Positions 1-64,000 of a stretch of DNA of 64,000 nt are shown here, in pieces. Numbering within the stretch: the first letter of the stretch is position 1; each line of letters starts with the position of its first letter. The stretch lies in the IMG/VR virus record IMGVR_UViG_3300029267_004162, positions 198,651-262,650 of that record. One strand, given 5' to 3'. The notes below the pieces were generated by a model, which saw nothing but the letters and a program-made list of their open reading frames with translations, made no database searches and was not told the DNA's origin. The position numbers were made by a program, and so were the translations under genes.

Positions 1-101
1 CAATCGGTCCCTTCCTTACTGTCATCTGTTTTGGGGGTATGACAAAGCAAAGACGCCGCGAAGATGCGCAACACACATTATGACACATAGCAAATCACCG
101 G

Positions 102-473
102 CTATTGTTCGTTACTACCTTCAACTCCGCGAGAGATACGTTCTGTTGTACGAATCTTCAGGTTCATCAAAGCAAGTTTAACACTCGTTAAAGCCTTCGC
201 GTTTGCTTCACAGGCGTATTTGCCTTGTTGAAACCCTTCTAAGCGGTCAATTACAACAGCCAATAGAGATTCATTTGTCAGACCGTTTGGACCGGCTTCT
301 TGAAGGGGACCGTGTTGGAAGTTAACGGTGACCCCCTGCTCTGGACTCATTTTAGGCCCCCAGTTTATATCGTACACATGACAAGCGTTTCCGGGACCGG
401 GTTCATCTATAACTTCAATAGCTATACTGTTTCGTTCTTCATCCGCTATGTGTGTGGTAATTGTCCGTGACAC
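102..473 (-). CDS. tad1: Tad1-family anti-Thoeris nucleotide-sponge protein
   Basis: 123 aa. GPGNACHVY...FQHGP...GLTNESLLAVVIDRLEGFQQGKYACEANAKALT...RTTERISRGVEGS follows the Tad1 pattern as I recall it (GPGGAYHEY...FQKG...[28 protein letters not shown]...R..RNVLGT). Confidence 0.8.
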   Translation of the reverse strand: MSRTITTHIADEERNSIAIEVIDEPGPGNACHVYDINWGPKMSPEQGVTVNFQHGPLQEAGPNGLTNESLLAVVIDRLEGFQQGKYACEANAKALTSVKLALMNLKIRTTERISRGVEGSNEQ

Positions 474-570
474 GACTCTTCTACCTCACCTTAAATGCCA
501 TTGTTAGATGATGGATCGTTCGTTCAAACTTAGCCATTATGGTCGTAGCCGCCAGCGATAAGCATTTGGT

Positions 571-1131
571 TCACTCCGGATCCGGTGGGGGTGAATTATT
601 AGGACGGGAAACAGGTGGTGGTACTGGCGGGGTTGGGGACTTGGGCAAGATGTTACCAAATCGTTTGGTCGGGGGGATAACGCTGTAAGCATCCAGGAAG
701 TCTATTCCTGTGCCATACAAATCCACGACAATCGCATAGGTCTCTGGATTTTCCTGTCGCCACTTACGCTTCAGTGACAGGGGTACGATCCAGAAATAAT
801 CCCTGTGATCTGCATTAACGGTAACAATTTGCATACCGTTAAAGAAGCTTCGAATGAAGAAACCGGGTGTTAATTTCTGGGGCCAGTCTTCCGGTGGGTT
901 TTTGGTGAGAGGTTTTATAGGTGTGGTGATGAAACACCCCCGAGGCTGGCCGGGTTCTGTTTCCTTGGTCACGTCTACTAACCAAAAGGCATTCTCTAAT
1001 TCTTTGATGCGGTGTTGGTTATCGTCTAACCAGATACGGTCTGGGACTGCGATTTTCCCCAGGGTGGCTGAACAAATGATGTTACCTTTTGTGGGGTTAT
1101 CATTGCGAAAAAACTTGATTACTGTTTTCAA
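571..1131 (-). CDS. hypothetical protein with Pro-rich C-terminus
   Basis: 186-aa ORF co-directional with its neighbours; no family recognised. Confidence 0.6.
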   Translation of the reverse strand: MKTVIKFFRNDNPTKGNIICSATLGKIAVPDRIWLDDNQHRIKELENAFWLVDVTKETEPGQPRGCFITTPIKPLTKNPPEDWPQKLTPGFFIRSFFNGMQIVTVNADHRDYFWIVPLSLKRKWRQENPETYAIVVDLYGTGIDFLDAYSVIPPTKRFGNILPKSPTPPVPPPVSRPNNSPPPDPE

Positions 1132-1140
1132 CGCGACACC

Positions 1141-1431
1141 TTACACTTTCAGAAGTGAATTTATGAATTCAGCAATTTCTTTTAACATTTCTAATAGCTG
1201 GCGAGAAGCAGAGGAATGGGCATCCTCTACGGAAGGCGAACTGGCTTCTGTGGTAATGAAATTATCTTGCCATATTTGGAGAGATAGTCTTACCTTATAA
1301 ACGAACCTATCTTTTTCTTTTTGTTGGCTAACGTTATACACCAGCTTCTTCTTTTTAGACAACTCCGTTGCGTCAACACCCTGAGTTTCCAAAAACCGCA
1401 TGACAAGATCTGGCCTGTACGCTCTCGCCAT
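1141..1431 (-). CDS. hypothetical protein
   Basis: 96-aa ORF tightly packed in the minus-strand operon. Confidence 0.6.
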   Translation of the reverse strand: MARAYRPDLVMRFLETQGVDATELSKKKKLVYNVSQQKEKDRFVYKVRLSLQIWQDNFITTEASSPSVEDAHSSASRQLLEMLKEIAEFINSLLKV

Positions 1432-1433
1432 AA

Positions 1434-2297
1434 CTAGATCCTATTCGTAGTGATATCTAGTATTTGAATGTCACCCACCAAAAGCAAATCCAGAATAGTG
1501 TTCGCTAGAGTGGGGGCTTGTTGACTGATTAGCGGTTGGATCTCAAACGAATCCACTGCTCCGGTACAACTAAAGGTTTGCACATACTCATAGTTGGGTA
1601 ACAATTCAATCTTTACTGTGCTACCTATAGATCCGATTACCCGAATACAAGCGGATTGGATAACACCCGCCAACCCGATCTGAATCTGGGCTCCACTGGT
1701 TTCATACACTGGACCAAAATCATTCACTACCAAAGTCAGATCGGTCGAAGAACTTAGGTGGTAATGGAAAGGCGGGATTTTCTTTTCCACCGCCTTGGCA
1801 GCATCAATCACGCTCAATTCTGTTGGTTGGACAATCCAATACCAGTCATCAGGGTCTGATCCAGAGAGCCATTGCATATGACCTATGACGAGGAACTCAT
1901 ACTCCGCCTCTAACAGGCCCAAATCTTGATAGGTCAAAATGTCCATGTTTTCATCAGACAGGAACCCTTCGACTATCATGTATTTGGATTCTGAGCTTCT
2001 TGTAGTGGTTCCTAGAATCGAGTAGGCCACAACCGTGAAGGAAGCAAGAGACCCTTTGCTGACAGTAGGCAACGGTAAAGTGATTAGTTGCTGTTCTTCG
2101 ATCACTTTACCAGAGGCATACATGTATTTGAATCCAACCGATTCAGAAGAGTGTACAACCAAAGTGCTGTTGTTGGTGTCTATCTGAATCGGTGGTGAAC
2201 GGTAGACACCTCTCGGAATGATGTGTTGCATCCAAGCATTTAGTTTGTTGAAGGGCATAGGGGATAAGAAATCCCACCATCTTAGTTGTTTAGCCAC
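1434..2297 (-). CDS. probable virion structural protein (baseplate/tail region)
   Basis: 287 aa, beta-rich. N-terminal W..P....LN....IIPRGVY resembles phage baseplate/tail-fibre N-termini; GTG start with AGGTAGGG upstream. Confidence 0.45.
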   Translation of the reverse strand: MAKQLRWWDFLSPMPFNKLNAWMQHIIPRGVYRSPPIQIDTNNSTLVVHSSESVGFKYMYASGKVIEEQQLITLPLPTVSKGSLASFTVVAYSILGTTTRSSESKYMIVEGFLSDENMDILTYQDLGLLEAEYEFLVIGHMQWLSGSDPDDWYWIVQPTELSVIDAAKAVEKKIPPFHYHLSSSTDLTLVVNDFGPVYETSGAQIQIGLAGVIQSACIRVIGSIGSTVKIELLPNYEYVQTFSCTGAVDSFEIQPLISQQAPTLANTILDLLLVGDIQILDITTNRI

Positions 2298-2448
2298 GGC
2301 TAACCCTACCTGTATTGGTTTTAACTGCTGGTGGTTGAATGGCCATATCCCATTTGGTTGGGGAGTACGAGGAAAGTAGTGTGGATCTTTGGGATAAACA
2401 AAGGTTGATACCCTCGGTCTAAGGGAGTGGGATAAACTCGTTTCTTTG

Positions 2449-4428
2449 TCATCCTGCGACCAAAGCCCAAAATGGGATTCTGGTAGTCAATGTGGTAATA
2501 CGAATATGAAAAACCTCATTGGCGTTCATATGAAGAATGGCTTCGCTGGGTAAAGTCCACCGTCTGTTTTGAACTCTGGCAGCGACTTGGGGGCAAGCGT
2601 CGGTAAGGGAAGTCTCCGGGGTACACGTATATTCTGTGGACCCGATACTGATTAGAACCTCCACATCAGTAGGACTGCGGAATTCTTGATCAGTGTTCAG
2701 AACGATGTATGGAGCGGAACCAACAGATTGAACTATCAATGGACGTGTTTGGTAAATTCCCCGAATCAGAGAGGTACTCTCTGGATCCCATTCACATCCA
2801 TTTCCACCCAACATAGGGTTGGTAGTGCAATCGAATAGGATGGTATCTTGGTCGTTGTGGAATTTCTGTTGCAGTGCAGAGATAATGGGGCGATCATCCT
2901 GTAACGATGCAATTCCACTGCCTCGGCTAGTTTTGATTGTGGCCAACCGTAGACCTGGGGGAGAAACTTCTTCGTTGAAAACGGCGAGGATGGTGTTGAT
3001 TGAAGGCCCACCTGTCCCAGAAATTGAGTCAACGCGAATCTTAGTTAGGGTCTTGAAAGTGTTGGTGCCTTCGACATACTGATCGGGGAAGTATCCTACA
3101 TGACTGGTGGGGGCTTCAGTCCATGCGCTAGAATCATTTAGGATAACCGTCTCAGATATGTTGGTACCAGAGGCATCAGTACCGGATAAGGTAACAACAA
3201 CATTGGCAGTAAAGGAATTAGTTTCCGCGATTCCAATTATCAATTTAGAGGGGAAGGGCAACTCAACGTTGACGGAAATGCCCTCCGGTACTTGAAAATC
3301 GGACAACAAAGCAACTTCTGTGGCCAAACTAGGTGTCAGTCGAGTTGTACCAGTTGAGTTGACAATGACTCCCATGTCCAAGGGGAAATGGACGAATTCT
3401 TTCGTGGAGTGAATCTGTTGAGTCAAATCAACGGCTGCTCCCTCCGAAATCACGACTTCTTTCTCGACAGGGGCTAACACTTCAAATTCTGTGGTTGTTC
3501 CGGGGATTGGTTTAACTTGACCCGCATACACAGTGGTATATTCGAATATGATATTGCTGCCCCCGGCGTGGAAAAACTGAACCTGTTTTTGAGAAGGCGC
3601 GAATGCAGAGTATTTTTCCACACCGCTCTCGGAAGTTTCGATGAAAGAGTTGGGGAAGTAGGACAGAGTGGCTTGTTTGAGGGCACCAACACTTTCGAAC
3701 TGGGTACTGGGGATAGTATCAGCAACTCGTTTTCCATGAAAATGTCTTTCCATGTTACCAACTACAATCCCATCACCGGTAATCAAATCCCAGAAACGCA
3801 AGTCATTTTTCAGGGTTAGGTCGTTGAAACTAATCGCATGCGGGTTAGAGGGTGTTTGTTCCCCCGTTCCCAAATCACTGCGGTGGGTGATATCAACCGG
3901 TGTAGCCCATCTGCGAATAGAAACTGTGTAAGACCCACTGAATTCAATTGTCCAAGAATCATCAGAGGCTATGTATGCCAAGACAGCGATTACTTCTTCA
4001 TTGGTTTCCTGGACATAGGAACCTATCGGAACTGTTTCGATTTCTCCGGTTCCAACGATCCGAGTTTTTATGATCTCATTGTAATCAGATAGCTGATCGT
4101 CCTGCTCTTCTTCAACAAATTTTGCTACCAGAAAATGATCGGCTTTGGTGCTGGGGAATGTGACCTCGGTAGTCTCAAATGAATGGAGGTTACCATTCTC
4201 AAACAGAACAGTCCCCGAGTGAACGATGACTCCCGTTAAAGACGGATTGGGTTCAACATAGAAGGGGCTTTCCAATTGAGGGACACTAGGATTATCCGGA
4301 TCGATGATTCCAGGAGTAGAGAACTCGGTGGTCCGATTGATTAATTCCCCCTCGATAGAAGATTGGAGAAAATGAATCAAGTCAGAAGTGACTCTGATCC
4401 CGACTTTTTGACAATTGATTCTATCCAC
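2449..4428 (-). CDS. probable virion structural protein (baseplate/tail)
   Basis: 659 aa, acidic, Thr/Ser/Gly-rich beta-type composition; lies in the late operon. Confidence 0.45.
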   Translation of the reverse strand: MDRINCQKVGIRVTSDLIHFLQSSIEGELINRTTEFSTPGIIDPDNPSVPQLESPFYVEPNPSLTGVIVHSGTVLFENGNLHSFETTEVTFPSTKADHFLVAKFVEEEQDDQLSDYNEIIKTRIVGTGEIETVPIGSYVQETNEEVIAVLAYIASDDSWTIEFSGSYTVSIRRWATPVDITHRSDLGTGEQTPSNPHAISFNDLTLKNDLRFWDLITGDGIVVGNMERHFHGKRVADTIPSTQFESVGALKQATLSYFPNSFIETSESGVEKYSAFAPSQKQVQFFHAGGSNIIFEYTTVYAGQVKPIPGTTTEFEVLAPVEKEVVISEGAAVDLTQQIHSTKEFVHFPLDMGVIVNSTGTTRLTPSLATEVALLSDFQVPEGISVNVELPFPSKLIIGIAETNSFTANVVVTLSGTDASGTNISETVILNDSSAWTEAPTSHVGYFPDQYVEGTNTFKTLTKIRVDSISGTGGPSINTILAVFNEEVSPPGLRLATIKTSRGSGIASLQDDRPIISALQQKFHNDQDTILFDCTTNPMLGGNGCEWDPESTSLIRGIYQTRPLIVQSVGSAPYIVLNTDQEFRSPTDVEVLISIGSTEYTCTPETSLTDACPQVAARVQNRRWTLPSEAILHMNANEVFHIRITTLTTRIPFWALVAG

Positions 4429-4439
4429 AATAAATCTGC

Positions 4440-4706
4440 CTATGTGAGTTTGTCCGACATATCATAAATCCGAATATCAGAGACAGCGAAATCGATAGCA
4501 TCTCCGACGATGTCCAGGTTTTCTCTAGTTACCCAATCGGAAAACTTGTGTTGTGTGTGGGCAATTTCATATCGAATGGTAGCACAAATGGGGTATCGTT
4601 TGGCTATCGCTTCGAGGATTATGCGTTTTGCATTTCTTTTTCCGCCTGCATCACAATAGAAAAGCCACCTGCACCCATCGTTTTCTGAGCAGTATCGTTT
4701 ATGCAA
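4440..4706 (-). CDS. hypothetical protein
   Basis: 88-aa ORF overlapping the upstream stop codon. Confidence 0.5.
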   Translation of the reverse strand: MHKRYCSENDGCRWLFYCDAGGKRNAKRIILEAIAKRYPICATIRYEIAHTQHKFSDWVTRENLDIVGDAIDFAVSDIRIYDMSDKLT

Positions 4707-5670
4707 TTTCTACTTCCAGTTGAGCAGGCTCGAAGTTTTCATATACCGCTTGCAACAAAATACGTCCTGGAATCCTGCCTCTCCCCTCATATGTGAAGGT
4801 GCCTATTTTACGGAGTTGTAAAATTTTGGGGTCTGAGGAGGTTACACTCAAAGGTATGGCATCTTGTCGGCCCGTTAAAACGAACTGGTGTTTGGTGCCA
4901 GTCAGAATAGACTGTGGGCCTGACCACATTGGGTTCCCGTCTAGCCCGAATTCGACAGGGACTTCGGTTATGGGGGCTTCACCCAGATTGACATAATCAA
5001 CTTGTTCGAAGAATAATTCCAGTGTTCTCTCTCCCCAATGAATCTGAGAGAAGGATGCGCGAACTTCCTCTCGACGATTGATAATGTCGCTGGGTTGAGT
5101 CATCTTGGGGAAACACAACTGCCAATTTTGTTGCGGGCTCAGGATTCTTCCCCCAAAGATCGCGGGGATGTATTTGGTGATTATGTTATCTGCTAGGTGG
5201 CCCAGATCTGCCATCACTGATCCGGAATGGGCTGTAGTGAACAGGATGCAATTGACCTTATAGGCACTACGAAAAGCCACCTGAGCCCTTTGGACTATGT
5301 GCCGGTTTCTTTCAAAACCAGTATTGAGATCCGGCTGTAACACAGGAATCCCCAGCACAAACTGAATAGCCGGGGTGATCTTCTCTATTTCCTGGTTGTG
5401 AACTCGGAATTGAATCTTGACTTCCCCCATGTTTTCATCTGCATCCGTAGCGTAATTTGCTAGGTTGGGATTGGCTTTGATGAAAGTTCGGTGTTTCCCA
5501 GATTTAGACAGGAATTCCCCGAACAGTTCCTCTAAGATAATCTTGAGGGTTGCTAGGGGTTTGCTCTGTCGAGGGGTATCTGCAACCAGTGCTTCAGTTT
5601 TACTCCGGGGAGTGTCGGAGAAAGGGATTTTGAATCTGGCAAGGTTGTACGGTGTTGCGTGACTAGCCAT
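4699..5670 (-). CDS. probable structural protein with C-terminal Ig-like segment
   Basis: 323 aa. C-terminal SVTSSDPKILQL...G...G...L.A.Y resembles a bacterial Ig-like (Big_2) fold. Confidence 0.4.
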   Translation of the reverse strand: MASHATPYNLARFKIPFSDTPRSKTEALVADTPRQSKPLATLKIILEELFGEFLSKSGKHRTFIKANPNLANYATDADENMGEVKIQFRVHNQEIEKITPAIQFVLGIPVLQPDLNTGFERNRHIVQRAQVAFRSAYKVNCILFTTAHSGSVMADLGHLADNIITKYIPAIFGGRILSPQQNWQLCFPKMTQPSDIINRREEVRASFSQIHWGERTLELFFEQVDYVNLGEAPITEVPVEFGLDGNPMWSGPQSILTGTKHQFVLTGRQDAIPLSVTSSDPKILQLRKIGTFTYEGRGRIPGRILLQAVYENFEPAQLEVEIA

Positions 5671-6301
5671 TCGTCGTGCTCTCGTTCGTTGGGTCAGGCC
5701 CCGACCATCCAGCGGTCGGCGTTAAGCCAACCCTAAACTCATGGAGGTTCTGTTCTAAAGCATGATCGCCTTCAATTCGATTTGCGTAATACAGCATGCA
5801 GGATGCGAAAAGTTCCAAAGGATTCCCCTCGTACGCAACGATGGACAAATCCTCATGACCCTTAAGCATGAGTTGCACGGCCCATTCTGAATCACAGTCC
5901 CCCTGGCTGTATTCGTTTTGTCTGCCAAAGTAGCTCCCCTGTTTTCCATAGACGATTTTGGCCACGCCATATTGTAGAAGCTGAGCGAAACAACGGTGAC
6001 AGGGGAATCCGGTCACATAGATAGTCGAACCTTCCAGATTGGACCCGTTGGCATTAGCAAAAGCGTTTTCTTCTGAATGGGTAGAGAAGTAGTATTTGTC
6101 CGGCCTCTTATCCCAAGGAATAAGATCATCTCGGCAACCTCGGGGTGCTCCATTATAGCCAAGGGTCAAGATACGATTTTTCTGATCAACGAACACACAC
6201 CCGTGTTTCGTATCTGGGTCGGGAGACCGCATGGCCACCAAAAAAGCCATCGTCATGAAATAATCGTCCCATCCAGGCTTGTCCGTGAATTTCTTATTCA
6301 T
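5663..6301 (-). CDS. dCMP deaminase
   Basis: WDDYFM..A.LVA.RS.DP.TKHG, LGYNG, HSEENA and PCHRC zinc-deaminase motifs. Confidence 0.92.
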   Translation of the reverse strand: MNKKFTDKPGWDDYFMTMAFLVAMRSPDPDTKHGCVFVDQKNRILTLGYNGAPRGCRDDLIPWDKRPDKYYFSTHSEENAFANANGSNLEGSTIYVTGFPCHRCFAQLLQYGVAKIVYGKQGSYFGRQNEYSQGDCDSEWAVQLMLKGHEDLSIVAYEGNPLELFASCMLYYANRIEGDHALEQNLHEFRVGLTPTAGWSGPDPTNESTTNG

Positions 6302-6624
6302 TGCGCAATTATCCTCTTGATCAACCTTGGTACTTCTTTTCGGGCGAAGACTACCAGTTTGTGAGAATCAACATGGAGAGATAGAAACACGTCCAGGCAA
6401 AGAAGCAACCAGATCAGGCTTTCCTCTATTCGCCACCCTCTTCGAAATGCTCTATAGCAAGAGATTGTTTGCGTTTCCGTGGGAAAGGCTTTGAAATTGG
6501 CCTTGAAGTGTTCCGTAAACTCTTGTAAATCTTGGCTTCCGATACTGTGATAGTAAGATTGTACACACCCCATCATCGGATTAGGTGATGTCGGTAGCGA
6601 AATCCTTGCTCTTGTCATTACCAT
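6298..6624 (-). CDS. hypothetical protein
   Basis: 108-aa ORF overlapping the dCMP deaminase start. Confidence 0.5.
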   Translation of the reverse strand: MVMTRARISLPTSPNPMMGCVQSYYHSIGSQDLQEFTEHFKANFKAFPTETQTISCYRAFRRGWRIEESLIWLLLCLDVFLSLHVDSHKLVVFARKEVPRLIKRIIAQ

Positions 6625-6647
6625 TTAGTTTGAGAAAGCACCCATTT

Positions 6648-7157
6648 CTATTTACCTGCACGAATTGATGACCCAATGACCCTAAGATTCTCTTGTTGAA
6701 CTTGAACTGCTTGTCTACTAGAAGTGAGGTCTTTTGATATCCTCTCGATCATTTCATACACCCCCCGCATTCTTTCCAAGAGAGTAAGGGGTTCTTTTAA
6801 AATACCCCACAAAGCGGCTTCTCTCGTTTCATTGTTCCGAAACTTAGTAAACGCTTCTTTGTCATAGATGTATGTTTTGGCGCGTTGGCAAAGAATGTTT
6901 ATTTCCGTATAAGCGATGGTTAGCCGGGAGTATACCAATCCAAGTCGAGACAATCTAGCGGCCCATTCTTGGATGGTTTGGTTGGCCCGGCGAATGGATT
7001 TCTTATTGGGGTCTAAAAGAGGAACGTCGATTTGACCATATCTAAGAATTTCACGTTGAATTTCTTCTATGTCAATTTTCTTAGATACACGTTCAACCCG
7101 TCCTATAATATTGGCGATCCGGGGGTCCACTCGAATAGAGTTTAGGGCATCTTGCAA
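6648..7157 (-). CDS. helical/coiled-coil protein, possibly a UvsY-like recombination mediator
   Basis: 169 aa, all-helical, with a K..NNETREAAL segment reminiscent of UvsY-like proteins; assignment uncertain. Confidence 0.35.
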   Translation of the reverse strand: MQDALNSIRVDPRIANIIGRVERVSKKIDIEEIQREILRYGQIDVPLLDPNKKSIRRANQTIQEWAARLSRLGLVYSRLTIAYTEINILCQRAKTYIYDKEAFTKFRNNETREAALWGILKEPLTLLERMRGVYEMIERISKDLTSSRQAVQVQQENLRVIGSSIRAGK

Positions 7158-7280
7158 GAGGGGCTCCTTATCTGCTGGTTTTATAACGAATGACTGCCTA
7201 ACCCCATTTTGTCTAGTCTAACTAGTTTCTGTTGGGTTTTTGTTAGGTAATAGGGGCTCTCCTTGACTTCTCAGGAGGTC

Positions 7281-7309
7281 TTGACAAACTGGCTGTTCTC
7301 TGCTATAGT
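7281..7309 (+). promoter_or_regulatory. sigma70-type promoter (extended -10)
   Basis: TTGACA (7281-7286), 17-bp spacer ending TGC, TATAGT (7304-7309). Confidence 0.75.
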
Positions 7310-7344
7310 AGATAATAGAGAGGGTTGAACCCCCATCTTGCGTA

Positions 7345-7373
7345 TTGACAAAACAACCCCGCCATGATATAAT
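7345..7373 (+). promoter_or_regulatory. consensus sigma70 promoter (extended -10)
   Basis: TTGACA (7345-7350), 17 bp, TG-n-TATAAT (7368-7373); AGGAGGT RBS at 7381 before ATG 7393. Confidence 0.9.
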
Positions 7374-7392
7374 GGGAATAAGGAGGTAGGAA

Positions 7393-7752
7393 ATGGCAAA
7401 ACCGATACGAAAGCGAAAGCAGCCCGCCCCGCGTGGGACATCATCAGAATTGTTACACATCTTGACACTCGTAGAAGCGCTGTCTAACACGGATCTTCGT
7501 CAATTACCAGAACTGGCGAACGGAGTCGTCAGAGAACAAATGGTCAACCGCTCTAAGGAATTGACCAGCTTTATACACCGCAAAGTGAAATGTCACTTCG
7601 AGGGTCGTAAAGAACTACTCGACGCGGAATTGATAGCGGTGGATTCCGAAACCGGGCGAGTGTTGGTGGCGTTTGACGAAGACAAAGCTACTGTTGGTTC
7701 TGAAGACGATGTGTACAAGGTTCCTTCCACATGGATAGAAACCGTTTTTTAA
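7393..7752 (+). CDS. hypothetical early protein (helical N-terminus plus SH3-like barrel)
   Basis: First ORF after the tandem promoters; strong RBS. Confidence 0.75.
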   Translation: MAKPIRKRKQPAPRGTSSELLHILTLVEALSNTDLRQLPELANGVVREQMVNRSKELTSFIHRKVKCHFEGRKELLDAELIAVDSETGRVLVAFDEDKATVGSEDDVYKVPSTWIETVF

Positions 7753-7765
7753 GGGAGGATTCGAG

Positions 7766-9031
7766 GTGGCAAAGAAAGTTACTATCCAAAGTATTCTTCC
7801 ATCAATCTCCAAATGGATGCGCCAGGAGTATAACGTCTTGTTTCGGGGAGACCATGGGGTAGGCAAGACATCCGTGATACTAGAAGCCGCGAGAGAAGTA
7901 GGTTTGCGGCTGAAGTATTACTCCGTTCCCACCATGGACCCCCAAACACAATTCATAGGGATACCCTATCCTGAAGAAGTGCCCGAGGAGCAAATTCTGC
8001 TCGCCTCCGCCATCAAAGCACTGGAGAAGATCAAAACCAAACACACCTCGTTCACACATTTGGCCAAGGCGCTGGGCTTAGTGAAAGGCACCCGTCAATT
8101 GCGGTTCATTCGTCCCCATGATGTGGACGATGCAGAGATTATCTTCTTTGATGAAATCGGGCGTGGTCACCCCCGGATTCTGAACGCCATGTTTGAGTTA
8201 ATCCAGTTCGGCTCTCTGAATGGGGAGAAACTTCCTAACTTGAAGATGATTTGGGCAGCCGGGAACTTTGGTCGAGATTATGACTCGGTTGAATTGGACC
8301 CGGCGTTGGAAGATAGGTTTCATATCCAGATTCAACTAGAAGCCAACCCTGATCGAAAGTGGATGACCGAAGTCGCTGGGATTACCCCAGAAATCTCTCA
8401 GGCTTTGGTTGAATGGTGGCGAACGCTTGCCCCTGATGCTAAACGCCTAGTCTCACCCCGGCGATTGGAATACATAGGTCGGCAGTATATGCAGGGCGTT
8501 CCCCCAGATCAAGCTCTTCCGCCAAATAGAGTACCAGTCGCAGCCCTGGATGAATTGCTGAAACAGATTTCTATCGTCCCGAGGGTCGTTCAGGCGTTAG
8601 CAACTCCAGCGGGATTCGGGGAGTTGCAGGCTGAGTTTCTAGACCAAGTAAAGGCCATGAAGCTTCGTAACCAAATTGAGGCTATGAAACCTAAGGATCG
8701 CAAACCGATTCTGGATGCGCTAGCTGTTTTGCCCAGTGAAGTGCTCTCTGGGATCATCAGGACTAATTCGGAGATCAAAACAGAGGTAGGAGAAAACATC
8801 GCCGATCTGCCTAATCTGCAACAAGCCCTAGACAAAACCGGAGATTTGGCGGGCATCACTAGTTCCATAACTGCCGATTACTCGGGTTTAATCACTGAGC
8901 CTTCCTGGTATTATGTCAGTCCAGGAGAGCGACACGGGGGTAAATTTGGTTGGAAAAACGGGGACACTGTCGTTCGGGATAAAGAAGAATGGAGGGCGAA
9001 CAGTGGCTCCGCAATTGCTAAACCAATTTGA
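7766..9031 (+). CDS. MoxR-like AAA+ ATPase
   Basis: Walker A GDHGVGKT, Walker B IFFDEIGR, WAAGN, LDPALEDRF arginine finger, SPRRLE sensor. Confidence 0.85.
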   Translation: MAKKVTIQSILPSISKWMRQEYNVLFRGDHGVGKTSVILEAAREVGLRLKYYSVPTMDPQTQFIGIPYPEEVPEEQILLASAIKALEKIKTKHTSFTHLAKALGLVKGTRQLRFIRPHDVDDAEIIFFDEIGRGHPRILNAMFELIQFGSLNGEKLPNLKMIWAAGNFGRDYDSVELDPALEDRFHIQIQLEANPDRKWMTEVAGITPEISQALVEWWRTLAPDAKRLVSPRRLEYIGRQYMQGVPPDQALPPNRVPVAALDELLKQISIVPRVVQALATPAGFGELQAEFLDQVKAMKLRNQIEAMKPKDRKPILDALAVLPSEVLSGIIRTNSEIKTEVGENIADLPNLQQALDKTGDLAGITSSITADYSGLITEPSWYYVSPGERHGGKFGWKNGDTVVRDKEEWRANSGSAIAKPI

Positions 9032-10268
9032 GCTGACCGAGAAATGGAATCGCGTAGTCGATATCATTGATTGTTCACACGCACTGGCGTGGTCATCTCA
9101 CCTCTACCGGATAGGGACTCCTTTGTGGACGACGTTAACCGAGACGGCCGCAGTGTCTCACAGTCCCAAACAAGGGCTGCAATTCATCTTTAACCCGCAA
9201 TTCATGTCTGGTCTCACTGATGTTCAGATAGCGTTCGTTGCCCTGCATGAGGCGTGTCACATTATGTTGGGGCATTGCCACAAGGTAAACTGGATTCGAG
9301 ACCACCACAGATGGAACATAGCTTGTGATATCGTGATTAACGAAATGCTGCTTCGCATGCCAACGTTTGGTGACGAGGGCAGGTCGTTGCAATCAGCATC
9401 TTTCAGGCCCCAGCTTTTGGCTAATAATGGTCTACCCCCTGGCGATTATACCGCCGAGCAGGTGTATGGGCTTCTTGGGGAGACCAATTTATCCAAAAAG
9501 AACACGTTGGACGATCACAAGTTCGGGGAAGATTCTGCTGGTGCGATTGGAGAAGCTATCGACAAACTGTTGGAGGATCCAACTTTTCGCAATCAGGTTG
9601 ACGAATTTTTGAGGGCCGGTAACACGTCATTGGGAAACGAGTTTCTTGTTCCTAGCAAGGCGCAGAATCTTGACAAGGAAAAATACCCTGTAGAGCAGTG
9701 GTTCAAGGACGCCGTTAGGACAGTAATGGGGGAAAGAACAAACGAGGTGTGGGGGCCAATGAATCCCAGGATAGCCGCATTTTGGCCGGATACTTATCTA
9801 CCTGTTGAGGCTGTAAGTTCGGGTCTTAAATACAGACTCCGAGTGTACATGGACACCAGTGGATCGATTGTCTCGGCCCGGTACCGGGGTGGGTATGATT
9901 TGTTGGAAAGGTTCAGTTTAGTTTTGGAAACTGTCCCCACCAACCACTTCGAAATGGAAGTATTCACGTTTGACACAGGGTGGAAGGTAGATCGCCCCTC
10001 TATGGGGGTTTATCCGCTTACGAAAGACCGTAACGGAAAATTTGTTTTCCGGGGCGGGGGAGGCACCTGTTTCAAACAATTAGAAAGACACTGCTTGTCT
10101 GGACTTCGTTATCCAGATTGCATAATGGTTTTAACAGATGGTATGGGTTCTCCAGTCGAGGTGAAATACCCAAATCGGTGGGTATGGCTTCTAACCAGAA
10201 AACCGTACCTTCAGTTGCCTGGGAAAGTTATTAATTTGCCTGTGCCTAAGCCGAGGCAGAGGCGATGA
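9003..10268 (+). CDS. VWA-like domain protein with N-terminal metallopeptidase (DUF2201-type)
   Basis: HEACH (HExxH), NIACD..IN, MDTSGS MIDAS, GGGGTCF, LTDG. Start moved to GTG 9003 after GGAGG; ORF track starts at 8913. Confidence 0.85.
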   Translation: MAPQLLNQFELTEKWNRVVDIIDCSHALAWSSHLYRIGTPLWTTLTETAAVSHSPKQGLQFIFNPQFMSGLTDVQIAFVALHEACHIMLGHCHKVNWIRDHHRWNIACDIVINEMLLRMPTFGDEGRSLQSASFRPQLLANNGLPPGDYTAEQVYGLLGETNLSKKNTLDDHKFGEDSAGAIGEAIDKLLEDPTFRNQVDEFLRAGNTSLGNEFLVPSKAQNLDKEKYPVEQWFKDAVRTVMGERTNEVWGPMNPRIAAFWPDTYLPVEAVSSGLKYRLRVYMDTSGSIVSARYRGGYDLLERFSLVLETVPTNHFEMEVFTFDTGWKVDRPSMGVYPLTKDRNGKFVFRGGGGTCFKQLERHCLSGLRYPDCIMVLTDGMGSPVEVKYPNRWVWLLTRKPYLQLPGKVINLPVPKPRQRR

Positions 10269-10293
10269 TTGTGGTTGGTTCGTTTATTCTTAT

Positions 10294-10965
<672 letters not shown>

Positions 10966-10982
10966 TTACTGGGAGAGGAACT

Positions 10983-11198
10983 ATGAAGGCCGGTACACCC
11001 CCAGAACGGGTGGCGGCGGAGGGCATTACTCTTTGTAAGAGTGTTAGGTGTCCCCTTCGTCAAAAATGTGACAGGTGGTCTGCGGGAGAGTTCCAGGAGC
11101 GAGAATGTACTTTCTACGTTCGTGATCCCTGCAATCTTCAGACCGGAAAATGTACTTTTTTTCTCGCGCGGGTGTCTCGCAAGGCGGAGGAGGTGTAA
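10983..11198 (+). CDS. small Cys-rich hypothetical protein
   Basis: 71 aa with six Cys; GGAGAGG RBS. Confidence 0.6.
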   Translation: MKAGTPPERVAAEGITLCKSVRCPLRQKCDRWSAGEFQERECTFYVRDPCNLQTGKCTFFLARVSRKAEEV

Positions 11199-11199
11199 A

Positions 11200-12294
11200 T
11201 TGCATGTCGCCCTGTCAGTAGCAGAATTGGCTCCTGTACTCCAGGTGTTGGTTAAATTTTCATCATCACGTCATCAGTTAATTGATATCAAGGCCAATTC
11301 AGGCATAACCACTATTGGCTGTGCGGATGGTGATTTTGCTACTTCGTTTCAGACGGATAAGTCGTTTATCCGCAACGAAGGGCAAGCGGCTGTTTCTTTT
11401 GACTCCTTTTACAAGATTATTGGGAGTTTACCCCGGGGTGGCGTGGTGGACCTTCACACGTTTGCTGATGTAATGGAGGTCCGGTCGAATGGCGTTGTGT
11501 TTACACTCCTTAAAGATGATTGTCCTGGTTCCTTCCCTCCAGAAACGGGCACTCACCCTTCTCTTAGGATACAAGGGGCCGTGCTTCGACACATGGTCCA
11601 ACAGGTCATATACGCCGCCGGTTCCGTGTGTTACCAAGGGCACCCACTTTGGGGAATACTCTGGCAACAGGAGTCCGAGCAGTTACAACTGGTCGCGACG
11701 GACACCAAACGCATAGCTCTGGCTTCTGGTACCCCCGTTGAGGGAAAGAAGTTGTCGGCTATCGTGCCTAAAAGGATCCTCGAAGTCTTCAGCGATATCG
11801 AAGGAGACGAGATCGCGGACGTTTTCTTTTATAAGGCGGGAGTTTCTATTCGGGTAGGGCCATATGAGTTCTCATCCCGTTTACTCCTGGGAGATTTCCC
11901 TGATTGGCAATCCAAGATTCCGGTGGGGAAAGCAAAAACTTATGCTACTTTTGATCGACTCCCCCTGTTGGAATCGTTGGTGTCTTTTAAGGCGGTGGGA
12001 GTAGACAATGGCGTTTTCGATTTTCGGGAAAACGGGACGACCATCGCGGGTGTTCTTATATCTGGTCCTGTTTCTGACTTCTGCCCTGTTTCTACAGAGA
12101 CGCCTGTTCACTTAGCGGGTGACGCTGTTGAAATCCTTCTGAACGTCAAATATCTTCGGGAGTTTGTTCAAGCCTTGGATGCTCCTAAAGTCGTGATTGG
12201 TTTGAGTGGTCCCAACAAGCCTATCACTGTTGGAAGTAATTTGATCGATATTATGGGAGTAATTGCTTCCTGCAATGCGGGTGAAGACGAATGA
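11200..12294 (+). CDS. dnaN: DNA polymerase III beta sliding clamp-like protein
   Basis: VATDTKRIA, SRLLLGDFPDW, LNVKYLREF and GPNKPI motifs of beta-clamps; probable TTG start at 11200 after GGAGG. Confidence 0.85.
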   Translation: MHVALSVAELAPVLQVLVKFSSSRHQLIDIKANSGITTIGCADGDFATSFQTDKSFIRNEGQAAVSFDSFYKIIGSLPRGGVVDLHTFADVMEVRSNGVVFTLLKDDCPGSFPPETGTHPSLRIQGAVLRHMVQQVIYAAGSVCYQGHPLWGILWQQESEQLQLVATDTKRIALASGTPVEGKKLSAIVPKRILEVFSDIEGDEIADVFFYKAGVSIRVGPYEFSSRLLLGDFPDWQSKIPVGKAKTYATFDRLPLLESLVSFKAVGVDNGVFDFRENGTTIAGVLISGPVSDFCPVSTETPVHLAGDAVEILLNVKYLREFVQALDAPKVVIGLSGPNKPITVGSNLIDIMGVIASCNAGEDE

Positions 12295-12743
12295 TCATCG
12301 CAAAATCGCAATCCATACAGGTCTCTAAGGAAATCCAGCTAGACTACGGTCACACGCTCCCCAATCACTTCAGTTATTGCAATCAGTTCCACGGCCATAG
12401 AGCTAGAGTAGTGGCTCATGTCGAAGGAGAAATCTGTACCAAGCCAGGAGACAGCAGTGAAGGCATGGTCATGGATTTCCGCTTCCTTAAACAAGCTCTC
12501 ATGTCTTTCGTCCACGATAAACTAGATCATGGGTTTGCTATTTGGAAAGACGACCCAGATAGGGATTTTATTATACGACGAAATGAACGGTTTATCATTA
12601 CCGATAAGCCCCCTACCGCAGAGTATCTTGCTCAGTGGGCCTTTGGACAATTGAATCCCCACATACCCAAAGGACTAACTCTGGTTTCGGTGGAGTGGTG
12701 GGAAACCCCAACTTCCTGTGCAACTTGTACAGCAAGAAATTGA
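12291..12743 (+). CDS. queD: 6-carboxy-5,6,7,8-tetrahydropterin synthase
   Basis: GHTL...YCNQFHGH, GMVMDF, LDHG, PTAEYLA and WETPTSCA motifs. Confidence 0.92.
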   Translation: MIIAKSQSIQVSKEIQLDYGHTLPNHFSYCNQFHGHRARVVAHVEGEICTKPGDSSEGMVMDFRFLKQALMSFVHDKLDHGFAIWKDDPDRDFIIRRNERFIITDKPPTAEYLAQWAFGQLNPHIPKGLTLVSVEWWETPTSCATCTARN

Positions 12744-12794
12744 GGGCTGGGCTTGGGTTCCCGAGAAAATTGGTGTATGATCGAGGAGTGAAGG

Positions 12795-13181
12795 ATGGCC
12801 GAAAAAGACCCCGTTTACTCGCTGAAAAGGGGCACCGGTCTGGACGGTGAACGCACTTGGCATGTTTGGATGGACATCGACGGGACTCGATTTCGTTTGG
12901 ACAGAGAGTTTACATCAAGGGAAGTTGAGACATATTTCGACATAGATGTGGATTCAAGGGTGACTCAAGAAGGTCATCGCCTTCTCCAGTTAGGTCTTAG
13001 CAAATCCGATGTGGCAAAACGTCTTCATTCAGAGGGTTACCCTTCAAAGACTTCCACCGGCATTCACGATTTCATTACCCACGGGTATGGGGAGTTGGAC
13101 TCCCATGGTTTTTGGGAATTCCCGCTTCCGGACGGGGAATTCGTGGGAGGGTTCGACGATTTTGATGGAGGAGAAAAGTGA
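12795..13181 (+). CDS. hypothetical protein
   Basis: 128-aa ORF within the operon. Confidence 0.6.
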   Translation: MAEKDPVYSLKRGTGLDGERTWHVWMDIDGTRFRLDREFTSREVETYFDIDVDSRVTQEGHRLLQLGLSKSDVAKRLHSEGYPSKTSTGIHDFITHGYGELDSHGFWEFPLPDGEFVGGFDDFDGGEK

Positions 13182-13438
13182 TGACAGATCAGGACATGAC
13201 AAAATGCCAGCGAGCGCTGTTAGCGGGGAAGTGGGTTCATGCTAATGGCGATGGTGCGGCGGTTATGCGTCGTATACACCCTGGGAAGACGGATCACCAT
13301 GAGTTTCAACTGAGTGCATCTTTCGAGAAACGACATTGGACACCCTCAACCAGATACACGTTCGGCGATTTCACCGACGACAAATTCACTGTCGTCGAGC
13401 CCGGAGAAAAGAATTGCCCTGCTTGTGGGCTGTCGTGA
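13178..13438 (+). CDS. hypothetical protein with C-terminal CxxC
   Basis: 86 aa; overlaps the upstream stop; GGAG RBS. Confidence 0.55.
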   Translation: MMTDQDMTKCQRALLAGKWVHANGDGAAVMRRIHPGKTDHHEFQLSASFEKRHWTPSTRYTFGDFTDDKFTVVEPGEKNCPACGLS

Positions 13439-13480
13439 AAGTTGTTTGTGCGTGGACTATGAAAACGGCGAGGAGAAACA

Positions 13481-13951
13481 ATGATGAAGAAGGGTGCGAA
13501 AATCGTCCCAGCAGAAACGGTTGCTATTCTAAGACAGTGGGCGGATAGGATACCCCAAAAAAGCGGGAATTACCAAAATGGCCTTGATGATGGTCAGACC
13601 TTATTAGCAACTTCAATACTAAAAGTTCTTGAACCCGTAGACAAGCAACCCCCCAAAGAAGAGCCACCCCCGTTCAGACCTGACCCAGATGAGCCAATCC
13701 CCAAGGCGGTGATGCAATCAGCCATTACTGCTTGGAAGGCTTGGATAGCTGCGGGCGCTCCAAAACACCGGCGTTTCTTTGATCCTCATTACCATCAGGT
13801 ATTGGAGGTGTCACAAGAACCCGATATACTGTATTTCAGATTTCAAACTCATGATAGCCCGGAGGGAGACATATGGTGCCGGGGTCACCTTCGTTTGTTG
13901 GGTGATAAGGATTTTGAATATCTGGATCACGTTTGGGAGCAGGATAAGTAA
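13481..13951 (+). CDS. hypothetical protein
   Basis: 156 aa; GAGGAG RBS. Confidence 0.6.
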   Translation: MMKKGAKIVPAETVAILRQWADRIPQKSGNYQNGLDDGQTLLATSILKVLEPVDKQPPKEEPPPFRPDPDEPIPKAVMQSAITAWKAWIAAGAPKHRRFFDPHYHQVLEVSQEPDILYFRFQTHDSPEGDIWCRGHLRLLGDKDFEYLDHVWEQDK

Positions 13952-13986
13952 GCGGGTTAGGAGAATCACATGCTAGTGAAAGGGCC

Positions 13987-14442
13987 ATGATCGAATTCCG
14001 ACAAGGAAATCTGTTCAAGTCTAAAGCCGATGTGTTGGTTAACGCGGTTAACTGTGTGGGGGTAATGGGGGCCGGGATAGCTCTTCAATTCAAACTTGCA
14101 TTTCCTTCTATGTTCAAAGCTTATCAGAGGGCGTGTAAGAGTAGCAGTATTCTTCCGGGTTCCGTTTGGGTGTGGGATCGCCCTCCAGTTCTATGTGTTG
14201 CTACTAAGCACCACTGGCGGGGTGTTTCTCGCATTGAATGGATCGTGTCGGGGATCAAGGAAATCGTCAACGTGATGGAACAGCACCCTTTGTGGAATTC
14301 GATCGCTGTTCCTTTACTGGGCTGTGGGTATGGGGGTCTTGATTGGGCGGTGGTTAAACCTCATATGGTTGATTTGCTGTCAGGAATAGATGCAGAGGTG
14401 TGGATTTACACTGGTAGAAAATCATGGCCAAAATCAAGCTAA
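13987..14442 (+). CDS. macrodomain ADP-ribose hydrolase (DarG-like)
   Basis: GNLF...LVNAVNCVGVMGAGIALQFK..FP, TKHHWR, IAVPLLGCGYGGLDW. Confidence 0.88.
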   Translation: MIEFRQGNLFKSKADVLVNAVNCVGVMGAGIALQFKLAFPSMFKAYQRACKSSSILPGSVWVWDRPPVLCVATKHHWRGVSRIEWIVSGIKEIVNVMEQHPLWNSIAVPLLGCGYGGLDWAVVKPHMVDLLSGIDAEVWIYTGRKSWPKSS

Positions 14443-16379
14443 ACAAACACCAAGTACAAGCCATCAAACACACCACGGGTCCTTGTCTGGTGGTTGCGGT
14501 CCCTGGGAGCGGAAAAACCAGATGTTTGACTTCTCGTGTAGCTAGGCTAATTAAACACGGTGAAGATCCGCGGGGGGTCCTTTGTTTGACTTTCACTAAC
14601 AAAGCCGCTCGTGAAATGATGGAGAGAACCGAACGGCGGTTGTCTAAGCAACAAGTCCGGGGGTTGCTCGTCTGTACATTCCACAAGCTGTGTGTCCTGG
14701 TCCTATCGAAGTATGGTAAATCCATTGGTCTCTCCTCGAATTTCACCATTTATGATAAAAAAGACCAGCAGAATGCTATCAAGCGGATTGCCCGGAAGAA
14801 CGGAATAGAGATTAACGATCCTGGGGCCTCTGTAATTGTGAGAGAAGTAGATTATGTTCGGGAGGAAATGCTTCCTTTTAAGGAACTCCATAACCGTCTC
14901 GACACACCCGATTTTGCCACAGTGGGGATGACCTACTTGGATTCGCTTCTTAAACTTGGTTGTGTTGATTTCAGTGGATTGTTGTATTTCGCTTGGCAGT
15001 TATTACAAACTAATAGTAGAGTCCGGAAAGCGTTGCAAGAGAAATTCTGCTTCATCTGTGTCGATGAAAGTCAAGACACCAATCGCATCCAATATGATCT
15101 AGTGTGTTCCTTGGGGGAACAGCACAAAAACGTTTACATGATTGGGGATCCAGATCAAAGTATCTATGGTTGGCGGGGAGCACGCCCGGATAACCTAGAC
15201 AAGTTTCAGATTCATTTCCCGGATTGCCGGGTGATCACTTTACCTGTGAATTATAGGTCAACGGCTGACATACTGGCTAAGTCCGAAGTTCTAATTCATA
15301 ACAACTCTGGTAGGGCTGGTGTTAAGCTAATTTCTAACAGGGGAGTGGGAGCCGAAGTTCAATATGCTGAATTCGAAGAGGGGGAGGGCCAGGCTAGAAG
15401 TATTGCTGGTACAATTAAACAGATGTTGGGTGCGGGGAAACGGCCCAAAGATTTTGCTGTTCTGTACAGAGTAAACCGGTCTTCACGCATAATAGAAACC
15501 ACTTTACGGCTAGCCGATCTTCCCTATCGGATAACTGGGGGTTTCAGTTTCTATGACCGCAAAGAAGTCAGAATGGCTCTGAGCTATTTGACTTTATTGG
15601 CCAATCCAAAGAATGGGATGGCCTTCGCTGAGGCCATCGCGGTACCTTCTCGACAGGTTGGCCCAGTGAAAATTGGAAAAGTGGAAAATTTCGCCGAGGC
15701 CCACACGGACGGTGATATACTGGCCGCGTGTTTGCGGGCCGATGAGATTCCTGGTTTAGGGAAGAATCCTGTAACTAATTTGAGGGCCTTTGCCCAGTTG
15801 TTGGCGAAACACCAGGAAGCTAAATACGATCTGCGAACCACCATGCACAGTGTGTTTAAAAAGTCAGGATTCTATGATTATTACGAAGGTCAGGGTGAAG
15901 AAGACGGGGTGGACCGTTTTGCCAATGTGGAAGAATTTGTGATTAGTTTAGACTCGTATGACTCAGCCGATGCTTATTTGAGGGACGCCAAGCTAACTTC
16001 TCCTGAGGATAAGGACGACCCAAATGTCATCACTCTCTCCACTATTCACTCTGCTAAGGGATTGGAGTGGCCCTGCGTGTTTTTGATCGACGTGGAGGAG
16101 GGGGTTCTTCCTTCCAGCCGGGCTTTAGCTGAAGGGGATGGGGAGGAAGATGATCAAGAAGAACGTCGACTAATGTATGTCGCTATGACTAGGGCTAAGG
16201 ATTGGTTACACATCAGTTCTCGGGCGACTATTCCTGATGGGAGAAAAAGGGATTCCGTTAGAGAAGTAGGTCCCAGTAGATTTCTGGGAGAAATTGGTCT
16301 GGTAGACATACAAGAACGTGCTCATGAGAGGAAACGCGCCCGCCGTGAAGAACGCAAATTTAGCACAGGCTGGGAATAA
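14424..16379 (+). CDS. UvrD/PcrA/Rep superfamily 1 helicase
   Basis: AVPGSGKT, TFTNKAA, VDESQD, GDPDQSIYGWRGA, NYRS, STIHSAKGLEW, EERRLMYVAMTRAK. Confidence 0.97.
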   Translation: MAKIKLNKHQVQAIKHTTGPCLVVAVPGSGKTRCLTSRVARLIKHGEDPRGVLCLTFTNKAAREMMERTERRLSKQQVRGLLVCTFHKLCVLVLSKYGKSIGLSSNFTIYDKKDQQNAIKRIARKNGIEINDPGASVIVREVDYVREEMLPFKELHNRLDTPDFATVGMTYLDSLLKLGCVDFSGLLYFAWQLLQTNSRVRKALQEKFCFICVDESQDTNRIQYDLVCSLGEQHKNVYMIGDPDQSIYGWRGARPDNLDKFQIHFPDCRVITLPVNYRSTADILAKSEVLIHNNSGRAGVKLISNRGVGAEVQYAEFEEGEGQARSIAGTIKQMLGAGKRPKDFAVLYRVNRSSRIIETTLRLADLPYRITGGFSFYDRKEVRMALSYLTLLANPKNGMAFAEAIAVPSRQVGPVKIGKVENFAEAHTDGDILAACLRADEIPGLGKNPVTNLRAFAQLLAKHQEAKYDLRTTMHSVFKKSGFYDYYEGQGEEDGVDRFANVEEFVISLDSYDSADAYLRDAKLTSPEDKDDPNVITLSTIHSAKGLEWPCVFLIDVEEGVLPSSRALAEGDGEEDDQEERRLMYVAMTRAKDWLHISSRATIPDGRKRDSVREVGPSRFLGEIGLVDIQERAHERKRARREERKFSTGWE

Positions 16380-16382
16380 CCT

Positions 16383-16700
16383 ATGTCTCGATCTACACAA
16401 TACATTGGCCTGACTGCCAAGGCGACCGCCTTTATCACAGCTCTTCCTAAGTTGGAAGAGAAGAACACCACTCTTGGAATGTTCGACGAAGAAGTTCCCC
16501 TAGGAGTATGGCAATCGCCCCTCCTTGGTAAACTTGTTGAGACCCTACAGGTTTCTCCCTGGAGCGGTGGCCCGCTACTTTTTACTTGCCTGTCTATTAA
16601 GTACGATGGGGGAGAAACTTCCATTTTTCAGTGGATAGCAGACCCAACCTTACAAGATCACCAAGAATTCGATTATGAATCAGGAGCATATTGGGTATGA
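16383..16700 (+). CDS. hypothetical protein
   Basis: 105-aa ORF between the helicase and polymerase genes. Confidence 0.6.
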   Translation: MSRSTQYIGLTAKATAFITALPKLEEKNTTLGMFDEEVPLGVWQSPLLGKLVETLQVSPWSGGPLLFTCLSIKYDGGETSIFQWIADPTLQDHQEFDYESGAYWV

Positions 16701-16706
16701 TGCGTC

Positions 16707-19634
16707 TTGAGTTTATTGTTAATTTTAAAGTCGAGGTGTAACTTGGGGCTATTAAAATCTGGTCCTAAACAGATGGGGCAAAGGTCTGAGGGTAAAGGCT
16801 ATAAAAGACAGGGGCGGGGTGGATTCCGTGGTGGCAGAGAAAACCCCTGGAATACTCCTTACCCCAAAGTTGATCTGACCAAATCCGGAAGGAAGCTCTA
16901 TCGAGAAAACCGACCCCGCCCAGCCAGGGACCCTGGTCGATTGGCGGGGGCACGCAACCCCAATATTCCAGCAGAATTCTATGCTCTTCCCGAGGAGTGT
17001 GTTACTACCATTATGTTTGTTGGTGACGCACCTGGGAAAGATGATGATTTAGCTAACCGAGTATTCCATGGTAGGGCAGGTCATTTACTTCGGTTCTGTA
17101 TCGAAAATTCCGATCAATCGGCTTATAACATCTATTTGACTAATGTAGTCAACACGATGCCGCCTATCGTAGAACACAATCCTGAGATTCCCACCGAGGA
17201 ATCTATTGAAAGTAACCGAGAGGCCCTACAACATGAGATCGAATTAGTAAGGCCCCGAGTTATCATAGCTCTTGGTCAAATAGCCGTGTCAGCCCTTATT
17301 GATGAAGAAGAGGGGGACAGGCTGGTTAACAAACGGGGGAATTTCTATCCGTGTAAATTTGACCCCGCTATTCGGGTTATGGCGACTTGGTCTCCTTCCA
17401 TGATTGTGAGGAACCCTCATCGGGGATCACAGTTGTTCCTTGACATAACAAAGGCATCAGCAAACACGGCCTTTGACATCTCTAAGATGAGAGAGCAGCC
17501 GGAGGTGAAGTGGGCTAAGACTTTGCCAGAACTACGAGAGGCTGTGGCAGAAGCATCCAAGGCCAAAGTCATGGCGTTTGACTTTGAAACAACCGGTCTA
17601 TCGAGGTGTCCGGGGGATAACGCCATAGTATCCCTGCATTGGTCAACCAATAGCACTGATTGTTGGGGAGTTCTGGTTGATCACCCGGATGCGGGGTGGA
17701 CGAAAAAACAGAAACCCAAAGTACGTCGTTTGCTCAAGGATCTCCTTCGAAACAAAGTTCCCAAAATCGCTCACAACGCCAAGTTTGACTTAGCCATCGC
17801 TCGGGGGTGTCTTGGAATTAGGGTGGCTCAATTCCAGTTCGATACTATGATTATGCAGTATCTTCTGGATGAGAATATTAACGACAAAACGCGGTCGGGT
17901 GGCCCCCCCATGTTTCGGTCTTCGCTAGACGCGATGGTCCAGTATTGGCTCGACTTTGTTGACCCAGATTGGGAAGCGGCAAAGGAACACCGCAGCAGTC
18001 TGATTCGGGTTCCAGGGAAGGATGTGATCTGGTATGGTTCTAAAGACGCCTGCTACACCCTACGTCTGTACAAACTACTGCGGAAGCTAATCGCTGCAAA
18101 AGACTCTGGTCTTCTCAAAACACCAATGGAGATCATGGCCAAACTGTCCTATTCCGTCTCAGAATTAGAGTCGGCTGGTCTGCCCTTTGATATGGATTTG
18201 GCTACAAAGCTTCTGGGTACAAGATGGGAAAACTCGCTTTCGAATCTCATCAACCGCCAAAGAGCGGATCTGTTCACAGATTCCAAAGTTGCCAAATTTA
18301 ACGAGCAGCTTAACGACGAGCAAGTCAAACCCACTCTGTTCAAAGTGTTAGACGACGAAAACGAACAACTGTTTGACCCAATGAAAACCCAGAAACACTT
18401 GGTCCCTTTCTATTATGAATTCCTGCGGTTGCAGCCCCCACCAGGAGCAGAAGAGGGAAAATTCCCCACTGGTAAGGATTTTGAAGAACACTACGGGGAA
18501 ATAGAAGTCGTTCGACAGATTAAGGAATACAAACAGGCCCACAAAATGCGGGGGTTCATCGAGAGTTTTGTGGACGCCGCTGCGATGAATACAGACGAAC
18601 GAATAAGGGCGTCTTTTCGCATTAACTCCACGGTTACTGGCCGGTTGTCTTGTACTGATCCTAATTTGCAACAGATACCGCGTGCTGAAAACGAGATTAA
18701 AACCTGGATAAAACGAATTGTGGCCGTTCCACCGGGGTGGGTTCTCATAGCAGCAGATTACTCGACTGCTGAAGTGAGAATTGGGGCCATAACGAGTAAA
18801 GATGATAAGATGGCTGCTGTGTTTAGGGCCATTAGTAAATTAAAGGCGAAATTCCGTAAGAAGCCCACCGCGAAATTATACGAGCGCATTTTTGTGGATG
18901 GGGAAGGCGACGCCCACAAACAGAATTATTCGCGGGTGTTTGGTATCCCGGTTGGTGAGGTTACCAAAGATCAGCGTACTGAAGCCAAGGGGATTACATT
19001 TGGTTGCATGTTCTCCGGTACCCCCGAGCACCAAATGGCTGGGAAACTTGGCATTCCAGTAGAAGAAGCTAAGATAAAGGTAGATGCTTTCCTTGGTCCC
19101 TTCATTAATCTAACCAAATTCCTCAAGCAGAATAACGCGGCCGCTGACAATGTGGGATTCGTGTACAGCTTGTTTGGACGTCGTCGAACTACGTATGGTG
19201 CGTGGTCTATCAAGAGTGAGCATACTCACGCCCGCAATCAATGTCAAAACTCTGGGATCCAGTCTACTGCCAGTGACGTTCAAATGCTAGCCGTGTATAA
19301 ATTCTGGCAGTACGTTTACACTCATGAAAAGGTTTGGCGAGCCGTTAACGTAGTCCATGACTCCATCTATTTTGTCGTTCCCAGAACAGAACTGAGAGAT
19401 GCTGTTGAGGTAATCGAAGATGTCATGCTCGATCCAGGGTTGGATCGGTACGGGATCGATAAAGAGTTTACGCCCTTGGAAGTGGACATGGAGATTGGTC
19501 TAAACGCCGCTGATACCATCACCTGGGATTTTACTACCCAGCACATGGATTTGATCGAAAAGTGGCTAGACGCTGGGGCTGATCGGGAGTGTAAACCAAA
19601 GAGTCCATTTGCTAAAAAGAAGAAGGAAGGTTGA
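16707..19634 (+). CDS. family A DNA polymerase with N-terminal uracil-DNA-glycosylase-like domain and 3'-5' exonuclease
   Basis: UDG-like FVGDAPG..D....F.G.AG; Exo motifs DFETTG, HNAKFD, YGSKDA; Pol motifs TGRLS..PNLQQIP, DYSTAEVR, R..AK...FG, VHDS. True start may be the internal ATG (MGQRSEG). Confidence 0.95.
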   Translation: MSLLLILKSRCNLGLLKSGPKQMGQRSEGKGYKRQGRGGFRGGRENPWNTPYPKVDLTKSGRKLYRENRPRPARDPGRLAGARNPNIPAEFYALPEECVTTIMFVGDAPGKDDDLANRVFHGRAGHLLRFCIENSDQSAYNIYLTNVVNTMPPIVEHNPEIPTEESIESNREALQHEIELVRPRVIIALGQIAVSALIDEEEGDRLVNKRGNFYPCKFDPAIRVMATWSPSMIVRNPHRGSQLFLDITKASANTAFDISKMREQPEVKWAKTLPELREAVAEASKAKVMAFDFETTGLSRCPGDNAIVSLHWSTNSTDCWGVLVDHPDAGWTKKQKPKVRRLLKDLLRNKVPKIAHNAKFDLAIARGCLGIRVAQFQFDTMIMQYLLDENINDKTRSGGPPMFRSSLDAMVQYWLDFVDPDWEAAKEHRSSLIRVPGKDVIWYGSKDACYTLRLYKLLRKLIAAKDSGLLKTPMEIMAKLSYSVSELESAGLPFDMDLATKLLGTRWENSLSNLINRQRADLFTDSKVAKFNEQLNDEQVKPTLFKVLDDENEQLFDPMKTQKHLVPFYYEFLRLQPPPGAEEGKFPTGKDFEEHYGEIEVVRQIKEYKQAHKMRGFIESFVDAAAMNTDERIRASFRINSTVTGRLSCTDPNLQQIPRAENEIKTWIKRIVAVPPGWVLIAADYSTAEVRIGAITSKDDKMAAVFRAISKLKAKFRKKPTAKLYERIFVDGEGDAHKQNYSRVFGIPVGEVTKDQRTEAKGITFGCMFSGTPEHQMAGKLGIPVEEAKIKVDAFLGPFINLTKFLKQNNAAADNVGFVYSLFGRRRTTYGAWSIKSEHTHARNQCQNSGIQSTASDVQMLAVYKFWQYVYTHEKVWRAVNVVHDSIYFVVPRTELRDAVEVIEDVMLDPGLDRYGIDKEFTPLEVDMEIGLNAADTITWDFTTQHMDLIEKWLDAGADRECKPKSPFAKKKKEG

Positions 19635-19635
19635 T

Positions 19636-19854
19636 ATGGAACCCATACTGATTGATCCTGAGATGGTTGAAACCCTGCGCGGTGAGGCGAAACGACCAGC
19701 GGAAGAAACCACACAACCGGGCGATGCCAGATTGACCGAAGCGTATCTCCGGGGGTACCAAAACGGGAGGCAAGACATGGCACAAGAAGTTTTGATAGTT
19801 GCCAGGCCCGATGTAGCACCTAAAAAGGACGACGACGATGATACTGTTGATTAA
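19636..19854 (+). CDS. hypothetical protein (AY.RGYQ.G motif)
   Basis: ATG at 19636 after GGAAGG; motif shared with 28985-29503. Confidence 0.55.
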   Translation: MEPILIDPEMVETLRGEAKRPAEETTQPGDARLTEAYLRGYQNGRQDMAQEVLIVARPDVAPKKDDDDDTVD

Positions 19855-19927
19855 ACCTTGGCAACGCTGGGCGGCGGTTATTGCTGGTGTGATTCTTGGA
19901 GGTCTAGTAGTATGGCTCATATCGTAA
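19838..19927 (+). CDS. small single-TM peptide (29 aa)
   Basis: Hand translation MILLIKPWQRWAAVIAGVILGGLVVWLIS; too short for the ORF track. Confidence 0.35.
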   Translation: MILLIKPWQRWAAVIAGVILGGLVVWLIS

Positions 19928-19985
19928 AGTGCCCTATTTGCAACGGCAGTGAGCCTGATCCGATGGCAGAAGAAGGAGAAGCCTC

Positions 19986-20240
19986 ATGACACACCCTGCA
20001 TTACAGGCTCTTTCTAGAGGGCCACGAAATGTGATGCGACGATTGTTAACCGGAGCCTCTTTACACATACAGCCCCTTGGGTATCGTCTTTTAGGCGACG
20101 GTCGTCCTCCATGGTGTGTCACCGATTGGTGTGTACGTGATCTGGTATCGCGAGGATTACTTTACACACCTACACTCAGAGCGTACCCAACTGCTCTCGC
20201 TAAGACTTTGCAAAAAGAATTAGTTGGTGGACTTCGTTAG
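19986..20240 (+). CDS. hypothetical protein
   Basis: 84 aa; AAGGAG RBS. Confidence 0.5.
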   Translation: MTHPALQALSRGPRNVMRRLLTGASLHIQPLGYRLLGDGRPPWCVTDWCVRDLVSRGLLYTPTLRAYPTALAKTLQKELVGGLR

Positions 20241-20262
20241 AAAGCCCAGAGGAATGTGAGTT

Positions 20263-20472
20263 ATGTCAACACCAATTGGTACCCTGCCAATTCTTAACGT
20301 CAAGGACCAAGAGCTAGTAGTACATGTAGCCGATGGCAAGTTATTTGTATCTACGGGTGGGGACATGTTGTTGGTTTATGACCAAGACACAAGCATAATC
20401 GCAAGGGGTTTGTCCCGTTCGTTGCGGGCCAGAGTTGCGTCATTCGTTAAATCCTTCTTTATTCATTGGTGA
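20263..20472 (+). CDS. hypothetical protein
   Basis: 69-aa ORF within the operon. Confidence 0.5.
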   Translation: MSTPIGTLPILNVKDQELVVHVADGKLFVSTGGDMLLVYDQDTSIIARGLSRSLRARVASFVKSFFIHW

Positions 20473-20478
20473 AGACGC

Positions 20479-20985
20479 GTGATCACATATTTGGACATGG
20501 ATGGCGTTATCGTTGACTTCAACAAGGGGGTATCGGATAAGTTTGGAGTAGATGTTACGGACGCGGACACCAGGGCTTTACATAAATTGATTGGGGTTAG
20601 TTCCACCCTTTTTTGGAAAACCCTCAATGAATCCAGTACGTGGTGGGCAGAGTTGGAACCCTATCCATGGTTGGAAGAACTAGTGGATTTGATCGAAAAA
20701 CGGGGTTCATGGTATCTTTGTACCGCTGCTGCCTCTCTTGCTGCTCTTCATGGCAGAGTTAGATGGATTAAGAGGATCTTCGGTTCTCAGTTTGATCGGT
20801 TTGTTTTTACTCGGCACAAACATCTGTTAGCTCGACCCCACACATTGCTGATTGATGACACGCCAAAACAGGTAGAGGATTTCAGTAGCGAAGAGGGGGC
20901 TAGAGCTGTGCTTTTTCCTCAGCCCTGGAATCAGGCCACTTATGACATCTCGGAATTTATGGATGTTTTGAGGGTAAGTCAATGA
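20479..20985 (+). CDS. 5'(3')-deoxyribonucleotidase, HAD family
   Basis: LDMDGVIVDF (DxD), KHLL and LLIDD motifs. Confidence 0.88.
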   Translation: MITYLDMDGVIVDFNKGVSDKFGVDVTDADTRALHKLIGVSSTLFWKTLNESSTWWAELEPYPWLEELVDLIEKRGSWYLCTAAASLAALHGRVRWIKRIFGSQFDRFVFTRHKHLLARPHTLLIDDTPKQVEDFSSEEGARAVLFPQPWNQATYDISEFMDVLRVSQ

Positions 20986-22058
20986 GTTCTCATGCGATTG
21001 AAGTCATAACCATTCCTAAGGTGAAAAAACACCCTAACGCGGATACCCTGGGGTTGGTCGATATTTGGGGTTGGTCCTGTTGTATACGGCTGAATGATTT
21101 TAAGGAAGGCGATTTAGCCGTCTATATTCCACCTGACTATATGGTACCTGATATTGAGGCATTTCAGTTCCTAAAGGACTCCAGTAGTGACCGATGGCGT
21201 CGGATTCGGGTACGTCGATTTCGCGGGATTTTGTCGCAGGGTTTAGTATGGTTTGCACCGGAGGGCACCAAAGAGGGTGATGATGTCATGGAACTGATGG
21301 GTATCACCCGCTACGAGCCGCCTCTTCCGACGAGTTTCAACACAGATAATGAAACTGGCCCACATGGTTACTACCCCAAGTATGATGTCGAGAATTACCG
21401 CCGCTATGGCAGCGGTATCTTTGTTGAGGGTGAAGAGATAGTAGTAACCGAGAAGATTCATGGTTGTAACGCTCGGTTTGTTTGTACTCTCCCCAAGTCA
21501 GATAAGACTTGGCCAGATGGTACTCCGATAGGTCCTTGTGACGCTGCCTTCCCCAACGAAAGTGAAACACTAAGGATGTTCTGTGGTAGTCGAACCAATT
21601 GGAAGAAAAAGGACGAAAAGAGTCCCTGGTGGCAAACCCTCCAACAAAATCCGGCTATCGAAACCTGGTGTCGCGCTCATCCTGGACTGGTCCTTTATGC
21701 TGAGGTGTACGGGCAGGTTCAGAGTCTCAAATATGGAGCAAATCGTAATCAGTTCTTTGTAGCAGTTTTTGATATACTTGATCTGGATGGGAATTGGTTA
21801 GAATTTGATGAAGCCTTCACCCTTGTTTCAGAGGTGCCGGGATTGAATTGGGCACCTGTGGTTTATCGGGGTCTCTGTAATGAGGAAGTTCTTGAGCTGG
21901 CGGAGGGGGACAGCCTTATCCCAGGGGCAAACCACCTTAGAGAAGGCGTGGTGGTTCAACCAATTAAAGAGAGACGCGATAATATGTGTGGTCGGGTAAA
22001 GCTCAAAATTGTGAGTAACCAATATCTCGAGGGTAAGAAAAGTCATAGGGGAGCTTAA
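20982..22058 (+). CDS. ATP-dependent RNA ligase (DRB0094/Rnl2-like family)
   Basis: N-terminal HPNADTL...GDLAVYIPPD...RG.LSQG domain; ligase motifs TEKIHG, EVYG, VFD, EGVVV, KLK. Confidence 0.92.
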   Translation: MSSHAIEVITIPKVKKHPNADTLGLVDIWGWSCCIRLNDFKEGDLAVYIPPDYMVPDIEAFQFLKDSSSDRWRRIRVRRFRGILSQGLVWFAPEGTKEGDDVMELMGITRYEPPLPTSFNTDNETGPHGYYPKYDVENYRRYGSGIFVEGEEIVVTEKIHGCNARFVCTLPKSDKTWPDGTPIGPCDAAFPNESETLRMFCGSRTNWKKKDEKSPWWQTLQQNPAIETWCRAHPGLVLYAEVYGQVQSLKYGANRNQFFVAVFDILDLDGNWLEFDEAFTLVSEVPGLNWAPVVYRGLCNEEVLELAEGDSLIPGANHLREGVVVQPIKERRDNMCGRVKLKIVSNQYLEGKKSHRGA

Positions 22059-22078
22059 CAAGCAGACGGATGTAGGGA

Positions 22079-22199
22079 ACGCCGCCGAATCCAGGCGTGA
22101 CAATCAGCAGAGCTGATCCGGTACCGGCGCGGGTATCGGGAGTGGTAAGGGTGAGGAATTCCGCCCGAGGCCCAAGCCCTTACCACTTATTTTCTTTTT
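22079..22199 (+). ncRNA. candidate structured RNA or terminator region (four consecutive hairpins)
   Basis: ACGCC/GGCGT, TCAGC/GCTGA, CCGGTACC/GGTATCGG and 11-bp AGTGGTAAGGG/CCCTTACCACT, followed by a T-rich tract. Confidence 0.4.
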
Positions 22200-22220
22200 A
22201 ATTCGTTAGGAAGGAATGAT

Positions 22221-22323
22221 GCTGTGGCTACATAGCGTGCTGGCTCGGCCACTGGAGAGCGGTATACCCGCCTGTAGGAAAACGAGTGCTGCTTGTACAG
22301 CCGGTAGGAGTCCGGCCCACAAC
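22221..22323 (+). ncRNA. candidate tRNA-like RNA
   Basis: GCTGTGG/CCACAAC acceptor-like stem stacked on a GCCGG-TAGGAGT-CCGGC T-arm-like hairpin; no canonical D or anticodon arms. Confidence 0.45.
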
Positions 22324-22396
22324 TTTAATGGAAGGAGTCACTCATTCGTTAGGAGAAGTAATGGGATTGTAGCTCAGTTGGTAGAGCAACGGCCTT

Positions 22397-23008
22397 CAGG
22401 AAAAATAGGAGCCTTCTGTGTGGAAGATCGAGAGGGTTGTCAGTGCCAGTCCTTACAGCTTCGCTGTTGTAAGGAAGCACCCTAGCTTATGCACATGATT
22501 ACGTGCCTATGCACAGGGTCGTCATGGAGAACATGATCGGTAGACTTCTCGATTCCGATGAAGTGGTTCATCAAGAACGGGAACAGGAAGGATAATCGAC
22601 CTAAGAATCTGGAACTCCTGTCTAACGCCGAACACGCTAGGAGACATGGATTTGACCAGAAACAAAAGTGGTGCGATTTCGTCTGTCCTATTGTGGTGAA
22701 TCGTTCTCAAGAAAACACAATCGAACTCACCTAGGGAAGGGGAGGGGAGATTGTACCTGCTGTAGCAGGTCTTGTGGAACCTCTTTCGCTAGAAAGAGAA
22801 ATCTTCAAAGTGCAACTGCAGAAGTGGAGAGTGCCATATCGGGGAACGTCGTAAGAGTGTACAAGAAGTATGCTCACGATAATCCCGAGGAAACCGTCTG
22901 ACGCGGGATCCGTAGAGGCCATACGCACTCAGCCTGAGATGGTTAAGAGATGGTCCAGCCGACAAGCCAGCCCTAGTGTTGGTGGTTATGGAAACATGAT
23001 GTCGGATG
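22397..23008 (+). mobile_element. group I intron (612 nt) in the tRNA anticodon, with a degenerate HNH ORF
   Basis: 5' exon ends in U and can pair with GGAGCC (22408-22413); terminal G at 23008; core-like ATATCGGGGAAC / AATCCCGAGG (P4), GTAGAGGCCATAC and AAGAGATGGTCC (P7 GGCCAT/ATGGTC). Confidence 0.82.
22418..22901 (+). pseudogene. frameshifted HNH homing endonuclease inside the intron
   Basis: Three frame changes (near 22484, 22572, 22689) join MWKIERVV...RKHP / YVPMHRVVMENMIGRLLDSDEVVH / KNGNRKDNRPKNLELLSNAEHARRH / CGESF...CCSRSC. Confidence 0.85.
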
Positions 23009-23060
23009 TTAAGCCGTGAGTCGTGGGTTCGAGCCCCACCAGTCCCAATTATAAATCTTC

Positions 23061-23133
23061 AGGACCGTAGCTCAGTGTGCAGAGCACCGCCCTCTTAAGG
23101 CGGGGGTCGCAGGTTCAAATCCTGCCGGTCCTA
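23061..23133 (+). tRNA. tRNA-Lys(CUU)
   Basis: AGGACCG/CGGTCCT, GCTC/GAGC, CCGCC-CTCTTAA-GGCGG, GCAGG-TTCAAAT-CCTGC; D-loop lacks the GG; no encoded CCA. Confidence 0.93.
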
Positions 23134-24690
23134 TTTGGGGTCATACGTCTTCTGGGGAATGTCATCCTGCGGTCTTGTCAAAATTGTAATGCCTCATTTG
23201 ATATTTCTGAAGCCGAGGTGGCTCGGGGGAGGGGGAAGTATTGTTCTCAAGCGTGTTATAAAGAGTCCTTCTTAGAGGAGAGGCTTTGTCAATGTGGAAC
23301 AAAGTTTAAAACCAAAAAGGGGAAACGGGGTCGTAAAACTTGTTCTAATCGGTGTGCAAAATCCAGAGTATTGAGCGAAGAAACTCGCGATAAAATTAGC
23401 AACACCTTATCTCGAGGAGAGCATCAGAAGAAGAGGGGGAAATACACCAAAAAATGTCACCGCTGTAAAACCTTATTCGAAACATACTCTTCTAAGAGCC
23501 GTCTTTGTGGGAGTTGTAAGCAATCTAAAAAATGCAAGGTCTGCAACCGGGATTTGGTCCAAAAAGAGTGCGTGTGGTGTAAAAAAGCAGTTAGCCAAAA
23601 GCCCTTACCTAAGCGGTGCCGCAATAAACGAGGGGCCAAGCTGTTGGTAGAAATCTTGAATCTAACTCAGGACAATAACCAACAGCTCTGTGAAGACTTG
23701 GGCGTGGATTTCGTAGTGGGGAAATTGGCTATTGAATACCAGAACCCAAAGTATCCCTATTCCACAGACAACGACCACGAGGATCAGTTGATGTCGCGGG
23801 GGTTTGTTCCTCATCCGATTAGTTGGAGTTTGGAGGGGGAACCTGATTCGAAAGAGCGTTTGCGGCTGGAAGCCGATATCATTGATTTTTGTGCGGCCAA
23901 CGATAATCCGTTTGTATTCACATACGACAAAATCGCTTTTCAAGACCAATACGCCCGTTTACAAAAGACTACTTCCCTTAAAGGCTTCTGCTATTGTAGA
24001 ACGGCCATGGAGTGGTACCACAAACATCTGTGGACAATGAAGACGTCCAGAGCCGAAGTTGATCCCATATCCTATTGGCGGTGCAACCCGGCGAAAATAA
24101 CCGCCAATAGAATAAAATACGCCAATTTGTCTCCAACTTCCCTACGTCGCTATTTTAAGCTTTTTGACATGGTTCCAACCATGTTCCAGGATTCATTAGG
24201 TAAGCGAATGGCCCTCATGGTTGACGGGCCGGAGATAGTGGACCCCTTTGCTGGTTTTGGTGGTCGAATGTTGGGGGCTTGTGCTATTGGGAAGACATAC
24301 ACTGGATTCGACATCAACCCCTGGACTTGTAGTGCTAACGTTATCATGGCTAAGGAAATGGGGCTAACCGGCGTACGTATTCATCACGCTGATTCTTCTC
24401 AGATGGATCCCGTTGAATGTGACGGAGTAATTACTAGTCCGCCTTTCTTCAACAAGGACGAATACGGGGATGGGGGCTATGATTCGCTTGAGCAATATCA
24501 ACGCGCGATTCATGAGACGTTCAAGCGAATCACTCTCCGGGACAAGGCCATCTTGGATTTCAAGCCGGTTCAGGGGTGTTCTTTAGATGATTTTGTCGCG
24601 GCCCTGCCGTATCGGGTCCAGAAGATAGAAGAAGTGAATTTCGGGGGGTTGGGCCGTAAATCTATACACCACTGGGTGGTGGCCTGCTAG
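23077..24690 (+). CDS. multidomain protein: Cys-rich Zn-finger repeats, NUMOD3-like motif, putative PD-(D/E)XK nuclease and amino-methyltransferase
   Basis: CxxC..F..CSxxC repeats; LSEETRDKISNTL; DFVVGKLAIEYQ; VDPFAGFGGRMLGA, FDINP, ITSPPFFNKDEY. The track start overlaps the tRNA, so the real start must be after 23133. Confidence 0.75.
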   Translation: MQSTALLRRGSQVQILPVLFGVIRLLGNVILRSCQNCNASFDISEAEVARGRGKYCSQACYKESFLEERLCQCGTKFKTKKGKRGRKTCSNRCAKSRVLSEETRDKISNTLSRGEHQKKRGKYTKKCHRCKTLFETYSSKSRLCGSCKQSKKCKVCNRDLVQKECVWCKKAVSQKPLPKRCRNKRGAKLLVEILNLTQDNNQQLCEDLGVDFVVGKLAIEYQNPKYPYSTDNDHEDQLMSRGFVPHPISWSLEGEPDSKERLRLEADIIDFCAANDNPFVFTYDKIAFQDQYARLQKTTSLKGFCYCRTAMEWYHKHLWTMKTSRAEVDPISYWRCNPAKITANRIKYANLSPTSLRRYFKLFDMVPTMFQDSLGKRMALMVDGPEIVDPFAGFGGRMLGACAIGKTYTGFDINPWTCSANVIMAKEMGLTGVRIHHADSSQMDPVECDGVITSPPFFNKDEYGDGGYDSLEQYQRAIHETFKRITLRDKAILDFKPVQGCSLDDFVAALPYRVQKIEEVNFGGLGRKSIHHWVVAC

Positions 24691-24712
24691 GTCTTGTTAG
24701 GTTTTTGTTGTA

Positions 24713-24742
24713 TTGACAGATACCCCCCTCTTATGGTATAAT
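24713..24742 (+). promoter_or_regulatory. sigma70-type promoter (extended -10)
   Basis: TTGACA (24713-24718), 18 bp, TG-n-TATAAT (24737-24742); flanks match the 7345 promoter. Confidence 0.85.
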
Positions 24743-24900
24743 GGAAATAGTGAAAGACATTTTATTAAGAGGTTTGGAACAGGTCGCAAGCCAAGCGGTA
24801 GTTCGGATGTCCGAGGATGTCCAGTCCTTGTTATCGACATTATGGACAAATCGATAACTTTCTGAGCTATTCGCTGTTCCCTAAAACCAGGAGGTGCAAT

Positions 24901-25812
24901 GTGTGTGGCCCTTATGGACACGCGTTCGTAAGTGAGATTCCCGTCCAAACACCGGATTTGGATGGTAACTTCGACGATGTTGAAGGAGATGGTGAAACGG
25001 GCAACCCAGTCCCTGTCGCTCCAGATAAAAACCTCCCTAGTGACGGGGCGGTGGGACTTGCGTTGGGAGATGAGCAAAAGAAGACCAGTCGGTCCGAAGC
25101 TGCTCGTAAAGCCTGGGAAACCAGAAAGAAACTGTATGGTCCCGGTGGACGAAAACCGAGATCACTGGTATTACCCAGTGGTCAGGTGTTCTTACCTGGG
25201 TACCCTGCTTTGAACAGTCATCATGAAATTCTTACCCGGCATTCTTTGTCTAATCAAAGACGAAGACGCAGGGCAGGATGGGTTCCATGTGGGCTCCATG
25301 TGCATGATGGTTCTCTGCTTCTTCAAAACAATCGTGGCCACTCCACCCTTCCTCTCGCTGATGTTGATATCAAATGTGCCGAGCAAAATTGGCTCACTAG
25401 TATGCGGGGTGGGGGATTGTGGGATTTCGTAGCGTTCCATGGTGGTCGTCTCCAAGACAAATGGGAATGGATGAAAGAATTCCACAGGTGGTTGGATTTG
25501 CCGTTTGTCTATGGGCAGCTCAAGGGTAGGGTCGCCAAAGACAACTATGTCAAGATGCTGGAACTCCAGGTTTATCTTGATGTCGTGCAAGGAATAACCA
25601 TGCCGGGGGCTGTGCTCTATACTCAGGCCCACATAAGGGGAGACATCTACGCAGAGTTAGATGAGGTGTGTAAAAAGCAAGACACACTGAAAGTGGTTCA
25701 GCAGAAATTGGCTAAAAGCATGATACAACTTTGGGGCCGCGATCCGATGGAAGCCGCTGACACTTTGGTAGATCACCCCAATGACTTTATTGGTGAGCAT
25801 GTTCTTAACTGA
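24901..25812 (+). CDS. hypothetical early protein
   Basis: In-frame GTG at 24901 follows AGGAGG (track start 24817); contains RSEAARKAWETRKK. Confidence 0.65.
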   Translation: MCGPYGHAFVSEIPVQTPDLDGNFDDVEGDGETGNPVPVAPDKNLPSDGAVGLALGDEQKKTSRSEAARKAWETRKKLYGPGGRKPRSLVLPSGQVFLPGYPALNSHHEILTRHSLSNQRRRRRAGWVPCGLHVHDGSLLLQNNRGHSTLPLADVDIKCAEQNWLTSMRGGGLWDFVAFHGGRLQDKWEWMKEFHRWLDLPFVYGQLKGRVAKDNYVKMLELQVYLDVVQGITMPGAVLYTQAHIRGDIYAELDEVCKKQDTLKVVQQKLAKSMIQLWGRDPMEAADTLVDHPNDFIGEHVLN

Positions 25813-25816
25813 CATT

Positions 25817-25980
25817 CGACGAGCGTGGGCGGGCAGTGTTTCCCCGGACACGTCTGCCCCCTCGTCGGACGAATCATTTACTTGGGGAGCAGGGTTGGCA
25901 TCACAAGCCCCTGCTCCCCACTCTTTTTCGCCTCGGGATAGAGTAGGGCATCCACGTACCTACCTCGCCCTGCTCTATCC
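25817..25980 (+). other. structured intergenic region, three strong hairpins (the middle one terminator-like)
   Basis: CGACGAG..GGGCAG/CTGCCC..CTCGTCG; 12-bp TGGGGAGCAGGG/CCCTGCTCCCCA followed by CTCTTTTT; 14-bp GGATAGAGTAGGGC/GCCCTGCTCTATCC. Confidence 0.6.
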
Positions 25981-25998
25981 CACCCCCCCCCTTCGGTA

Positions 25999-26547
25999 AT
26001 GGAAGTGACTCGGCCAATAAGAGAGGTACCGGAGATTCGCATGAAGATCAGTTTAAAATTAACAACTGCTAATTTGAGACGATTGACCCCGGATCAAGTG
26101 CAAACGTCTTTGAAAATGCTAGAAGCCCAAGCGGATCAGATTCGTAAGGATATGGATAGGAATCAAAGGCTACTGGGCCATCTAAACGATCAAATAGGGG
26201 ATTGTGTAAGTGTAGCTCGTTTACTCCGAGATATCGTGTGGATAGGAGAAAAACCTGTTGTTGTGGACTCCCGGCTGGATGAAACTTGTCTATCTAGTCC
26301 TTTTCCTCAGAATAAACGTTTCGGTATCGTGAGGAAAGACTGGAATGGACAGGGAGTAACGGGGTGGACTCTTGATATTTACTTCCCAAACACTCTTCAC
26401 GCGAATACGTGGCTGGGGCCGGGTTGGCGTCGAAAAGAAGCAATAGAATATGCCAAACATTGGGTTGTGAAAGATCGCGTTTTCTGTCGGCAATTCGCAA
26501 AAGATCATCCATCACTGACTGTCTTAAAATCACGTTCCAAAATGTAG
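25999..26547 (+). CDS. hypothetical protein with N-terminal coiled coil
   Basis: 182-aa ORF. Confidence 0.6.
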   Translation: MEVTRPIREVPEIRMKISLKLTTANLRRLTPDQVQTSLKMLEAQADQIRKDMDRNQRLLGHLNDQIGDCVSVARLLRDIVWIGEKPVVVDSRLDETCLSSPFPQNKRFGIVRKDWNGQGVTGWTLDIYFPNTLHANTWLGPGWRRKEAIEYAKHWVVKDRVFCRQFAKDHPSLTVLKSRSKM

Positions 26548-26701
26548 GACACCACAAGAAGCAGCAAACACGTGGGCAGCGTTACAAGAGGACTATGAGC
26601 GGCTGTCAGTTGGGAATTGTAATGATTGGCCTGTTGCTTGCCTTTGGGTCTAGGTTCATCGGGGCGATTGTGAGTGGACTACTTAATTAGGAGTAGGTGC
26701 G

Positions 26702-27217
26702 ATGAAACTACAAGTTGAGTTGGATGATACCAAAGAATTCACCGGGGGTTGGAGTATGGATCAAATCCCTGTTCTTTCGGCACTCCGCGCAGTCACTTTC
26801 GTGGATAAACTCAGTATCCTGGAATTCGGAACAGGAAAGAGCACTGAGCTTCTAGCAAAATTGCTCCGCGACAAGAGCGTTGACTACCGCTATGTTAGCT
26901 ATGAGAACGACCCCACCTTCGTGTGCCCGGATTCCTCAATAGAGACAATCTTCTGGGAAGTCTTTCCGGCTCAGATTGTTGACGGTATATTTGACCTCAT
27001 CATCAATGATGGCCCGAATGGGGTTAGACGAAAACTATGGTATGAGTTACATCGTAAAAATGTGAGGCCAGGGACGGTTCTGCTGCTGGACGGTTTTTAC
27101 CACTACGTAGAATTTTTGGAAGCCTTGGATTTGAACTACACCTATGAGATCCTCTCTGACCATGTAGCGAAAAGGGGAACTTGTTGGCGTGTGGTTAAGG
27201 TTCTGAGTGTGCGATGA
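26702..27217 (+). CDS. class I SAM-dependent methyltransferase-like protein
   Basis: ILEFGTGKST, SYEND, FDLIINDGP, PGTVLLLD. Confidence 0.8.
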   Translation: MKLQVELDDTKEFTGGWSMDQIPVLSALRAVTFVDKLSILEFGTGKSTELLAKLLRDKSVDYRYVSYENDPTFVCPDSSIETIFWEVFPAQIVDGIFDLIINDGPNGVRRKLWYELHRKNVRPGTVLLLDGFYHYVEFLEALDLNYTYEILSDHVAKRGTCWRVVKVLSVR

Positions 27218-27447
27218 GTTGCCAGGCCGCTTTTCAACCGGGTGATGAAGCGTACGCTTTTGATGGGTTTGCTTGGGTTCAGGCAGGCGGAGACCAACCC
27301 GACCAGAATCGCCAGTTTTGGAAGAAGGCAAGGGTGATAAAAACCAGCATCGACAGTTTGAATCGCTCTATTACAGATGTGGTTTTTCTTGACGAGAATC
27401 GTAGATCTTGTAATCACCTCTCTCATTCACTTAGGAGGCCCGCTTGA
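27214..27447 (+). CDS. hypothetical protein
   Basis: 77 aa; start and stop overlap both neighbours. Confidence 0.5.
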   Translation: MSCQAAFQPGDEAYAFDGFAWVQAGGDQPDQNRQFWKKARVIKTSIDSLNRSITDVVFLDENRRSCNHLSHSLRRPA

Positions 27448-27746
27448 AAACGAAAAAGAAAATGGAGACCTTGATTCCTCTTGGAGAACGGGTACTCATC
27501 CGGAAAGACGAGAACAGAACCACCACCAAAGGCGGAATTGAGTTACCTGGTTCTTTGGAAATTCCCACCCTAACTGGTCGGGTAGTAGAAATATCAGCCA
27601 AGGTAGACAGTGACCCCGACTACCCAATCAAGCAGTATGACAGGGTTCTTTTTAATCCGCAGAACGCGGTGCCTGTTGGATTCGAGGCCGATGACAGACT
27701 GATGGTGGTTCAGGTTCAGGATGTTGTGGCTGTTTTTACCAATTGA
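27444..27746 (+). CDS. groES: co-chaperonin GroES
   Basis: LIPLGERVLI...TTKGGIELP...GRVV...DRVLF...DVVAV. Confidence 0.92.
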   Translation: MKTKKKMETLIPLGERVLIRKDENRTTTKGGIELPGSLEIPTLTGRVVEISAKVDSDPDYPIKQYDRVLFNPQNAVPVGFEADDRLMVVQVQDVVAVFTN

Positions 27747-27840
27747 TCTAGGGGATCGAAATGGCAATCGTAAATTGCATACTATGGTCCTACTCACCAC
27801 AAATCTGTGCTTGTTTTCGTGTTTAGGTAGGAGGACACTC

Positions 27841-28509
27841 GTGTCACGGGAAACGTTAAGCGAACTATCACGATCCGCCATCCATGAGGAATTGGGAGTC
27901 TGCGCACGGGACCTGGTAGGTCGTCCTCACCAATTGCCGCCTGATTCACCTTTTCTGGCTATCCTGGAACGGGAGAATCTTTTGGTAGAGGAATTGCGCC
28001 GCCGTGGTCGTCTTGTGGCCAAGCCTGAATCTGACTGGAAATGGCCAAAAGATTCCTCTCAACACAGAGGGGTATTTGCTGCGACTAGGGAAAATTTAGT
28101 TGAGTTTCGGGTAAAATATGGCTTCGGTGTGAGTGGGGACTCTTGTTGTAACTGTGGTATTACCGTTAATCTGCCTGGGTGCCAAGCCGGGTGGTTTTGT
28201 CCGATCTGTGGTCATTTTACCTCTCAGAGTTTCAGTGATTGCCTTCCATTAATTGATGAGCCAACCTTTGGTCCCGATAAGGTTACCATTTTGACCGCCT
28301 GCAATGAGGCTAACTGGATTCAAGGTGAATGTGAAGCTGGTCGTCTTAGACCTAGTGGTGAAAATTTCCATGACTATTACGATTCATTGAAGCCTTACCT
28401 GGATCGGTTGAAACCTGGGGTCTATTGTGATAAAACACACGGGTTCAAATTTGATTTGGAGTATAGCCCTCAAGAGGAGAAGACATGTTCGCTTGGTGGA
28501 ATGATGTAG
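27841..28509 (+). CDS. hypothetical protein with Zn-ribbon (CxxC...CxxC)
   Basis: GTG at 27841 after AGGAGG; CCNCG...CPICG. Confidence 0.6.
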   Translation: MSRETLSELSRSAIHEELGVCARDLVGRPHQLPPDSPFLAILERENLLVEELRRRGRLVAKPESDWKWPKDSSQHRGVFAATRENLVEFRVKYGFGVSGDSCCNCGITVNLPGCQAGWFCPICGHFTSQSFSDCLPLIDEPTFGPDKVTILTACNEANWIQGECEAGRLRPSGENFHDYYDSLKPYLDRLKPGVYCDKTHGFKFDLEYSPQEEKTCSLGGMM

Positions 28510-28716
28510 CAACATGCGGTGATATCTGTGTTGGGATAGGCGGTACTCTTATCCGAGGGGTGTTTCGGTTTTACCGGAGGATAGAAAATCGTGGATGGAA
28601 GTGGCAATGACAAACGAATCGATAGCATTGGTAATTCGGCAGTCGGTAGGCTCGTAGTACAGGAGATAGACCGGCGGGGCATGACTCTACCGACTGAAGA
28701 AGGAGTGGAGAGGGAA

Positions 28717-28917
28717 ATGACAACGAAGCCACAAAATGATCTCTACCAAAAGGCGTTGGACTCCGTGCGAGCGTATGGCCATCCGAATGTTTGTCATCTT
28801 CAAGACCAGCTTAAGATTGGTTCCACAGACGCGCGGCGATTGATTAACCAAATGTTGAAGAAAGGAGACGTGGTGTGGGACGTCCGCGGCAATCTGAAGC
28901 TGCAACTGAAACCGTAA
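28717..28917 (+). CDS. stand-alone FtsK gamma-like winged-helix protein
   Basis: DLYQKALDSV.....V..LQ.QLKIG...ARRLI..M...G.V matches the FtsK-gamma pattern; ATG 28717 after GGAGAGG. Confidence 0.6.
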   Translation: MTTKPQNDLYQKALDSVRAYGHPNVCHLQDQLKIGSTDARRLINQMLKKGDVVWDVRGNLKLQLKP

Positions 28918-28984
28918 GGGTTATCACCAAGCACTGCTCGCATTATGGTAAAGCCACGGCGCAGGCCATAAATAGGAGAAGACA

Positions 28985-29503
28985 GTGACTGCCGCGAGAG
29001 TGATTCCGGGGAAAGCAGTCGATGTGTTAATTGCCAACAGCCGACGCGGACTCGTCCAACCTGCACCAGGCGACCTGGCGGAATCCGAGACCGCGTATGG
29101 TCGGGGGTACCAAGACGGAATGCGAGACCTGGCAATGAAGATTTTAACGATTGCTAATCCAGCTAAGGACTGGAGAGTAATGGCTGAGGTTGTAATGGTT
29201 TGTGTAGCTGACTCCTGTAAGAATCGGGGCGAGGCCAGCGAGGAAACTAACTGTCCGTTGTGTAGCAGAGAGATGATACAAATCCCTCGGACTTTTTATG
29301 ACGCGATCCATCACTCGACCCCACCCACCAAGGGTGTAACCGCAGAGACAGAGAAATTGCGGCAGATCAAGGAAGCGTGGGAGGCATCACGTGAGGCAGG
29401 CAAGCGAAGGGCAACCCACAACGCGGAATGTACTACTCATCGTCCCAGGACAGAGTTGGCGGGCGTGTTGCAGGAGATATTCGCCCCTGTCTCATCAGAT
29501 TAG
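28985..29503 (+). CDS. hypothetical protein
   Basis: 172 aa; AY.RGYQDG motif and a CPLC. Confidence 0.55.
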   Translation: MTAARVIPGKAVDVLIANSRRGLVQPAPGDLAESETAYGRGYQDGMRDLAMKILTIANPAKDWRVMAEVVMVCVADSCKNRGEASEETNCPLCSREMIQIPRTFYDAIHHSTPPTKGVTAETEKLRQIKEAWEASREAGKRRATHNAECTTHRPRTELAGVLQEIFAPVSSD

Positions 29504-29514
29504 GAGACGTGGAA

Positions 29515-30060
29515 ATGGTTCCGAATCAACTCTTCTTCACTCGTGGGGTGGGTAAGCACCACCACCCCCTGGAATCTTTTGAGGCTGCGTTGCGCGATGC
29601 GGGGGTTGCATTGTGCAATTTGGTGAAAGTATCGAGCATCTATCCACCTGGATGTAAGATCATCTCACGCCGAGCTGGGTTGGCGAAGCTCGTTCCCGGT
29701 CAAATAACCTATTGTGTTTTGGCTGAAACTCGTACCAACGAGCCCAATCGATTGGTTTCTGCCGGCATAGGACTTGCTGTACCCGCCAAGGGGGATCAGT
29801 ATGGTTACATTTCCGAGCATCACGGGTATGGACTCACCAAACTCAAGACGGCTGATTTCGTTGAGGACATGGCTGCTAGTATGTTGGCAACTACGCTTGG
29901 CATAGAGTTCAACGCCGACAGTGACTATGATGAACGCCGCGAAGTCTACAAGATGAGTGGTCAGATTGTCAAAACACGCGCCGTTGTGCAATCCACCGAG
30001 GGCGATAAGAATGGTAAATGGACCACAGTTGTGGCTGCGGCCGTCTTCCTTTTTGAATAA
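29515..30060 (+). CDS. pyruvoyl-dependent arginine decarboxylase
   Basis: MVPNQLFFTRGVG.H...LESFEAALRDAG....NLVKVSSIYPP (Ser-Ser autocleavage site), YGYISEHH, WTTVVAAAV. Confidence 0.9.
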   Translation: MVPNQLFFTRGVGKHHHPLESFEAALRDAGVALCNLVKVSSIYPPGCKIISRRAGLAKLVPGQITYCVLAETRTNEPNRLVSAGIGLAVPAKGDQYGYISEHHGYGLTKLKTADFVEDMAASMLATTLGIEFNADSDYDERREVYKMSGQIVKTRAVVQSTEGDKNGKWTTVVAAAVFLFE

Positions 30061-30071
30061 CCGGAGGCAAC

Positions 30072-30272
30072 ATGGATTTTTTGGACGCTTTAACTGAGAT
30101 GCGGAAAAATCCCGACGTTGAGTTTAGTGATGATGCAGGTCATCGTAATCGTCTCCATTCGGATGGTCGTTTGGAATACTTCGATAGAGGAAAGGGACAG
30201 TGGTGTGACAATCCAGACAGTTTCAACGGACTTTTACTGAATAACTGGCGGCCAATAAAGACCACAGAGTAA
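30072..30272 (+). CDS. small hypothetical protein (weak Tad2/DUF2829-like ends)
   Basis: MDFLDAL...LLLNNW; GGAGG RBS. Confidence 0.5.
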   Translation: MDFLDALTEMRKNPDVEFSDDAGHRNRLHSDGRLEYFDRGKGQWCDNPDSFNGLLLNNWRPIKTTE

Positions 30273-30344
30273 CCACGCCTAATTCGACCCCAAATAGTTT
30301 CCAAGGATTCCGGTCTGGCTGCGCGATAGTTTAGCCCTGATGGA

Positions 30345-30542
30345 GTGCGGCGTTCGTTGCACGGAGAGCATTTTATTCCGTCAGCGGAAGAAATGGTTTG
30401 GGCTGTTGTTAAGTTGATGGTCAAATCCAGGGATTTGTTGCCAGTGATTAAGTGGATGGCCGATGAGCACGAGCCGCCTGATGCTACAGAGACGTATATG
30501 TTGATTCCCCCGTATAGTCAGCCAAATAGCGATCACTGTTAG
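30345..30542 (+). CDS. hypothetical protein
   Basis: 65-aa ORF; start uncertain. Confidence 0.35.
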   Translation: MRRSLHGEHFIPSAEEMVWAVVKLMVKSRDLLPVIKWMADEHEPPDATETYMLIPPYSQPNSDHC

Positions 30543-30574
30543 TTTCTTGCTATTGCCTAGTAGGTGGAGATGTA

Positions 30575-30862
30575 ATGCTGCGTCGCGTGGAATTGAAGAC
30601 AGTAGTAAAGTTGTTGAATGAGCTGTTGGATATTGATCGGGAAGCTATTACCCGGTTGTTTGAACACCGCGAGCCATGTGTTGATCTTTTTGTTCAGCAC
30701 CCCAAAGTTGTTGTAAAAACTATTCCTGGTAGCTCGAAGCCGCATGTGGGCGTGTTGGGGATTATCAATGGGTTTTTCCGGGAGGGCCACGACCACGGTC
30801 CAATTGCTATGCGTTTGCGGCCGGACGGTCAGATTGGTGAGTTCTTGTTGTATTCTCGTTAA
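30575..30862 (+). CDS. hypothetical protein
   Basis: 95 aa; GGAG RBS. Confidence 0.6.
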   Translation: MLRRVELKTVVKLLNELLDIDREAITRLFEHREPCVDLFVQHPKVVVKTIPGSSKPHVGVLGIINGFFREGHDHGPIAMRLRPDGQIGEFLLYSR

Positions 30863-30874
30863 GTCGTAGTGGGT

Positions 30875-30902
30875 TTGACAACCGCTGACGAGGCGGTATT
30901 CT
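30875..30902 (+). promoter_or_regulatory. possible sigma70 promoter for the truncated tRNA
   Basis: TTGACA, 16 bp, TATTCT just upstream of 30915. Confidence 0.35.
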
Positions 30903-30914
30903 GCTTACTATTGT

Positions 30915-30968
30915 TGCGGAGTGGCGCAGTTGGTAGCGCGCTGGGTTCATAGCCCGGAGGTCGCAGGT
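30915..30968 (+). pseudogene. 3'-truncated tRNA-Met(CAU)
   Basis: TGCGGAG, GCGC/GCGC D-arm, CTGGG-TTCATAG-CCCGG, AGGTC, GCAGGT and then unrelated sequence; the T-loop and 3' acceptor strand are missing. Confidence 0.8.
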
Positions 30969-31020
30969 GGCGGCTGAGCGTTAGGATAAAGGGAAATCTC
31001 ATGTCACCTTTCCAAGCGGT

Positions 31021-31443
31021 GTGGATAGGGTTTCTGGTATGTATACTGGATGTAGTGTGAAGAACACTCTCTGTACGAATAATGAGTGTACTTTTTGCGG
31101 GGTTTGTTGTATCGCATTCCCCATCAAGAGTCTGGGAAAAGACTCCTTGACGGTCTGCACACATCTATATTGGGGGGATGGGGGATTCCGCTGTGATGAT
31201 TATGAGAATAGACCCCCGGAGTGTCGCGCTTTTCAGCCTTGTGTGGTTGGTGCGATGCGCGTGCTGGATTCACTTCTTTGCCAAATCGATCTTTGGTCCG
31301 ATGAAGTGTGGGTCACCCTGATGACTGGGATTAAAGCGGGTGGTGGATTGGATGTGAACCACCCGGAACTGCACCCCCTAATAGAACACTTTGATGCAAC
31401 CCAAATCAAACGGAAAGACAGGTTCCAAGAATTGACTAGATAG
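31021..31443 (+). CDS. YkgJ-family Cys-cluster (putative Fe-S) protein
   Basis: CTFCGVCC...CTHL...C..YENRPPECRAF. Confidence 0.8.
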   Translation: MDRVSGMYTGCSVKNTLCTNNECTFCGVCCIAFPIKSLGKDSLTVCTHLYWGDGGFRCDDYENRPPECRAFQPCVVGAMRVLDSLLCQIDLWSDEVWVTLMTGIKAGGGLDVNHPELHPLIEHFDATQIKRKDRFQELTR

Positions 31444-31606
31444 TGGCTCTTCGGTTCAACTTCTGTGGAGTGAGTACCCTTTCTTTGCGTAGATCGTTGA
31501 TAGCCTTAGCAACCTTCTCCCCCGCGCGAACCAACTCGCCCTTGCGATCCAATTCCTTGAGCCCCTTCACCACGTCTTCGGATATTTTCTTAGCATCTTT
31601 GGCCAT
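31436..31606 (-). CDS. small basic hypothetical protein (56 aa)
   Basis: Hand translation MAKDAKKISEDVVKGLKELDRKGELVRAGEKVAKAINDLRKERVLTPQKLNRRATI; too short for the ORF track. Confidence 0.5.
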   Translation of the reverse strand: MAKDAKKISEDVVKGLKELDRKGELVRAGEKVAKAINDLRKERVLTPQKLNRRATI

Positions 31607-31637
31607 GGTGTTACTTACGAGTGTTCGGGCAATCTAT

Positions 31638-34600
31638 TTAATCATCCACTTCCACCTCTTCTTCTTCCTCTACGTCTGCCTTTCGTTTGGCTTCCCAATT
31701 CAAAGTATAAACCTGTTTTAGTACGGTTTGGATTTCTGCTTGATTTTGCAGGAAGTATTTACCTGGTTTTCGTTCAGACCCTTCGATGTAATCCAGTATT
31801 TTAAGAACCAGGGTTTTGTTCGTTTTCTTGAGGTCTAGCCACAGGCTACGACGAACTAACTGGAATTTTGCGGCTCGTAGGATGGGTGCCGCTTGGGGGT
31901 CCAATTCATCACACAACAGTCCCGGTCGCCCGTTAAAAAGCGTAATGATCACGTATGCTTTGGGTTTCTTTTTCGCGGCGACCACTCGCCATTTACCCAA
32001 ATACTTTAATTGTTCTGTCAAGCCTACCCCACCCTCAGACGCCGTGGTACCAGTTACATCCCATAAGTCCAATTTAGTGGCTAGACGTTTTAGGACACTT
32101 TTAGCCCGTGCTTTTGTACCACACTCTAAGAACCAGTAGGGATCGGCGTTGTAAAATCTGTATTTGCCTCTCTTGAGCTTGGTTTTTCCTGCGGGTGCCC
32201 ACAGGTGGAACGATTCAGGGTAATTGACGATAGTCAAATCTAGTGTATCAGTTGTATCGTCCGGATCAGCCAACCCCTCACTGTCATGAGGTACGTCTTC
32301 ATAGGGGTCCCAATCGTAATTAGCCGATTGTCTGATTCGAGGCATTTCTGCCTTCTCGGAACCCTTGATAGCTTTTGGGGTAGTCTTTTTTTCTATCATC
32401 TTCGGACCGAAGAACTTCAATGCTACCTTTGCTTCCTCCTTCTGCTGCTCTTCCATGTCATGGAACCGTTCTGTATAAGGTGCCATGTCCTCTTCTGTTC
32501 GGAAGGTACTGATGTTGTCCAAGTTCATACCAAAGAGTGTAAATTCTGTGGTATCGGTGTAATCACTATCAACTTTTCGTTTTTCATGCAATTTCGTGAC
32601 CAACCGAGCGAATTTGGCCATATCCGCAGTCTTTCGAGCCAACAGAATATCAACTGAAACCCGGTTTTTCTGACCAGGACGGAAAACGCGGGCGAATGCT
32701 TGCTGCATGTCTCCTGGGTTCCAAACCATGCTATACAAGATGGCCCGACTGGCTACTTGTAAATTTAGCCCTTCTTTTAGGGATTGCATGACAGCTACTA
32801 GAACGGTTTTTTCTGGACTGGTTTGGAAAGTGGTGATATTGGCTTTGACACTCGCATCATAATACAGCATCTTCCCCTTAAATCTGCTGTGTTCCATAAT
32901 ATGACGGGCTTGACGTTTTTGTTCACAGAAAATAATGACCTTGCCTTTGCCATCACTACCAAAGTGTTTACCTAGTAACTCATCTACTTTTCCTACTTTA
33001 GGGGACACCATGTCCGCTTTTGCTAGAGATTTGGAAAATTTTTCACTGGTTGGATCATTGATATAACTATAGATCCTCGATAAACGAATGAGGATCTTAC
33101 TAGGGGCGAAATCCTTTCCTACATTCTCTGGATCGGCCTGAAATTCCTCCCACGCTGCTGCTAATTCGGGATCAGCCAGAATCTCTTTAACGACTGCTTT
33201 TTCAACAGCGACGTAGACTCTTTGTTGAGCGGTGGTAAAATCACAATAATGCACTTTTTGCTCTAATTTTGGAAGCATATGCCTCCAAGCACTCGACCGA
33301 ATACTAACCCCAGCTTCTTCGAGTAACGCTTGTCTAATCTTCTTCTGAGCATTGGGTTTCCACACGAGTACCTTGCTCGCGTCATGAACTGCGGCGTATC
33401 TGTTGCAAAATTGTTTGTAAGTACCAAAAATGGATGGGTCGAGGAGCCCAATAGTACCTACTAAATCAGTGGGGTTGTTGGAAATGATGGTGCCGGAAGC
33501 GACACGTTTGATGGGAACAGAGGAAAAAGCCTTACATGCTTGGTGTACATTGGTGGAGGGGTTTTTAGCTCGGTGGGCTTCATCGAAACTTACCATATCC
33601 ACACCAGCCGCCATCATGTCTTTAGGTCGGGTAAAATTTCGAACATACTTGGGTTTACCTGAAGCAGTAAATTCTCCAGTAGCTAATTCATAGTATTCAG
33701 TTGATAAGAATTCATAACTAGTAAGAACAATTGTATTCGGGGGAGCCTTTTTAATTTGTTCTAGAGCCTGTGCCCATGCGGTTTCTTTATCACCCCCCAT
33801 TTTATGATATGTTTCAGAATTAATTACTAAAACGTTTACTTGGCCTTTTGTCCAATTGTGGATTTCATCTTTTTGTTGTGGGATAAGGATATTGGGCATG
33901 ACGATGCATGGGCGAGTCGCTTTGCCTTTAGCTAGCATGTTTAAGGCATCGGCCAGCATCGTTAAAGTTTTACCACCACCAGTGTCTACGTCGAGAATGG
34001 CTGCATCAGTTTTGTCTAACACAGCCAGAGCATACGCCTGATGAGGCATAAAATTAACATCGGGTAAACTTGGGACAGTGGGGCAATCTTTAGGAGCAGC
34101 GGTAAGGCGCGTTTTTTTGTCGTTTTTAACTTCCTGCGTTAATTTTCCAAGGACTGCCGCATTTTCCATGAGAAGAGACCACAGGATAAACCGGGGGTGG
34201 AGGACAGATAAGCGGCCTATGTGGGCTTCGCCCGCCGCTTGGATGGTTTTAGGGGTGACTTTCTCGAATTTTCTAATAATCTCAAGAACAGAAGGCTTCC
34301 CGTCTTGAGCCCAGCCCGGTGTATTCCAAATCTTCGATGCGTAAATAACACCCGCATTAATATGCCAATCTACGAATTCTTGCGTGATTGTACACGCGGG
34401 GTCTTCGAATATCTTAATGATGTCCTTGCCGGTAACTGGCTGTGCTCCGGAGATATCTTCATATCTAGGTTTTCCTTCTCGGAGATACAAGAAATCCCCT
34501 TCAGCCATGTTACAATAGGCATAACCGCTCTCACCCTTTTCTATCATTGCGTGAAATTGTGCTAGGGTGATCCACCCGTCCCGAATTATAAAGCGTTTCC

Positions 34601-35033
34601 CATTTGACAACTTTATGGCTTTTGGGGGGCCAAATTTTTTACTGGTCTTGTCTAACCACCCGGCCAATTCTTCTACAACAGTGTCCTTTTTACTTTCAGG
34701 TGGTCCAGCAGACTGAAGTTCAGTCTTTTGATCCCATTCTTCTTCGTCTTTCCACAAGGATTCTGCTTCAGCTCTCCGCACTGCTTGTTCCGCATCAATG
34801 TGCAAACGTGCCCGCACGGCCTCAAATTTGGAAGGGCTTCGAGGAATCCGGGTCCAATCGGGATTGGGGAGAACGCCTTTTTGTTTGCAAAGCTGGATTA
34901 GCAAACGACATATGACAGGCCATTCTTCAGGTTCAAAATTGAGGAGAGTCCTCAAACCATACACGACCGGAAGATTAACCGGATTGAGTCGTTTGATGGC
35001 CTTGATAACACGAAGAGTCTGTTTATTGTTCAT
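31638..35033 (-). CDS. SWI2/SNF2-family helicase/ATPase
   Basis: DVDTGGGKT, VSFDEAH, ASGT, EGLNLQ.AS, WNP...QA.ARVFRPGQ. Confidence 0.9.
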   Translation of the reverse strand: MNNKQTLRVIKAIKRLNPVNLPVVYGLRTLLNFEPEEWPVICRLLIQLCKQKGVLPNPDWTRIPRSPSKFEAVRARLHIDAEQAVRRAEAESLWKDEEEWDQKTELQSAGPPESKKDTVVEELAGWLDKTSKKFGPPKAIKLSNGKRFIIRDGWITLAQFHAMIEKGESGYAYCNMAEGDFLYLREGKPRYEDISGAQPVTGKDIIKIFEDPACTITQEFVDWHINAGVIYASKIWNTPGWAQDGKPSVLEIIRKFEKVTPKTIQAAGEAHIGRLSVLHPRFILWSLLMENAAVLGKLTQEVKNDKKTRLTAAPKDCPTVPSLPDVNFMPHQAYALAVLDKTDAAILDVDTGGGKTLTMLADALNMLAKGKATRPCIVMPNILIPQQKDEIHNWTKGQVNVLVINSETYHKMGGDKETAWAQALEQIKKAPPNTIVLTSYEFLSTEYYELATGEFTASGKPKYVRNFTRPKDMMAAGVDMVSFDEAHRAKNPSTNVHQACKAFSSVPIKRVASGTIISNNPTDLVGTIGLLDPSIFGTYKQFCNRYAAVHDASKVLVWKPNAQKKIRQALLEEAGVSIRSSAWRHMLPKLEQKVHYCDFTTAQQRVYVAVEKAVVKEILADPELAAAWEEFQADPENVGKDFAPSKILIRLSRIYSYINDPTSEKFSKSLAKADMVSPKVGKVDELLGKHFGSDGKGKVIIFCEQKRQARHIMEHSRFKGKMLYYDASVKANITTFQTSPEKTVLVAVMQSLKEGLNLQVASRAILYSMVWNPGDMQQAFARVFRPGQKNRVSVDILLARKTADMAKFARLVTKLHEKRKVDSDYTDTTEFTLFGMNLDNISTFRTEEDMAPYTERFHDMEEQQKEEAKVALKFFGPKMIEKKTTPKAIKGSEKAEMPRIRQSANYDWDPYEDVPHDSEGLADPDDTTDTLDLTIVNYPESFHLWAPAGKTKLKRGKYRFYNADPYWFLECGTKARAKSVLKRLATKLDLWDVTGTTASEGGVGLTEQLKYLGKWRVVAAKKKPKAYVIITLFNGRPGLLCDELDPQAAPILRAAKFQLVRRSLWLDLKKTNKTLVLKILDYIEGSERKPGKYFLQNQAEIQTVLKQVYTLNWEAKRKADVEEEEEVEVDD

Positions 35034-35082
35034 GTGCGATCTACCTATATTCTGCTGTGGCGTCGGATCTTGTGGGTTCGGT

Positions 35083-36063
35083 TCATTTCTTGTCTAATGT
35101 TGTTAGACTTTCAGTAAAAGTCGGGGTTTTACCGAGGACACCCTTTTCTATAATGTAATGGTCACCCACCCTAGTGCTGTATTGTTTAACGAATTCAGGA
35201 CTCATCTTACCGTAAATTTGTCTAAGGATAGTGGGGTACCTTTGATCAAACTTCGCTTCACGCTCACTATAATCATCTCGCAGCAATTCCACGGCGGATA
35301 GAATCTTGTTACTACCACGAAAAGTGATGGGAGCATCAATACGAAGGTTGAGAAAACCAGTGTCTCCCTTTACTTCTTGAACTTTTACGAACCAACGCAT
35401 CTTTTTGATTAAGTTGGCTAGCATTCTCCGAAGAAGGGACGTAAAATGTTGTTCTTTGGAGAATTCTCTTTCCCCAGCAGAATGAGGAGGATATCGTGTG
35501 GCGTGAGCGACGCGTTCTCTCCAGTATTCCCATAGATAATTTGTGACGTGGGGGCGCAAGGCTTTCCAGCGCTTGTCTGAAAAGCTCTTAGCAAACTTGG
35601 TTTTGTGAATACCATCCCCCCGACCAGTAGCGCGGTAATCCAATGTAGCGCGAAAGTGATCTGCTGCTCGTCGGATGATTTTCTTGACCACCCGAGGATT
35701 TTTGTTTAACTCCAGTACCCAATAATTGGTAAGCTCAACCAATTTCAGCGAAGGGGCTAAGGCATCATGTGGCATGGGTAAGTTATCTTCATCCGGCAAA
35801 GCTGTTTTGGTTTCAACCTGAACTTCAAAGATAACAGGAGTACCACCAGATTTTTCTACCGCTCGATTGGCACTACTGTAAGCGGTGAACCAATTAAACG
35901 TTAGGTAAGTCCCGGAGTAAGACCCCTTCCATATATATTCTTTTTGATCCCATACTTTTGTTTGAGGGTTGACCACAAATCCTTCACGTAGAATACGCCG
36001 TGCAGCGCGGGATGATGTCCCGTGCCAAACCCGTTTGCGGGTTGATTGTAAGTGGAAGGCCAT
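35083..36063 (-). CDS. ADP-ribosyltransferase-fold protein
   Basis: WHGTS....ILREGF...GTYLT..W..A...A......PVIFEV matches the N-terminal strands of H-Y-type ARTs. Confidence 0.6.
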   Translation of the reverse strand: MAFHLQSTRKRVWHGTSSRAARRILREGFVVNPQTKVWDQKEYIWKGSYSGTYLTFNWFTAYSSANRAVEKSGGTPVIFEVQVETKTALPDEDNLPMPHDALAPSLKLVELTNYWVLELNKNPRVVKKIIRRAADHFRATLDYRATGRGDGIHKTKFAKSFSDKRWKALRPHVTNYLWEYWRERVAHATRYPPHSAGEREFSKEQHFTSLLRRMLANLIKKMRWFVKVQEVKGDTGFLNLRIDAPITFRGSNKILSAVELLRDDYSEREAKFDQRYPTILRQIYGKMSPEFVKQYSTRVGDHYIIEKGVLGKTPTFTESLTTLDKK

Positions 36064-36090
36064 AGTCTAACCTCAGTGAAACCAAATACA

Positions 36091-36129
36091 TTAAGTCCCC
36101 CCCTTCTTTTCACGGAAGAGGGGACTTAA
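36091..36129. terminator. hairpin downstream of the tail sheath gene
   Basis: TTAAGTCCCC/GGGGACTTAA inverted repeat with inner CTTC/GAAG pairing. Confidence 0.7.
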
Positions 36130-36147
36130 TTAGCCTGAGGAAAGAAC

Positions 36148-38796
36148 TTAGCTAGACGATTTGAACGCATTCACATCGACTGAGTAAACACCGAACACTC
36201 GTTTGATCGCATAACGCAGTACGAACCAGTATTGTACGTGGTACAACGTAGGATCGACTTCATCCCGGAAGACAATGATATCCGAGTTGGGGTCTAAGTC
36301 ACGGGAAGTAGCAGTCGATACCCCGGCTGAGGCATCATCACTGTATGGAGCAATGATTTGTCGGGATACGAGGACTCTCAACAGACCTGCCAAAGCAGCC
36401 CGAATCAAGAACACACCATGTTCTACGCTCATGGGGACGACACCGATTACCAAACGGTCTAGTTCCCGACGGATGTATTTGGTACAGAATTGCTTCTGTG
36501 CCATGGCGTTGATTTCGTGATAGTCCGGAGCAGAGAAGTCTATGGTTTGGGTATCAATGATACGGTTAAAACCATTCTTTCTTTCCAGGAAGGAATAGCC
36601 CACACCACCGATTCGACGCTGCTCTTCTTCATCAAAATTCTGAAGATCATCATAACCAGGAATGATCTTCCTCAATTCCGTTTCATGCGGCATATCAAAA
36701 CTAGCCCGCAAGGCGGCCATCGCTCCAGCAATGAAGGAGCCATCCAACGTTACACGAGCAATGGTTCTGTCTTCCTGATAGAAACTTCTCTTTGCCCAGT
36801 TGTTGGCCATCAAAACGAAGAGACCACGAGGTTGGTCACCATAGACCTGGAAGGTATCAGAGAAGCTGACGAGTGTGCCCTCTTCATCATTACTAAAACC
36901 GATCTCGGTTCCAACAGGGAAACCAACCCAAGCCAAGGACTCTTTGCCTTCGAATGGATCATTACGTTCGATCATAACCTGGTAAAGAGTATCACGAACA
37001 CCATGGTTACCAAGGACCACAAGGTCAGTAATCTCCTTGTTATACCGGGCTGAGTTGATGGCATTGCGATAGTCAATGTTATTGTATGTCCCATCACCAT
37101 CGAGATCCTGTACCTGGATAAAGGCACAAGTCCCAAGGAAGCCAAAACTCTCATATGCGTGATCCAACATCACGGAGAGGTGATTTTCTGAAGTGGGATA
37201 ACCAATCTCATCACGCCAGGTATCCCGAGTCACAAACGTGACAGCGTTGTAGGCTTCATCTGGTCGGGTGTACTGGACGGTAAGATAGTAACCCTGGCCT
37301 GGTTCTGGTGCATTGCGGTAGCTGTAATCCGCACGAACATCGACTCCAGGATCAGATGAGAACGAGATGTATGGGGTTCCACTGATCCAGCTAAACGGGA
37401 TAGGAGCGCCTGTATCAGCGTTGTATACCCCCATGACATCGGTCAACTGGGTTTCACTGACAAAGAGGTAAAAGGTTCGGCGAGTGCCAACGACTGAACC
37501 TGCGTGGTCATAGAAGATGTCCCCCGAAGTAATAATCTCACTGGTCTCTCGTTCCATGTCCCAGTTAAGACTGTCAGTGTTAATGGCGTCCAATTCAAAT
37601 TCATCAGACGGATCAAAATCTTCCAGATCAGAGAAGGCCAGATAAACACCATTTTCTAGTGGGATACGGTCTCTGGGGTACTGCACACTGTTGATTGTGG
37701 TGTTGTAGTAATCAACGACGAATACGCCACTGGCACCCTGCGGGTCGTCTGACCACCAGGAAATATCCAGGACTGATTTGGGTGAGATGGCAATCACGAT
37801 GAGGATGGTTTCACCATTATTGAAGTTGGACAGATCACTGAAGGAACAATAGAGTCCCGTACCTGCTACGACTTCAACATTCTCATTGGTGGTATTGGTA
37901 ATGGCAACTGCTGGTCCCGTGTGTAGGCCAGATGGGGTGACATCGAATTCTGGACCACCGGAAGGACCAACCAATTGGAAATTGGAAATTGTCAGGGTTA
38001 GCGTACCAGCAGTACCTCCAGTATAATCGGAGGGATCATCAATAACCATGTCACCACCACCGGTAGTAACATATGTTAGGCCACTGGTGAATAATGGGGT
38101 ACTAACGGTAGTTTCGTTTTCTACTAGTACGGTGTATTTCCGAGTCACACCCTTGTACTTGCTGTCTGGGTGTAGGGCCAAGACAGGCTCAGGGATTCGG
38201 GCAGTGAATGGCTCAGGACCGATTCGGCCAGGACCAATCAATTCTGTGATAACCTCAAAGTCAATGTCTTCCTCATAAGTCCGAGTATTGGGATTCCTAC
38301 CGACTCTTAGGATGCGTTCGGTTCCAGTGATTTCAGCAATCTGACCATACCGGTCTGGGACCTCGACTGCTGTACTCTGGTAATCTATGTAATAGTTGGC
38401 GGTTTGATCAAATCCCTCACTACTTAGTTGCAGGATTCGAAGATCACCACTGACATCCTCAAGGAAGGTGTAGAAGCGAGGATCAATTTCTTCTTGCTCA
38501 GTTAGTCCCTTGTATAGCCGAATTCGATTGCTTTCACCGGTGAAGCGGGTGTCAACTGGGAAATCAAGAACGGCTCGATAGGGAGCGGTAGAAGTAACAA
38601 AAGCCACATATTCGGCTTGAACGAATGAACGATCAAGTGGGAAATCCTGAAGCAACCGGCTTTCCCAACCCCTGCCAATGTAGCATGGGATGCGGGGAAT
38701 GTCTAAGCTAGCTACTGGTCGAGGAATATAAACCTGACCAATGTAGACGCCTGGTTTCACATAGCGAGTGGTTGTTAAACGATAATCAATAGCCAC
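36148..38796 (-). CDS. contractile tail sheath protein
   Basis: N-terminal RYVKPGVYIG and C-terminal sheath-like region (DGSFIAGAMAA...F.LRYAIKRVFG); GTG start at 38796 with AGGAG RBS. Confidence 0.8.
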   Translation of the reverse strand: MAIDYRLTTTRYVKPGVYIGQVYIPRPVASLDIPRIPCYIGRGWESRLLQDFPLDRSFVQAEYVAFVTSTAPYRAVLDFPVDTRFTGESNRIRLYKGLTEQEEIDPRFYTFLEDVSGDLRILQLSSEGFDQTANYYIDYQSTAVEVPDRYGQIAEITGTERILRVGRNPNTRTYEEDIDFEVITELIGPGRIGPEPFTARIPEPVLALHPDSKYKGVTRKYTVLVENETTVSTPLFTSGLTYVTTGGGDMVIDDPSDYTGGTAGTLTLTISNFQLVGPSGGPEFDVTPSGLHTGPAVAITNTTNENVEVVAGTGLYCSFSDLSNFNNGETILIVIAISPKSVLDISWWSDDPQGASGVFVVDYYNTTINSVQYPRDRIPLENGVYLAFSDLEDFDPSDEFELDAINTDSLNWDMERETSEIITSGDIFYDHAGSVVGTRRTFYLFVSETQLTDVMGVYNADTGAPIPFSWISGTPYISFSSDPGVDVRADYSYRNAPEPGQGYYLTVQYTRPDEAYNAVTFVTRDTWRDEIGYPTSENHLSVMLDHAYESFGFLGTCAFIQVQDLDGDGTYNNIDYRNAINSARYNKEITDLVVLGNHGVRDTLYQVMIERNDPFEGKESLAWVGFPVGTEIGFSNDEEGTLVSFSDTFQVYGDQPRGLFVLMANNWAKRSFYQEDRTIARVTLDGSFIAGAMAALRASFDMPHETELRKIIPGYDDLQNFDEEEQRRIGGVGYSFLERKNGFNRIIDTQTIDFSAPDYHEINAMAQKQFCTKYIRRELDRLVIGVVPMSVEHGVFLIRAALAGLLRVLVSRQIIAPYSDDASAGVSTATSRDLDPNSDIIVFRDEVDPTLYHVQYWFVLRYAIKRVFGVYSVDVNAFKSSS

Positions 38797-38936
38797 AGTA
38801 TTCTCCTGGGAGGGTTTCGTTATTAAAGAGCCTTCACTTCTATTCAAAAACTTTGCTTGGTGAAGGAAAAAAGAAGAATTCGTCAAAAAGGAAAGATTGT
38901 TTTTCCACCTCTAAAAAGTATTGGAGAGGTATTGCC

Positions 38937-41108
38937 TTGGACGGAATAACACTAAGAGAATATCAAAAACCAGCCTTGTCTGAGCTGTTACGGGAAATGG
39001 ACAAAGCTTTTGCTTCAAAAGGTCCCTCTTTCGTCGGGTTGGAGGGTTCAACAGGGTCGGGGAAAACCATCGTCTCTTTGGTCGCTGTTTTTCGACACAT
39101 TAGGACTTTACCGCCTGAGGGGAGGCCACGGGTATACGCTTTTGTGCGTACTCGTTCTCAGATGCAATCTTTTCTTCGAGATTGCACTCTTGTTGGAATA
39201 CCAGCAATTGGGCTACCTTCTAAATCCACGTGTTGTCCAAATGATGTGACTAAAGAATTGGAAGATCCAACCGAGCTTTACAATCAGATTAACACGGCAG
39301 AAGAAGAAATTCCCGAAGCCAAATCTGAAGGAGCAAAGAGGGGGCTTCGAAAAAGCAAAGGACACAGCGGTGAGCGACAGCGGTTGCTGGACAGAATAGA
39401 AGACACAGTGGATGGCCGCTGTGTCACGTGCCCTATGAATCCCCTCTTTTATGAGTCGTATCGAGAAAACACTGATTCGGAGTTTAAGAAGAAACACGCG
39501 AAACGCTTGGGAGCCTTGGAAGAGTACGACCAGCAATTTGGGGTACGTACTCACGGTCTAAGTGCCAGGTTCGTTGAAATCCTGAAAGACCTTCAGGATC
39601 TGGATCAAGCTCGTGAGAATTTCAAAAAGGAATTCCCATATGCCTGTCCATATCCCCTTGTAAAAGCGGTTTTGAAAAACTATCCCCTTATCATTCTGAC
39701 ATACCCTTATATCCTGAATCACAGCATCCGGGAGCTGATGTTCAACGAGAGATTCCTTGGTAATCCCTCCATAGTCATTATGGACGAAGCTCACCACATG
39801 GACCAAATCAAGGATAACTCTAATCACACTCTGTCCGTGTATATTCTGAAAAGATTATCCGCAGCGTACCGCAAAGGCAAAAGCCAGATTCCAGCCTCTA
39901 TTGCTGGACGCTGTGGTCGGATGGTTCAGACCATTGATTTTGTTTTGGATAGGTGGCAGAATTTCAAAGGAAGAGGATCGCAACGGCTTACACCCCAACA
40001 TTTCACTCAATTGTTTGGGGATGTCAACAAAGTTCTGACGACATGCGAGTATTTTAGGGCCGTCTTTATATTCATCTCCACTTTCAAAGATAAACAACTT
40101 TCACACAAGGGTACCCTTGACAATCAAGATAGGGGTCTGTTACGAACCCTGACTTCAATTGCAACCTTTGGTAAGCTCGTCTGGACGATAGCCGAGTCTT
40201 TAGCCAGAACCCACCCCAAGTTCGGGGCCACGGTGCAGGTAGCGCATTTGGCTAAAATGGATATAGATCCTGCTCTTGTCTCTTCAGGAAGGGCGATGGA
40301 TAAAGGGCATCACATTCGTTCGTATTGTGATTTTGAACGCCAAGCCCTCTCAGTCCAATCCTTAGATTACAGTCCTGACATCGCTAGAGCCTTCAAGGCT
40401 ACCTCGGTCGTGCTGATGTTAAGTGGAACTCTACCCAGTCCTGCTTCATTCCGGTATTTATTTGGCATCTCTCCCGCCTTAGTAAAAATGAACGCAAAAG
40501 TGGGGGCATCATCGGTGCTAAAGGTTCAAGGGGTGACAAGTAAGTGGGGTGATCGGGGGGACAAAACGTATAGAACTTATGGGGACATCGTTCAAGAACT
40601 GCACAAGCAAGCTGCTCGTAATACACTGGTCGTTTTCACTTCAAACGCGTTCATGAATGCCTGCGCTAGGTTTATGCCGCCAGTGGCGTGGTACGAAACA
40701 AATCAGACCACAACTGATTTGTTAGAAGCTCTGCGGGTTAGAAAAAAGCCAAACATCTATTGTATCGTAGCAGGGTCCAGACTATCTGAAGGAGTTGAAT
40801 TCGTTAATGAAGAGGGACTAAGTTATTTTGATGTATCAGTCATCTGTGGGATTCCTCTTCCCCCGCCCACTCCCATGACTGATGACCAAACAGAATACCT
40901 TCAGATTAAGAAGAGAGTGTCGGCGGGAGTAGCACGAGAACTACTATCTTTTGAGGTAGGATATCAAAAAGTTCGTCAAGCCTTTGGTCGATGTGTTCGA
41001 GGCCCCAAAGATAGTGTGCAGGTCTTTTTGGCCGATGATAGGTATATTTCCTGGCGGTTTTGGAAGAATAAATTTCCGGTTGGTCATCTAACCTGGGAAC
41101 AAGACTGA
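38937..41108 (+). CDS. XPD/Rad3/DinG-family SF2 helicase with Fe-S cysteines
   Basis: LEGSTGSGKT, RT.SQ, C..C..CPY, MDEAH, LSGTL, SEGVEF, QAFGRCVRG..D; probable TTG start at 38937. Confidence 0.9.
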   Translation: MDGITLREYQKPALSELLREMDKAFASKGPSFVGLEGSTGSGKTIVSLVAVFRHIRTLPPEGRPRVYAFVRTRSQMQSFLRDCTLVGIPAIGLPSKSTCCPNDVTKELEDPTELYNQINTAEEEIPEAKSEGAKRGLRKSKGHSGERQRLLDRIEDTVDGRCVTCPMNPLFYESYRENTDSEFKKKHAKRLGALEEYDQQFGVRTHGLSARFVEILKDLQDLDQARENFKKEFPYACPYPLVKAVLKNYPLIILTYPYILNHSIRELMFNERFLGNPSIVIMDEAHHMDQIKDNSNHTLSVYILKRLSAAYRKGKSQIPASIAGRCGRMVQTIDFVLDRWQNFKGRGSQRLTPQHFTQLFGDVNKVLTTCEYFRAVFIFISTFKDKQLSHKGTLDNQDRGLLRTLTSIATFGKLVWTIAESLARTHPKFGATVQVAHLAKMDIDPALVSSGRAMDKGHHIRSYCDFERQALSVQSLDYSPDIARAFKATSVVLMLSGTLPSPASFRYLFGISPALVKMNAKVGASSVLKVQGVTSKWGDRGDKTYRTYGDIVQELHKQAARNTLVVFTSNAFMNACARFMPPVAWYETNQTTTDLLEALRVRKKPNIYCIVAGSRLSEGVEFVNEEGLSYFDVSVICGIPLPPPTPMTDDQTEYLQIKKRVSAGVARELLSFEVGYQKVRQAFGRCVRGPKDSVQVFLADDRYISWRFWKNKFPVGHLTWEQD

Positions 41109-41116
41109 GGTGTATT

Positions 41117-41722
41117 TTGCGCAAGCCTGATTTTGAAGCATACCTATTAGAACTCAACTGTCTTAGCCATCGTAGGATAGTTTTCTTAGGCCGGGGTGTA
41201 AATGATGACGAGGAATCCGGGGTGGATACAGAGATGGTTAGGAAAGCCTCCCTGGCTCTTCTCGAACTAGATGCCGCAGAAGAAAAACCCATAGGGATTT
41301 TGATTCACAGTTTTGGTGGAGATGTGCTGGCGGGGTATAGCCTGTTTGATCTAATCTCAGGTTGTAGGAGTCATGTTACCACAGTGGTGTGTGGTGCTGC
41401 GTGTTCTGCTGCTAGTTTCTTTATGCAAGCCGCCGACGAGCGCGTGATAACCCCCAATTCTTGGTTGATGCTTCATGACGGTTTTTATTCCATGTCTGAC
41501 ATGAAAAAGAAAGACGCCATGGAGACGATACGGGTGTACAAAGAGTGGTCAGACCAGTTTGCTCGTGTATACATGGAGAAGATGGGGTTGTCCCTTTCTC
41601 GCGTAAAGAAGATTTTGGAAAATGATAAATGGATCGGGGCTAAAGAAGCAATCGAAATGAAATTAGTTGACCGAATCGCTCCAACCTGGAAAGACGCTTT
41701 GCCAACGGCCTATACTGGGTAA
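41117..41722 (+). CDS. clpP: ClpP-like serine protease
   Basis: IHSFGGDVLAG, ACSAAS (catalytic Ser), MLHD (His), DKWIGAKEA. Confidence 0.85.
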   Translation: MRKPDFEAYLLELNCLSHRRIVFLGRGVNDDEESGVDTEMVRKASLALLELDAAEEKPIGILIHSFGGDVLAGYSLFDLISGCRSHVTTVVCGAACSAASFFMQAADERVITPNSWLMLHDGFYSMSDMKKKDAMETIRVYKEWSDQFARVYMEKMGLSLSRVKKILENDKWIGAKEAIEMKLVDRIAPTWKDALPTAYTG

Positions 41723-42650
41723 CTTGATGAGCATTCGAACTCAGACAGAAATTTGGCGTAGGCTAAATGAGCTTAGGTTCGACACCGCTAAGGCTCAGGA
41801 GACTCGAAAAGATTACGTCTTCCGATGTTGTTTTCACAAGGAAAACACACCATCTCTCTATGTGAATAAAGAAAAGGGTTTCTTCTTTTGTTTTGGTTGT
41901 GGCGAAAAGGGGTCTTTCGATAAACTAGTTCGTCATTTGGGGGGCGACGTTAAGGAAAGAAAAAAGCACACGGCTGAACAAGAAATACACCAACTTCTTG
42001 AAACGGTTAGCCCGCAAAAAGACCTAAAAAGGGTCACATATGGAATGTGTTTGAGCCCCGTCACATTTGAGTGGAGAGGGTTTAGCCCCGGTTTCTTAGG
42101 GGAAATGGGTTGTAAACTGTGGGAACAAGATGTTTCGCGGGGAACGATAGTCAAGTACATCCCAAGAATTCATATGCCCATTGAGATGAAGGGAATTCGA
42201 TATGGCTATGCTGCTTGTATGGTTAACAGGAGTAACGCAACCGAAGTCGAGACATACAAAAAGATACTGTATAATTCTGGGTTGAAGATGTCCGCCCTAT
42301 TCATGGGGTTTGATCGATTGAAACCCAACCGAGAAATTGTTCTGGTAGAAGGACCAGTTGATTGGTTGCGGATGAAACAGTACGGGTTTAACGTGGTCTC
42401 CATACTAGGGACTACCGGATGGTCTCCAGGGAAAGCTACCTCTCTGTTGGCGAAATCTCCCAGAAAAATCTTCATATGTATGGACGGAGACAAAGCAGGC
42501 AGGAAAGCAGGCAGGATTATCCTTAATTCGTTATCAAAGTATCCTGTCCCAGCAAAGGAAATCAGGTTGCCAGAGAAAGAAGACCCAGATAGTGTGCGAC
42601 CTGATTTTTGGGCTGAAATGATCGGAGAGATCAAGAAGGTGAGAAAATGA
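41667..42650 (+). CDS. DNA primase (CHC2 zinc finger plus TOPRIM)
   Basis: CCFHKENTPS, FCFGCG, VEGPVD, MDGDKAG. Confidence 0.9.
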   Translation: MTESLQPGKTLCQRPILGNLMSIRTQTEIWRRLNELRFDTAKAQETRKDYVFRCCFHKENTPSLYVNKEKGFFFCFGCGEKGSFDKLVRHLGGDVKERKKHTAEQEIHQLLETVSPQKDLKRVTYGMCLSPVTFEWRGFSPGFLGEMGCKLWEQDVSRGTIVKYIPRIHMPIEMKGIRYGYAACMVNRSNATEVETYKKILYNSGLKMSALFMGFDRLKPNREIVLVEGPVDWLRMKQYGFNVVSILGTTGWSPGKATSLLAKSPRKIFICMDGDKAGRKAGRIILNSLSKYPVPAKEIRLPEKEDPDSVRPDFWAEMIGEIKKVRK

Positions 42651-43009
42651 AAGTCACGAAAGCTTTTTGTAACTTGACTGGACAAGAGTTATCTCACGGA
42701 GTAAGTTTCGATTCTGGTGAGTCTCACTGGGATTTTCGAGAGGATTTTGGAGCTTTGTTGTTGGCGACCATGGGTGGGCCTCATGAAGTGTCGCTTTTTA
42801 GTCGGGCGATACAACTTTTAGCCGAAGCCGAAATCAAGGTTACGATTGTGGGTTTTCAAATTAATCGGATTCGTAATGCCAAGGAATTAACAGTCATGGT
42901 ACCGAAGGAGGAATTCTCTCACGCACTTGACATTTGCAAAGAAAAAACTGTACCTGTTGTTGGTCATGAAGACACATTTTTGGAATTCGTTGAAAGTCTA
43001 CTAATCTAG
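42647..43009 (+). CDS. hypothetical protein
   Basis: 120 aa; overlaps the primase stop. Confidence 0.6.
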   Translation: MKVTKAFCNLTGQELSHGVSFDSGESHWDFREDFGALLLATMGGPHEVSLFSRAIQLLAEAEIKVTIVGFQINRIRNAKELTVMVPKEEFSHALDICKEKTVPVVGHEDTFLEFVESLLI

Positions 43010-43018
43010 GAGCAGATC

Positions 43019-43342
43019 ATGGCGAAGAAAGAACAACCAAAACCCCGGACCAAAACTCAATTAGTCTCGGAGATCGCTGAACGGGTGGGCTATACTAAGG
43101 CTGAAGTAAGGGCGGTTTTTGAAGCTATTCAAGAGATTATTGCTGAGGATTTGTCACCCAAGGGGCCGGAATCATTTAACTTGTATGGCATATTGAAGAT
43201 CAATGTGAAACACACTCCGGCGATGCCCGAACGTCCAGGTGTGAATCCTGGCACTGGGGAACCCACTACTTATCGTGCCAAACCCGCAGGGAAGAAAATT
43301 AAGATTCGTCCTCTGAAACCTCTTAAGGATGCATTGGTCTAG
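43019..43342 (+). CDS. HU/IHF-family DNA-binding protein
   Basis: TKTQLVSEIAE..G.TK..V, GILKI, RPGVNPGTGE. Confidence 0.93.
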   Translation: MAKKEQPKPRTKTQLVSEIAERVGYTKAEVRAVFEAIQEIIAEDLSPKGPESFNLYGILKINVKHTPAMPERPGVNPGTGEPTTYRAKPAGKKIKIRPLKPLKDALV

Positions 43343-43358
43343 TGTCTTCCTTTCCTTG

Positions 43359-43389
43359 CGCCCCGTAGTCCCACTGGGGCTGCGGGGTG
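43359..43389 (+). terminator. 14-bp hairpin after the HU gene
   Basis: CGCCCCGTAGTCCC-ACT-GGGGCTGCGGGGTG with GU pairs, followed by TTT. Confidence 0.55.
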
Positions 43390-44373
43390 TTTGAATTAGC
43401 TGAGGATGAATTGGCAAGATTACCCCAATTTTTACAGGACATCGCGACTCAGTTGGAACACCTTTGGAAAGAGGGACAGGCGGTTCCCACTTTTCCTCAG
43501 TCTCGGATGTCTCGACAACCCTTTTGTCCCCGAGCCATGTATTATGATTTCAACGATAAAACCGCAGAAGCTGAATTCTCTTGGTCTAGTGACCTGATTC
43601 TTTCCGTTGGGACAGCCATCCACGAGGTTATGCAGAGGTGGATTCCTCTAAAGATCGAGACCTTCGGGAATTGGGTATGTGATGGAGGAAACTCCCCCAG
43701 ATCAGGATGCGGGTACAAAACGAAGGAACCTGTTTGGCACAAGGGATTGTGCCCCAAGTGTAAGCGAGAGATGCTCACCTATGTGGAGCTTGAGTTTCGG
43801 GACAAAAGACTAGGCCAAGTGTTCCAGGACGGGGACCAATGGATTGAACACCCTCACACCGGGCATTGCGATGGAGTTTGGCGGTGGGAAGATCTGATCA
43901 TTCTTGTAGATTACAAGACGACTACTCCAGAGAGTCTGAAATTCATGTGTGGTTATCCCTCATACTCTCACCAGACACAGACTACAATCTACGCGGAAAA
44001 ACTGCTAGCTCAGTACAATCTCAAAACTGATTTTATCGTTGTTTTTTACATCAATAGAGATGTCAGCACCAGACGGTTCAATTGGGAGTTGATGTGTCTT
44101 GAACCAGACTGGGCATTGTATGAAACCTATGCACGGGCAATTGAATATGGGTGGAAGTGCATTCGGAACAACAAGGTACCGCGATGGGGAATCTGTCATT
44201 CAACAGCTAACACCTACTTCTGCCCGCATACAGACAGATGTTTTGCGAATTGTGATAGTCCGGCTAGCCGAAACTCAAAGGTAGCCGACATTCTCAGTGG
44301 TGGGGAATCGGAGGGTCTGAGTGACGCCCTAGGGAAATGGGATCTTGGGGGTGGAGATAACTCGGGATACTAA
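43387..44373 (+). CDS. Cas4-like PD-(D/E)XK exonuclease
   Basis: FCPR, GTAIH, GHCDG, VDYKT, QT.IY and C-terminal C......CP....C. Confidence 0.8.
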   Translation: MFELAEDELARLPQFLQDIATQLEHLWKEGQAVPTFPQSRMSRQPFCPRAMYYDFNDKTAEAEFSWSSDLILSVGTAIHEVMQRWIPLKIETFGNWVCDGGNSPRSGCGYKTKEPVWHKGLCPKCKREMLTYVELEFRDKRLGQVFQDGDQWIEHPHTGHCDGVWRWEDLIILVDYKTTTPESLKFMCGYPSYSHQTQTTIYAEKLLAQYNLKTDFIVVFYINRDVSTRRFNWELMCLEPDWALYETYARAIEYGWKCIRNNKVPRWGICHSTANTYFCPHTDRCFANCDSPASRNSKVADILSGGESEGLSDALGKWDLGGGDNSGY

Positions 44374-44580
44374 AATGAAAACTGAGCCTTTTCAAAATCA
44401 ACTTGTCGCGGTTGGTACTGTTCAAACACTAACGCAACATTGTGTTGTCTGCCCGGGGTGTCATAGGCGAGGCCCTCTTCGTAGTACGATTGCGGCGGCG
44501 TGGCGCGCGGCAGACTTACGGGGTTGGGCCGAAATGTGAAGAGAAGAAAGATGTAGTGTTCGCGGCGAAAGGATTGACTG

Positions 44581-44868
44581 ATGAAACAAACACAGGAAAT
44601 TGATCGGTGCGGCTCTTTGGAAATGCCCCGGTATAGGTGTTACAAAACAGTACACGCTTTGAAGCTGGCGGCGGTACAATTGGCCGCAGACGGGGCGACT
44701 GCTGTGCTAACGCCATGCGAAGATCGTTACGCGCCTTTCGAGGTGCCCGGCGAGTATATCGACAAGCACAATCCCCAACCCGGCGGCTACTACGTCGTTT
44801 ACGCGGACGGCTACAAGTCGTTCAGCCCTGCCGAGGCGTTCGAGGCCGGATACGTCTTGGAGGAGTAA
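44581..44868 (+). CDS. conserved small phage protein (GYYV.Y.DGY.S.SP..FE.GY family)
   Basis: MPRYRCYKTVHALK...PQPGGYYVVYADGYKSFSPAEAFEAGY. Confidence 0.75.
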   Translation: MKQTQEIDRCGSLEMPRYRCYKTVHALKLAAVQLAADGATAVLTPCEDRYAPFEVPGEYIDKHNPQPGGYYVVYADGYKSFSPAEAFEAGYVLEE

Positions 44869-44920
44869 ATCATGGGTCTGCTACTAATCGCCCGAACCAC
44901 TGGAACCATTTGGAATACGA

Positions 44921-45325
44921 ATGAAAACTGAACGGACATTGGTCATACTGAAACCTGATTGCATACGTCGTCATCTGATAGGTCAAGTGATAGACCGTCT
45001 TGAGAGAGGTGGGTTGTGTATTGAATTCTTACGTCTTACCACCCTGCCCCGTTTTGTGGTCGAAGAGCATTATGCTGAACACGAAAAGAAACCCTTCTTT
45101 CAAGACTTGGTAACCTTCCTGGTGTCGGGACCAGTCATTGTGATGATGCTCTCCGGCGTCCGAGCCGTTTCGATTGTCAGGAAACTAGTCGGAGACACTG
45201 ATAGTGATTTTGCTAGTCCTGGAACCATCCGGGGAGATTGGGGAATGGGGATGCAGAATCTGATTCACGCAAGTAGTTCTGTGGAAGCCGCTGAGAAAGA
45301 GCTTGCCATTTTGAGTGTGTGTTGA
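44921..45325 (+). CDS. ndk: nucleoside diphosphate kinase
   Basis: ERTLVILKPD, HYAEH.KPFF, SGPV, PGTIRGD, NLIHAS. Confidence 0.95.
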   Translation: MKTERTLVILKPDCIRRHLIGQVIDRLERGGLCIEFLRLTTLPRFVVEEHYAEHEKKPFFQDLVTFLVSGPVIVMMLSGVRAVSIVRKLVGDTDSDFASPGTIRGDWGMGMQNLIHASSSVEAAEKELAILSVC

Positions 45326-45342
45326 CTAGTGAGTAATATGAG

Positions 45343-45633
45343 ATGGACGGACCACAAAAAGCTGTAGCCATTTATCACCAAGTACAGGAAATGCTGGCCT
45401 TAATTCGTCAGGTCAGAAATAGTACCAGGGTTGATAAACTATTCGTTGGGCTGGGGGTATTTCGTCTTTTGGGATTTATCGCTAATAATTCCAAAGTGGA
45501 TTTGGAACGTCCGAAAGTGTATTACCAATTTAGAACAACACGCATCGAAAATGCGGATGATTTTCTTAGTGTGGTGGAAGAATACTGTAATAAAATATGT
45601 GATCAACTTGTGATTGACATATCTCCAGGCTAG
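45343..45633 (+). CDS. hypothetical protein
   Basis: 96-aa ORF. Confidence 0.55.
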   Translation: MDGPQKAVAIYHQVQEMLALIRQVRNSTRVDKLFVGLGVFRLLGFIANNSKVDLERPKVYYQFRTTRIENADDFLSVVEEYCNKICDQLVIDISPG

Positions 45634-46747
45634 GAGTAAGAGATTGGCTAAGAAGAAAAAACCCGCAGTTATTAGTTCAGATGGGTTTGCGGATTTGGTT
45701 GATCAGGCTGCTGGGCAAATTAGCACCGAGATCAAGCTCTTAAACATCCAAGAAGCTAAGATACAAACCGTCAATTCAAAAACTGGTTTGCCCTCCGGAG
45801 TGTTGATGATCGACCTCCTGTTGTATGGGGGCCTTCCCAATGGAAAATTTGCTTCTATCCACGGGGAGACGGGATCAGGTAAGACCACCTTTGCAAATTT
45901 GATGATGGGGGCAGCACACGCACAGAAGCGCCCGGTTCTGTATGTTGATGCGGAACAAGCGAGAGACAATCCCTATCTGAAAAAGTTCAAGGTGAAGTTC
46001 AACAACAAGGATCTCTTTCAGTACGCTTTGCCGGTGACTGGTGAAGGAGCCTTCAAGCTGATAAAGAGGGTGTTAGAGAATTGGCCTGATGACAAACAAC
46101 CTGGCCCTCTGATAGTGCTGGACAGTTTTAAGGCTCTTACCCCTCGGGTTCGTACCGAAGACGAGGATAGTGAAAAACCCGCCTTGCATGCTCGTATGGC
46201 TTCTAAGTGGTTGGGAGATATCAAAAATTCAGTGGGGCTAAAAAACGCCATATTCCTGATGATTAATCAACGACGATTGAACATTATGGCATCCTACGGT
46301 AATCCCATTATAGAACCTGGTGGGGAAGCCGTGTTGTTGACCCCTGATATTCGCATCATGTCATCAGCTATAGGTCGAGGAAAAGCGCCAGAAACTGGGT
46401 TTATTGATTGTCGTTTGAGGTTGGTTAAATCCCGACATTGTCCACCGTTTAGGATGGTGGATGCTCGTCTGAATATAGGAATGGGGTTTGATCCGCTGTG
46501 GGATACCTGGCAGTATTTATTGGCTACAGATCAAGCGGAGGTGGTGGGTGGTAGATACGCTATTTGGTGGGAAGGGAAAGAACCGGCGAAATCTTATCGA
46601 TATTCGGACGGGGCATTTCGGGAACTTCTAATGCAGACCCGTGTTCAATGTCGGAAACAACTTGAAACCGGAGAGTTTAAGGGCCTCTATGAGGCGCAGT
46701 ATTTCTCTGATAAAGACATTGAACAAGCCGTAGAAAATGAAGATTAA
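45614..46747 (+). CDS. RecA/UvsX-like recombinase
   Basis: PSG...IDL..GGLP.G, GETGSGKTT, VDAE, IVLDS, INQ.R, PGGEA. Confidence 0.92.
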   Translation: MTYLQARSKRLAKKKKPAVISSDGFADLVDQAAGQISTEIKLLNIQEAKIQTVNSKTGLPSGVLMIDLLLYGGLPNGKFASIHGETGSGKTTFANLMMGAAHAQKRPVLYVDAEQARDNPYLKKFKVKFNNKDLFQYALPVTGEGAFKLIKRVLENWPDDKQPGPLIVLDSFKALTPRVRTEDEDSEKPALHARMASKWLGDIKNSVGLKNAIFLMINQRRLNIMASYGNPIIEPGGEAVLLTPDIRIMSSAIGRGKAPETGFIDCRLRLVKSRHCPPFRMVDARLNIGMGFDPLWDTWQYLLATDQAEVVGGRYAIWWEGKEPAKSYRYSDGAFRELLMQTRVQCRKQLETGEFKGLYEAQYFSDKDIEQAVENED

Positions 46748-47040
46748 AACGCACTTTCCTCTTCGTCCTCTTCGTCCTCTTCTAACATACTGATGATGGC
46801 GTTTCGGGATTCTTGAAGGCCAGCCAAGGTCATGTCATTTATAGTTGCTTTTAGACAGTCAAAACAACAGCCAACTAGGCCCCTTTTCAAGGGATACCCA
46901 TGATCGGCGGATTCTTCATCATATAATGTAATCTCGGCCGCAGCCCATCCAAGAGGTAGTTCATCTTCAGTCGCAGTTGTTACGCTTTTGTCACAGTGGG
47001 GGTTGTCACAAGTGTAAACGAAACGGTAATCAACGCCCAT
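46744..47040 (-). CDS. hypothetical Zn-binding protein with acidic tail
   Basis: CDNPHC...CCFDC; convergent with the RecA-like gene. Confidence 0.6.
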   Translation of the reverse strand: MGVDYRFVYTCDNPHCDKSVTTATEDELPLGWAAAEITLYDEESADHGYPLKRGLVGCCFDCLKATINDMTLAGLQESRNAIISMLEEDEEDEEESAF

Positions 47041-47561
47041 TTGCTTTCTCCTGTGTAATTCCCCTCCTCCCTTCTTCTTACGGATTTGTTGTTGTGTTCA
47101 AGACCCTTCTGGTATTACTAGCTCTACAAAACGCCTCGATCATGGTAGTTCATGTAGAGGGGATATGTGAGGGTTCGAATAAGGTTGAACCAATCGTAGG
47201 AAACTTGTTGCCTCATTTTTCTCCTCAATACGTACTAACTGAGCGGAATGCCCCCGTAGGATTACATAACATACGTGAACAAGGATTTGTTGTAGTCGTT
47301 GGGGGTTATCTTAGGGCGTGCTATTCTAACGCTCTTCAAAAGTTGTTAGAAAATTCCGCTGGAGATTCACTGGGTCTAATTATTCCCATGCGAGCAGTGT
47401 ATCATGGGACCAATAGAACTCTGTATGAATATTACGTGGATAACCTCAAAAGGGATAACACCCTGCTTACTAGTTACATCAAGGAAGTAATCGAAGAGGC
47501 GGGGTTCACGAATTCCGAAATCCTGGTGTTGGGAGAAATCGTTATAATTTGGGAGAGATAG
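46977..47561 (+). CDS. hypothetical protein, possible isochorismatase/cysteine-hydrolase fold
   Basis: VVVVGGYLRACY resembles the catalytic-Cys loop; true start probably downstream of 47040. Confidence 0.35.
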   Translation: MLRFCHSGGCHKCKRNGNQRPFAFSCVIPLLPSSYGFVVVFKTLLVLLALQNASIMVVHVEGICEGSNKVEPIVGNLLPHFSPQYVLTERNAPVGLHNIREQGFVVVVGGYLRACYSNALQKLLENSAGDSLGLIIPMRAVYHGTNRTLYEYYVDNLKRDNTLLTSYIKEVIEEAGFTNSEILVLGEIVIIWER

Positions 47562-47564
47562 AAG

Positions 47565-47876
47565 ATGAATACCCAGTATGTGAAAAGACAATCCACCGTT
47601 ATCGAGGCTTTTCAACTAACGAGAGAAACTCGCAGGTCTAATGCGGATTGGCCAAGTTGGATGAACAAGGCTTGGAACTTACCTCGTCGTAAAACAAACT
47701 CTTTGTATCCTACGATTCCTAATACTAGCACCGGTATACTATCGGTCATGACACAAACTGGGGAACACCGTGTGTCCTTCGGTGATTGGATCATTCGGGA
47801 TGATGAAGGGAACCTGGAAAAATGTGGGAACCACATTTTTGAACTGACTTACAAAAGAGTCGAGTCCGATGCCTAA
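47565..47876 (+). CDS. conserved small phage protein (VIEA...GDWII...IFE.TY family)
   Basis: YVKRQSTVIEAFQ...GDWIIRDDEGNLEKC..HIFELTY. Confidence 0.75.
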   Translation: MNTQYVKRQSTVIEAFQLTRETRRSNADWPSWMNKAWNLPRRKTNSLYPTIPNTSTGILSVMTQTGEHRVSFGDWIIRDDEGNLEKCGNHIFELTYKRVESDA

Positions 47877-48228
47877 AAGAAATCGCAAATCGCTCGTTAA
47901 CAGTTTGTTGCGACCTAAGATTGTATGGGAAGAAGCCAAAACTGGTAGGGCCAAGTGTACTAATAAAGCGTGTGGGAAACCCATAGTTCAGTTTTCTGCT
48001 AGACTGGTGGCCTATCAATTCAATAAATTTTCCGGACGTGATCAACAGGTGTTTTATTGTGAGGAATGCGGAAAGAAGTTATTCGATAATACAATCGCTC
48101 AGTTAAAAAAGATTAAGAAGGCCGGAAAAATTCTTAGAAAACAAAGCAAGTGGCTTTCTGATTCTTATTTGACGGAGACGGGTTGGGAGTTGGTAGAAGC
48201 GTCATTGGAATTTGGTGGGCTGGATTGA
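47869..48228 (+). CDS. PARP-type zinc-finger-like protein
   Basis: EEAKTGRAKC...CGKPI....RL...FYCEEC versus the zf-PARP pattern EYAKSGRAKC..C...I....R...WxHxxC. Confidence 0.55.
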   Translation: MPKRNRKSLVNSLLRPKIVWEEAKTGRAKCTNKACGKPIVQFSARLVAYQFNKFSGRDQQVFYCEECGKKLFDNTIAQLKKIKKAGKILRKQSKWLSDSYLTETGWELVEASLEFGGLD

Positions 48229-48242
48229 CTGGAGGTGCTGAT

Positions 48243-48683
48243 ATGTTTAAGCGGATACAGTTTTGGATGGTGCTGGAATACGTCTTTTTGTTGATCTGTG
48301 TTCTTTTCGCGGCTATAATCACAGGACAAATCCTGGGTGAATGGGTAGGAGCCGTTTCTCTGACAGACACCGCTTTGTTGGGTTTGTTTAATATGATGGT
48401 GGCGATCTATTGTCGGCTCAATCGACTAAAGGAAGTACATACTGAACTGACTCGTCTTAGGGCTGCTGCACCCGATCTCTTGGAAGCGTGCAAAAAGACT
48501 GTGGCGTCATGTTTCGGGTGTAATGGTAATGGGATGCGAGCGAGACCAGGACTTGAATCATGGCATACAGAAAACGGTGCTGTGCCTCCTGAAGATTCCG
48601 AATTTCCATGTCCTACTTGTAGTCTCGCTCGTACCGCAATCGCCAAGGCTACGGGAACCACCGTTAGTGAGCCTAAAGACTGA
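48243..48683 (+). CDS. membrane-anchored hypothetical protein
   Basis: Two hydrophobic helices, AAAPDLLEAC motif, two CxxC pairs; ATG after GGAGG. Confidence 0.6.
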   Translation: MFKRIQFWMVLEYVFLLICVLFAAIITGQILGEWVGAVSLTDTALLGLFNMMVAIYCRLNRLKEVHTELTRLRAAAPDLLEACKKTVASCFGCNGNGMRARPGLESWHTENGAVPPEDSEFPCPTCSLARTAIAKATGTTVSEPKD

Positions 48684-48689
48684 ATATGA

Positions 48690-49049
48690 ATGATCACCAC
48701 GATGTATCTTTGGGGCGGAGGTTGGATAATGAGTATAGAAGGAGTTATGAAGCAAGCCGTAGAACAGGGTTGGCTTCGACCCGGCACAACAGTATTCGCA
48801 ATAAAAGAACTAACTAAAGACTGGTGGGTGACAACAGTCCCTCAAAAACTTACCGGAATATTTCTCCATGCTGCCCTAGACAAACTCGGAGGTTTGCAGA
48901 TTCAGTGTCAGTACCAGTTTGGGGAACGACAAGTTTATAACCATAAGGATTTATTTCCAGATTTCTCCGCAGCACAAGAAGAATGCAATAATCGCAATGG
49001 GGCGATAATAGGGGTAGGTCTTTCTTCGATGGATGATGATGAGGAGTAA
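48690..49049 (+). CDS. hypothetical protein
   Basis: 119-aa ORF. Confidence 0.5.
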   Translation: MITTMYLWGGGWIMSIEGVMKQAVEQGWLRPGTTVFAIKELTKDWWVTTVPQKLTGIFLHAALDKLGGLQIQCQYQFGERQVYNHKDLFPDFSAAQEECNNRNGAIIGVGLSSMDDDEE

Positions 49050-49054
49050 ATGGG

Positions 49055-49705
49055 ATGACAGGGCCAAAACAAGTTACTTGCAGTATTTGCGGAGAAACTG
49101 TCTTCAAGGCTCGGACTGCTCATGTAGGAAATGGTGAGCGGGCTTGTAAAGAACATGAGGGGGTAGTTGACAAAGCTAATCAGGTTCAGATCCAACAGCA
49201 AGAAACACTTCGGAAATCAAGAAAGCCAAAGACGAAGCCGGATCGAACACGGGACTTCAAGAAGGAACTGGTATGCATGACTTGCGGCCAAGAGAGTGTA
49301 AAGGTTTCTGACATTCTTTCCGAAGTCCTGGTAATAAGTAAGAAAATGGAGATGGGGGGTGAACCCATTAACCTGTTACTTAACCCCGCTAAGGTAATAA
49401 ATGAAGCTAGAAAGTCTTTTGGCGAAAAGAAGCCCATGTACGTTTTCACGAAGGATGAATTAACTGCAGACCAGTGGCAGAGGGTTAAGAAGAATGCTGG
49501 TCACCTTCGAGAAGTTCTCGACCTCTTTGGGGTTATCGGGGTATGTGTAGAGTGTTGTACGAAACTGGATCTCCCCGATAAACTGCAACAAATTGAACAA
49601 CCTTCTTTAGAGACCTTATCGTTAATGGGGGCCATGATGGAAGAACCCTTCAGGCAAGAGGTGGAGCGGAGAGCGGAGGCGGAGGCGGAGGCGGAGGCGG
49701 ACTAA
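49055..49705 (+). CDS. hypothetical Zn-finger protein
   Basis: CSIC...C..H, CMTC, CVEC. Confidence 0.6.
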   Translation: MTGPKQVTCSICGETVFKARTAHVGNGERACKEHEGVVDKANQVQIQQQETLRKSRKPKTKPDRTRDFKKELVCMTCGQESVKVSDILSEVLVISKKMEMGGEPINLLLNPAKVINEARKSFGEKKPMYVFTKDELTADQWQRVKKNAGHLREVLDLFGVIGVCVECCTKLDLPDKLQQIEQPSLETLSLMGAMMEEPFRQEVERRAEAEAEAEAD

Positions 49706-49708
49706 TAT

Positions 49709-50107
49709 ATGCCTACGATGCCCAAATCTTGGCGAGGTAAGCCTCTTAGGACCCCAATAGGGCGTGTCTTAGAAATAGCTATTGAAGAGGCCCTGAAGAG
49801 CGAAGTTAAACGATCCAAGCACAGTGCTTTAGGTTTAGACAGTCGGTTAAGGAATGTTCTTTCTAGGACTCATAACACACGAGTTTTTGGTTACAAGAAC
49901 AAATGGACTCTTCATGCCGAAGAACGGCTGCTAGCAAAGATCAGAGAACCACTCCACACCATGTTAATATGCCGGGTTATGGGAAATCGGTCTTTTGGTA
50001 ACAGCAAACCATGTCCAAGGTGTATGCAATTACTCCAGGAATCGGGAGTAAAACGAGTGATTTTTTGGCAAGGTGGGGTTTGGACCAGTCTTCTTTTACT
50101 TCGTTAA
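49709..50107 (+). CDS. cytidine/deoxycytidylate-deaminase-like protein
   Basis: HAEE...SKPCPRC...GVKRVIF. Confidence 0.8.
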   Translation: MPTMPKSWRGKPLRTPIGRVLEIAIEEALKSEVKRSKHSALGLDSRLRNVLSRTHNTRVFGYKNKWTLHAEERLLAKIREPLHTMLICRVMGNRSFGNSKPCPRCMQLLQESGVKRVIFWQGGVWTSLLLLR

Positions 50108-50538
50108 AAAAGAGGATTTTTGTACAAAAAGGACTGGTTATGGGTGCTTCATCTACCACTTACCTCTGCGAGTTTACACCTGAACAAATGCGCGTCATAC
50201 GCGTAGCCCTGGATTGTTTTTCGCGGATAGGCATGGGTCAACTGAGCGCGGCGGTCGACCACTTATCGCAGAATAATCGGCTCTCCTCCAAGAATGTTAA
50301 TGATCTGCGTGAACAACTAAAACAGTTAGAGCCTTTGGCCACAGGTTTGCCCTACACCGGCCATTTGGGTATTACCAATTCAACCATCGGGGAAGACCAT
50401 AAGATGGCCTGGGATATCATGCAAACACTGCGTCATTGTCAAGCATGGGAGGAACACCCTGGGGGTGGCTGGTCCGTTGATTTCGATAAACCAATGAAAA
50501 CGTCTACGTGTCCTTTACCGAAAGTGCAAGTAAAGTAA
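50011..50538 (+). CDS. hypothetical protein
   Basis: ORF; true start probably the ATG near 50141. Confidence 0.55.
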   Translation: MSKVYAITPGIGSKTSDFLARWGLDQSSFTSLKKRIFVQKGLVMGASSTTYLCEFTPEQMRVIRVALDCFSRIGMGQLSAAVDHLSQNNRLSSKNVNDLREQLKQLEPLATGLPYTGHLGITNSTIGEDHKMAWDIMQTLRHCQAWEEHPGGGWSVDFDKPMKTSTCPLPKVQVK

Positions 50539-50548
50539 GGAGAACCTT

Positions 50549-50947
50549 TTGCCAGGTCAACAACAGCAACAATTGTCTATCGATCCGCAGCAGTTAATTC
50601 AAGGAATGGTTATATCGCCATTTCAGGCTTTGATTTTAAGAGCCATGTTTGAACAATGTTTCCCCGAGGAAGCTGATCGTGCGAAAAGAACGGAAGCGAT
50701 AAAGGGAGTCATCACACTAGGTTTGGATAATACATTCAAGCAGATGCGTGCTGATTCCAACCTATCTCACATGGTGATTGACGGGTCTTTGTCGAAGATG
50801 GAAGAAATGGCAAAACACGCCTGTGCTTCCATATGCGACGATTTCACTAAATTGCCTGATTTGAATGAAGCAGCTCAGGCGGCGACCGAGGAAACCGAAG
50901 CGGAAACCGAGTCTAAGTCTGGTCCCAAATTAGTATTGGAGGAGTAA
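50549..50947 (+). CDS. hypothetical protein
   Basis: 132 aa; AAGGAG RBS, TTG start. Confidence 0.6.
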   Translation: MPGQQQQQLSIDPQQLIQGMVISPFQALILRAMFEQCFPEEADRAKRTEAIKGVITLGLDNTFKQMRADSNLSHMVIDGSLSKMEEMAKHACASICDDFTKLPDLNEAAQAATEETEAETESKSGPKLVLEE

Positions 50948-50993
50948 CATCGCTACCGCTACTGAGAAAAAGAAAAAACCGATAGCTAAGAAA

Positions 50994-51536
50994 ATGGAAA
51001 CAAGGCTAACAGAAGTTGAGGAACAGGTTCAAAATTTACGCGATCAAGTGTTAACGCTCTCAAGAAAACTGAATCGGGTGGATCGGAAGGCTACCGGAAA
51101 GAAGAGTGGTAGGGGTGTTGTGCTTGATATCACTGTTGAAGAACTGCAAAATCATATTCAGCAATTGGCTGAGAAATCGTCTCTAACTGATAGATATTTG
51201 AGGTATCATGAGTATCTGCCAGTTGAAGAAGTCCCCAAATGGCAAGTTGAAGAGCAAGTTACGGCTAAGAAAGAGATAACAAAACTGGCCAACCGCCATC
51301 GATTAGCCACTAAACTCCCATATACCGCAGAACAATTGGCTGCAATGCCCATTAAGGATTTAGTATCAGTTATGGGCTTAGTCGGTAGTAACCCCTTCAA
51401 TTGTAAACCAGCTAATCGCATTAAAGAGGTGCTTGGCCTTCAAGATGCGTTTGACTTTGAGAAATGGGAAAAATCTGTTTTTGAAGTCGAGTGGGAAGAG
51501 GAAGAGGACGAGGACGAGGACGAGGAAGAATCGTGA
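50994..51536 (+). CDS. hypothetical protein with coiled coil and acidic tail
   Basis: 180 aa ending EEEEDEDEDEEES. Confidence 0.65.
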   Translation: METRLTEVEEQVQNLRDQVLTLSRKLNRVDRKATGKKSGRGVVLDITVEELQNHIQQLAEKSSLTDRYLRYHEYLPVEEVPKWQVEEQVTAKKEITKLANRHRLATKLPYTAEQLAAMPIKDLVSVMGLVGSNPFNCKPANRIKEVLGLQDAFDFEKWEKSVFEVEWEEEEDEDEDEEES

Positions 51537-51805
51537 TACCACGCCATCCAGTATCAAAAGTAGAATTCAACGCGGTATTGGATAGATTTGCGGCTATTTT
51601 GGGGGGATCGCAAGCTCTAGGGATTGAACCTTCAATGAATGCCGTTGTACGTGCGACTAAAATCATAATAAAGCTATGGATATCAGGGGTTCAAAGTCGC
51701 TGGGAAGATGAGGAGATTTTGAAGGAGCAGATAGGATTTTTACAAGATGAACCGGGCCATTTCGTATTCGTGGAAGGGGGTAGTCATGCCACCACCAGTT
51801 TATGA
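51533..51805 (+). CDS. hypothetical protein
   Basis: GTG overlaps the upstream stop; MIPRHPVSKVEF... Confidence 0.45.
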   Translation: MIPRHPVSKVEFNAVLDRFAAILGGSQALGIEPSMNAVVRATKIIIKLWISGVQSRWEDEEILKEQIGFLQDEPGHFVFVEGGSHATTSL

Positions 51806-52715
51806 ACCGGAGCATTGGGATGAAAGTCTTTGGGGAGAAGAGGATCATCCACCACCCACGATTCCACAGTTGGGAGCAATAGGCCCAGGAGTAAAGGGAT
51901 ACCAGAAGTTGGACTTCGGGGATGACCTGTGCCAAGGAGAATGTACTTGTTGTATTCTTCAACCTATCCTTACTTCAACCGAAGCGAACCATTTTACTCG
52001 TAAAGTCTCTCTTACAGAGAACTTGTGGAAGGCTCCAGTTGATTGCCCCCATTTAACTGGGGCGACGGCTGCTTGTACTGGATGCAGTGCTGGAGTGCTG
52101 AAGCCTATAGATTGTGAATGTTATCCTTTAGTTCCTCAACCTTCTGGGATCGTAGCTGATCCGGGTTGTCCTCAAGCTTGGCGTGCGGCTAAAATGTTCT
52201 ACAAGGAATGGCCCAGTCGCCGGCTAGTGAAGAGCGTGATCAGTTGTATCCAATGGGCGAATCTCCCCGAATTTGCTGAATACGCCCAATTTCACGCTGA
52301 CTTGGAAAAAGAGGAATACACCCCCTTCTCTCCCTCGTTACCCTGGTATGAAGCCGCTGCCTTTGTGAGGTATTTTACTTCGCCAGGAAAAAGAGTGCTT
52401 CTCCCTGAAATTCCGGGCAAGCGCAGTCAAGATTTGAAACACCCTGTTCTTAGTCGTTGCCCAGTATGGGTAGTAGAAAATGGGTGGGCTCAACTCTGGT
52501 GGACCGAATTGGAAGACACCATTTATCAAGCGTATCTACCATCGGGGTGGACCGGAGCTTGTTCCCTGGAAGAATTGCAGGGCTACATAAAAGATGACCC
52601 CTTTATCTCGGGATTGGAAACTGGTACTCTTGATTCGGGAGTAGAGAAGCTAGTAACCGGGCGAATTGGCGCGGCTATTCAGGATATGGACCAAGGTCTG
52701 GGTTTGATTTCTTAA
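51747..52715 (+). CDS. YkgJ-like CxxxCxCC (putative Fe-S) protein with C-terminal extension
   Basis: CQGECTCC...CPHL...C...KPIDCECYPL; likely start at MPPPVY. Confidence 0.6.
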   Translation: MNRAISYSWKGVVMPPPVYEPEHWDESLWGEEDHPPPTIPQLGAIGPGVKGYQKLDFGDDLCQGECTCCILQPILTSTEANHFTRKVSLTENLWKAPVDCPHLTGATAACTGCSAGVLKPIDCECYPLVPQPSGIVADPGCPQAWRAAKMFYKEWPSRRLVKSVISCIQWANLPEFAEYAQFHADLEKEEYTPFSPSLPWYEAAAFVRYFTSPGKRVLLPEIPGKRSQDLKHPVLSRCPVWVVENGWAQLWWTELEDTIYQAYLPSGWTGACSLEELQGYIKDDPFISGLETGTLDSGVEKLVTGRIGAAIQDMDQGLGLIS

Positions 52716-52721
52716 CAGGAC

Positions 52722-54353
52722 ATGTCAATGCGAGTTATCACCATTGAGGATTATCACAAAAATTGGCTAGGGTCTGATGACTATCGCTATTGGATACACC
52801 AGTCCTGTGAAGATTTGGGATACTACGATGGTGAAGAAGTTAGACCGGAGCATGACCCTGATGTTCTAACTCGATTAATTCGACGAGAAATGACGTGGCT
52901 TAAATCAAAACGCACCAAAGCCATTTTGGTTGAGCTTGATCACCGATGTCACGCTGTTTTATGTACTGAGGGGTGGTTTGAAGAGAGGAAATGGGAACCG
53001 TCGGGTTATTACATGGTAGCTGGTTTTTTACCGACGTGTACACCTGATGTATTAGCTCATCCTGAAGTGATAAAACACATTCCCGTTCCGTTTGAAACAT
53101 GGGGTCAGTCTCCATTTTGGCGGTTGCACGACGAATCCCTTCCTATTCCTACTGATAAATGGGGATTGGTAAAGATACCAGAGTCTTGGGATGTGTACCT
53201 TACGACTGTAAAAAAGAAAGCTCGCCAAACTATCCGGAAACTGTTAAAGGCTAATTCCGGTTTGAAATTTGAGGGTGTTTCTTTTGATACAGCAAAAGAA
53301 GCTTATCTGGGCATGCGGGATGTTTTTAAAGCTCGTTGGACATACGGGGAAAGTTCTAAAGCGAACGCGTTTTCCGTTTATGAAACCGGGTTATTAGAAT
53401 ATTTGCCTGGAATGCAATACCATTTGGTTCTAGATGGAAACGACGGAGACAGGGTTCTTGGTGTCAACACCTCATTGACCAATATTCTTCATAATTGTCT
53501 TTGTGACCACGCTTTTATCCGGGATTTAGACCATCCCGTTATGACTGATAACAAAAGATACGTTGGGAGTTGGGTCGTTTGTAAGATGATCCAATTGGCG
53601 ATCACAAAACAATTTGAGTGGTACGACCCAGGTTATGGAGAAGAAGCAGGGGCCGCATATAAACGGAAGTTTAACAACCATCACACCACATACCCAGTAT
53701 TTAGCATTTTTCCTTCGTGGGAAAACGTACCCTTAATTTATTTTCTTCCCGTTTGTGTGGAAGGAAAATTTTATCTGGGCGATCGGACGACTACTTTTGC
53801 AGAAAAACTGCTTGAAACCCGAGAAAGGTTCTGTGACAGAGTCTCTCCCGAGGTGCGGAGCCGATTGTTATTCAGCAACGCGCGATCTGATTCGTCGATT
53901 CCCACCAAAACGCAGACGGCCTATCGACACACTTATCAAAACCACTTCAGGGAGATAGTGGATTTCGTAAAAACCCTATATTGCACAGGAAAGCTGGATT
54001 TTGAAACGGATTTCGTAATCCATCTGGGTTGTCGGGATGGTCAAGCGGTTATGGAATTGCGAGCTTGTGGAATAGAAGCTTATGGGATGGATTTACCCGA
54101 ATGGCTAGCCATGGGTACTCCGGAATTCATCAGAGAATTCGCTTTGGACGGAGATTGGAAAATGGATCCGATCTCAGCGCCCGTTCTCTTGTGCTGGGAT
54201 TTAGCCGAAGAGAAGAACATGGAGATCATTAAGGCTGTGGGACAAAGGGTTGTTTCTCATTTGGTTACCTTCTATGACGATATTGATCAGTTAGTAGCCC
54301 CATTAACTGATTGTGGTCTGGTACGAGGTGATGGGATATGGACCGTCAAATAG
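52722..54353 (+). CDS. Fem/CelD-like tandem GNAT (Acetyltransf_6-type) fused to a class I methyltransferase-like domain
   Basis: WDVYLTTVKKKARQTIRK...GSWVV.KMIQ.A...YDPGYG...YKRKF; C-terminal VIHLGCRDG....G.EAYGMD. Confidence 0.65.
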   Translation: MSMRVITIEDYHKNWLGSDDYRYWIHQSCEDLGYYDGEEVRPEHDPDVLTRLIRREMTWLKSKRTKAILVELDHRCHAVLCTEGWFEERKWEPSGYYMVAGFLPTCTPDVLAHPEVIKHIPVPFETWGQSPFWRLHDESLPIPTDKWGLVKIPESWDVYLTTVKKKARQTIRKLLKANSGLKFEGVSFDTAKEAYLGMRDVFKARWTYGESSKANAFSVYETGLLEYLPGMQYHLVLDGNDGDRVLGVNTSLTNILHNCLCDHAFIRDLDHPVMTDNKRYVGSWVVCKMIQLAITKQFEWYDPGYGEEAGAAYKRKFNNHHTTYPVFSIFPSWENVPLIYFLPVCVEGKFYLGDRTTTFAEKLLETRERFCDRVSPEVRSRLLFSNARSDSSIPTKTQTAYRHTYQNHFREIVDFVKTLYCTGKLDFETDFVIHLGCRDGQAVMELRACGIEAYGMDLPEWLAMGTPEFIREFALDGDWKMDPISAPVLLCWDLAEEKNMEIIKAVGQRVVSHLVTFYDDIDQLVAPLTDCGLVRGDGIWTVK

Positions 54354-54976
54354 ACAAGCGATTTGAACAAGCCTATTTTGATACCTATTGCGATGGGAAA
54401 CCCTACTATAAAACTCTCTCCGCTCATTTGTTTGGCTTTAATTGGTTGGTTTTTTATCTGTGTCTAGCTTTTAATAAACCGAAAGAGGACATGGTAAATT
54501 GGCTTCGTGGAAAGTCACTGCTGGATGCAGGATGCGCCTTTGGTCATGTTGTCCATGATTTCTCAGAAGCCGGGGTTCTCGCTTGCGGGTATGATTGTGC
54601 TGAGTACGCCATTACCAATAGCCTCCCCTCAGTACAAGAAGACGTTTGGTTGGGTGACTCGGTTGATGTACTTCCTAACTTTCGGGAGAATTCATTCGAT
54701 ATCGTTTTCTCCAACAGTTTTCAATACGCTCGTTCTGATGAAGAACTGGCTTTGTTTCTAAGTGAATCCCAAAGAATAAGTCGCTACTTCACCTTCATCA
54801 TTACGGCTACTCCTGACTCCGAAGACCATGGTAGACCCTTAGCTAATGATACTCCATATTCCGTCTGGATTAGTCGAGCGGAATGGGAAAAGAAACTGAA
54901 AGACGCGGGTTTCCAAGAGGTTATTTTTGTTGACCTTTTACCATTTGCGGCTTTCAACCAGATTCCGGAGGTGTAG
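54338..54976 (+). CDS. class I SAM-dependent methyltransferase
   Basis: LLDAGCAFG, GYDCAEYAI, SFDIV. Confidence 0.85.
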   Translation: MDRQIDKRFEQAYFDTYCDGKPYYKTLSAHLFGFNWLVFYLCLAFNKPKEDMVNWLRGKSLLDAGCAFGHVVHDFSEAGVLACGYDCAEYAITNSLPSVQEDVWLGDSVDVLPNFRENSFDIVFSNSFQYARSDEELALFLSESQRISRYFTFIITATPDSEDHGRPLANDTPYSVWISRAEWEKKLKDAGFQEVIFVDLLPFAAFNQIPEV

Positions 54977-55943
54977 TTTGATTTCGGATGGGGTGCTTAC
55001 TTCAATAAGACCTGATCTATCAGGGGTTAAACGAGCGACCGATTTGTTGACCTATGATATTGCTGGGGAGGAACACCTTGCCCGTCCATTGTATCTTGTT
55101 CATTGGTCCGGGGTGTATCCAGTTTCGCAATTTCTGGGGGTGTTGTCTCTCCCTAGTGCAAGATTAATAGATTACTTTTTGGACAACATCCACGCTCTAA
55201 ATAGTTTAGTTAGCATCGCCAAAAGAAACAGTTTGGATTATTCTTTCGTCTATCAGCCTCTTTCTGTTGACGACACCCCTGTTCGTCATAATGAGGGGGA
55301 TGAGGGAGACAAGTTCCGTCATTGGTATTTCCCTGCTCTCGGTTGGGAAACGTATCTAACATCCAGGGTTTCTAAAACTAGAAAGAAAATCCGGAGGTAC
55401 ATACGAGCGGCTGTGGGGTATGAAGTTCAGGTTTTTGTCAATCAATGGCCGGAGCCTCAACGACCTGTTGATGAAATGTGGGAATTATGTTTACAAAAAT
55501 ACCCCGATTCCTATGAAACGATGGCGGAGCGAGGAGAAATAGGTCATCTTCGTACGTATTTCTCAGCGATAATGGAGAGTGTTGGCACCAACACGCCTGT
55601 ATTCGCCTTCACTTTCTTATTCAAAGATGGCCAATTTGTCGCCGGGGGTTTAGTTCATTACATGACTGTCTTTGGGGAAAAATGGGGGCAATTGATTTTG
55701 GCGATCAGTAAATTTGCTGAGTACCCTGATTCAGGGAACGTTTTAGTTAGTTTGATGTTAAAACAAATTTTAGACGGGGGTTTCGGTGTTCATTACCAAA
55801 CCGACGATTTACCTTGGAAAGAAACGTTGTGGGGTATGTATCCTTTACCCGTGTTTAATATGTGTACTGAACCTGGGTACACAGCCCTTATTGAAGGTAG
55901 AGAAGTAGAATCGTGGGATTATTCCATTAAGGAATATGTGTAA
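54927..55943 (+). CDS. Fem/CelD-like GNAT (Acetyltransf_6-type), paralogous to 52722
   Basis: WETYLTSRVSKTRKKIRR...FKDGQFVAG...SGNVLV.LML....G...WK..W. Confidence 0.6.
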   Translation: MLTFYHLRLSTRFRRCSLISDGVLTSIRPDLSGVKRATDLLTYDIAGEEHLARPLYLVHWSGVYPVSQFLGVLSLPSARLIDYFLDNIHALNSLVSIAKRNSLDYSFVYQPLSVDDTPVRHNEGDEGDKFRHWYFPALGWETYLTSRVSKTRKKIRRYIRAAVGYEVQVFVNQWPEPQRPVDEMWELCLQKYPDSYETMAERGEIGHLRTYFSAIMESVGTNTPVFAFTFLFKDGQFVAGGLVHYMTVFGEKWGQLILAISKFAEYPDSGNVLVSLMLKQILDGGFGVHYQTDDLPWKETLWGMYPLPVFNMCTEPGYTALIEGREVESWDYSIKEYV

Positions 55944-56422
55944 TGCTTCTTCAAGCTACTATTAACGATACACCGGTAGTTGAAAGGCTTGAGAGGGCAG
56001 CCTTTCGAGCCCAATATCATGAACCCGAGAAATATATCAAAAGAATCCTGACCAAGTCAGGATTCGGATGGATTTATCTACAGAGATATGGGGGGTTTAC
56101 TCTTCCTTCGTATCCAGCTTCTCCCTGGGGGGCGGTTGGGTATGTCTTGGGTGAATTTCGATCTGTTAAAAAGGCTCCTGTTTGTCAATTGTTCTCAATA
56201 GGAATCCTCAAATCTTATCGAAATGAGGGTATCGCAGATGAATTGATGAATAAGTTTGAGGAGTCCGCGAGAAAAGAAACGGAAGACATGGTTCTCCAGG
56301 TCAATGTTAAGAACATCGCTGCTCTTAGGATGTATCAAAAGAGAGGATACGTGGTTGACCGATACTTGCCCGATTTTTATTCTGGGGGCGAACACGCTCA
56401 TCAAATGCGTTTGATCCGCTGA
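55943..56422 (+). CDS. RimI-like GNAT acetyltransferase
   Basis: SIGILKSYRNEGIA, LQVNVKNIAALRMYQKRGY......FY..GEHA..M. Confidence 0.88.
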   Translation: MLLQATINDTPVVERLERAAFRAQYHEPEKYIKRILTKSGFGWIYLQRYGGFTLPSYPASPWGAVGYVLGEFRSVKKAPVCQLFSIGILKSYRNEGIADELMNKFEESARKETEDMVLQVNVKNIAALRMYQKRGYVVDRYLPDFYSGGEHAHQMRLIR

Positions 56423-56469
56423 TCTGCTTGAAGTAGAGGCGGACACACACTCTATCAAAGGAGCATACT

Positions 56470-56886
56470 GTGATAACCCAGAAAGACGACCTAGCCAAGC
56501 AAATTACTGCCCTCACCCCCATGGGTGATTCCCAAGAAGTTGATTCCGTCAATCTACCTGCTGTTATTGATGGGATATGGGGTAATGTAGAAACTTTGGT
56601 TGAGAAGTGGAAGGCAGACAAACCTGACGGTGTCATGGGCTTTACTTCTTTTATCTTTGATTCAACCGCTGAACTGATGGGCCTCTTTGATGATGTAACG
56701 GCTTTTATTGGTGTGGAAGATCGAAAGATTTTGGTTGCGGATACCGTTCGCTACATCTACGGGAAGGTTGATCCTGACCTGCCGTGGATTCCAGAGCCTT
56801 TTGAGTCCAAGTTGGAAGCTTATATCATGGACAATATTTGGCCTGCCGTTGTGAATGTACTCTTTGCTCGTTTTGCTAAGAAATAA
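56470..56886 (+). CDS. hypothetical protein
   Basis: 138 aa; GGAG RBS. Confidence 0.65.
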   Translation: MITQKDDLAKQITALTPMGDSQEVDSVNLPAVIDGIWGNVETLVEKWKADKPDGVMGFTSFIFDSTAELMGLFDDVTAFIGVEDRKILVADTVRYIYGKVDPDLPWIPEPFESKLEAYIMDNIWPAVVNVLFARFAKK

Positions 56887-56896
56887 CAGGTCTACC

Positions 56897-56932
56897 TCAT
56901 CCGGCACCCCAATTGATGGTGGTGCCGGATGA
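56897..56932. other. perfect 12-bp inverted repeat (hairpin)
   Basis: TCATCCGGCACC/GGTGCCGGATGA; no clear U-tract. Confidence 0.6.
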
Positions 56933-56953
56933 AGTCCCAATCGGAGGTAACAA

Positions 56954-57430
56954 GTGAAAATAGTCATCTATCCTGATAACATCCTCCGCGTCCCTTGTAC
57001 ACTTGTGGCAGGTCGATTGGTTTCAGACGACATAATTGATCCTATGCTGGCGTTGGCAGGGAAGTTGAAAGCCGCTGGGTTGGCTGCTCCCCAGGTTGGT
57101 ATAAGCGAATCCTTCTTTTTGGCTAAGACAGAAAAAGACTTCGAACTCTTTGTCAATCCCGTCATTACCCCCACTTCTTCATTACAAACAATTGGCCCGG
57201 AGGGGTGTCTCTCCTTTCCTGGAGTAGTAGTTGAAGTTCCTCGTTACACAGAAGTCCGTGTGGAATACACGGATCGAGTTGGCGAATTTCAAACAGTGGT
57301 GTTATCTGGAACAGCAGCTCGTATCATTCAACACGAAAATGATCATCTTCTAGGTAAATTGATAATCGATCATATGAGTTGTTCAGCCAAGATGTTCAAT
57401 TCGGCACTAAAGCGTCTAAAGAGAAAGTAA
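56954..57430 (+). CDS. def: peptide deformylase
   Basis: GLAAPQVG, EGCLSFPG, QHENDHLLG. Confidence 0.95.
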   Translation: MKIVIYPDNILRVPCTLVAGRLVSDDIIDPMLALAGKLKAAGLAAPQVGISESFFLAKTEKDFELFVNPVITPTSSLQTIGPEGCLSFPGVVVEVPRYTEVRVEYTDRVGEFQTVVLSGTAARIIQHENDHLLGKLIIDHMSCSAKMFNSALKRLKRK

Positions 57431-57439
57431 AGGGTAGTA

Positions 57440-57553
57440 ATGCACATAAGAACAGCGGTACCTCTTTGGTTATTCTCTGTTGTCACATGGATTGCAGCAG
57501 CAATTGCGTTCGCTGCGGGTTATTTTGTTAGGGGAATTATGGATGGTTCTTGA
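57440..57553 (+). CDS. small single-TM peptide (37 aa)
   Basis: Hand translation MHIRTAVPLWLFSVVTWIAAAIAFAAGYFVRGIMDGS. Confidence 0.35.
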   Translation: MHIRTAVPLWLFSVVTWIAAAIAFAAGYFVRGIMDGS

Positions 57554-57606
57554 GAAATAGGGGCCGTCGACTTCTTACTGACGGCGGTTGGTGTGGCAAT
57601 TGAAGT

Positions 57607-57678
57607 AGCCCCGTAGTTCAGTGGCAGAACGCAAGGCTTTGATCCTTGAAGTCGCAGGTTCGAATCCTGCCGGGGCTT
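57607..57678 (+). tRNA. tRNA-Gln(UUG)
   Basis: AGCCCCG/CGGGGCT, GTTC/GAAC, CAAGG-CTTTGAT-CCTTG, GCAGG-TTCGAAT-CCTGC. Confidence 0.93.
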
Positions 57679-57691
57679 TGGAGAAATAACA

Positions 57692-58594
57692 ATGGATATA
57701 GATGCAGCGTCTTACACCCCTAAAGACATTCCCAAGTATTTTCGGGTAGCCTTTGATTTCTTACCAATTAGTGACAACCCCCCGACTACTGTAAAACAAT
57801 TATCTCAGATGAAGCTAGTGGGAGTCAAGGGAATTAGTTCCGCTGGGACCATAGCCATGAATTGGTTTGGAGTCGCTCGGGACGGTATGCTGGCTATGCC
57901 AGGTGCAAAGCTGATTACCCTAAATAAGCTCTCACGAATTATGTATGACAACCCCAAGTATCTGATGCAGGATAACATGGCGGCTTTGAAACGCCTGTTT
58001 GCTGGTCAGGACACGGCTGGGGTTATTCATCGGGTGATGGAATACGCCGCCGCCATGGCCAAGAAAAAACTGGGGCGAGCTGATATTCATCATGCCATGC
58101 AGTATTCAGCGGTGTGGCAATCATTAGCTTCTGTAGCTCGTAAGCAATCCACCAAATTCAATACCGCTGAAAAACTAGCTCGTTGGGTTATGGCCTCCAT
58201 CCCTGAGGCTGTTACTTCCTATCATCGAGATGATCTATTGAAAGTAGATTACAAAATCTGGCTGCGTATGATAATCGAGGGATTGGGAGAGGTTGGTCGG
58301 GTGTATTCAGACGAGGAAGAATGGGTTATCAAAGGTGAGACTTTGAAGATTCCGCCCCGTTCTACCCTATACATCATGTATCCTAAAGCCACTAAAGAAC
58401 ACATAGAGATGTGGGCTGATCCCAAGCAGCGAGATTTCATGCGATATACTGGCGGGGCGCATATTATGGAACGACGAGAAAGAGTAGATGAGCTAATAAA
58501 AAAGTTTGGGTTAACTCGTAAGTTCATCACCAGGAAGGTTGATCCCCAAAAGTTTGATCGACAGCGAGCTAAATATCTTACCAATAGGTCATGA
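57692..58594 (+). CDS. hypothetical protein
   Basis: 300 aa; GGAG RBS. Confidence 0.7.
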   Translation: MDIDAASYTPKDIPKYFRVAFDFLPISDNPPTTVKQLSQMKLVGVKGISSAGTIAMNWFGVARDGMLAMPGAKLITLNKLSRIMYDNPKYLMQDNMAALKRLFAGQDTAGVIHRVMEYAAAMAKKKLGRADIHHAMQYSAVWQSLASVARKQSTKFNTAEKLARWVMASIPEAVTSYHRDDLLKVDYKIWLRMIIEGLGEVGRVYSDEEEWVIKGETLKIPPRSTLYIMYPKATKEHIEMWADPKQRDFMRYTGGAHIMERRERVDELIKKFGLTRKFITRKVDPQKFDRQRAKYLTNRS

Positions 58595-58818
58595 TTAAAC
58601 TCGCGGTATTGTGTCTGATTCTGGTTTGTTTCTTGGGTTGTTCTGTAGGACGACTTACTTTTGGTCCACCTTCTGAGAGAAAATGGTCTGATTTGGAAAC
58701 GGACTTCGATCTGTTAGAATTGAGAATCCAAAAGAACAGCCGCATTCTTTTGGGATTGGAACAACAGGGTCAGAGGCGGGATTGTCAACTACGATTGTAC
58801 TTGGAATTACGAGGGTAA
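58591..58818 (+). CDS. putative lipoprotein
   Basis: Signal peptide with lipobox FLGC followed by a coiled coil. Confidence 0.55.
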   Translation: MIKLAVLCLILVCFLGCSVGRLTFGPPSERKWSDLETDFDLLELRIQKNSRILLGLEQQGQRRDCQLRLYLELRG

Positions 58819-58825
58819 TACCATT

Positions 58826-59152
58826 ATGCCTAAAATGCGTACACCATCGGATACTAACAAGTTGAAATTACGATTTGAGATGGGGCCGGACGGAAAAATG
58901 CGGTTGACTGTCTCAGTCGTTGATTTTCCTGAGTCCACTTCGGTACTCGTCACCACCATAGTGGGGATGGGGGCGCGTCTTGTACTGTTACATCTTCAGC
59001 AAAACGTGAAGGATTGGCAAGAAACTGACGGAGGGTGGGAACGAATTTGGACTAAAGCGGGAATAAGGGAATTCTTGGCACACCAGCTTTTATCGGGAGG
59101 AGACCCCAGCGTAAACAGTCATTACGCAGTTAGTTTGTTGCACGTATTGTAG
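58826..59152 (+). CDS. hypothetical protein
   Basis: 108-aa ORF. Confidence 0.55.
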   Translation: MPKMRTPSDTNKLKLRFEMGPDGKMRLTVSVVDFPESTSVLVTTIVGMGARLVLLHLQQNVKDWQETDGGWERIWTKAGIREFLAHQLLSGGDPSVNSHYAVSLLHVL

Positions 59153-59166
59153 GAGGAGGAGAACTG

Positions 59167-60045
59167 ATGAACACGCTGACGGTTGTCGAGAGGGTGGAAG
59201 CTTTGTGTCAAGATGTCTGCCACCGCCCACAACATGTCTTTATAGCAGAACCAGATCTAGACTTAATTGAACAACTACGCAAAGTAGAGGAGTCGCCTAA
59301 GCAAGACCCGTTTCCTACTTCGATGACTTCTTCTGATGATAAGCTTTTGTTTTGGGTATTCTACGAGTTGTTGGCTGGATCGGTCAACTATTGTTATTGG
59401 GTAGGAAAATCTGAGGTTCGTCCTGGAGGTAGTAGAGCCAGTAAAATGTACGCTTTACTGGATCAGATTTTCGTGGAGGCTCGACAGGACAATACTTCCA
59501 AAAGCCGTATCATTTCGTCTTTTAACCAGGTACTACTAAAGGAAGGCTTTCCTCTTGTAGAGAAGAGATGTCGTCATACCCAAGAAATTACTCCCGAACT
59601 ATGCCAACATGTCTATGAATGTCTGCAACGAGGGGCCTGGGACAACTGCCTTCAAGCTGTCATCACGGCTTGCCCAGGATACGCAGACGATCCTTTTCTG
59701 AAAAGATTGTTCCTGGTCTTCATGCAACTCCACCGTAGGACAAGTCAATTTACTGATATGATGCGGTCTCACGTTCTGGTTCCCGCCGATTATCACGTGC
59801 CCAAGGTGTTGAGGGCTTTGAAAATACTCAGTTACTCAGATGAATTAGGCCATTTGGTGGCGAATTCAATGCCAATTCCATCCGGTTCTTCAATGGAGTG
59901 TGAAATTCGGGCCTCAACTATCTTAGCTTGTCAGCAGTTAGCACTTCAGGCTGGAGTATCGGTGGAACAAGTTGATCGATATTTATGGTATAACAAGTCC
60001 CGATATTCGGCCAATTTTCATCTAACGGTTACCTCGCACTATTAG
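59167..60045 (+). CDS. queuosine-salvage glycosylase/hydrolase-like protein (DUF2419/QNG1 family)
   Basis: NYCYW, DPFLKR, PADYHVPKVLRAL.ILSYS..L...GSSMECEIRASTI.AC...VDRYLW. Confidence 0.8.
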   Translation: MNTLTVVERVEALCQDVCHRPQHVFIAEPDLDLIEQLRKVEESPKQDPFPTSMTSSDDKLLFWVFYELLAGSVNYCYWVGKSEVRPGGSRASKMYALLDQIFVEARQDNTSKSRIISSFNQVLLKEGFPLVEKRCRHTQEITPELCQHVYECLQRGAWDNCLQAVITACPGYADDPFLKRLFLVFMQLHRRTSQFTDMMRSHVLVPADYHVPKVLRALKILSYSDELGHLVANSMPIPSGSSMECEIRASTILACQQLALQAGVSVEQVDRYLWYNKSRYSANFHLTVTSHY

Positions 60046-60054
60046 GATGATTCA

Positions 60055-60231
60055 ATGAATCCAGACCATGAATCATTGCTCGATGATTTGCTAGCTGATG
60101 AGGATACTGGCTTCACTGGTTGGGAACTTGATTTTCTCGACAGTTTGGATAAGGTGCGCAGCCGTCCCCTGAGTGAAAAACAAGCGGGTGTATTGTATAA
60201 GCTCGCGCGCAGGGCGGGGCTGCTCGACTAA
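60055..60231 (+). CDS. small hypothetical protein (58 aa, WE.DFL...LSEKQ motif)
   Basis: Hand translation; too short for the ORF track. Confidence 0.55.
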   Translation: MNPDHESLLDDLLADEDTGFTGWELDFLDSLDKVRSRPLSEKQAGVLYKLARRAGLLD

Positions 60232-60241
60232 GGAGATACAC

Positions 60242-60517
60242 GTGCCGACCGTTGATGAAGTAGTACAACAAAAAATCGAGCAAGTCTTGGTGGAAAAAGG
60301 TGTCTGCGATAAGGACACGGCACAAGAGATAGCTCTCGCTCTACTTGTATTAGAGCGAGAGGTATTCAACGCAGACATCGAAGCAATGAGGGCTGACATT
60401 CGGAAGCAAGCAGAACGTCAAGATCGATTGTGGAATCACATTTTTGCAGTGACACCTCCTAAGTCCTCTCTTTGGAAGCGTTTATGGGGATCGTTAGTAA
60501 AGAAGAAAGGAATTTAG
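60242..60517 (+). CDS. hypothetical protein
   Basis: GTG after AAGGAG; coiled coil. Confidence 0.55.
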   Translation: MPTVDEVVQQKIEQVLVEKGVCDKDTAQEIALALLVLEREVFNADIEAMRADIRKQAERQDRLWNHIFAVTPPKSSLWKRLWGSLVKKKGI

Positions 60518-60518
60518 G

Positions 60519-60746
60519 ATGTCTGAGTCGTCAATACCAAAAATTGAGCTGTCTGAGTCAGACTTTGCAGGGATCAGATCGCAAATTGAGAAAGTCGCTG
60601 ATCCTATAATTAAGGAGATTTTGACCAAGCTGGTAGACAACCAAGAAGTCGCGATGAACAACACCGCTCGATTCGTTGCTATCGTAACTCGACTAGTTGA
60701 TGTAATTGATGTAGTGGAAAAAGTGGCTAGGAAAACGGCGGACTAG
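60519..60746 (+). CDS. hypothetical protein
   Basis: 75 aa, helical. Confidence 0.55.
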   Translation: MSESSIPKIELSESDFAGIRSQIEKVADPIIKEILTKLVDNQEVAMNNTARFVAIVTRLVDVIDVVEKVARKTAD

Positions 60747-60750
60747 GTAG

Positions 60751-61188
60751 ATGGAAGAATACGTGAAAATCATGGCTCACGTGGAGGGCGAGGCAGAACC
60801 TCGTCAGTTTTCTGCTGTGCGGGATGCCGTTGATTATGCTAAAACGTACCACCCTCGTGTTACTACCATCCATGGTTGGAAACAGCACAAAGGCAGACTG
60901 TTCATAGCAGCGACCTGGGTTTGGCCTACCTTGGAATACTCCAGTGTTACTCATTATCCCTACTCTGGAGAGTATAAGAAAGAATTCGCTTGGTTGGAAC
61001 GACAATTGGCATGTCGCTATGCAGGACAAAATTCTTCTACCAAAAGAGTTAAGCGGGAGAGACGCCACATTCGATGCTTGATTTCTCATGCAGTATTCGT
61101 TTGGGATAACACATGTGGACACCGCCCTTCTCTTCATGGAATTATGGTTAATGCTTTGAATGATGCTTGTTGGCGTTTGCAAAGGTAG
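60751..61188 (+). CDS. hypothetical protein
   Basis: 145-aa ORF. Confidence 0.55.
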   Translation: MEEYVKIMAHVEGEAEPRQFSAVRDAVDYAKTYHPRVTTIHGWKQHKGRLFIAATWVWPTLEYSSVTHYPYSGEYKKEFAWLERQLACRYAGQNSSTKRVKRERRHIRCLISHAVFVWDNTCGHRPSLHGIMVNALNDACWRLQR

Positions 61189-61195
61189 GTGATAC

Positions 61196-61867
61196 TTGTC
61201 GTCAGACAAAATAAACATTCCCGCTGAAGCTATTGAACAATTCGGTGATGACACTCTCCCCAACCAGTTAAAAGTCTGGGAGATGATTCAAGAGGGAACT
61301 CTTCACCCTGAGGATTCAGAGGATGACCTTGCCTCTGGTACCACCATCGAAGAGATTAACCAACTCGTTAACCTTTACTCTCTTATCCCCTCTGATAATG
61401 GGCTTGTTCCAATTGCTCTCGCCCGATTTCCTGTTCTGTATAATTACAACTGGCTTTCTCAGAATTCGAAAGCTACTAAACTGATGGAACAATGGGGGTA
61501 CCTTCATGATGAAATAGCCGGAATTTATCTAATTATCCGCAATATGAAGATGGTTCTGATTAGCACGGCTTGGCTTAATTTCATTGCTTTGACGCTGGCC
61601 GGCGGTGAAAGCTATACACTGGCCGAATCAAATGATGTTTCAATCAAATGGAACGAAGAAGGAGGCAATAAAACCGGGAGGGTTTTGGATTGGTTAAAAG
61701 AGAACGTTTTATCCCTAGGTGATTGTGTTTTGTTCAATCAATTCCGTTCGCGGTTTTGGAATAGCGGCTACTATTGTGTAGTTGTTATGCCAGAAGGGGA
61801 AGCCGATTTGTTGTATGCGGCTGGGATCGAATCTCGTGCTATAGCTAATTGGCAATACTGTAGGTAA
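61196..61867 (+). CDS. hypothetical protein
   Basis: 223-aa ORF. Confidence 0.65.
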   Translation: MSSDKINIPAEAIEQFGDDTLPNQLKVWEMIQEGTLHPEDSEDDLASGTTIEEINQLVNLYSLIPSDNGLVPIALARFPVLYNYNWLSQNSKATKLMEQWGYLHDEIAGIYLIIRNMKMVLISTAWLNFIALTLAGGESYTLAESNDVSIKWNEEGGNKTGRVLDWLKENVLSLGDCVLFNQFRSRFWNSGYYCVVVMPEGEADLLYAAGIESRAIANWQYCR

Positions 61868-61878
61868 GGAAGAGGGTC

Positions 61879-62667
61879 ATGGCGAAGACAACCCGGATTT
61901 TGAAGGGCATGGAGTGGGAAGACATAAGACAACTCCTAATTAATGAGGAGATGACCGCTGCATCAGGGCAAAATCGAGAATCGGAAATCGATTCTGATGT
62001 AAACACTTTGATTGGTTCCAGTCAAGCGGTAATTAAACCGCAGGCGGTTTGTGTTACTAATCAAGTAGAGAAGGAATTCCAAAAAAGAGAACAAAACCCC
62101 GCTCGGATTCAGAAAATCACCGCTGATTTCAAAACAAAGAATAAGACGATGCGGTCTTATTTGCTAGCTCCTGTAATTCGTGCTCCAATAGTCTTTACTC
62201 GTGGGGTTTTGGATTGCCTTCCCAATCATCCTTATATGAAGGATTGGGAATTCGGTTGGGAGGGTAAAGTAGCCTATGCCAGGCGGGCTATTGTTGTGGG
62301 GTGTTGGGATAAATACTATCAAACTATTGCGAGTGAGGCAGACTGGAACGGGGATATCGAAGATTCCATGGCTATAGCCAGGGCATTTGAAGTTATCGAA
62401 ATGGATAATTGGACTACTGCTCAAGATTTGTTGGTCCAAACTTATTTTGATAAACACATTTTGCCCCGAAAGAAGAAAACCATTCGGTTGACTCCGGTTG
62501 AAAGGGTGAAAACAAAATTGTATTTGGGAGCCGGAACCGGATTTAACGCAATGTGTCCAGGAGTGGAAGACTTTTATTGGTCATTAGCTTTCCCCACTTG
62601 TATTCGGGCCAACGCTACGTTGGAAACCGAAAGAAGATCTTTAGATTTTGTTTTTATGGTGGCATAG
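61879..62667 (+). CDS. hypothetical protein
   Basis: 262-aa ORF. Confidence 0.7.
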   Translation: MAKTTRILKGMEWEDIRQLLINEEMTAASGQNRESEIDSDVNTLIGSSQAVIKPQAVCVTNQVEKEFQKREQNPARIQKITADFKTKNKTMRSYLLAPVIRAPIVFTRGVLDCLPNHPYMKDWEFGWEGKVAYARRAIVVGCWDKYYQTIASEADWNGDIEDSMAIARAFEVIEMDNWTTAQDLLVQTYFDKHILPRKKKTIRLTPVERVKTKLYLGAGTGFNAMCPGVEDFYWSLAFPTCIRANATLETERRSLDFVFMVA

Positions 62668-63038
62668 TGGATCATCCTTGGGAAGTAGTCTCTTATCAAT
62701 CCGGTACTTGTATTGTAACCAATAACGCACCAAATACTCCCCATTTTGGTTTGGGTGCCGCCCGTGACGGGGATGAACATCGCTTGGGTGAAGCTCTAGC
62801 TAAATTCCTCAATGATGACCAGGGGAGTGAGACATCGCCTGTAAAAGATTTCCAGCGTGTTAATGAGGAGAAGCTGGTCTCTGCTAACGGAAGAACTTTT
62901 GTGGAGGCAAGAGGCCCTTTTTATGATGAAGATCCGCCCGCTTGTAACTGGAAGACTTGTATGAAAGCAAGTTCTTTAGATGCTAGGGCGAGGTTGATTG
63001 ATACGGTACATTTACGGCCAACTCTGGTCGTGGGTTAA
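62553..63038 (+). CDS. hypothetical protein
   Basis: ORF; true start probably the GTG near 62667. Confidence 0.55.
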   Translation: MSRSGRLLLVISFPHLYSGQRYVGNRKKIFRFCFYGGIVDHPWEVVSYQSGTCIVTNNAPNTPHFGLGAARDGDEHRLGEALAKFLNDDQGSETSPVKDFQRVNEEKLVSANGRTFVEARGPFYDEDPPACNWKTCMKASSLDARARLIDTVHLRPTLVVG

Positions 63039-63056
63039 CTTGAAAGAAGGTGTAGT

Positions 63057-64000
<944 letters not shown>

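What the first reader, a model, noticed from the sequence alone, without database searches (positions are those of the whole stretch)
51747..56422. Five-gene Fe-S / tandem-GNAT / methyltransferase cassette: candidate undescribed modification pathway
Seen: five contiguous, mostly overlapping ORFs encode a YkgJ-like Cys-cluster protein, a Fem/CelD-type GNAT fused to a methyltransferase-like domain, a stand-alone class I methyltransferase, a second paralogous Fem/CelD-type GNAT and a RimI-like GNAT. Known: Fem/Acetyltransf_6 folds transfer acyl or aminoacyl groups (often from aa-tRNA or acyl carriers), and GNAT folds occur in phage DNA-modification systems such as Mom. Inference: three acyltransferases, two methyltransferase domains and an Fe-S protein in one phage operon look like an assembly line. 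It could decorate a DNA base, a tRNA, a polyamine or a virion/host glycan. Possible feeders elsewhere in the window are arginine decarboxylase (agmatine), QueD, a QNG1-like hydrolase, a second YkgJ protein and an orphan methyltransferase at 26702. I do not recognise this combination as a described phage system.
Basis: partly seen in the sequence, partly recalled or inferred. Interest (0 to 1): 0.82.

Follow-up and report, generated by a model that had tools for sequence, protein, structure and literature searches.

The report
Orphan acyl- and methyl-transferase gene cluster
Five tightly packed genes of an uncultured 262-kb phage encode very divergent acyl/aminoacyl-transferase, methyltransferase and cysteine-cluster proteins that probably work together to decorate some amine-bearing molecule, but they have no detectable relatives anywhere, so the target remains a guess.

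Summary
The likely starts are 51786, 52728, 54338, 54978 (TTG) and 55943. Two family calls pass curated HMM cut-offs: O3 is a class I SAM methyltransferase and O5 is a GNAT closest to N-alpha protein acetyltransferases. The other three rest on weaker evidence. O4 gets FemAB_like at E 0.004, below the cut-off. The Fem/CelD fold of O2's N-terminal part and of O4, and the YkgJ-like fold of O1, rest on language-model and ESMFold similarity plus short motifs. My AlphaFold2 models failed.

O1-O4 have no sequence relatives in 5.8 billion proteins, IMG/VR or GenBank phages; O4 also had none in an exhaustive 1.84-billion-protein HMMER scan. All assemblies of this phage are identical here.

The best argument for a pathway is internal. 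O2 fuses a Fem-like domain to a methyltransferase-like domain, and the next two genes encode the same two folds separately.

The same genome encodes PurZ, FolE, QueD and QueE, and DpdM (a preQ1 methyltransferase) is YkgJ-like. A nucleobase target is therefore plausible but unproven. O1-O4 are acidic, unlike the window's DNA enzymes. Interest is moderate.

The parts
51786..52715 (+). O1, 309 aa. N-terminal YkgJ/DpdM-like cysteine-cluster region (Cys49-x3-Cys53-x-Cys55-Cys56, then Cys87/97/100/110/112/128) plus a C-terminal extension of about 170 aa with unknown fold.
   Evidence: ORF and start. No Pfam, PHROG or PDB hit. ESM Atlas neighbours are CxxCxxCC clusters, mostly viral (0.87; TM by row 0.61). 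Cys map. No similarity to phiSM DpdM or to the window's second YkgJ-like ORF.
52728..54353 (+). O2, 541 aa. Residues about 1-345 are Fem/CelD (Acetyltransf_6)-like. Residues about 400-541 are class I methyltransferase-like, with motif I VIHLGCRDG at residue 430.
   Evidence: ORF. No HMM hit for the N-terminal part; Methyltransf_23 at E 0.22 for the C-terminal part. Atlas structure neighbours are all Acetyltransf_6/FemAB (TM 0.41-0.53 by query, up to 0.66 by row), and feature neighbours are GNAT+methyltransferase fusions. Motif shared with O4 and with O3. AF2 model unusable, pLDDT 34.
54338..54976 (+). O3, 212 aa, stand-alone class I SAM-dependent methyltransferase (motif I LLDAGCAFG).
   Evidence: Methyltransf_11 at 1.1e-5, above the cut-off. 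phrog_27380 methyltransferase. Weak hit to the DVU_1556 family. Motif. No homologue in the 5.8-billion-protein set.
54978..55943 (+). O4, 321 aa (TTG start), Fem/CelD (Acetyltransf_6/FemAB_like)-type two-domain acyl/aminoacyl-transferase.
   Evidence: FemAB_like at E 0.004, below the cut-off. Atlas features 0.94-0.96 to Acetyltransf_6/BioF2-like clusters, including a viral one; structure TM 0.54-0.60. SD GGAGGTG before the TTG. No homologue in an exhaustive phmmer scan of 1.84 billion proteins. AF2 model unusable.
55943..56422 (+). O5, 159 aa, GNAT acetyltransferase of the N-alpha (RimI/Ard1/Naa) type, with acetyl-CoA motif RNEGIA.
   Evidence: Acetyltransf_1 at 7e-11. TIGR01575 rimI at 4e-11, below the cut-off. 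The best PDB matches are all N-terminal acetyltransferases. Motif and pI 9.4.
51533..51805 (+). Unassigned 90-aa ORF that overlaps the start of O1. It may be co-transcribed, but its membership in the cluster is unknown.
   Evidence: Called in public assemblies. No family hit.
56470..56886 (+). Unassigned 138-aa acidic ORF between O5 and peptide deformylase. Its membership in the cluster is unknown.

Best explanation
O2, O3 and O4, probably together with O5 and O1, form one co-expressed tailoring module that decorates an amine-bearing acceptor.

Inferred steps:
1. The two Fem/CelD-type transferases (the O2 N-terminal domain and O4) each transfer an acyl or aminoacyl group from an activated ester. 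Aminoacyl-tRNA is the typical donor for this fold.
2. The N-alpha-type GNAT O5 acetylates the free alpha-amine so created.
3. The two class I methyltransferase domains (the O2 C-terminal domain and O3) add methyl groups.
4. O1 is a metal-binding YkgJ/DpdM-like protein that acts as a further modifying or methyl-handling component.

My preferred acceptor is a non-canonical purine made by this same phage: a 7-deazaguanine derivative or 2-aminoadenine. It would more likely be modified as a free base or nucleotide than in duplex DNA.

Shown: the genes, two of the family assignments, the domain fusion, and the genomic context. Inferred: every catalytic step, the donor and the acceptor.
For: - Internal linkage. 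O2 fuses a Fem-like and a methyltransferase-like domain, and O3 and O4 encode the same two folds as neighbouring genes. The O2 N-terminal part against O4 gives z=4.2 and the O2 C-terminal part against O3 gives z=3.9. Atlas neighbours of O2 are recurrent bacterial GNAT/Acetyltransf_6+methyltransferase fusions.
- Fold support for O4 and the N-terminal part of O2.
- O3 and O5 pass Pfam cut-offs, and their cofactor motifs are intact. O5's closest solved relatives acetylate alpha-amines.
- The genes have translationally coupled junctions and good Shine-Dalgarno sites.
- Context. The cluster sits in the DNA/nucleotide-metabolism arm of the genome. The genome encodes QueD with CxxxHGH, QueE (phrog_2076 at 9e-47; PDB QueE at 2e-10), FolE and a PurZ homologue (2e-59 to phiVC8 PurZ).
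- Precedents. DpdM, the phage preQ1 N-methyltransferase, is YkgJ/DUF3109-like with a similar Cys motif. Mom is a GNAT that uses Gly-tRNA to modify DNA.
Against: - No homologues exist, so there is no co-conservation, no covariation and no characterised relative.
- HMM support is absent for O1 and the O2 N-terminal part, and sub-threshold for O4. The AF2 models failed.
- O1-O4 have pI 4.6-5.7, whereas the window's DNA enzymes have pI 8.5-9.6.
- There is no similarity to Mom-containing GenBank phages or to phiSM DpdM.
- No DpdA, QueC or QueF was found in about 124 of 262 kb.
- The deazaguanine genes are scattered around the genome, so this phage does not obviously cluster its pathways.
- Tight co-directional packing is the rule across 25 kb here.
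Confidence: 0.3

Rival explanations
1. There is no common pathway. The five genes are independent accessory enzymes that merely lie next to each other in a long co-directional phage gene array. Examples would be a host-protein acetyltransferase, a stray methyltransferase and two fast-evolving Fem-fold proteins.
For: The whole stretch 38.8-63 kb is tightly packed on one strand and mixes helicase, ClpP, primase, NDK, RecA, deaminase, deformylase, a tRNA and Q_salvage. This genome scatters the genes of one clear pathway, FolE/QueD/QueE, over more than 50 kb. GNATs and methyltransferases are common single genes in jumbo phages. There is no co-conservation evidence.
Against: The O2 domain fusion, mirrored by the O3+O4 pair, is hard to explain by chance. 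All five consecutive genes are predicted group-transfer or cofactor proteins, while most neighbouring genes have no assignment.
Confidence: 0.28
2. The cluster modifies proteins or peptides at their N-termini, or the translation apparatus. Fem-fold enzymes would add amino acids from aa-tRNA, as L/F-transferase does, and O5 would acetylate alpha-amines. They would act alongside the adjacent peptide deformylase to reshape N-terminal processing or N-degron fate during infection.
For: The best PDB matches of O5 are exclusively N-terminal protein acetyltransferases and RimI. Peptide deformylase lies 530 nt downstream, followed by tRNA-Gln. A phage ClpP is in the window. Jumbo-phage GNATs related to ribosomal-protein GNATs have been proposed to hijack translation. 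An acidic pI is unproblematic for protein substrates.
Against: Nothing links O1, O3 or the methyltransferase domain of O2 to this role. Fem/CelD-like folds have many non-protein acceptors. The deformylase is separated from the cluster by an unassigned ORF and is a common stand-alone phage gene.
Confidence: 0.15
3. The cluster modifies cell-envelope precursors or a small metabolite. This is the classical Fem/CelD role: aminoacylation or acylation of peptidoglycan, lipid or exopolysaccharide precursors. Alternatively it tailors a polyamine such as agmatine, which the phage's pyruvoyl arginine decarboxylase would make.
For: Atlas neighbours of O4 and O2 are FemAB, PEP-CTERM-associated FemAB, LPG_synthase_C and Mig-14 clusters. 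PvlArgDC is present at 3e-57. The proteins are acidic and soluble, with no transmembrane segments.
Against: The arginine decarboxylase is 22 kb away. There are no glycosyltransferase, flippase or membrane-associated genes nearby. The cluster sits in a nucleic-acid-metabolism arm.
Confidence: 0.15

Closest known systems
FemX/FemABX and the Acetyltransf_6 (CelD/BioF2-like, FemAB_like) branch of the GNAT superfamily
   Same: The N-terminal part of O2 (about 345 aa) and O4 (321 aa) have the right length for the two-lobed fold. They share the W-x-YL...K-R..IR motif region, and their nearest predicted-structure and embedding neighbours are all from these families.
   Different: The sequence signal is below Pfam cut-offs or absent. 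The setting is a phage, one copy is fused to a methyltransferase-like domain, and donor and acceptor are unknown.
DpdM, the YkgJ/DUF3109-like preQ1 N-methyltransferase of phage 7-deazaguanine DNA modification (10.1101/2023.04.13.536721)
   Same: O1 has a comparable N-terminal Cys motif (CxxxCxCC, against CxxxCxxCC in phiSM and C45/C50/C52/C53 in VH7D) with further downstream cysteines. The phage encodes FolE, QueD and QueE.
   Different: There is no detectable sequence similarity to phiSM DpdM. O1 has an extra C-terminal region of about 170 aa. No DpdA, QueC or QueF has been found so far, so preQ1, DpdM's substrate, may not be made at all.
Mom of phage Mu (a GNAT that transfers glycine from Gly-tRNA to N6 of adenine in DNA; PMC13219725)
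   Same: It is a phage-encoded GNAT-superfamily enzyme for which an aminoacyl-tRNA donor and a nucleobase acceptor are established. This gives a mechanistic precedent for what Fem-fold enzymes could do here.
   Different: Mom is a single stand-alone enzyme. tblastn of O2 and O4 (E<=1) and O5 (E<=0.001) against GenBank phages found no Mom-like match. The residues essential in Mom (R111, S124) could not be mapped.
RimI / Ard1 / Naa N-alpha-acetyltransferases
   Same: O5 passes the GNAT cut-off, has the R-x-x-G-x-A acetyl-CoA motif, and its 26 best solved relatives are nearly all N-terminal acetyltransferases.
   Different: It scores below the RimI equivalog cut-off (43 against 86 bits) and has no phage or cellular close homologue.
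Thymidine and cytosine hypermodification gene clusters of phages (PMC8989533 and related)
   Same: The concept is the same: several tailoring enzymes (acetyl-, methyl- and amino-acid-adding) clustered in a phage that modifies its DNA.
   Different: I did not search specifically for the signature enzymes of those clusters (as I recall them: a 5-hmdU DNA kinase, aGPT-Pplase, TET/5mYOX dioxygenases, glycosyltransferases). The Pfam and PHROG assignments I obtained for the window ORFs I scanned and the walked loci named none of them.

Membership tests
Acetyltransf_6 / FemAB_like / FemAB (Pfam PF13480, PF04339, PF02388) | Profile-HMM score at or above the curated gathering threshold | tested here: not met
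   O4: FemAB_like 16.7 bits against 27 (E 0.004). O2 N-terminal part: no hit even at E<=10.
Acetyltransf_6 / FemAB_like / FemAB (Pfam PF13480, PF04339, PF02388) | Two-lobed GNAT-like fold of about 320-350 aa | tested here: inconclusive
   ESMFold models in the Atlas (pLDDT about 0.55) match only Acetyltransf_6/FemAB clusters. O4: TM 0.54-0.60. O2: TM 0.41-0.53 by query and up to 0.66 by row. My AF2 single-sequence models had pLDDT 34-36 and could not be used.
Acetyltransf_6 / FemAB_like / FemAB (Pfam PF13480, PF04339, PF02388) | Aminoacyl-tRNA (or acyl-carrier) dependent transfer to an amine acceptor | not testable with these tools
   This needs biochemistry.
Class I SAM-dependent methyltransferase | HMM above the cut-off, plus motif I (hh[DE]hGxGxG-like) and an acidic residue at the end of strand 2 | tested here: met
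   O3: Methyltransf_11 26.4 against 21.2 bits; LLDAGCAFG ... GYD.
Class I SAM-dependent methyltransferase | The same features, tested for the C-terminal domain of O2 | tested here: inconclusive
   Only Methyltransf_23 at E 0.22 and phrog_27380 at E 0.048. The motif VIHLGCRDG ... YGMD is present. It aligns with O3 motif I (z=3.9) and with a pelagiphage methyltransferase at E 0.1.
GNAT (Acetyltransf_1), N-alpha-acetyltransferase / RimI subgroup | GNAT HMM above the cut-off and the acetyl-CoA motif A | tested here: met
   O5: 42.8 against 20.7 bits; RNEGIA at residue 93.
GNAT (Acetyltransf_1), N-alpha-acetyltransferase / RimI subgroup | RimI equivalog score (TIGR01575) | tested here: not met
   43.2 bits against a cut-off of 86.4. 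O5 is RimI-like only.
YkgJ / CxxCxxCC (PF03692) and DUF3109 | HMM match and the CxxCxxCC motif followed by downstream C...C..Y..RP..C | tested here: not met
   O1 has no HMM hit at E<=10 and a variant motif, CxxxCxCC. Only Atlas similarity supports the call (0.87; TM by row 0.61). The window's other ORF, 31021-31443, has the canonical motif and scores E 0.047.
DpdM (preQ1/dPreQ1 methyltransferase) | Sequence similarity to validated DpdM proteins | tested here: not met
   phmmer with phiSM DpdM (L024 2466-3119) against all ORFs of the window and walked loci found nothing involving O1 or 31021-31443. tblastn of O1 against GenBank phages found nothing.
DpdM (preQ1/dPreQ1 methyltransferase) | Co-occurrence with DpdA and a preQ1 pathway (QueC, QueF) | tested here: inconclusive
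   FolE, QueD and QueE are present. No QueC or TGT signature motif and no phiSM DpdA/QueC/QueF match was found in the roughly 115 kb loaded at the time. The last 10 kb walked was checked only by precomputed Pfam, which showed neither. In all about 124 of 262 kb was read and the rest of the genome was not.

The most novel reading that the evidence does not exclude
This phage probably replaces A by 2-aminoadenine (PurZ) and makes 7-deazaguanine precursors (FolE/QueD/QueE). In the most novel reading, it uses this cassette to install a previously unknown aminoacyl/acyl-plus-methyl hypermodification on a purine. An example would be a tRNA-dependent aminoacylation of an exocyclic or side-chain amine, followed by capping through N-acetylation or methylation. 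That would extend the Mom and DpdM/DpdN precedents to a multi-enzyme purine hypermodification pathway.
Probability: 0.12. Interest if true: 0.85.

Novelty: new variant of a known kind. Interest (0 to 1): 0.45.

Why it matters
If the five genes act together on a nucleobase, they would define a new multi-step purine hypermodification, in a phage that already appears to carry two other kinds of non-canonical purine chemistry. That would be of interest for restriction and CRISPR evasion and for DNA-modifying enzyme tools. If they act on protein N-termini or envelope precursors, they would be an unusual host-takeover module. As it stands, the cluster is mainly a well-delimited target for expression and mass-spectrometry experiments. 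It is also an example of enzyme folds that diverge beyond the reach of sequence searches.

Tried and rejected
- Searches for relatives all returned only the phage itself or sub-threshold noise. These were the word-indexed search of 5.8 billion proteins for O2, O4 and O3; an exhaustive phmmer scan of 1.84 billion representatives for O4; IMG/VR scans with O1, O2, O4, the deformylase, two O2/O4 alignments and a back-translated motif pattern; blastn and tblastn against GenBank phages for the cassette, O1-O5, the second YkgJ-like ORF and Q_salvage; and phmmer against PDB for O1, O2 and O4.
- PADLOC gave nothing relevant.
- AlphaFold2 single-sequence models of O2 and O4 had pLDDT 34 and 36, so I did not run Foldseek on them.
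- Population variation for a selection test: every assembly is 100% identical over the cassette.
- Direct kinship of O1 with DpdM, or with the window's canonical YkgJ-like ORF, is rejected at the sequence level.
- The window's PTPS gene as DpdL is rejected. It keeps the QueD signature CxxxHGH.
- The genome walk for DpdA and QueC covered about 124 of 262 kb and found neither. Two look-ups were lost to wrong minus-strand coordinates.


Full report
**What is there.** Between 51747 and 56422 the plus strand carries five consecutive ORFs of 322, 543, 212, 338 and 159 codons.
- Shine-Dalgarno sequences and public gene calls place the starts at 51786 (O1, 309 aa), 52728 (O2, 541 aa), 54338 (O3, 212 aa), 54978 (O4, TTG, 321 aa) and 55943 (O5, 159 aa).
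- All five show the same GC-by-codon-position pattern as the window's polA and uvrD. None contains an in-frame stop.
- The junctions are a 12-nt gap, a 16-nt overlap, a 1-nt gap and a 1-nt overlap.
A 90-aa ORF overlaps the start of O1, and the stretch 38.8-63 kb is one tightly packed co-directional array. The promoter and terminator scans were at background level.

**What the proteins are.**
- O3 is a class I SAM methyltransferase. Methyltransf_11 scores above its cut-off and motif I is intact.
- O5 is a GNAT with an intact acetyl-CoA motif. Its best solved relatives are nearly all N-terminal protein acetyltransferases (Ard1, SSO0209, Naa10/20/30/60, RimI). It does not reach the RimI equivalog cut-off.
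- O4 has only a sub-threshold FemAB_like hit, E 0.004. Its ESM Atlas neighbours are uniformly Acetyltransf_6/FemAB/BioF2-like, with features up to 0.96 and TM 0.54-0.60.
- The N-terminal 345 residues or so of O2 have no HMM hit at all. The Atlas structure neighbours are again all Acetyltransf_6/FemAB. The whole-protein feature neighbours are bacterial GNAT- or Acetyltransf_6-methyltransferase fusions, but at scores (0.71-0.83) that the tool itself rates as leads only.
- The C-terminal part of O2 has a methyltransferase motif I (VIHLGCRDG) and marginal methyltransferase hits.
- O1 has no HMM hit. It carries CxxxCxCC plus nine more cysteines and an unassigned 170-residue C-terminal half. Its Atlas neighbours are CxxCxxCC clusters, many of them viral.
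- The similarity of the O2 N-terminal part to O4 (z=4.2) and of the O2 C-terminal part to O3 (z=3.9) is confined to family motifs. It shows a shared superfamily, not demonstrable recent paralogy.
- My two AlphaFold2 runs without alignments failed, with pLDDT 34 and 36. I did not do a Foldseek comparison.

**Orphan status.**
- O2, O3 and O4 have no relative in the 5.8-billion-protein collection.
- O4 has none in an exhaustive HMMER scan of 1.84 billion representatives.
- O1, O2 and O4 have none in IMG/VR.
- None of the five has a significant match in GenBank phages.
- The phage has been assembled at about 262.5 kb from several samples, once in a permuted form. All copies are identical across the cassette.

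**Context.**
- The window is the replication and nucleotide-metabolism arm of a jumbo phage. It holds PolA with UDG-like and exonuclease domains, UvrD, SNF2 and XPD-type helicases, primase, clamp, RecA, NDK, two deaminases, a nucleotidase, RNA ligase, a macro domain, ClpP and two tRNAs.
These are pyruvoyl arginine decarboxylase (3e-57), QueD, a Q_salvage/QNG1-like protein and a canonical YkgJ-like ORF at 31021-31443. The 'methyltransferase' at 26702 rests on a motif only.
- Walking the genome outside the window, I found QueE (phrog_2076 at 9e-47; PDB QueE at 2e-10). I also found FolE next to two phosphoribosyltransferases.
- A 353-aa protein outside the window has phiVC8 PurZ (2e-59) and S-2L PurZ (3e-40) as its best solved relatives, far ahead of cellular PurA.
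- The window's PTPS keeps the QueD signature CxxxHGH, so it is not DpdL.
- This phage therefore very probably makes 2-aminoadenine DNA and at least 7-carboxy-7-deazaguanine.
- I found no QueC, QueF or DpdA in the roughly 124 kb I could read. Divergent DpdA subfamilies would escape my single-sequence tests.

**How it most likely works.**
- The strongest evidence for a functional unit is internal. One polypeptide (O2) joins a Fem-like and a methyltransferase-like domain, and the next two genes encode the same two folds separately. Such fusions recur in bacteria.
- I therefore take O2-O4 as a coupled acyl/aminoacyl-transfer and methyl-transfer module. O5 is a likely alpha-amine-capping acetyltransferase and O1 a metal-cluster partner.
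- Literature gives two relevant precedents. DpdM, the phage preQ1 N-methyltransferase, is a YkgJ/DUF3109-like two-metal protein with a very similar Cys motif. Mom is a GNAT that uses Gly-tRNA to modify adenine in DNA.
- With the phage's own purine chemistry, a purine-derived acceptor is my preferred guess.
- The guess has clear weaknesses. O1 shows no sequence similarity to DpdM. No similarity to Mom-bearing phages was found. O1-O4 have pI 4.6-5.7, while the window's DNA-handling enzymes have pI 8.5-9.6 against a median of 6.5. This last point argues for a base, nucleotide, small-molecule or protein substrate rather than duplex DNA.

**Rivals.**
- The genes may be unrelated neighbours. This genome scatters FolE, QueD and QueE over more than 50 kb and packs unrelated genes tightly.
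- They may form a protein N-terminus or translation module. O5's relatives, the deformylase 530 nt downstream, tRNA-Gln, ClpP, and the proposal that jumbo-phage ribosomal-type GNATs hijack translation all point this way.
- They may play the classical Fem/CelD role on envelope precursors, or tailor a polyamine fed by arginine decarboxylase.

**Comparison and novelty.**
- Each protein is a very divergent member, or a fold-level look-alike, of a known superfamily.
- None meets the membership test for FemAB/Acetyltransf_6, YkgJ, DpdM or RimI proper. O3 and O5 meet those for class I methyltransferases and GNATs.
- I found no description of this gene combination.
- I rate it a new variant of a known kind, a phage tailoring-enzyme cluster. 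Its function is unknown and its interest is moderate.
- The genome around it, with PurZ plus FolE/QueD/QueE and an Acb2/Tad1-like gene, is at least as interesting as the cassette itself.

Noticed in passing
L023 10956-12017 (same phage genome, outside the window; JGI 3300017987 Ga0180431_10000012): A 353-aa adenylosuccinate-synthetase homologue has phiVC8 PurZ (6fm1/6fko, 2e-59) and S-2L PurZ (7odx, 3e-40) as its best solved relatives, far ahead of cellular PurA (<=2e-20). The phage probably has 2-aminoadenine (Z) DNA. DatZ and MazZ were not identified; a DCD/dUTPase lies about 4.5 kb away.
   Followed up: partly
L019 10888-11601 and 10446-10898; L022 16392-17006, 13298-14412; window 12291-12743: The 7-deazaguanine precursor genes are scattered over the genome. 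QueE (phrog_2076 at 9e-47) is overlapped upstream by another 150-aa GNAT. FolE lies next to two phosphoribosyltransferase genes. QueD has the CxxxHGH signature. No QueC, QueF or DpdA was seen in about 124 of 262 kb. That raises the possibility of CDG-level or nucleotide-level (PRTase) chemistry rather than the usual DpdA route.
   Followed up: partly
window 102-473 (-): A 123-aa ORF carries the precomputed Pfam family Acb2_Tad1_hairpin. It is a candidate anti-CBASS/anti-Thoeris nucleotide sponge.
   Followed up: no
window 59167-60045 (+): A Q_salvage (QNG1/DUF2419-like) protein (2e-16) is encoded by a phage. It has no tblastn match in GenBank phages, and its role beside a partial deazaguanine pathway is unexplained.
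   Followed up: partly
window 29428-30060 and 31021-31443 (+): A pyruvoyl-dependent arginine decarboxylase (3e-57) is followed 1 kb downstream by a canonical YkgJ-like ORF (CTFCGVCC; PF03692 at E 0.047). That ORF is unrelated in sequence to O1.
   Followed up: partly
window 23061-23133 and 23077-24690 (+): tRNA-Lys(CTT) overlaps the mechanical start of a 537-aa ORF with weak HNH and DNA-methyltransferase hits. The true start of the ORF, and any link to the tRNA, was not examined.
   Followed up: no
window 16707-19634 (+): The family A DNA polymerase carries an N-terminal UDG-superfamily domain and a 3'-5' exonuclease domain. Whether it is a DpoZ-type enzyme matching the PurZ gene was not tested.
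   Followed up: no
window 5663-6301 (-), 49709-50107 (+), 20479-20985 (+): There are two dCMP/cytidine-deaminase-family genes and an NT5C-type deoxynucleotidase. A dCTP deaminase/dUTPase lies outside the window (L023 16508-16948). Together they hint at remodelled pyrimidine pools as well.
   Followed up: no
window end (about 63943-64000) and L013 11179-12513: Several independent assemblies break at almost the same point inside a 444-aa gene, while one assembly is circularly permuted across it. This could be a genome terminus, a repeat or a recurrent assembly break.
   Followed up: no
window 49055-49705 and 50994-51536 (+): The ORFs just upstream of the cassette end in low-complexity acidic tails (AEAEAEAEAD; EEEEDEDEDEEES). 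The cassette proteins O1-O4 and the 138-aa ORF after O5 are also markedly acidic, although the proteome as a whole is not (median pI 6.5).
   Followed up: partly
window 10294-10965 region (L016 and L017 4706-5365): The only differences between assemblies in the parts compared were one 18-nt indel (a 219-aa against a 213-aa product) and a single mismatch. Otherwise the assemblies are 100% identical.
   Followed up: no

What the first reader, a model, noticed from the sequence alone, without database searches (positions are those of the whole stretch)
59167..60045. QNG1/DUF2419-like 7-deazaguanine glycosylase in a phage that also encodes QueD
Seen: DUF2419-type motifs including ADY, and queD at 12291-12743 beside the beta-clamp. 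Known: QNG1 releases queuine from queuosine-5'-monophosphate; phage Que genes usually feed 7-deazaguanine DNA modification; some defence systems use QueC-like enzymes. Inference: the phage may make and recycle deazaguanine bases, or this hydrolase may strip deazaguanine marks from host tRNA or defence components. No folE, queC, queE or dpdA is visible in this window.
Basis: partly seen in the sequence, partly recalled or inferred. Interest (0 to 1): 0.6.

Follow-up and report, generated by a model that had tools for sequence, protein, structure and literature searches.

The report
Phage Qng1-like deazaguanine-nucleotide glycosidase
A 263-kb jumbo phage that carries a full preQ1 (7-deazaguanine) pathway and a TGT-like transglycosylase also encodes a retuned relative of the queuine-salvage enzyme Qng1, which most likely recycles deazaguanine bases from nucleotides; the gene belongs to a large, undescribed, huge-phage branch of that enzyme family.

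Summary
ORF 59167-60045 (+), 292 aa, matches Pfam Q_salvage/DUF2419 (60.8 bits against a cut-off of 25). It folds confidently (pLDDT 89). Qng1 crystal structures are its best PDB matches (TM 0.69-0.74), well ahead of Ogg/AGOG DNA glycosylases (TM ~0.4).

The catalytic Asp-Tyr, the HhH Lys, the guanine-edge Asp, the stacking Trp, the general-acid Asn and the C-terminal Tyr with its Glu/His anchors are all kept. The queuosine-specific parts are replaced across the family: two of four cyclopentenediol-pocket aromatics, the D69/D207 proton relay and the phosphate contacts.

The window is the last 64 kb of a 262,650-bp phage record. Outside the window, that genome encodes folE, queE, queC, queF, a QueC-like protein and a divergent TGT-superfamily (DpdA-like) transglycosylase.

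The protein belongs to a family of at least 610 clusters. All 28 IMG/VR contigs that carry it are fragments of very large phages. It is absent from 50,697 GenBank phages. Of the 28 records, 13 carry que genes, including 9 of the 11 that are 80 kb or longer.

Best reading (about 45%): a 7-deazaguanine (preQ0/preQ1-type) 5'-nucleotide N-glycosidase that returns free base to the transglycosylase. This is a new variant of a known kind, and the substrate is untested.

The parts
59167..60045 (+). Qng1-like (Q_salvage/DUF2419) gene, 292 aa (P0001). Key residues are N74, Y77, K179, L183, Q187, R190, D208-Y209, E244, D270, W274, H285 and the C-terminal Y292.
   Evidence: Pfam PF10343 at 60.8 bits. The family profile matches StQng1 over its full length at E 2.8e-22. 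AF2 model pLDDT 89.3, with Foldseek top hits 7uk3/7u07/7u91/7ugk at TM 0.69-0.74.
59151..59161 (+). Shine-Dalgarno-like run AGGAGGAGGAG, ending 5 nt upstream of the ATG at 59167.
   Evidence: Read directly from the sequence.
12291..12743 (+). queD (6-carboxytetrahydropterin synthase), the only 7-deazaguanine biosynthesis gene inside the window.
   Evidence: PF01242 at 96.9 bits. The best NCBIfam model is TIGR03367 QueD at 69.7 bits, below its trusted cut-off of 89.
11041..12294 (+). DnaN-like sliding clamp gene directly upstream of queD. It is context only.
   Evidence: NCBIfam TIGR00663 dnaN at E 1.2e-25, below the trusted cut-off.

Best explanation
The gene encodes a monomeric, Qng1-type nucleotide N-glycosidase. 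It cuts the glycosidic bond of a 7-deazaguanine 5'-mononucleotide, using Asp208 as nucleophile or oxocarbenium stabiliser. Lys179, Tyr77, Tyr209 and the C-terminal carboxylate of Tyr292 would hold the sugar. Asp270, Trp274 and Leu183 would hold the guanine-like base. The queuosine-specific pocket and the substrate-amine proton relay of Qng1 are replaced, so the substrate is probably not queuosine-5'-phosphate. It is more likely a smaller or differently substituted deazaguanine nucleotide of the preQ0/preQ1 type, ribo- or deoxyribo-. Such nucleotides would arise when nucleases break down modified phage DNA or host nucleic acids, or when stray modified nucleotides accumulate. The freed base would rejoin the pool made de novo by the phage's FolE-QueD-QueE-QueC-QueF pathway. 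The phage's TGT-superfamily (DpdA-like) transglycosylase would then insert it. Shown here: family, fold, conserved catalytic residues, altered specificity residues, the phage's pathway genes, and co-occurrence in other phages. Inferred: the substrate, the direction of flux, and that the target of the transglycosylase is DNA.
For: Family and fold: PF10343 above cut-off, full-length profile match to StQng1 at E 2.8e-22, and Qng1 structures as top fold hits (TM 0.69-0.74 against ~0.4 for Ogg/AGOG). Catalytic, ribose and base residues are invariant in 78 family members: N74, Y77, K179, L183, D208, Y209, E244, D270 and H285. Y292 is Tyr in 77 of 78. 119 of 120 members end in Tyr, matching the roles assigned in PMC9881137. 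Q-specific residues are replaced: D207 to Gln in 77/78, D69 to A/N/S/G, W94 to E/D/K, W299 to G/A/S (Arg in this protein), and K233 to Gln in 76/78 (His here); Arg190 is newly invariant. The same genome carries folE, queD, queE-like, queC, queF and a QueC-like gene. It also carries a 622-aa TGT-superfamily protein with DSGGFQ, a catalytic-position Asp and a CxCxxC...H zinc site, whose profile hits ArcTGT at E 9.7e-10. Its homolog in phage Motura sits inside a queC-asnB-TGT-queE-folE cluster. Among 28 other viral records with this family, queC is in 7, queD in 10 and any que gene in 13, including 9 of the 11 records of 80 kb or more. The que-positive records are spread over several clades. Only 0.63% of GenBank phages have queC, giving Fisher p 4.7e-10, and p 0.004 at lineage level even with a 5% baseline. 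In L024, L025, L041 and L042 que genes lie within about 7 kb of the gene. The two most complete relatives have TGT-like ORFs (hhalign 95.5%).
Against: No substrate was tested, and the pocket differences could equally point to guanine or to another base. In this genome the gene lies 47 kb from queD and more than 150 kb from the queC/queF/TGT cluster, among unannotated small ORFs. Fifteen of the 28 related records show no que gene, including one of 225 kb, although all are incomplete. None of the 321 queC-positive GenBank phages has this gene, so it is not a general part of phage deazaguanine systems. A phage with a full de novo pathway has no obvious need for salvage. The usual neighbours in other phages are general nucleotide and DNA-metabolism genes such as RNR, a FEN-type exonuclease, LigD phosphoesterase and UvsX. 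The phosphate-binding residues R80, K233 and Q306 are not conserved at the aligned positions.
Confidence: 0.45

Rival explanations
1. It is a true Qng1. It hydrolyses queuosine-5'-monophosphate released from degraded host tRNA and harvests queuine, either for the phage transglycosylase or to alter Q-modification of host and phage tRNAs.
For: It has the same Pfam family and fold, and all core catalytic residues are kept. A non-specific Endonuclease_NS gene sits in the que cluster and could help break down host nucleic acids towards nucleotides. The genome carries a Q-family tRNA-Asn(GTT). F49 and Y95 keep two of the four aromatic pocket positions.
Against: W94 and W299 of the cyclopentenediol pocket are lost. 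D69 and D207, which relay the proton from the Q side-chain amine, are replaced in nearly all members. The Q content of host tRNA is tiny compared with the G content of a 263-kb genome (own estimate). No known DpdA uses queuine (own knowledge). The phage already makes preQ1.
Confidence: 0.15
2. It acts on ordinary guanine nucleotides or exchanges bases at the nucleotide level. For example, dGMP plus a free deazaguanine would give deaza-dGMP plus guanine through a covalent Asp-ribosyl intermediate. Alternatively it destroys dGMP. Either way it would remodel the dNTP pool so that modified G enters DNA during replication.
For: In 11 loci the gene directly abuts the ribonucleotide reductase large subunit, with gaps of 11-19 bp in nine of them and one slight overlap. 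A dATP/dGTP diphosphohydrolase (PF18909), which would make dGMP, is present in 9 of 28 records, often 2-9 kb from queC. Phosphoribosyltransferases sit beside que genes in L024 and L041, and near folE in this genome. Qng1 chemistry retains configuration, which is compatible with transglycosylation. The amine-dependent relay that makes Qng1 reject GMP is gone.
Against: This genome and the two most complete relatives have TGT-like proteins, which fits the known post-replicative route. This genome lacks PF18909. Qng1 shows no GMP activity. No transferase activity is known in this family.
Confidence: 0.12
3. It acts on a polymer or a defence molecule. It could excise deazaguanine or damaged G from DNA or tRNA, or dismantle a deazaguanine-based host defence component such as QatC- or Cap9-type products.
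For: It has the HhH glycosylase ancestry. One of the five Qng1-specific cleft-blocking insertions, the beta4-beta5 hairpin, is shortened by 8 residues. The neighbours in other phages include DNA repair-type genes.
Against: Four of the five cleft-blocking elements are kept. The tail ending in the C-terminal Tyr and its Glu/His anchors are conserved in sequence. Qng1 has no activity on full-length tRNA. There was no PADLOC match. Deazaguanine-protein conjugates are amide-linked rather than glycosidic (own knowledge).
Confidence: 0.08

Closest known systems
Qng1/QNG1 (DUF2419, PF10343): Sphaerobacter thermophilus Qng1 (PDB 7UK3, 7U07, 7U91) and human QNG1/C9orf64 (7UGK)
   Same: It has the same Pfam family and the same two-lobe HhH-derived fold (TM 0.69-0.74). 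The catalytic Asp-Tyr, HhH Lys, general-acid Asn, guanine-edge Asp, stacking Trp and aliphatic residue, and the C-terminal Tyr with its Glu/His anchors are all the same. Four of the five Qng1-specific insertions are present.
   Different: Identity is only 22-23%, and the protein is about 30 residues shorter, with the beta4-beta5 hairpin shortened by 8 residues. D69 and D207 of the proton relay, W94 and W299 of the cyclopentenediol pocket, and R80, K233 and Q306 of the phosphate site are replaced. Gln187 and Arg190 are new family-wide residues. It is encoded by huge phages rather than by cells, and it sits with que biosynthesis or nucleotide-metabolism genes rather than in a Q-salvage setting.
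HhH DNA glycosylases Ogg1, AGOG and archaeal Ogg (e.g. 3N0U, 3KNT, 1XQP)
   Same: The core HhH fold and the invariant Asp/Lys pair are shared.
   Different: These are far weaker structural matches (TM 0.37-0.47, E of 0.05 or more). The phage protein carries the Qng1 insertions and the C-terminal tail that in Qng1 fill the DNA cleft.
Phage and bacterial 7-deazaguanine DNA modification systems (FolE-QueDEC(F) plus DpdA; Hutinet 2019, Cui 2023)
   Same: This genome has folE, queD, queE-like, queC, queF and a TGT-superfamily protein, which is the gene set of dPreQ1-type phages.
   Different: No DUF2419, salvage or glycosylase component is mentioned in those papers. No Qng1-like gene is found in any of 50,697 GenBank phages. 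The TGT-like protein falls below the PF01702 cut-off and is 622 aa long.
Other nucleotide or nucleoside N-glycosidases (QueK, DNPH1/Rcl, PpnN, LOG, MilB/BlsM)
   Same: They carry out the same kind of reaction: release of a base from a nucleoside or a 5'-nucleotide.
   Different: Their folds are unrelated (Rossmann-type, multimeric; QueK is Ca-dependent) according to PMC9881137.

Membership tests
Qng1/QNG1 (PF10343 Q_salvage) | Sequence match to the family model above the curated threshold | tested here: met
   60.8 bits against a cut-off of 25, covering residues 128-278. The family profile matches StQng1 over its full length at E 2.8e-22.
Qng1/QNG1 (PF10343 Q_salvage) | Two-lobe HhH-derived fold closest to the Qng1 structures | tested here: met
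   The AF2 model has pLDDT 89.3. The top 10 Foldseek hits are all Qng1/QNG1 entries at TM 0.69-0.74 and E about 1e-9; the next best are Ogg/AGOG at TM about 0.4.
Qng1/QNG1 (PF10343 Q_salvage) | Catalytic Asp (D231) and HhH Lys (K199) | tested here: met
   D208 and K179 are invariant in 78 of 78 members.
Qng1/QNG1 (PF10343 Q_salvage) | Ribose pocket (F75, Y232) and C-terminal Tyr carboxylate anchored by E267 and H316 | tested here: met
   Y77, Y209, E244 and H285 are invariant, and Y292 is Tyr in 77 of 78 members. 119 of 120 family members end in Tyr. The tail itself is modelled with low confidence (pLDDT below 50 for residues 290-292).
Qng1/QNG1 (PF10343 Q_salvage) | Guanine-edge recognition (D298) and base stacking (W302, I203) | tested here: met
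   D270 is invariant, position 274 is W or F, and L183 is invariant.
Qng1/QNG1 (PF10343 Q_salvage) | Proton relay D69-N72-D207 fed by the amine of the Q side chain | tested here: not met
   N74 is kept in 78 of 78. D207 is Gln in 77 of 78. D69 is A/N/S/G, with Asp in only 9 of 78 and Gly in this protein.
Qng1/QNG1 (PF10343 Q_salvage) | Cyclopentenediol specificity pocket (W48, Y93, W94, W299) | tested here: not met
   F49 and Y95 are retained. W94 becomes E/D/K (Ala here) and W299 becomes G/A/S (Arg here). This rests on sequence alignment only; the model coordinates could not be inspected.
Qng1/QNG1 (PF10343 Q_salvage) | 5'-phosphate site (R80, K233, Q306) | tested here: inconclusive
   The aligned positions are E83, H210 and S278 (family D/T/N/S, Q, and K/H/N). 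A nearly invariant R85 lies two residues away, and the family has Lys at the Q306 position, so a rebuilt phosphate site is possible.
Qng1/QNG1 (PF10343 Q_salvage) | Qng1-specific insertions that block the DNA cleft (beta2-3, beta4-5, beta1/6, alpha12, C-terminal tail) | tested here: inconclusive
   Four of the five are present in the alignment and model. The beta4-beta5 hairpin is shortened by 8 residues.
Qng1/QNG1 (PF10343 Q_salvage) | Hydrolysis of queuosine-5'-monophosphate to queuine | not testable with these tools
   This needs an enzyme assay with untagged protein.
TGT/DpdA superfamily (the 622-aa ORF at G000:98692-100560, outside the window) | DSGGFQ motif, catalytic Asp and CxCxxC...H zinc site on a TGT barrel | tested here: met
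   D148-Q153, D182, D306, C365, C367, C370 and H393 are invariant in 8 homologs. The profile hits ArcTGT 1iq8 at E 9.7e-10, bacterial TGTs at about 2e-3 and bDpdA 7ui4 at 0.029.
TGT/DpdA superfamily (the 622-aa ORF at G000:98692-100560, outside the window) | Pfam PF01702 above the gathering threshold | tested here: not met
   Only 11 bits at E 0.02, covering the C-terminal region. There was no PHROG or PADLOC hit.
TGT/DpdA superfamily (the 622-aa ORF at G000:98692-100560, outside the window) | Acts on DNA (DpdA) rather than on tRNA | not testable with these tools
   This is inferred only from the rule in Cui 2023 that phage que clusters pair with DpdA, and from the Motura que-cluster context.

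The most novel reading that the evidence does not exclude
The huge-phage Qng1-like family is not a hydrolase for salvage. It is a nucleotide-level deazaguanine transglycosylase or dGMP-directed glycosidase. Together with a dGTP diphosphohydrolase, a phosphoribosyltransferase and ribonucleotide reductase, it would build a modified dGTP pool. 7-deazaguanines would then enter DNA during replication, a route not yet known for these modifications.
Probability: 0.1. Interest if true: 0.85.

Novelty: new variant of a known kind. Interest (0 to 1): 0.6.

Why it matters
Phage 7-deazaguanine DNA modifications protect against restriction enzymes and, in vitro, CRISPR-Cas9 (abstracts listed). They are currently described as de novo base synthesis plus a DpdA transglycosylase, with no step that handles modified nucleotides. 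A phage branch of the Qng1 family, with its specificity pocket rebuilt and co-occurring with que genes in several lineages of huge phages, would add such a step. It would also show that the Qng1 scaffold has been retuned to a substrate other than queuosine. That gives a directly testable enzyme with about 600 natural variants for studying deazapurine nucleotide recognition. It could also serve as a genomic marker for hypermodified DNA in uncultured jumbo phages.

Tried and rejected
- PHROGs, PADLOC and NCBIfam gave no hit for the ORF.
- tblastn against 50,697 GenBank phages found no homolog.
- The pattern-based scan of 185,579 species genomes found only two short MAG contigs. That scan is pattern-limited, so it is weak evidence of absence from cells.
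- PF01702 at normal thresholds missed the transglycosylase in this genome and in all 28 relatives. A custom profile was needed.
- The 622-aa protein used as a single query found nothing in the relatives.
- queF is absent above cut-off in the 28 relatives, and folE is present in only one.
- The TGT-like ORF of G007 has no GenBank phage or Pfam match.
- The promoter scan was at chance level (10 sites against 9.2 expected), so no transcription unit could be defined.
- No RNA runs hold the locus. Read laying was therefore not used, because DNA contigs cannot show expression.
- The second structure job and the complex prediction were not used, because no binding claim is made.
- Rejected idea: that the radical-SAM gene next to RNR is an NrdG activase. 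Five QueE models score better (8.6e-25 against 4.9e-11).
- Rejected idea: that these phages lack any transglycosylase.

Full report
**1. What is there**

The window is the last 64 kb (G000:198651-262650) of a 262,650-bp IMG/VR virus record that CheckV rates as complete. The ORF at 59167-60045 (+) encodes 292 aa. It starts 5 nt after an AGGAGGAGGAG run and lies in a tightly packed, co-directional array of mostly unannotated small genes. That array is downstream of a tRNA-Gln, a peptide deformylase and a GNAT acetyltransferase.

The ORF matches Pfam PF10343 (Q_salvage/DUF2419) at 60.8 bits, against a cut-off of 25. It also matches the solved Qng1 proteins directly. It has no PHROG, PADLOC or NCBIfam match. 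queD at 12291-12743 beside a DnaN-like clamp is also real.

**2. Fold and active site**

A 78-sequence family alignment (A2) gives a profile that aligns over the full length of Sphaerobacter thermophilus Qng1 at E 2.8e-22. An AlphaFold2 model built on that alignment has mean pLDDT 89.3 and pTM 0.88. Its ten best PDB matches are all Qng1/QNG1 entries (TM 0.69-0.74, E about 1e-9). Ogg/AGOG DNA glycosylases follow far behind (TM 0.37-0.47, E of 0.05 or more).

I used the residue roles defined in PMC9881137 and the alignments to tabulate the family.

Kept in all 78 members:
- N74 (StQng1 N72, general acid)
- Y77 (F75)
- K179 (K199)
- L183 (I203)
- D208-Y209 (D231-Y232)
- E244 (E267)
- D270 (D298)
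- H285 (H316)

W/F274 corresponds to W302. The C-terminal Tyr (Y323) is Tyr in 77 of the 78 aligned members, and 119 of 120 family members end in Tyr.

Replaced:
- D207 becomes Gln187 in 77 of 78 members.
- D69 becomes A/N/S/G.
- W94 becomes E/D/K.
- W299 becomes G/A/S (Arg271 in this protein).
- K233 becomes Gln in 76 of 78 (His210 here).
- R80 becomes D/T/N/S, although R85 is nearly invariant.
- Q306 becomes K/H/N (Ser278 here).
- Arg190 is newly invariant.

Four of the five Qng1-specific insertions that fill the DNA cleft are present. The beta4-beta5 hairpin is 8 residues shorter.

[quoted passage not shown] GMP is not a substrate. The phage family therefore keeps the machinery for cutting a guanine-like mononucleotide but has lost what makes Qng1 queuosine-specific. 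This rests on sequence alignment; I could not inspect the model coordinates.

**3. The rest of the genome**

Outside the window, the same genome encodes the following:
- folE at 169699-170199.
- A radical-SAM protein whose best models are five QueE families (E down to 8.6e-25, against 4.9e-11 for NrdG).
- queC, above the NCBIfam cut-off.
- queF type II, above the cut-off.
- A second QueC-like (QatC-like) protein.
- Two adjacent phosphoribosyltransferases near folE.

The minus-strand cluster at about 97.7-106.8 kb reads, in order: queC, Endonuclease_NS, queF, a 239-aa unknown, the QueC-like gene, a PurD-like ATP-grasp, a TnpB fragment, a 622-aa ORF, and a HAD hydrolase.

The 622-aa ORF scores only 11 bits on PF01702. 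However, an alignment with seven homologs shows these as invariant: DSGGFQ, LDIP, a catalytic-position Asp, and CxCxxC...H. Its profile hits archaeosine TGT at E 9.7e-10, bacterial TGTs at about 2e-3, and bacterial DpdA at 0.029. Its homolog in Achromobacter phage Motura lies inside a queC-asnB-TGT-queE-folE cluster.

The phage therefore has the full gene set for making preQ1 and a TGT-superfamily enzyme to insert it. Whether the target is DNA, as in all phages studied, or tRNA cannot be told here. The genome does carry one Q-family tRNA-Asn(GTT).

**4. The family elsewhere**

The single-sequence word search found three relatives at 34-38% identity. The profile search found 610 clusters of 282-319 aa, nearly all unnamed metagenomic proteins. 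IMG/VR holds at least 28 contigs that encode one. All are fragments of very large phages, at 4-79% CheckV completeness with lengths up to 248 kb.

There is no homolog in 50,697 GenBank phage records. A pattern-limited scan of 185,579 species genomes found only two short MAG contigs. The nearest ESM Atlas cluster is a 278-aa Q_salvage family whose commonest phylum is Uroviricota (TM 0.88).

The papers on phage deazaguanines do not mention DUF2419, salvage or a glycosylase. No paper in the library describes a viral Qng1.

The phage DNA itself is found in sediment and seawater metagenomes from three studies, with no RNA runs.

**5. Context in other phages**

In 11 loci the gene directly abuts the ribonucleotide reductase large subunit, with gaps of 11-19 bp in nine of them. 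In nine of those loci a rubrerythrin/DUF5661 gene lies just upstream. LigD 3'-phosphoesterase, HNH, a FEN-type exonuclease and UvsX/RecA genes are nearby.

Gene counts in the 28 records:
- queC: 7 records.
- queD: 10 records.
- Any que gene: 13 records, including 9 of the 11 records of 80 kb or more.

The que-positive records fall in several clades of the protein tree. The baseline for queC in GenBank phages is 321 of 50,697, or 0.63%. This gives Fisher p 4.7e-10 on raw counts. For three of seven collapsed lineages, p is 0.004 even with a 5% baseline. The caveats are that the fragments are incomplete, huge phages may have a higher baseline, and the lineages were collapsed by eye.

In L024/L025 an 11-kb stretch holds a phosphoribosyltransferase, a QueC-like gene, QueD, an intein-bearing protein, the Qng1-like gene, a QueE-like radical SAM and a PF18909 dATP/dGTP diphosphohydrolase. 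PF18909 occurs in 9 of the 28 records, often 2-9 kb from queC, but not in this genome.

The two most complete relatives have TGT-like ORFs with DSGGFQ, LDIP and YDSSG motifs but no visible zinc motif. hhalign gives 95.5% probability. These ORFs have no Pfam or GenBank phage match.

**6. Interpretation**

The most economical reading is a Qng1-type mononucleotide N-glycosidase retuned to a non-queuosine 7-deazaguanine nucleotide. It would return free base to the pool used by the transglycosylase (confidence about 0.45).

The rivals are:
- a true Q-5'-MP hydrolase that harvests host queuine (0.15);
- a guanine-directed or base-exchanging enzyme in a pre-replicative route (0.12), which is the most novel reading not excluded;
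- action on a polymer or a defence molecule (0.08).

The remainder is an unforeseen substrate.

The gene is a member of the PF10343 structural family but fails two tests that define queuosine specificity. I therefore file it as a new variant of a known kind, not as an orthologous Qng1.

Noticed in passing
G000:101223-103932 (outside the window; L010:7224-9933, minus strand): Between queF and the TGT-like gene lie three genes. One is a 239-aa protein with only a weak arylamine N-acetyltransferase-like fold lead. One is a QueC-like (QatC-like) PP-loop protein. One is a 420-aa PurD-type ATP-grasp ligase (E 3.2e-5 to phosphoribosylamine-glycine ligase). PurD acylates a primary amine, so this may add an acyl or aminoacyl group to the aminomethyl group of preQ1, which would be a new hypermodification.
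   Followed up: partly
L024:2021-13242 (IMGVR_UViG_3300013130_002900); the same arrangement is in L025: This compact locus holds a phosphoribosyltransferase, a QueC-like gene, QueD, a 1093-aa intein/HNH-bearing protein, the Qng1-like gene, a QueE-like radical SAM and a PF18909 dATP/dGTP diphosphohydrolase. No detectable TGT is present. It resembles a nucleotide-level (toyocamycin-like) deazapurine route.
   Followed up: partly
L012, L021, L022, L023, L026, L027, L029-L032, L041 (viral loci and one JGI metagenome contig): These loci share a conserved synteny: LigD 3'-phosphoesterase, HNH, rubrerythrin/DUF5661, the Qng1-like gene, then the RNR large subunit, with gaps of 11-19 bp in nine loci. 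A UvsX/RecA-like gene and a KH-domain gene follow downstream.
   Followed up: partly
L051:1240-2658 (+) and L052:676-2073 (-): These are ORFs of 472 and 465 aa with DSGGFQ, LDIP and YDSSG motifs but no CxCxxC zinc motif. hhalign gives 95.5% probability to the TGT-like profile. They have no Pfam or GenBank phage match, so they may be an undescribed DpdA-like subfamily in huge phages.
   Followed up: partly
G000:100572-101111 (L010:6573-7112, minus strand): A 179-aa TnpB/Cas12f-like fragment (OrfB_IS605 plus TNB domain) is inserted inside the que cluster, between the ATP-grasp and the TGT-like genes.
   Followed up: no
G000:104751-105587 (L010:10752-11588, minus strand): A non-specific DNA/RNA endonuclease (Endonuclease_NS, E 9e-40) sits between queC and queF. 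It could help break down host nucleic acids towards nucleotides.
   Followed up: no
G000:172464-173374 (minus strand): Two adjacent phosphoribosyltransferase genes (PF00156, 65.9 and 46.4 bits) lie about 2.3 kb from folE and next to a FEN-type exonuclease homolog.
   Followed up: no
window 57607-57678, window 23061-23133, and G000:198241-198330: tRNA-Gln(TTG) lies 1.5 kb upstream of the gene, and tRNA-Lys(CTT) is also in the window. An unusually long (90 nt) tRNA-Asn(GTT), a Q-family tRNA, lies just before the window.
   Followed up: no
window 55943-57430: The phage encodes a GNAT acetyltransferase (55943-56422) and a peptide deformylase (56954-57430) a short distance upstream.
   Followed up: no
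ESM Atlas structural neighbours of P0001: The URC4/urg3 family (PF07958, DUF1688) of the uracil catabolism pathway matches the Qng1-like model at TM 0.77. This hints that URC4 may also be a nucleotide glycosidase with this fold.
   Followed up: no
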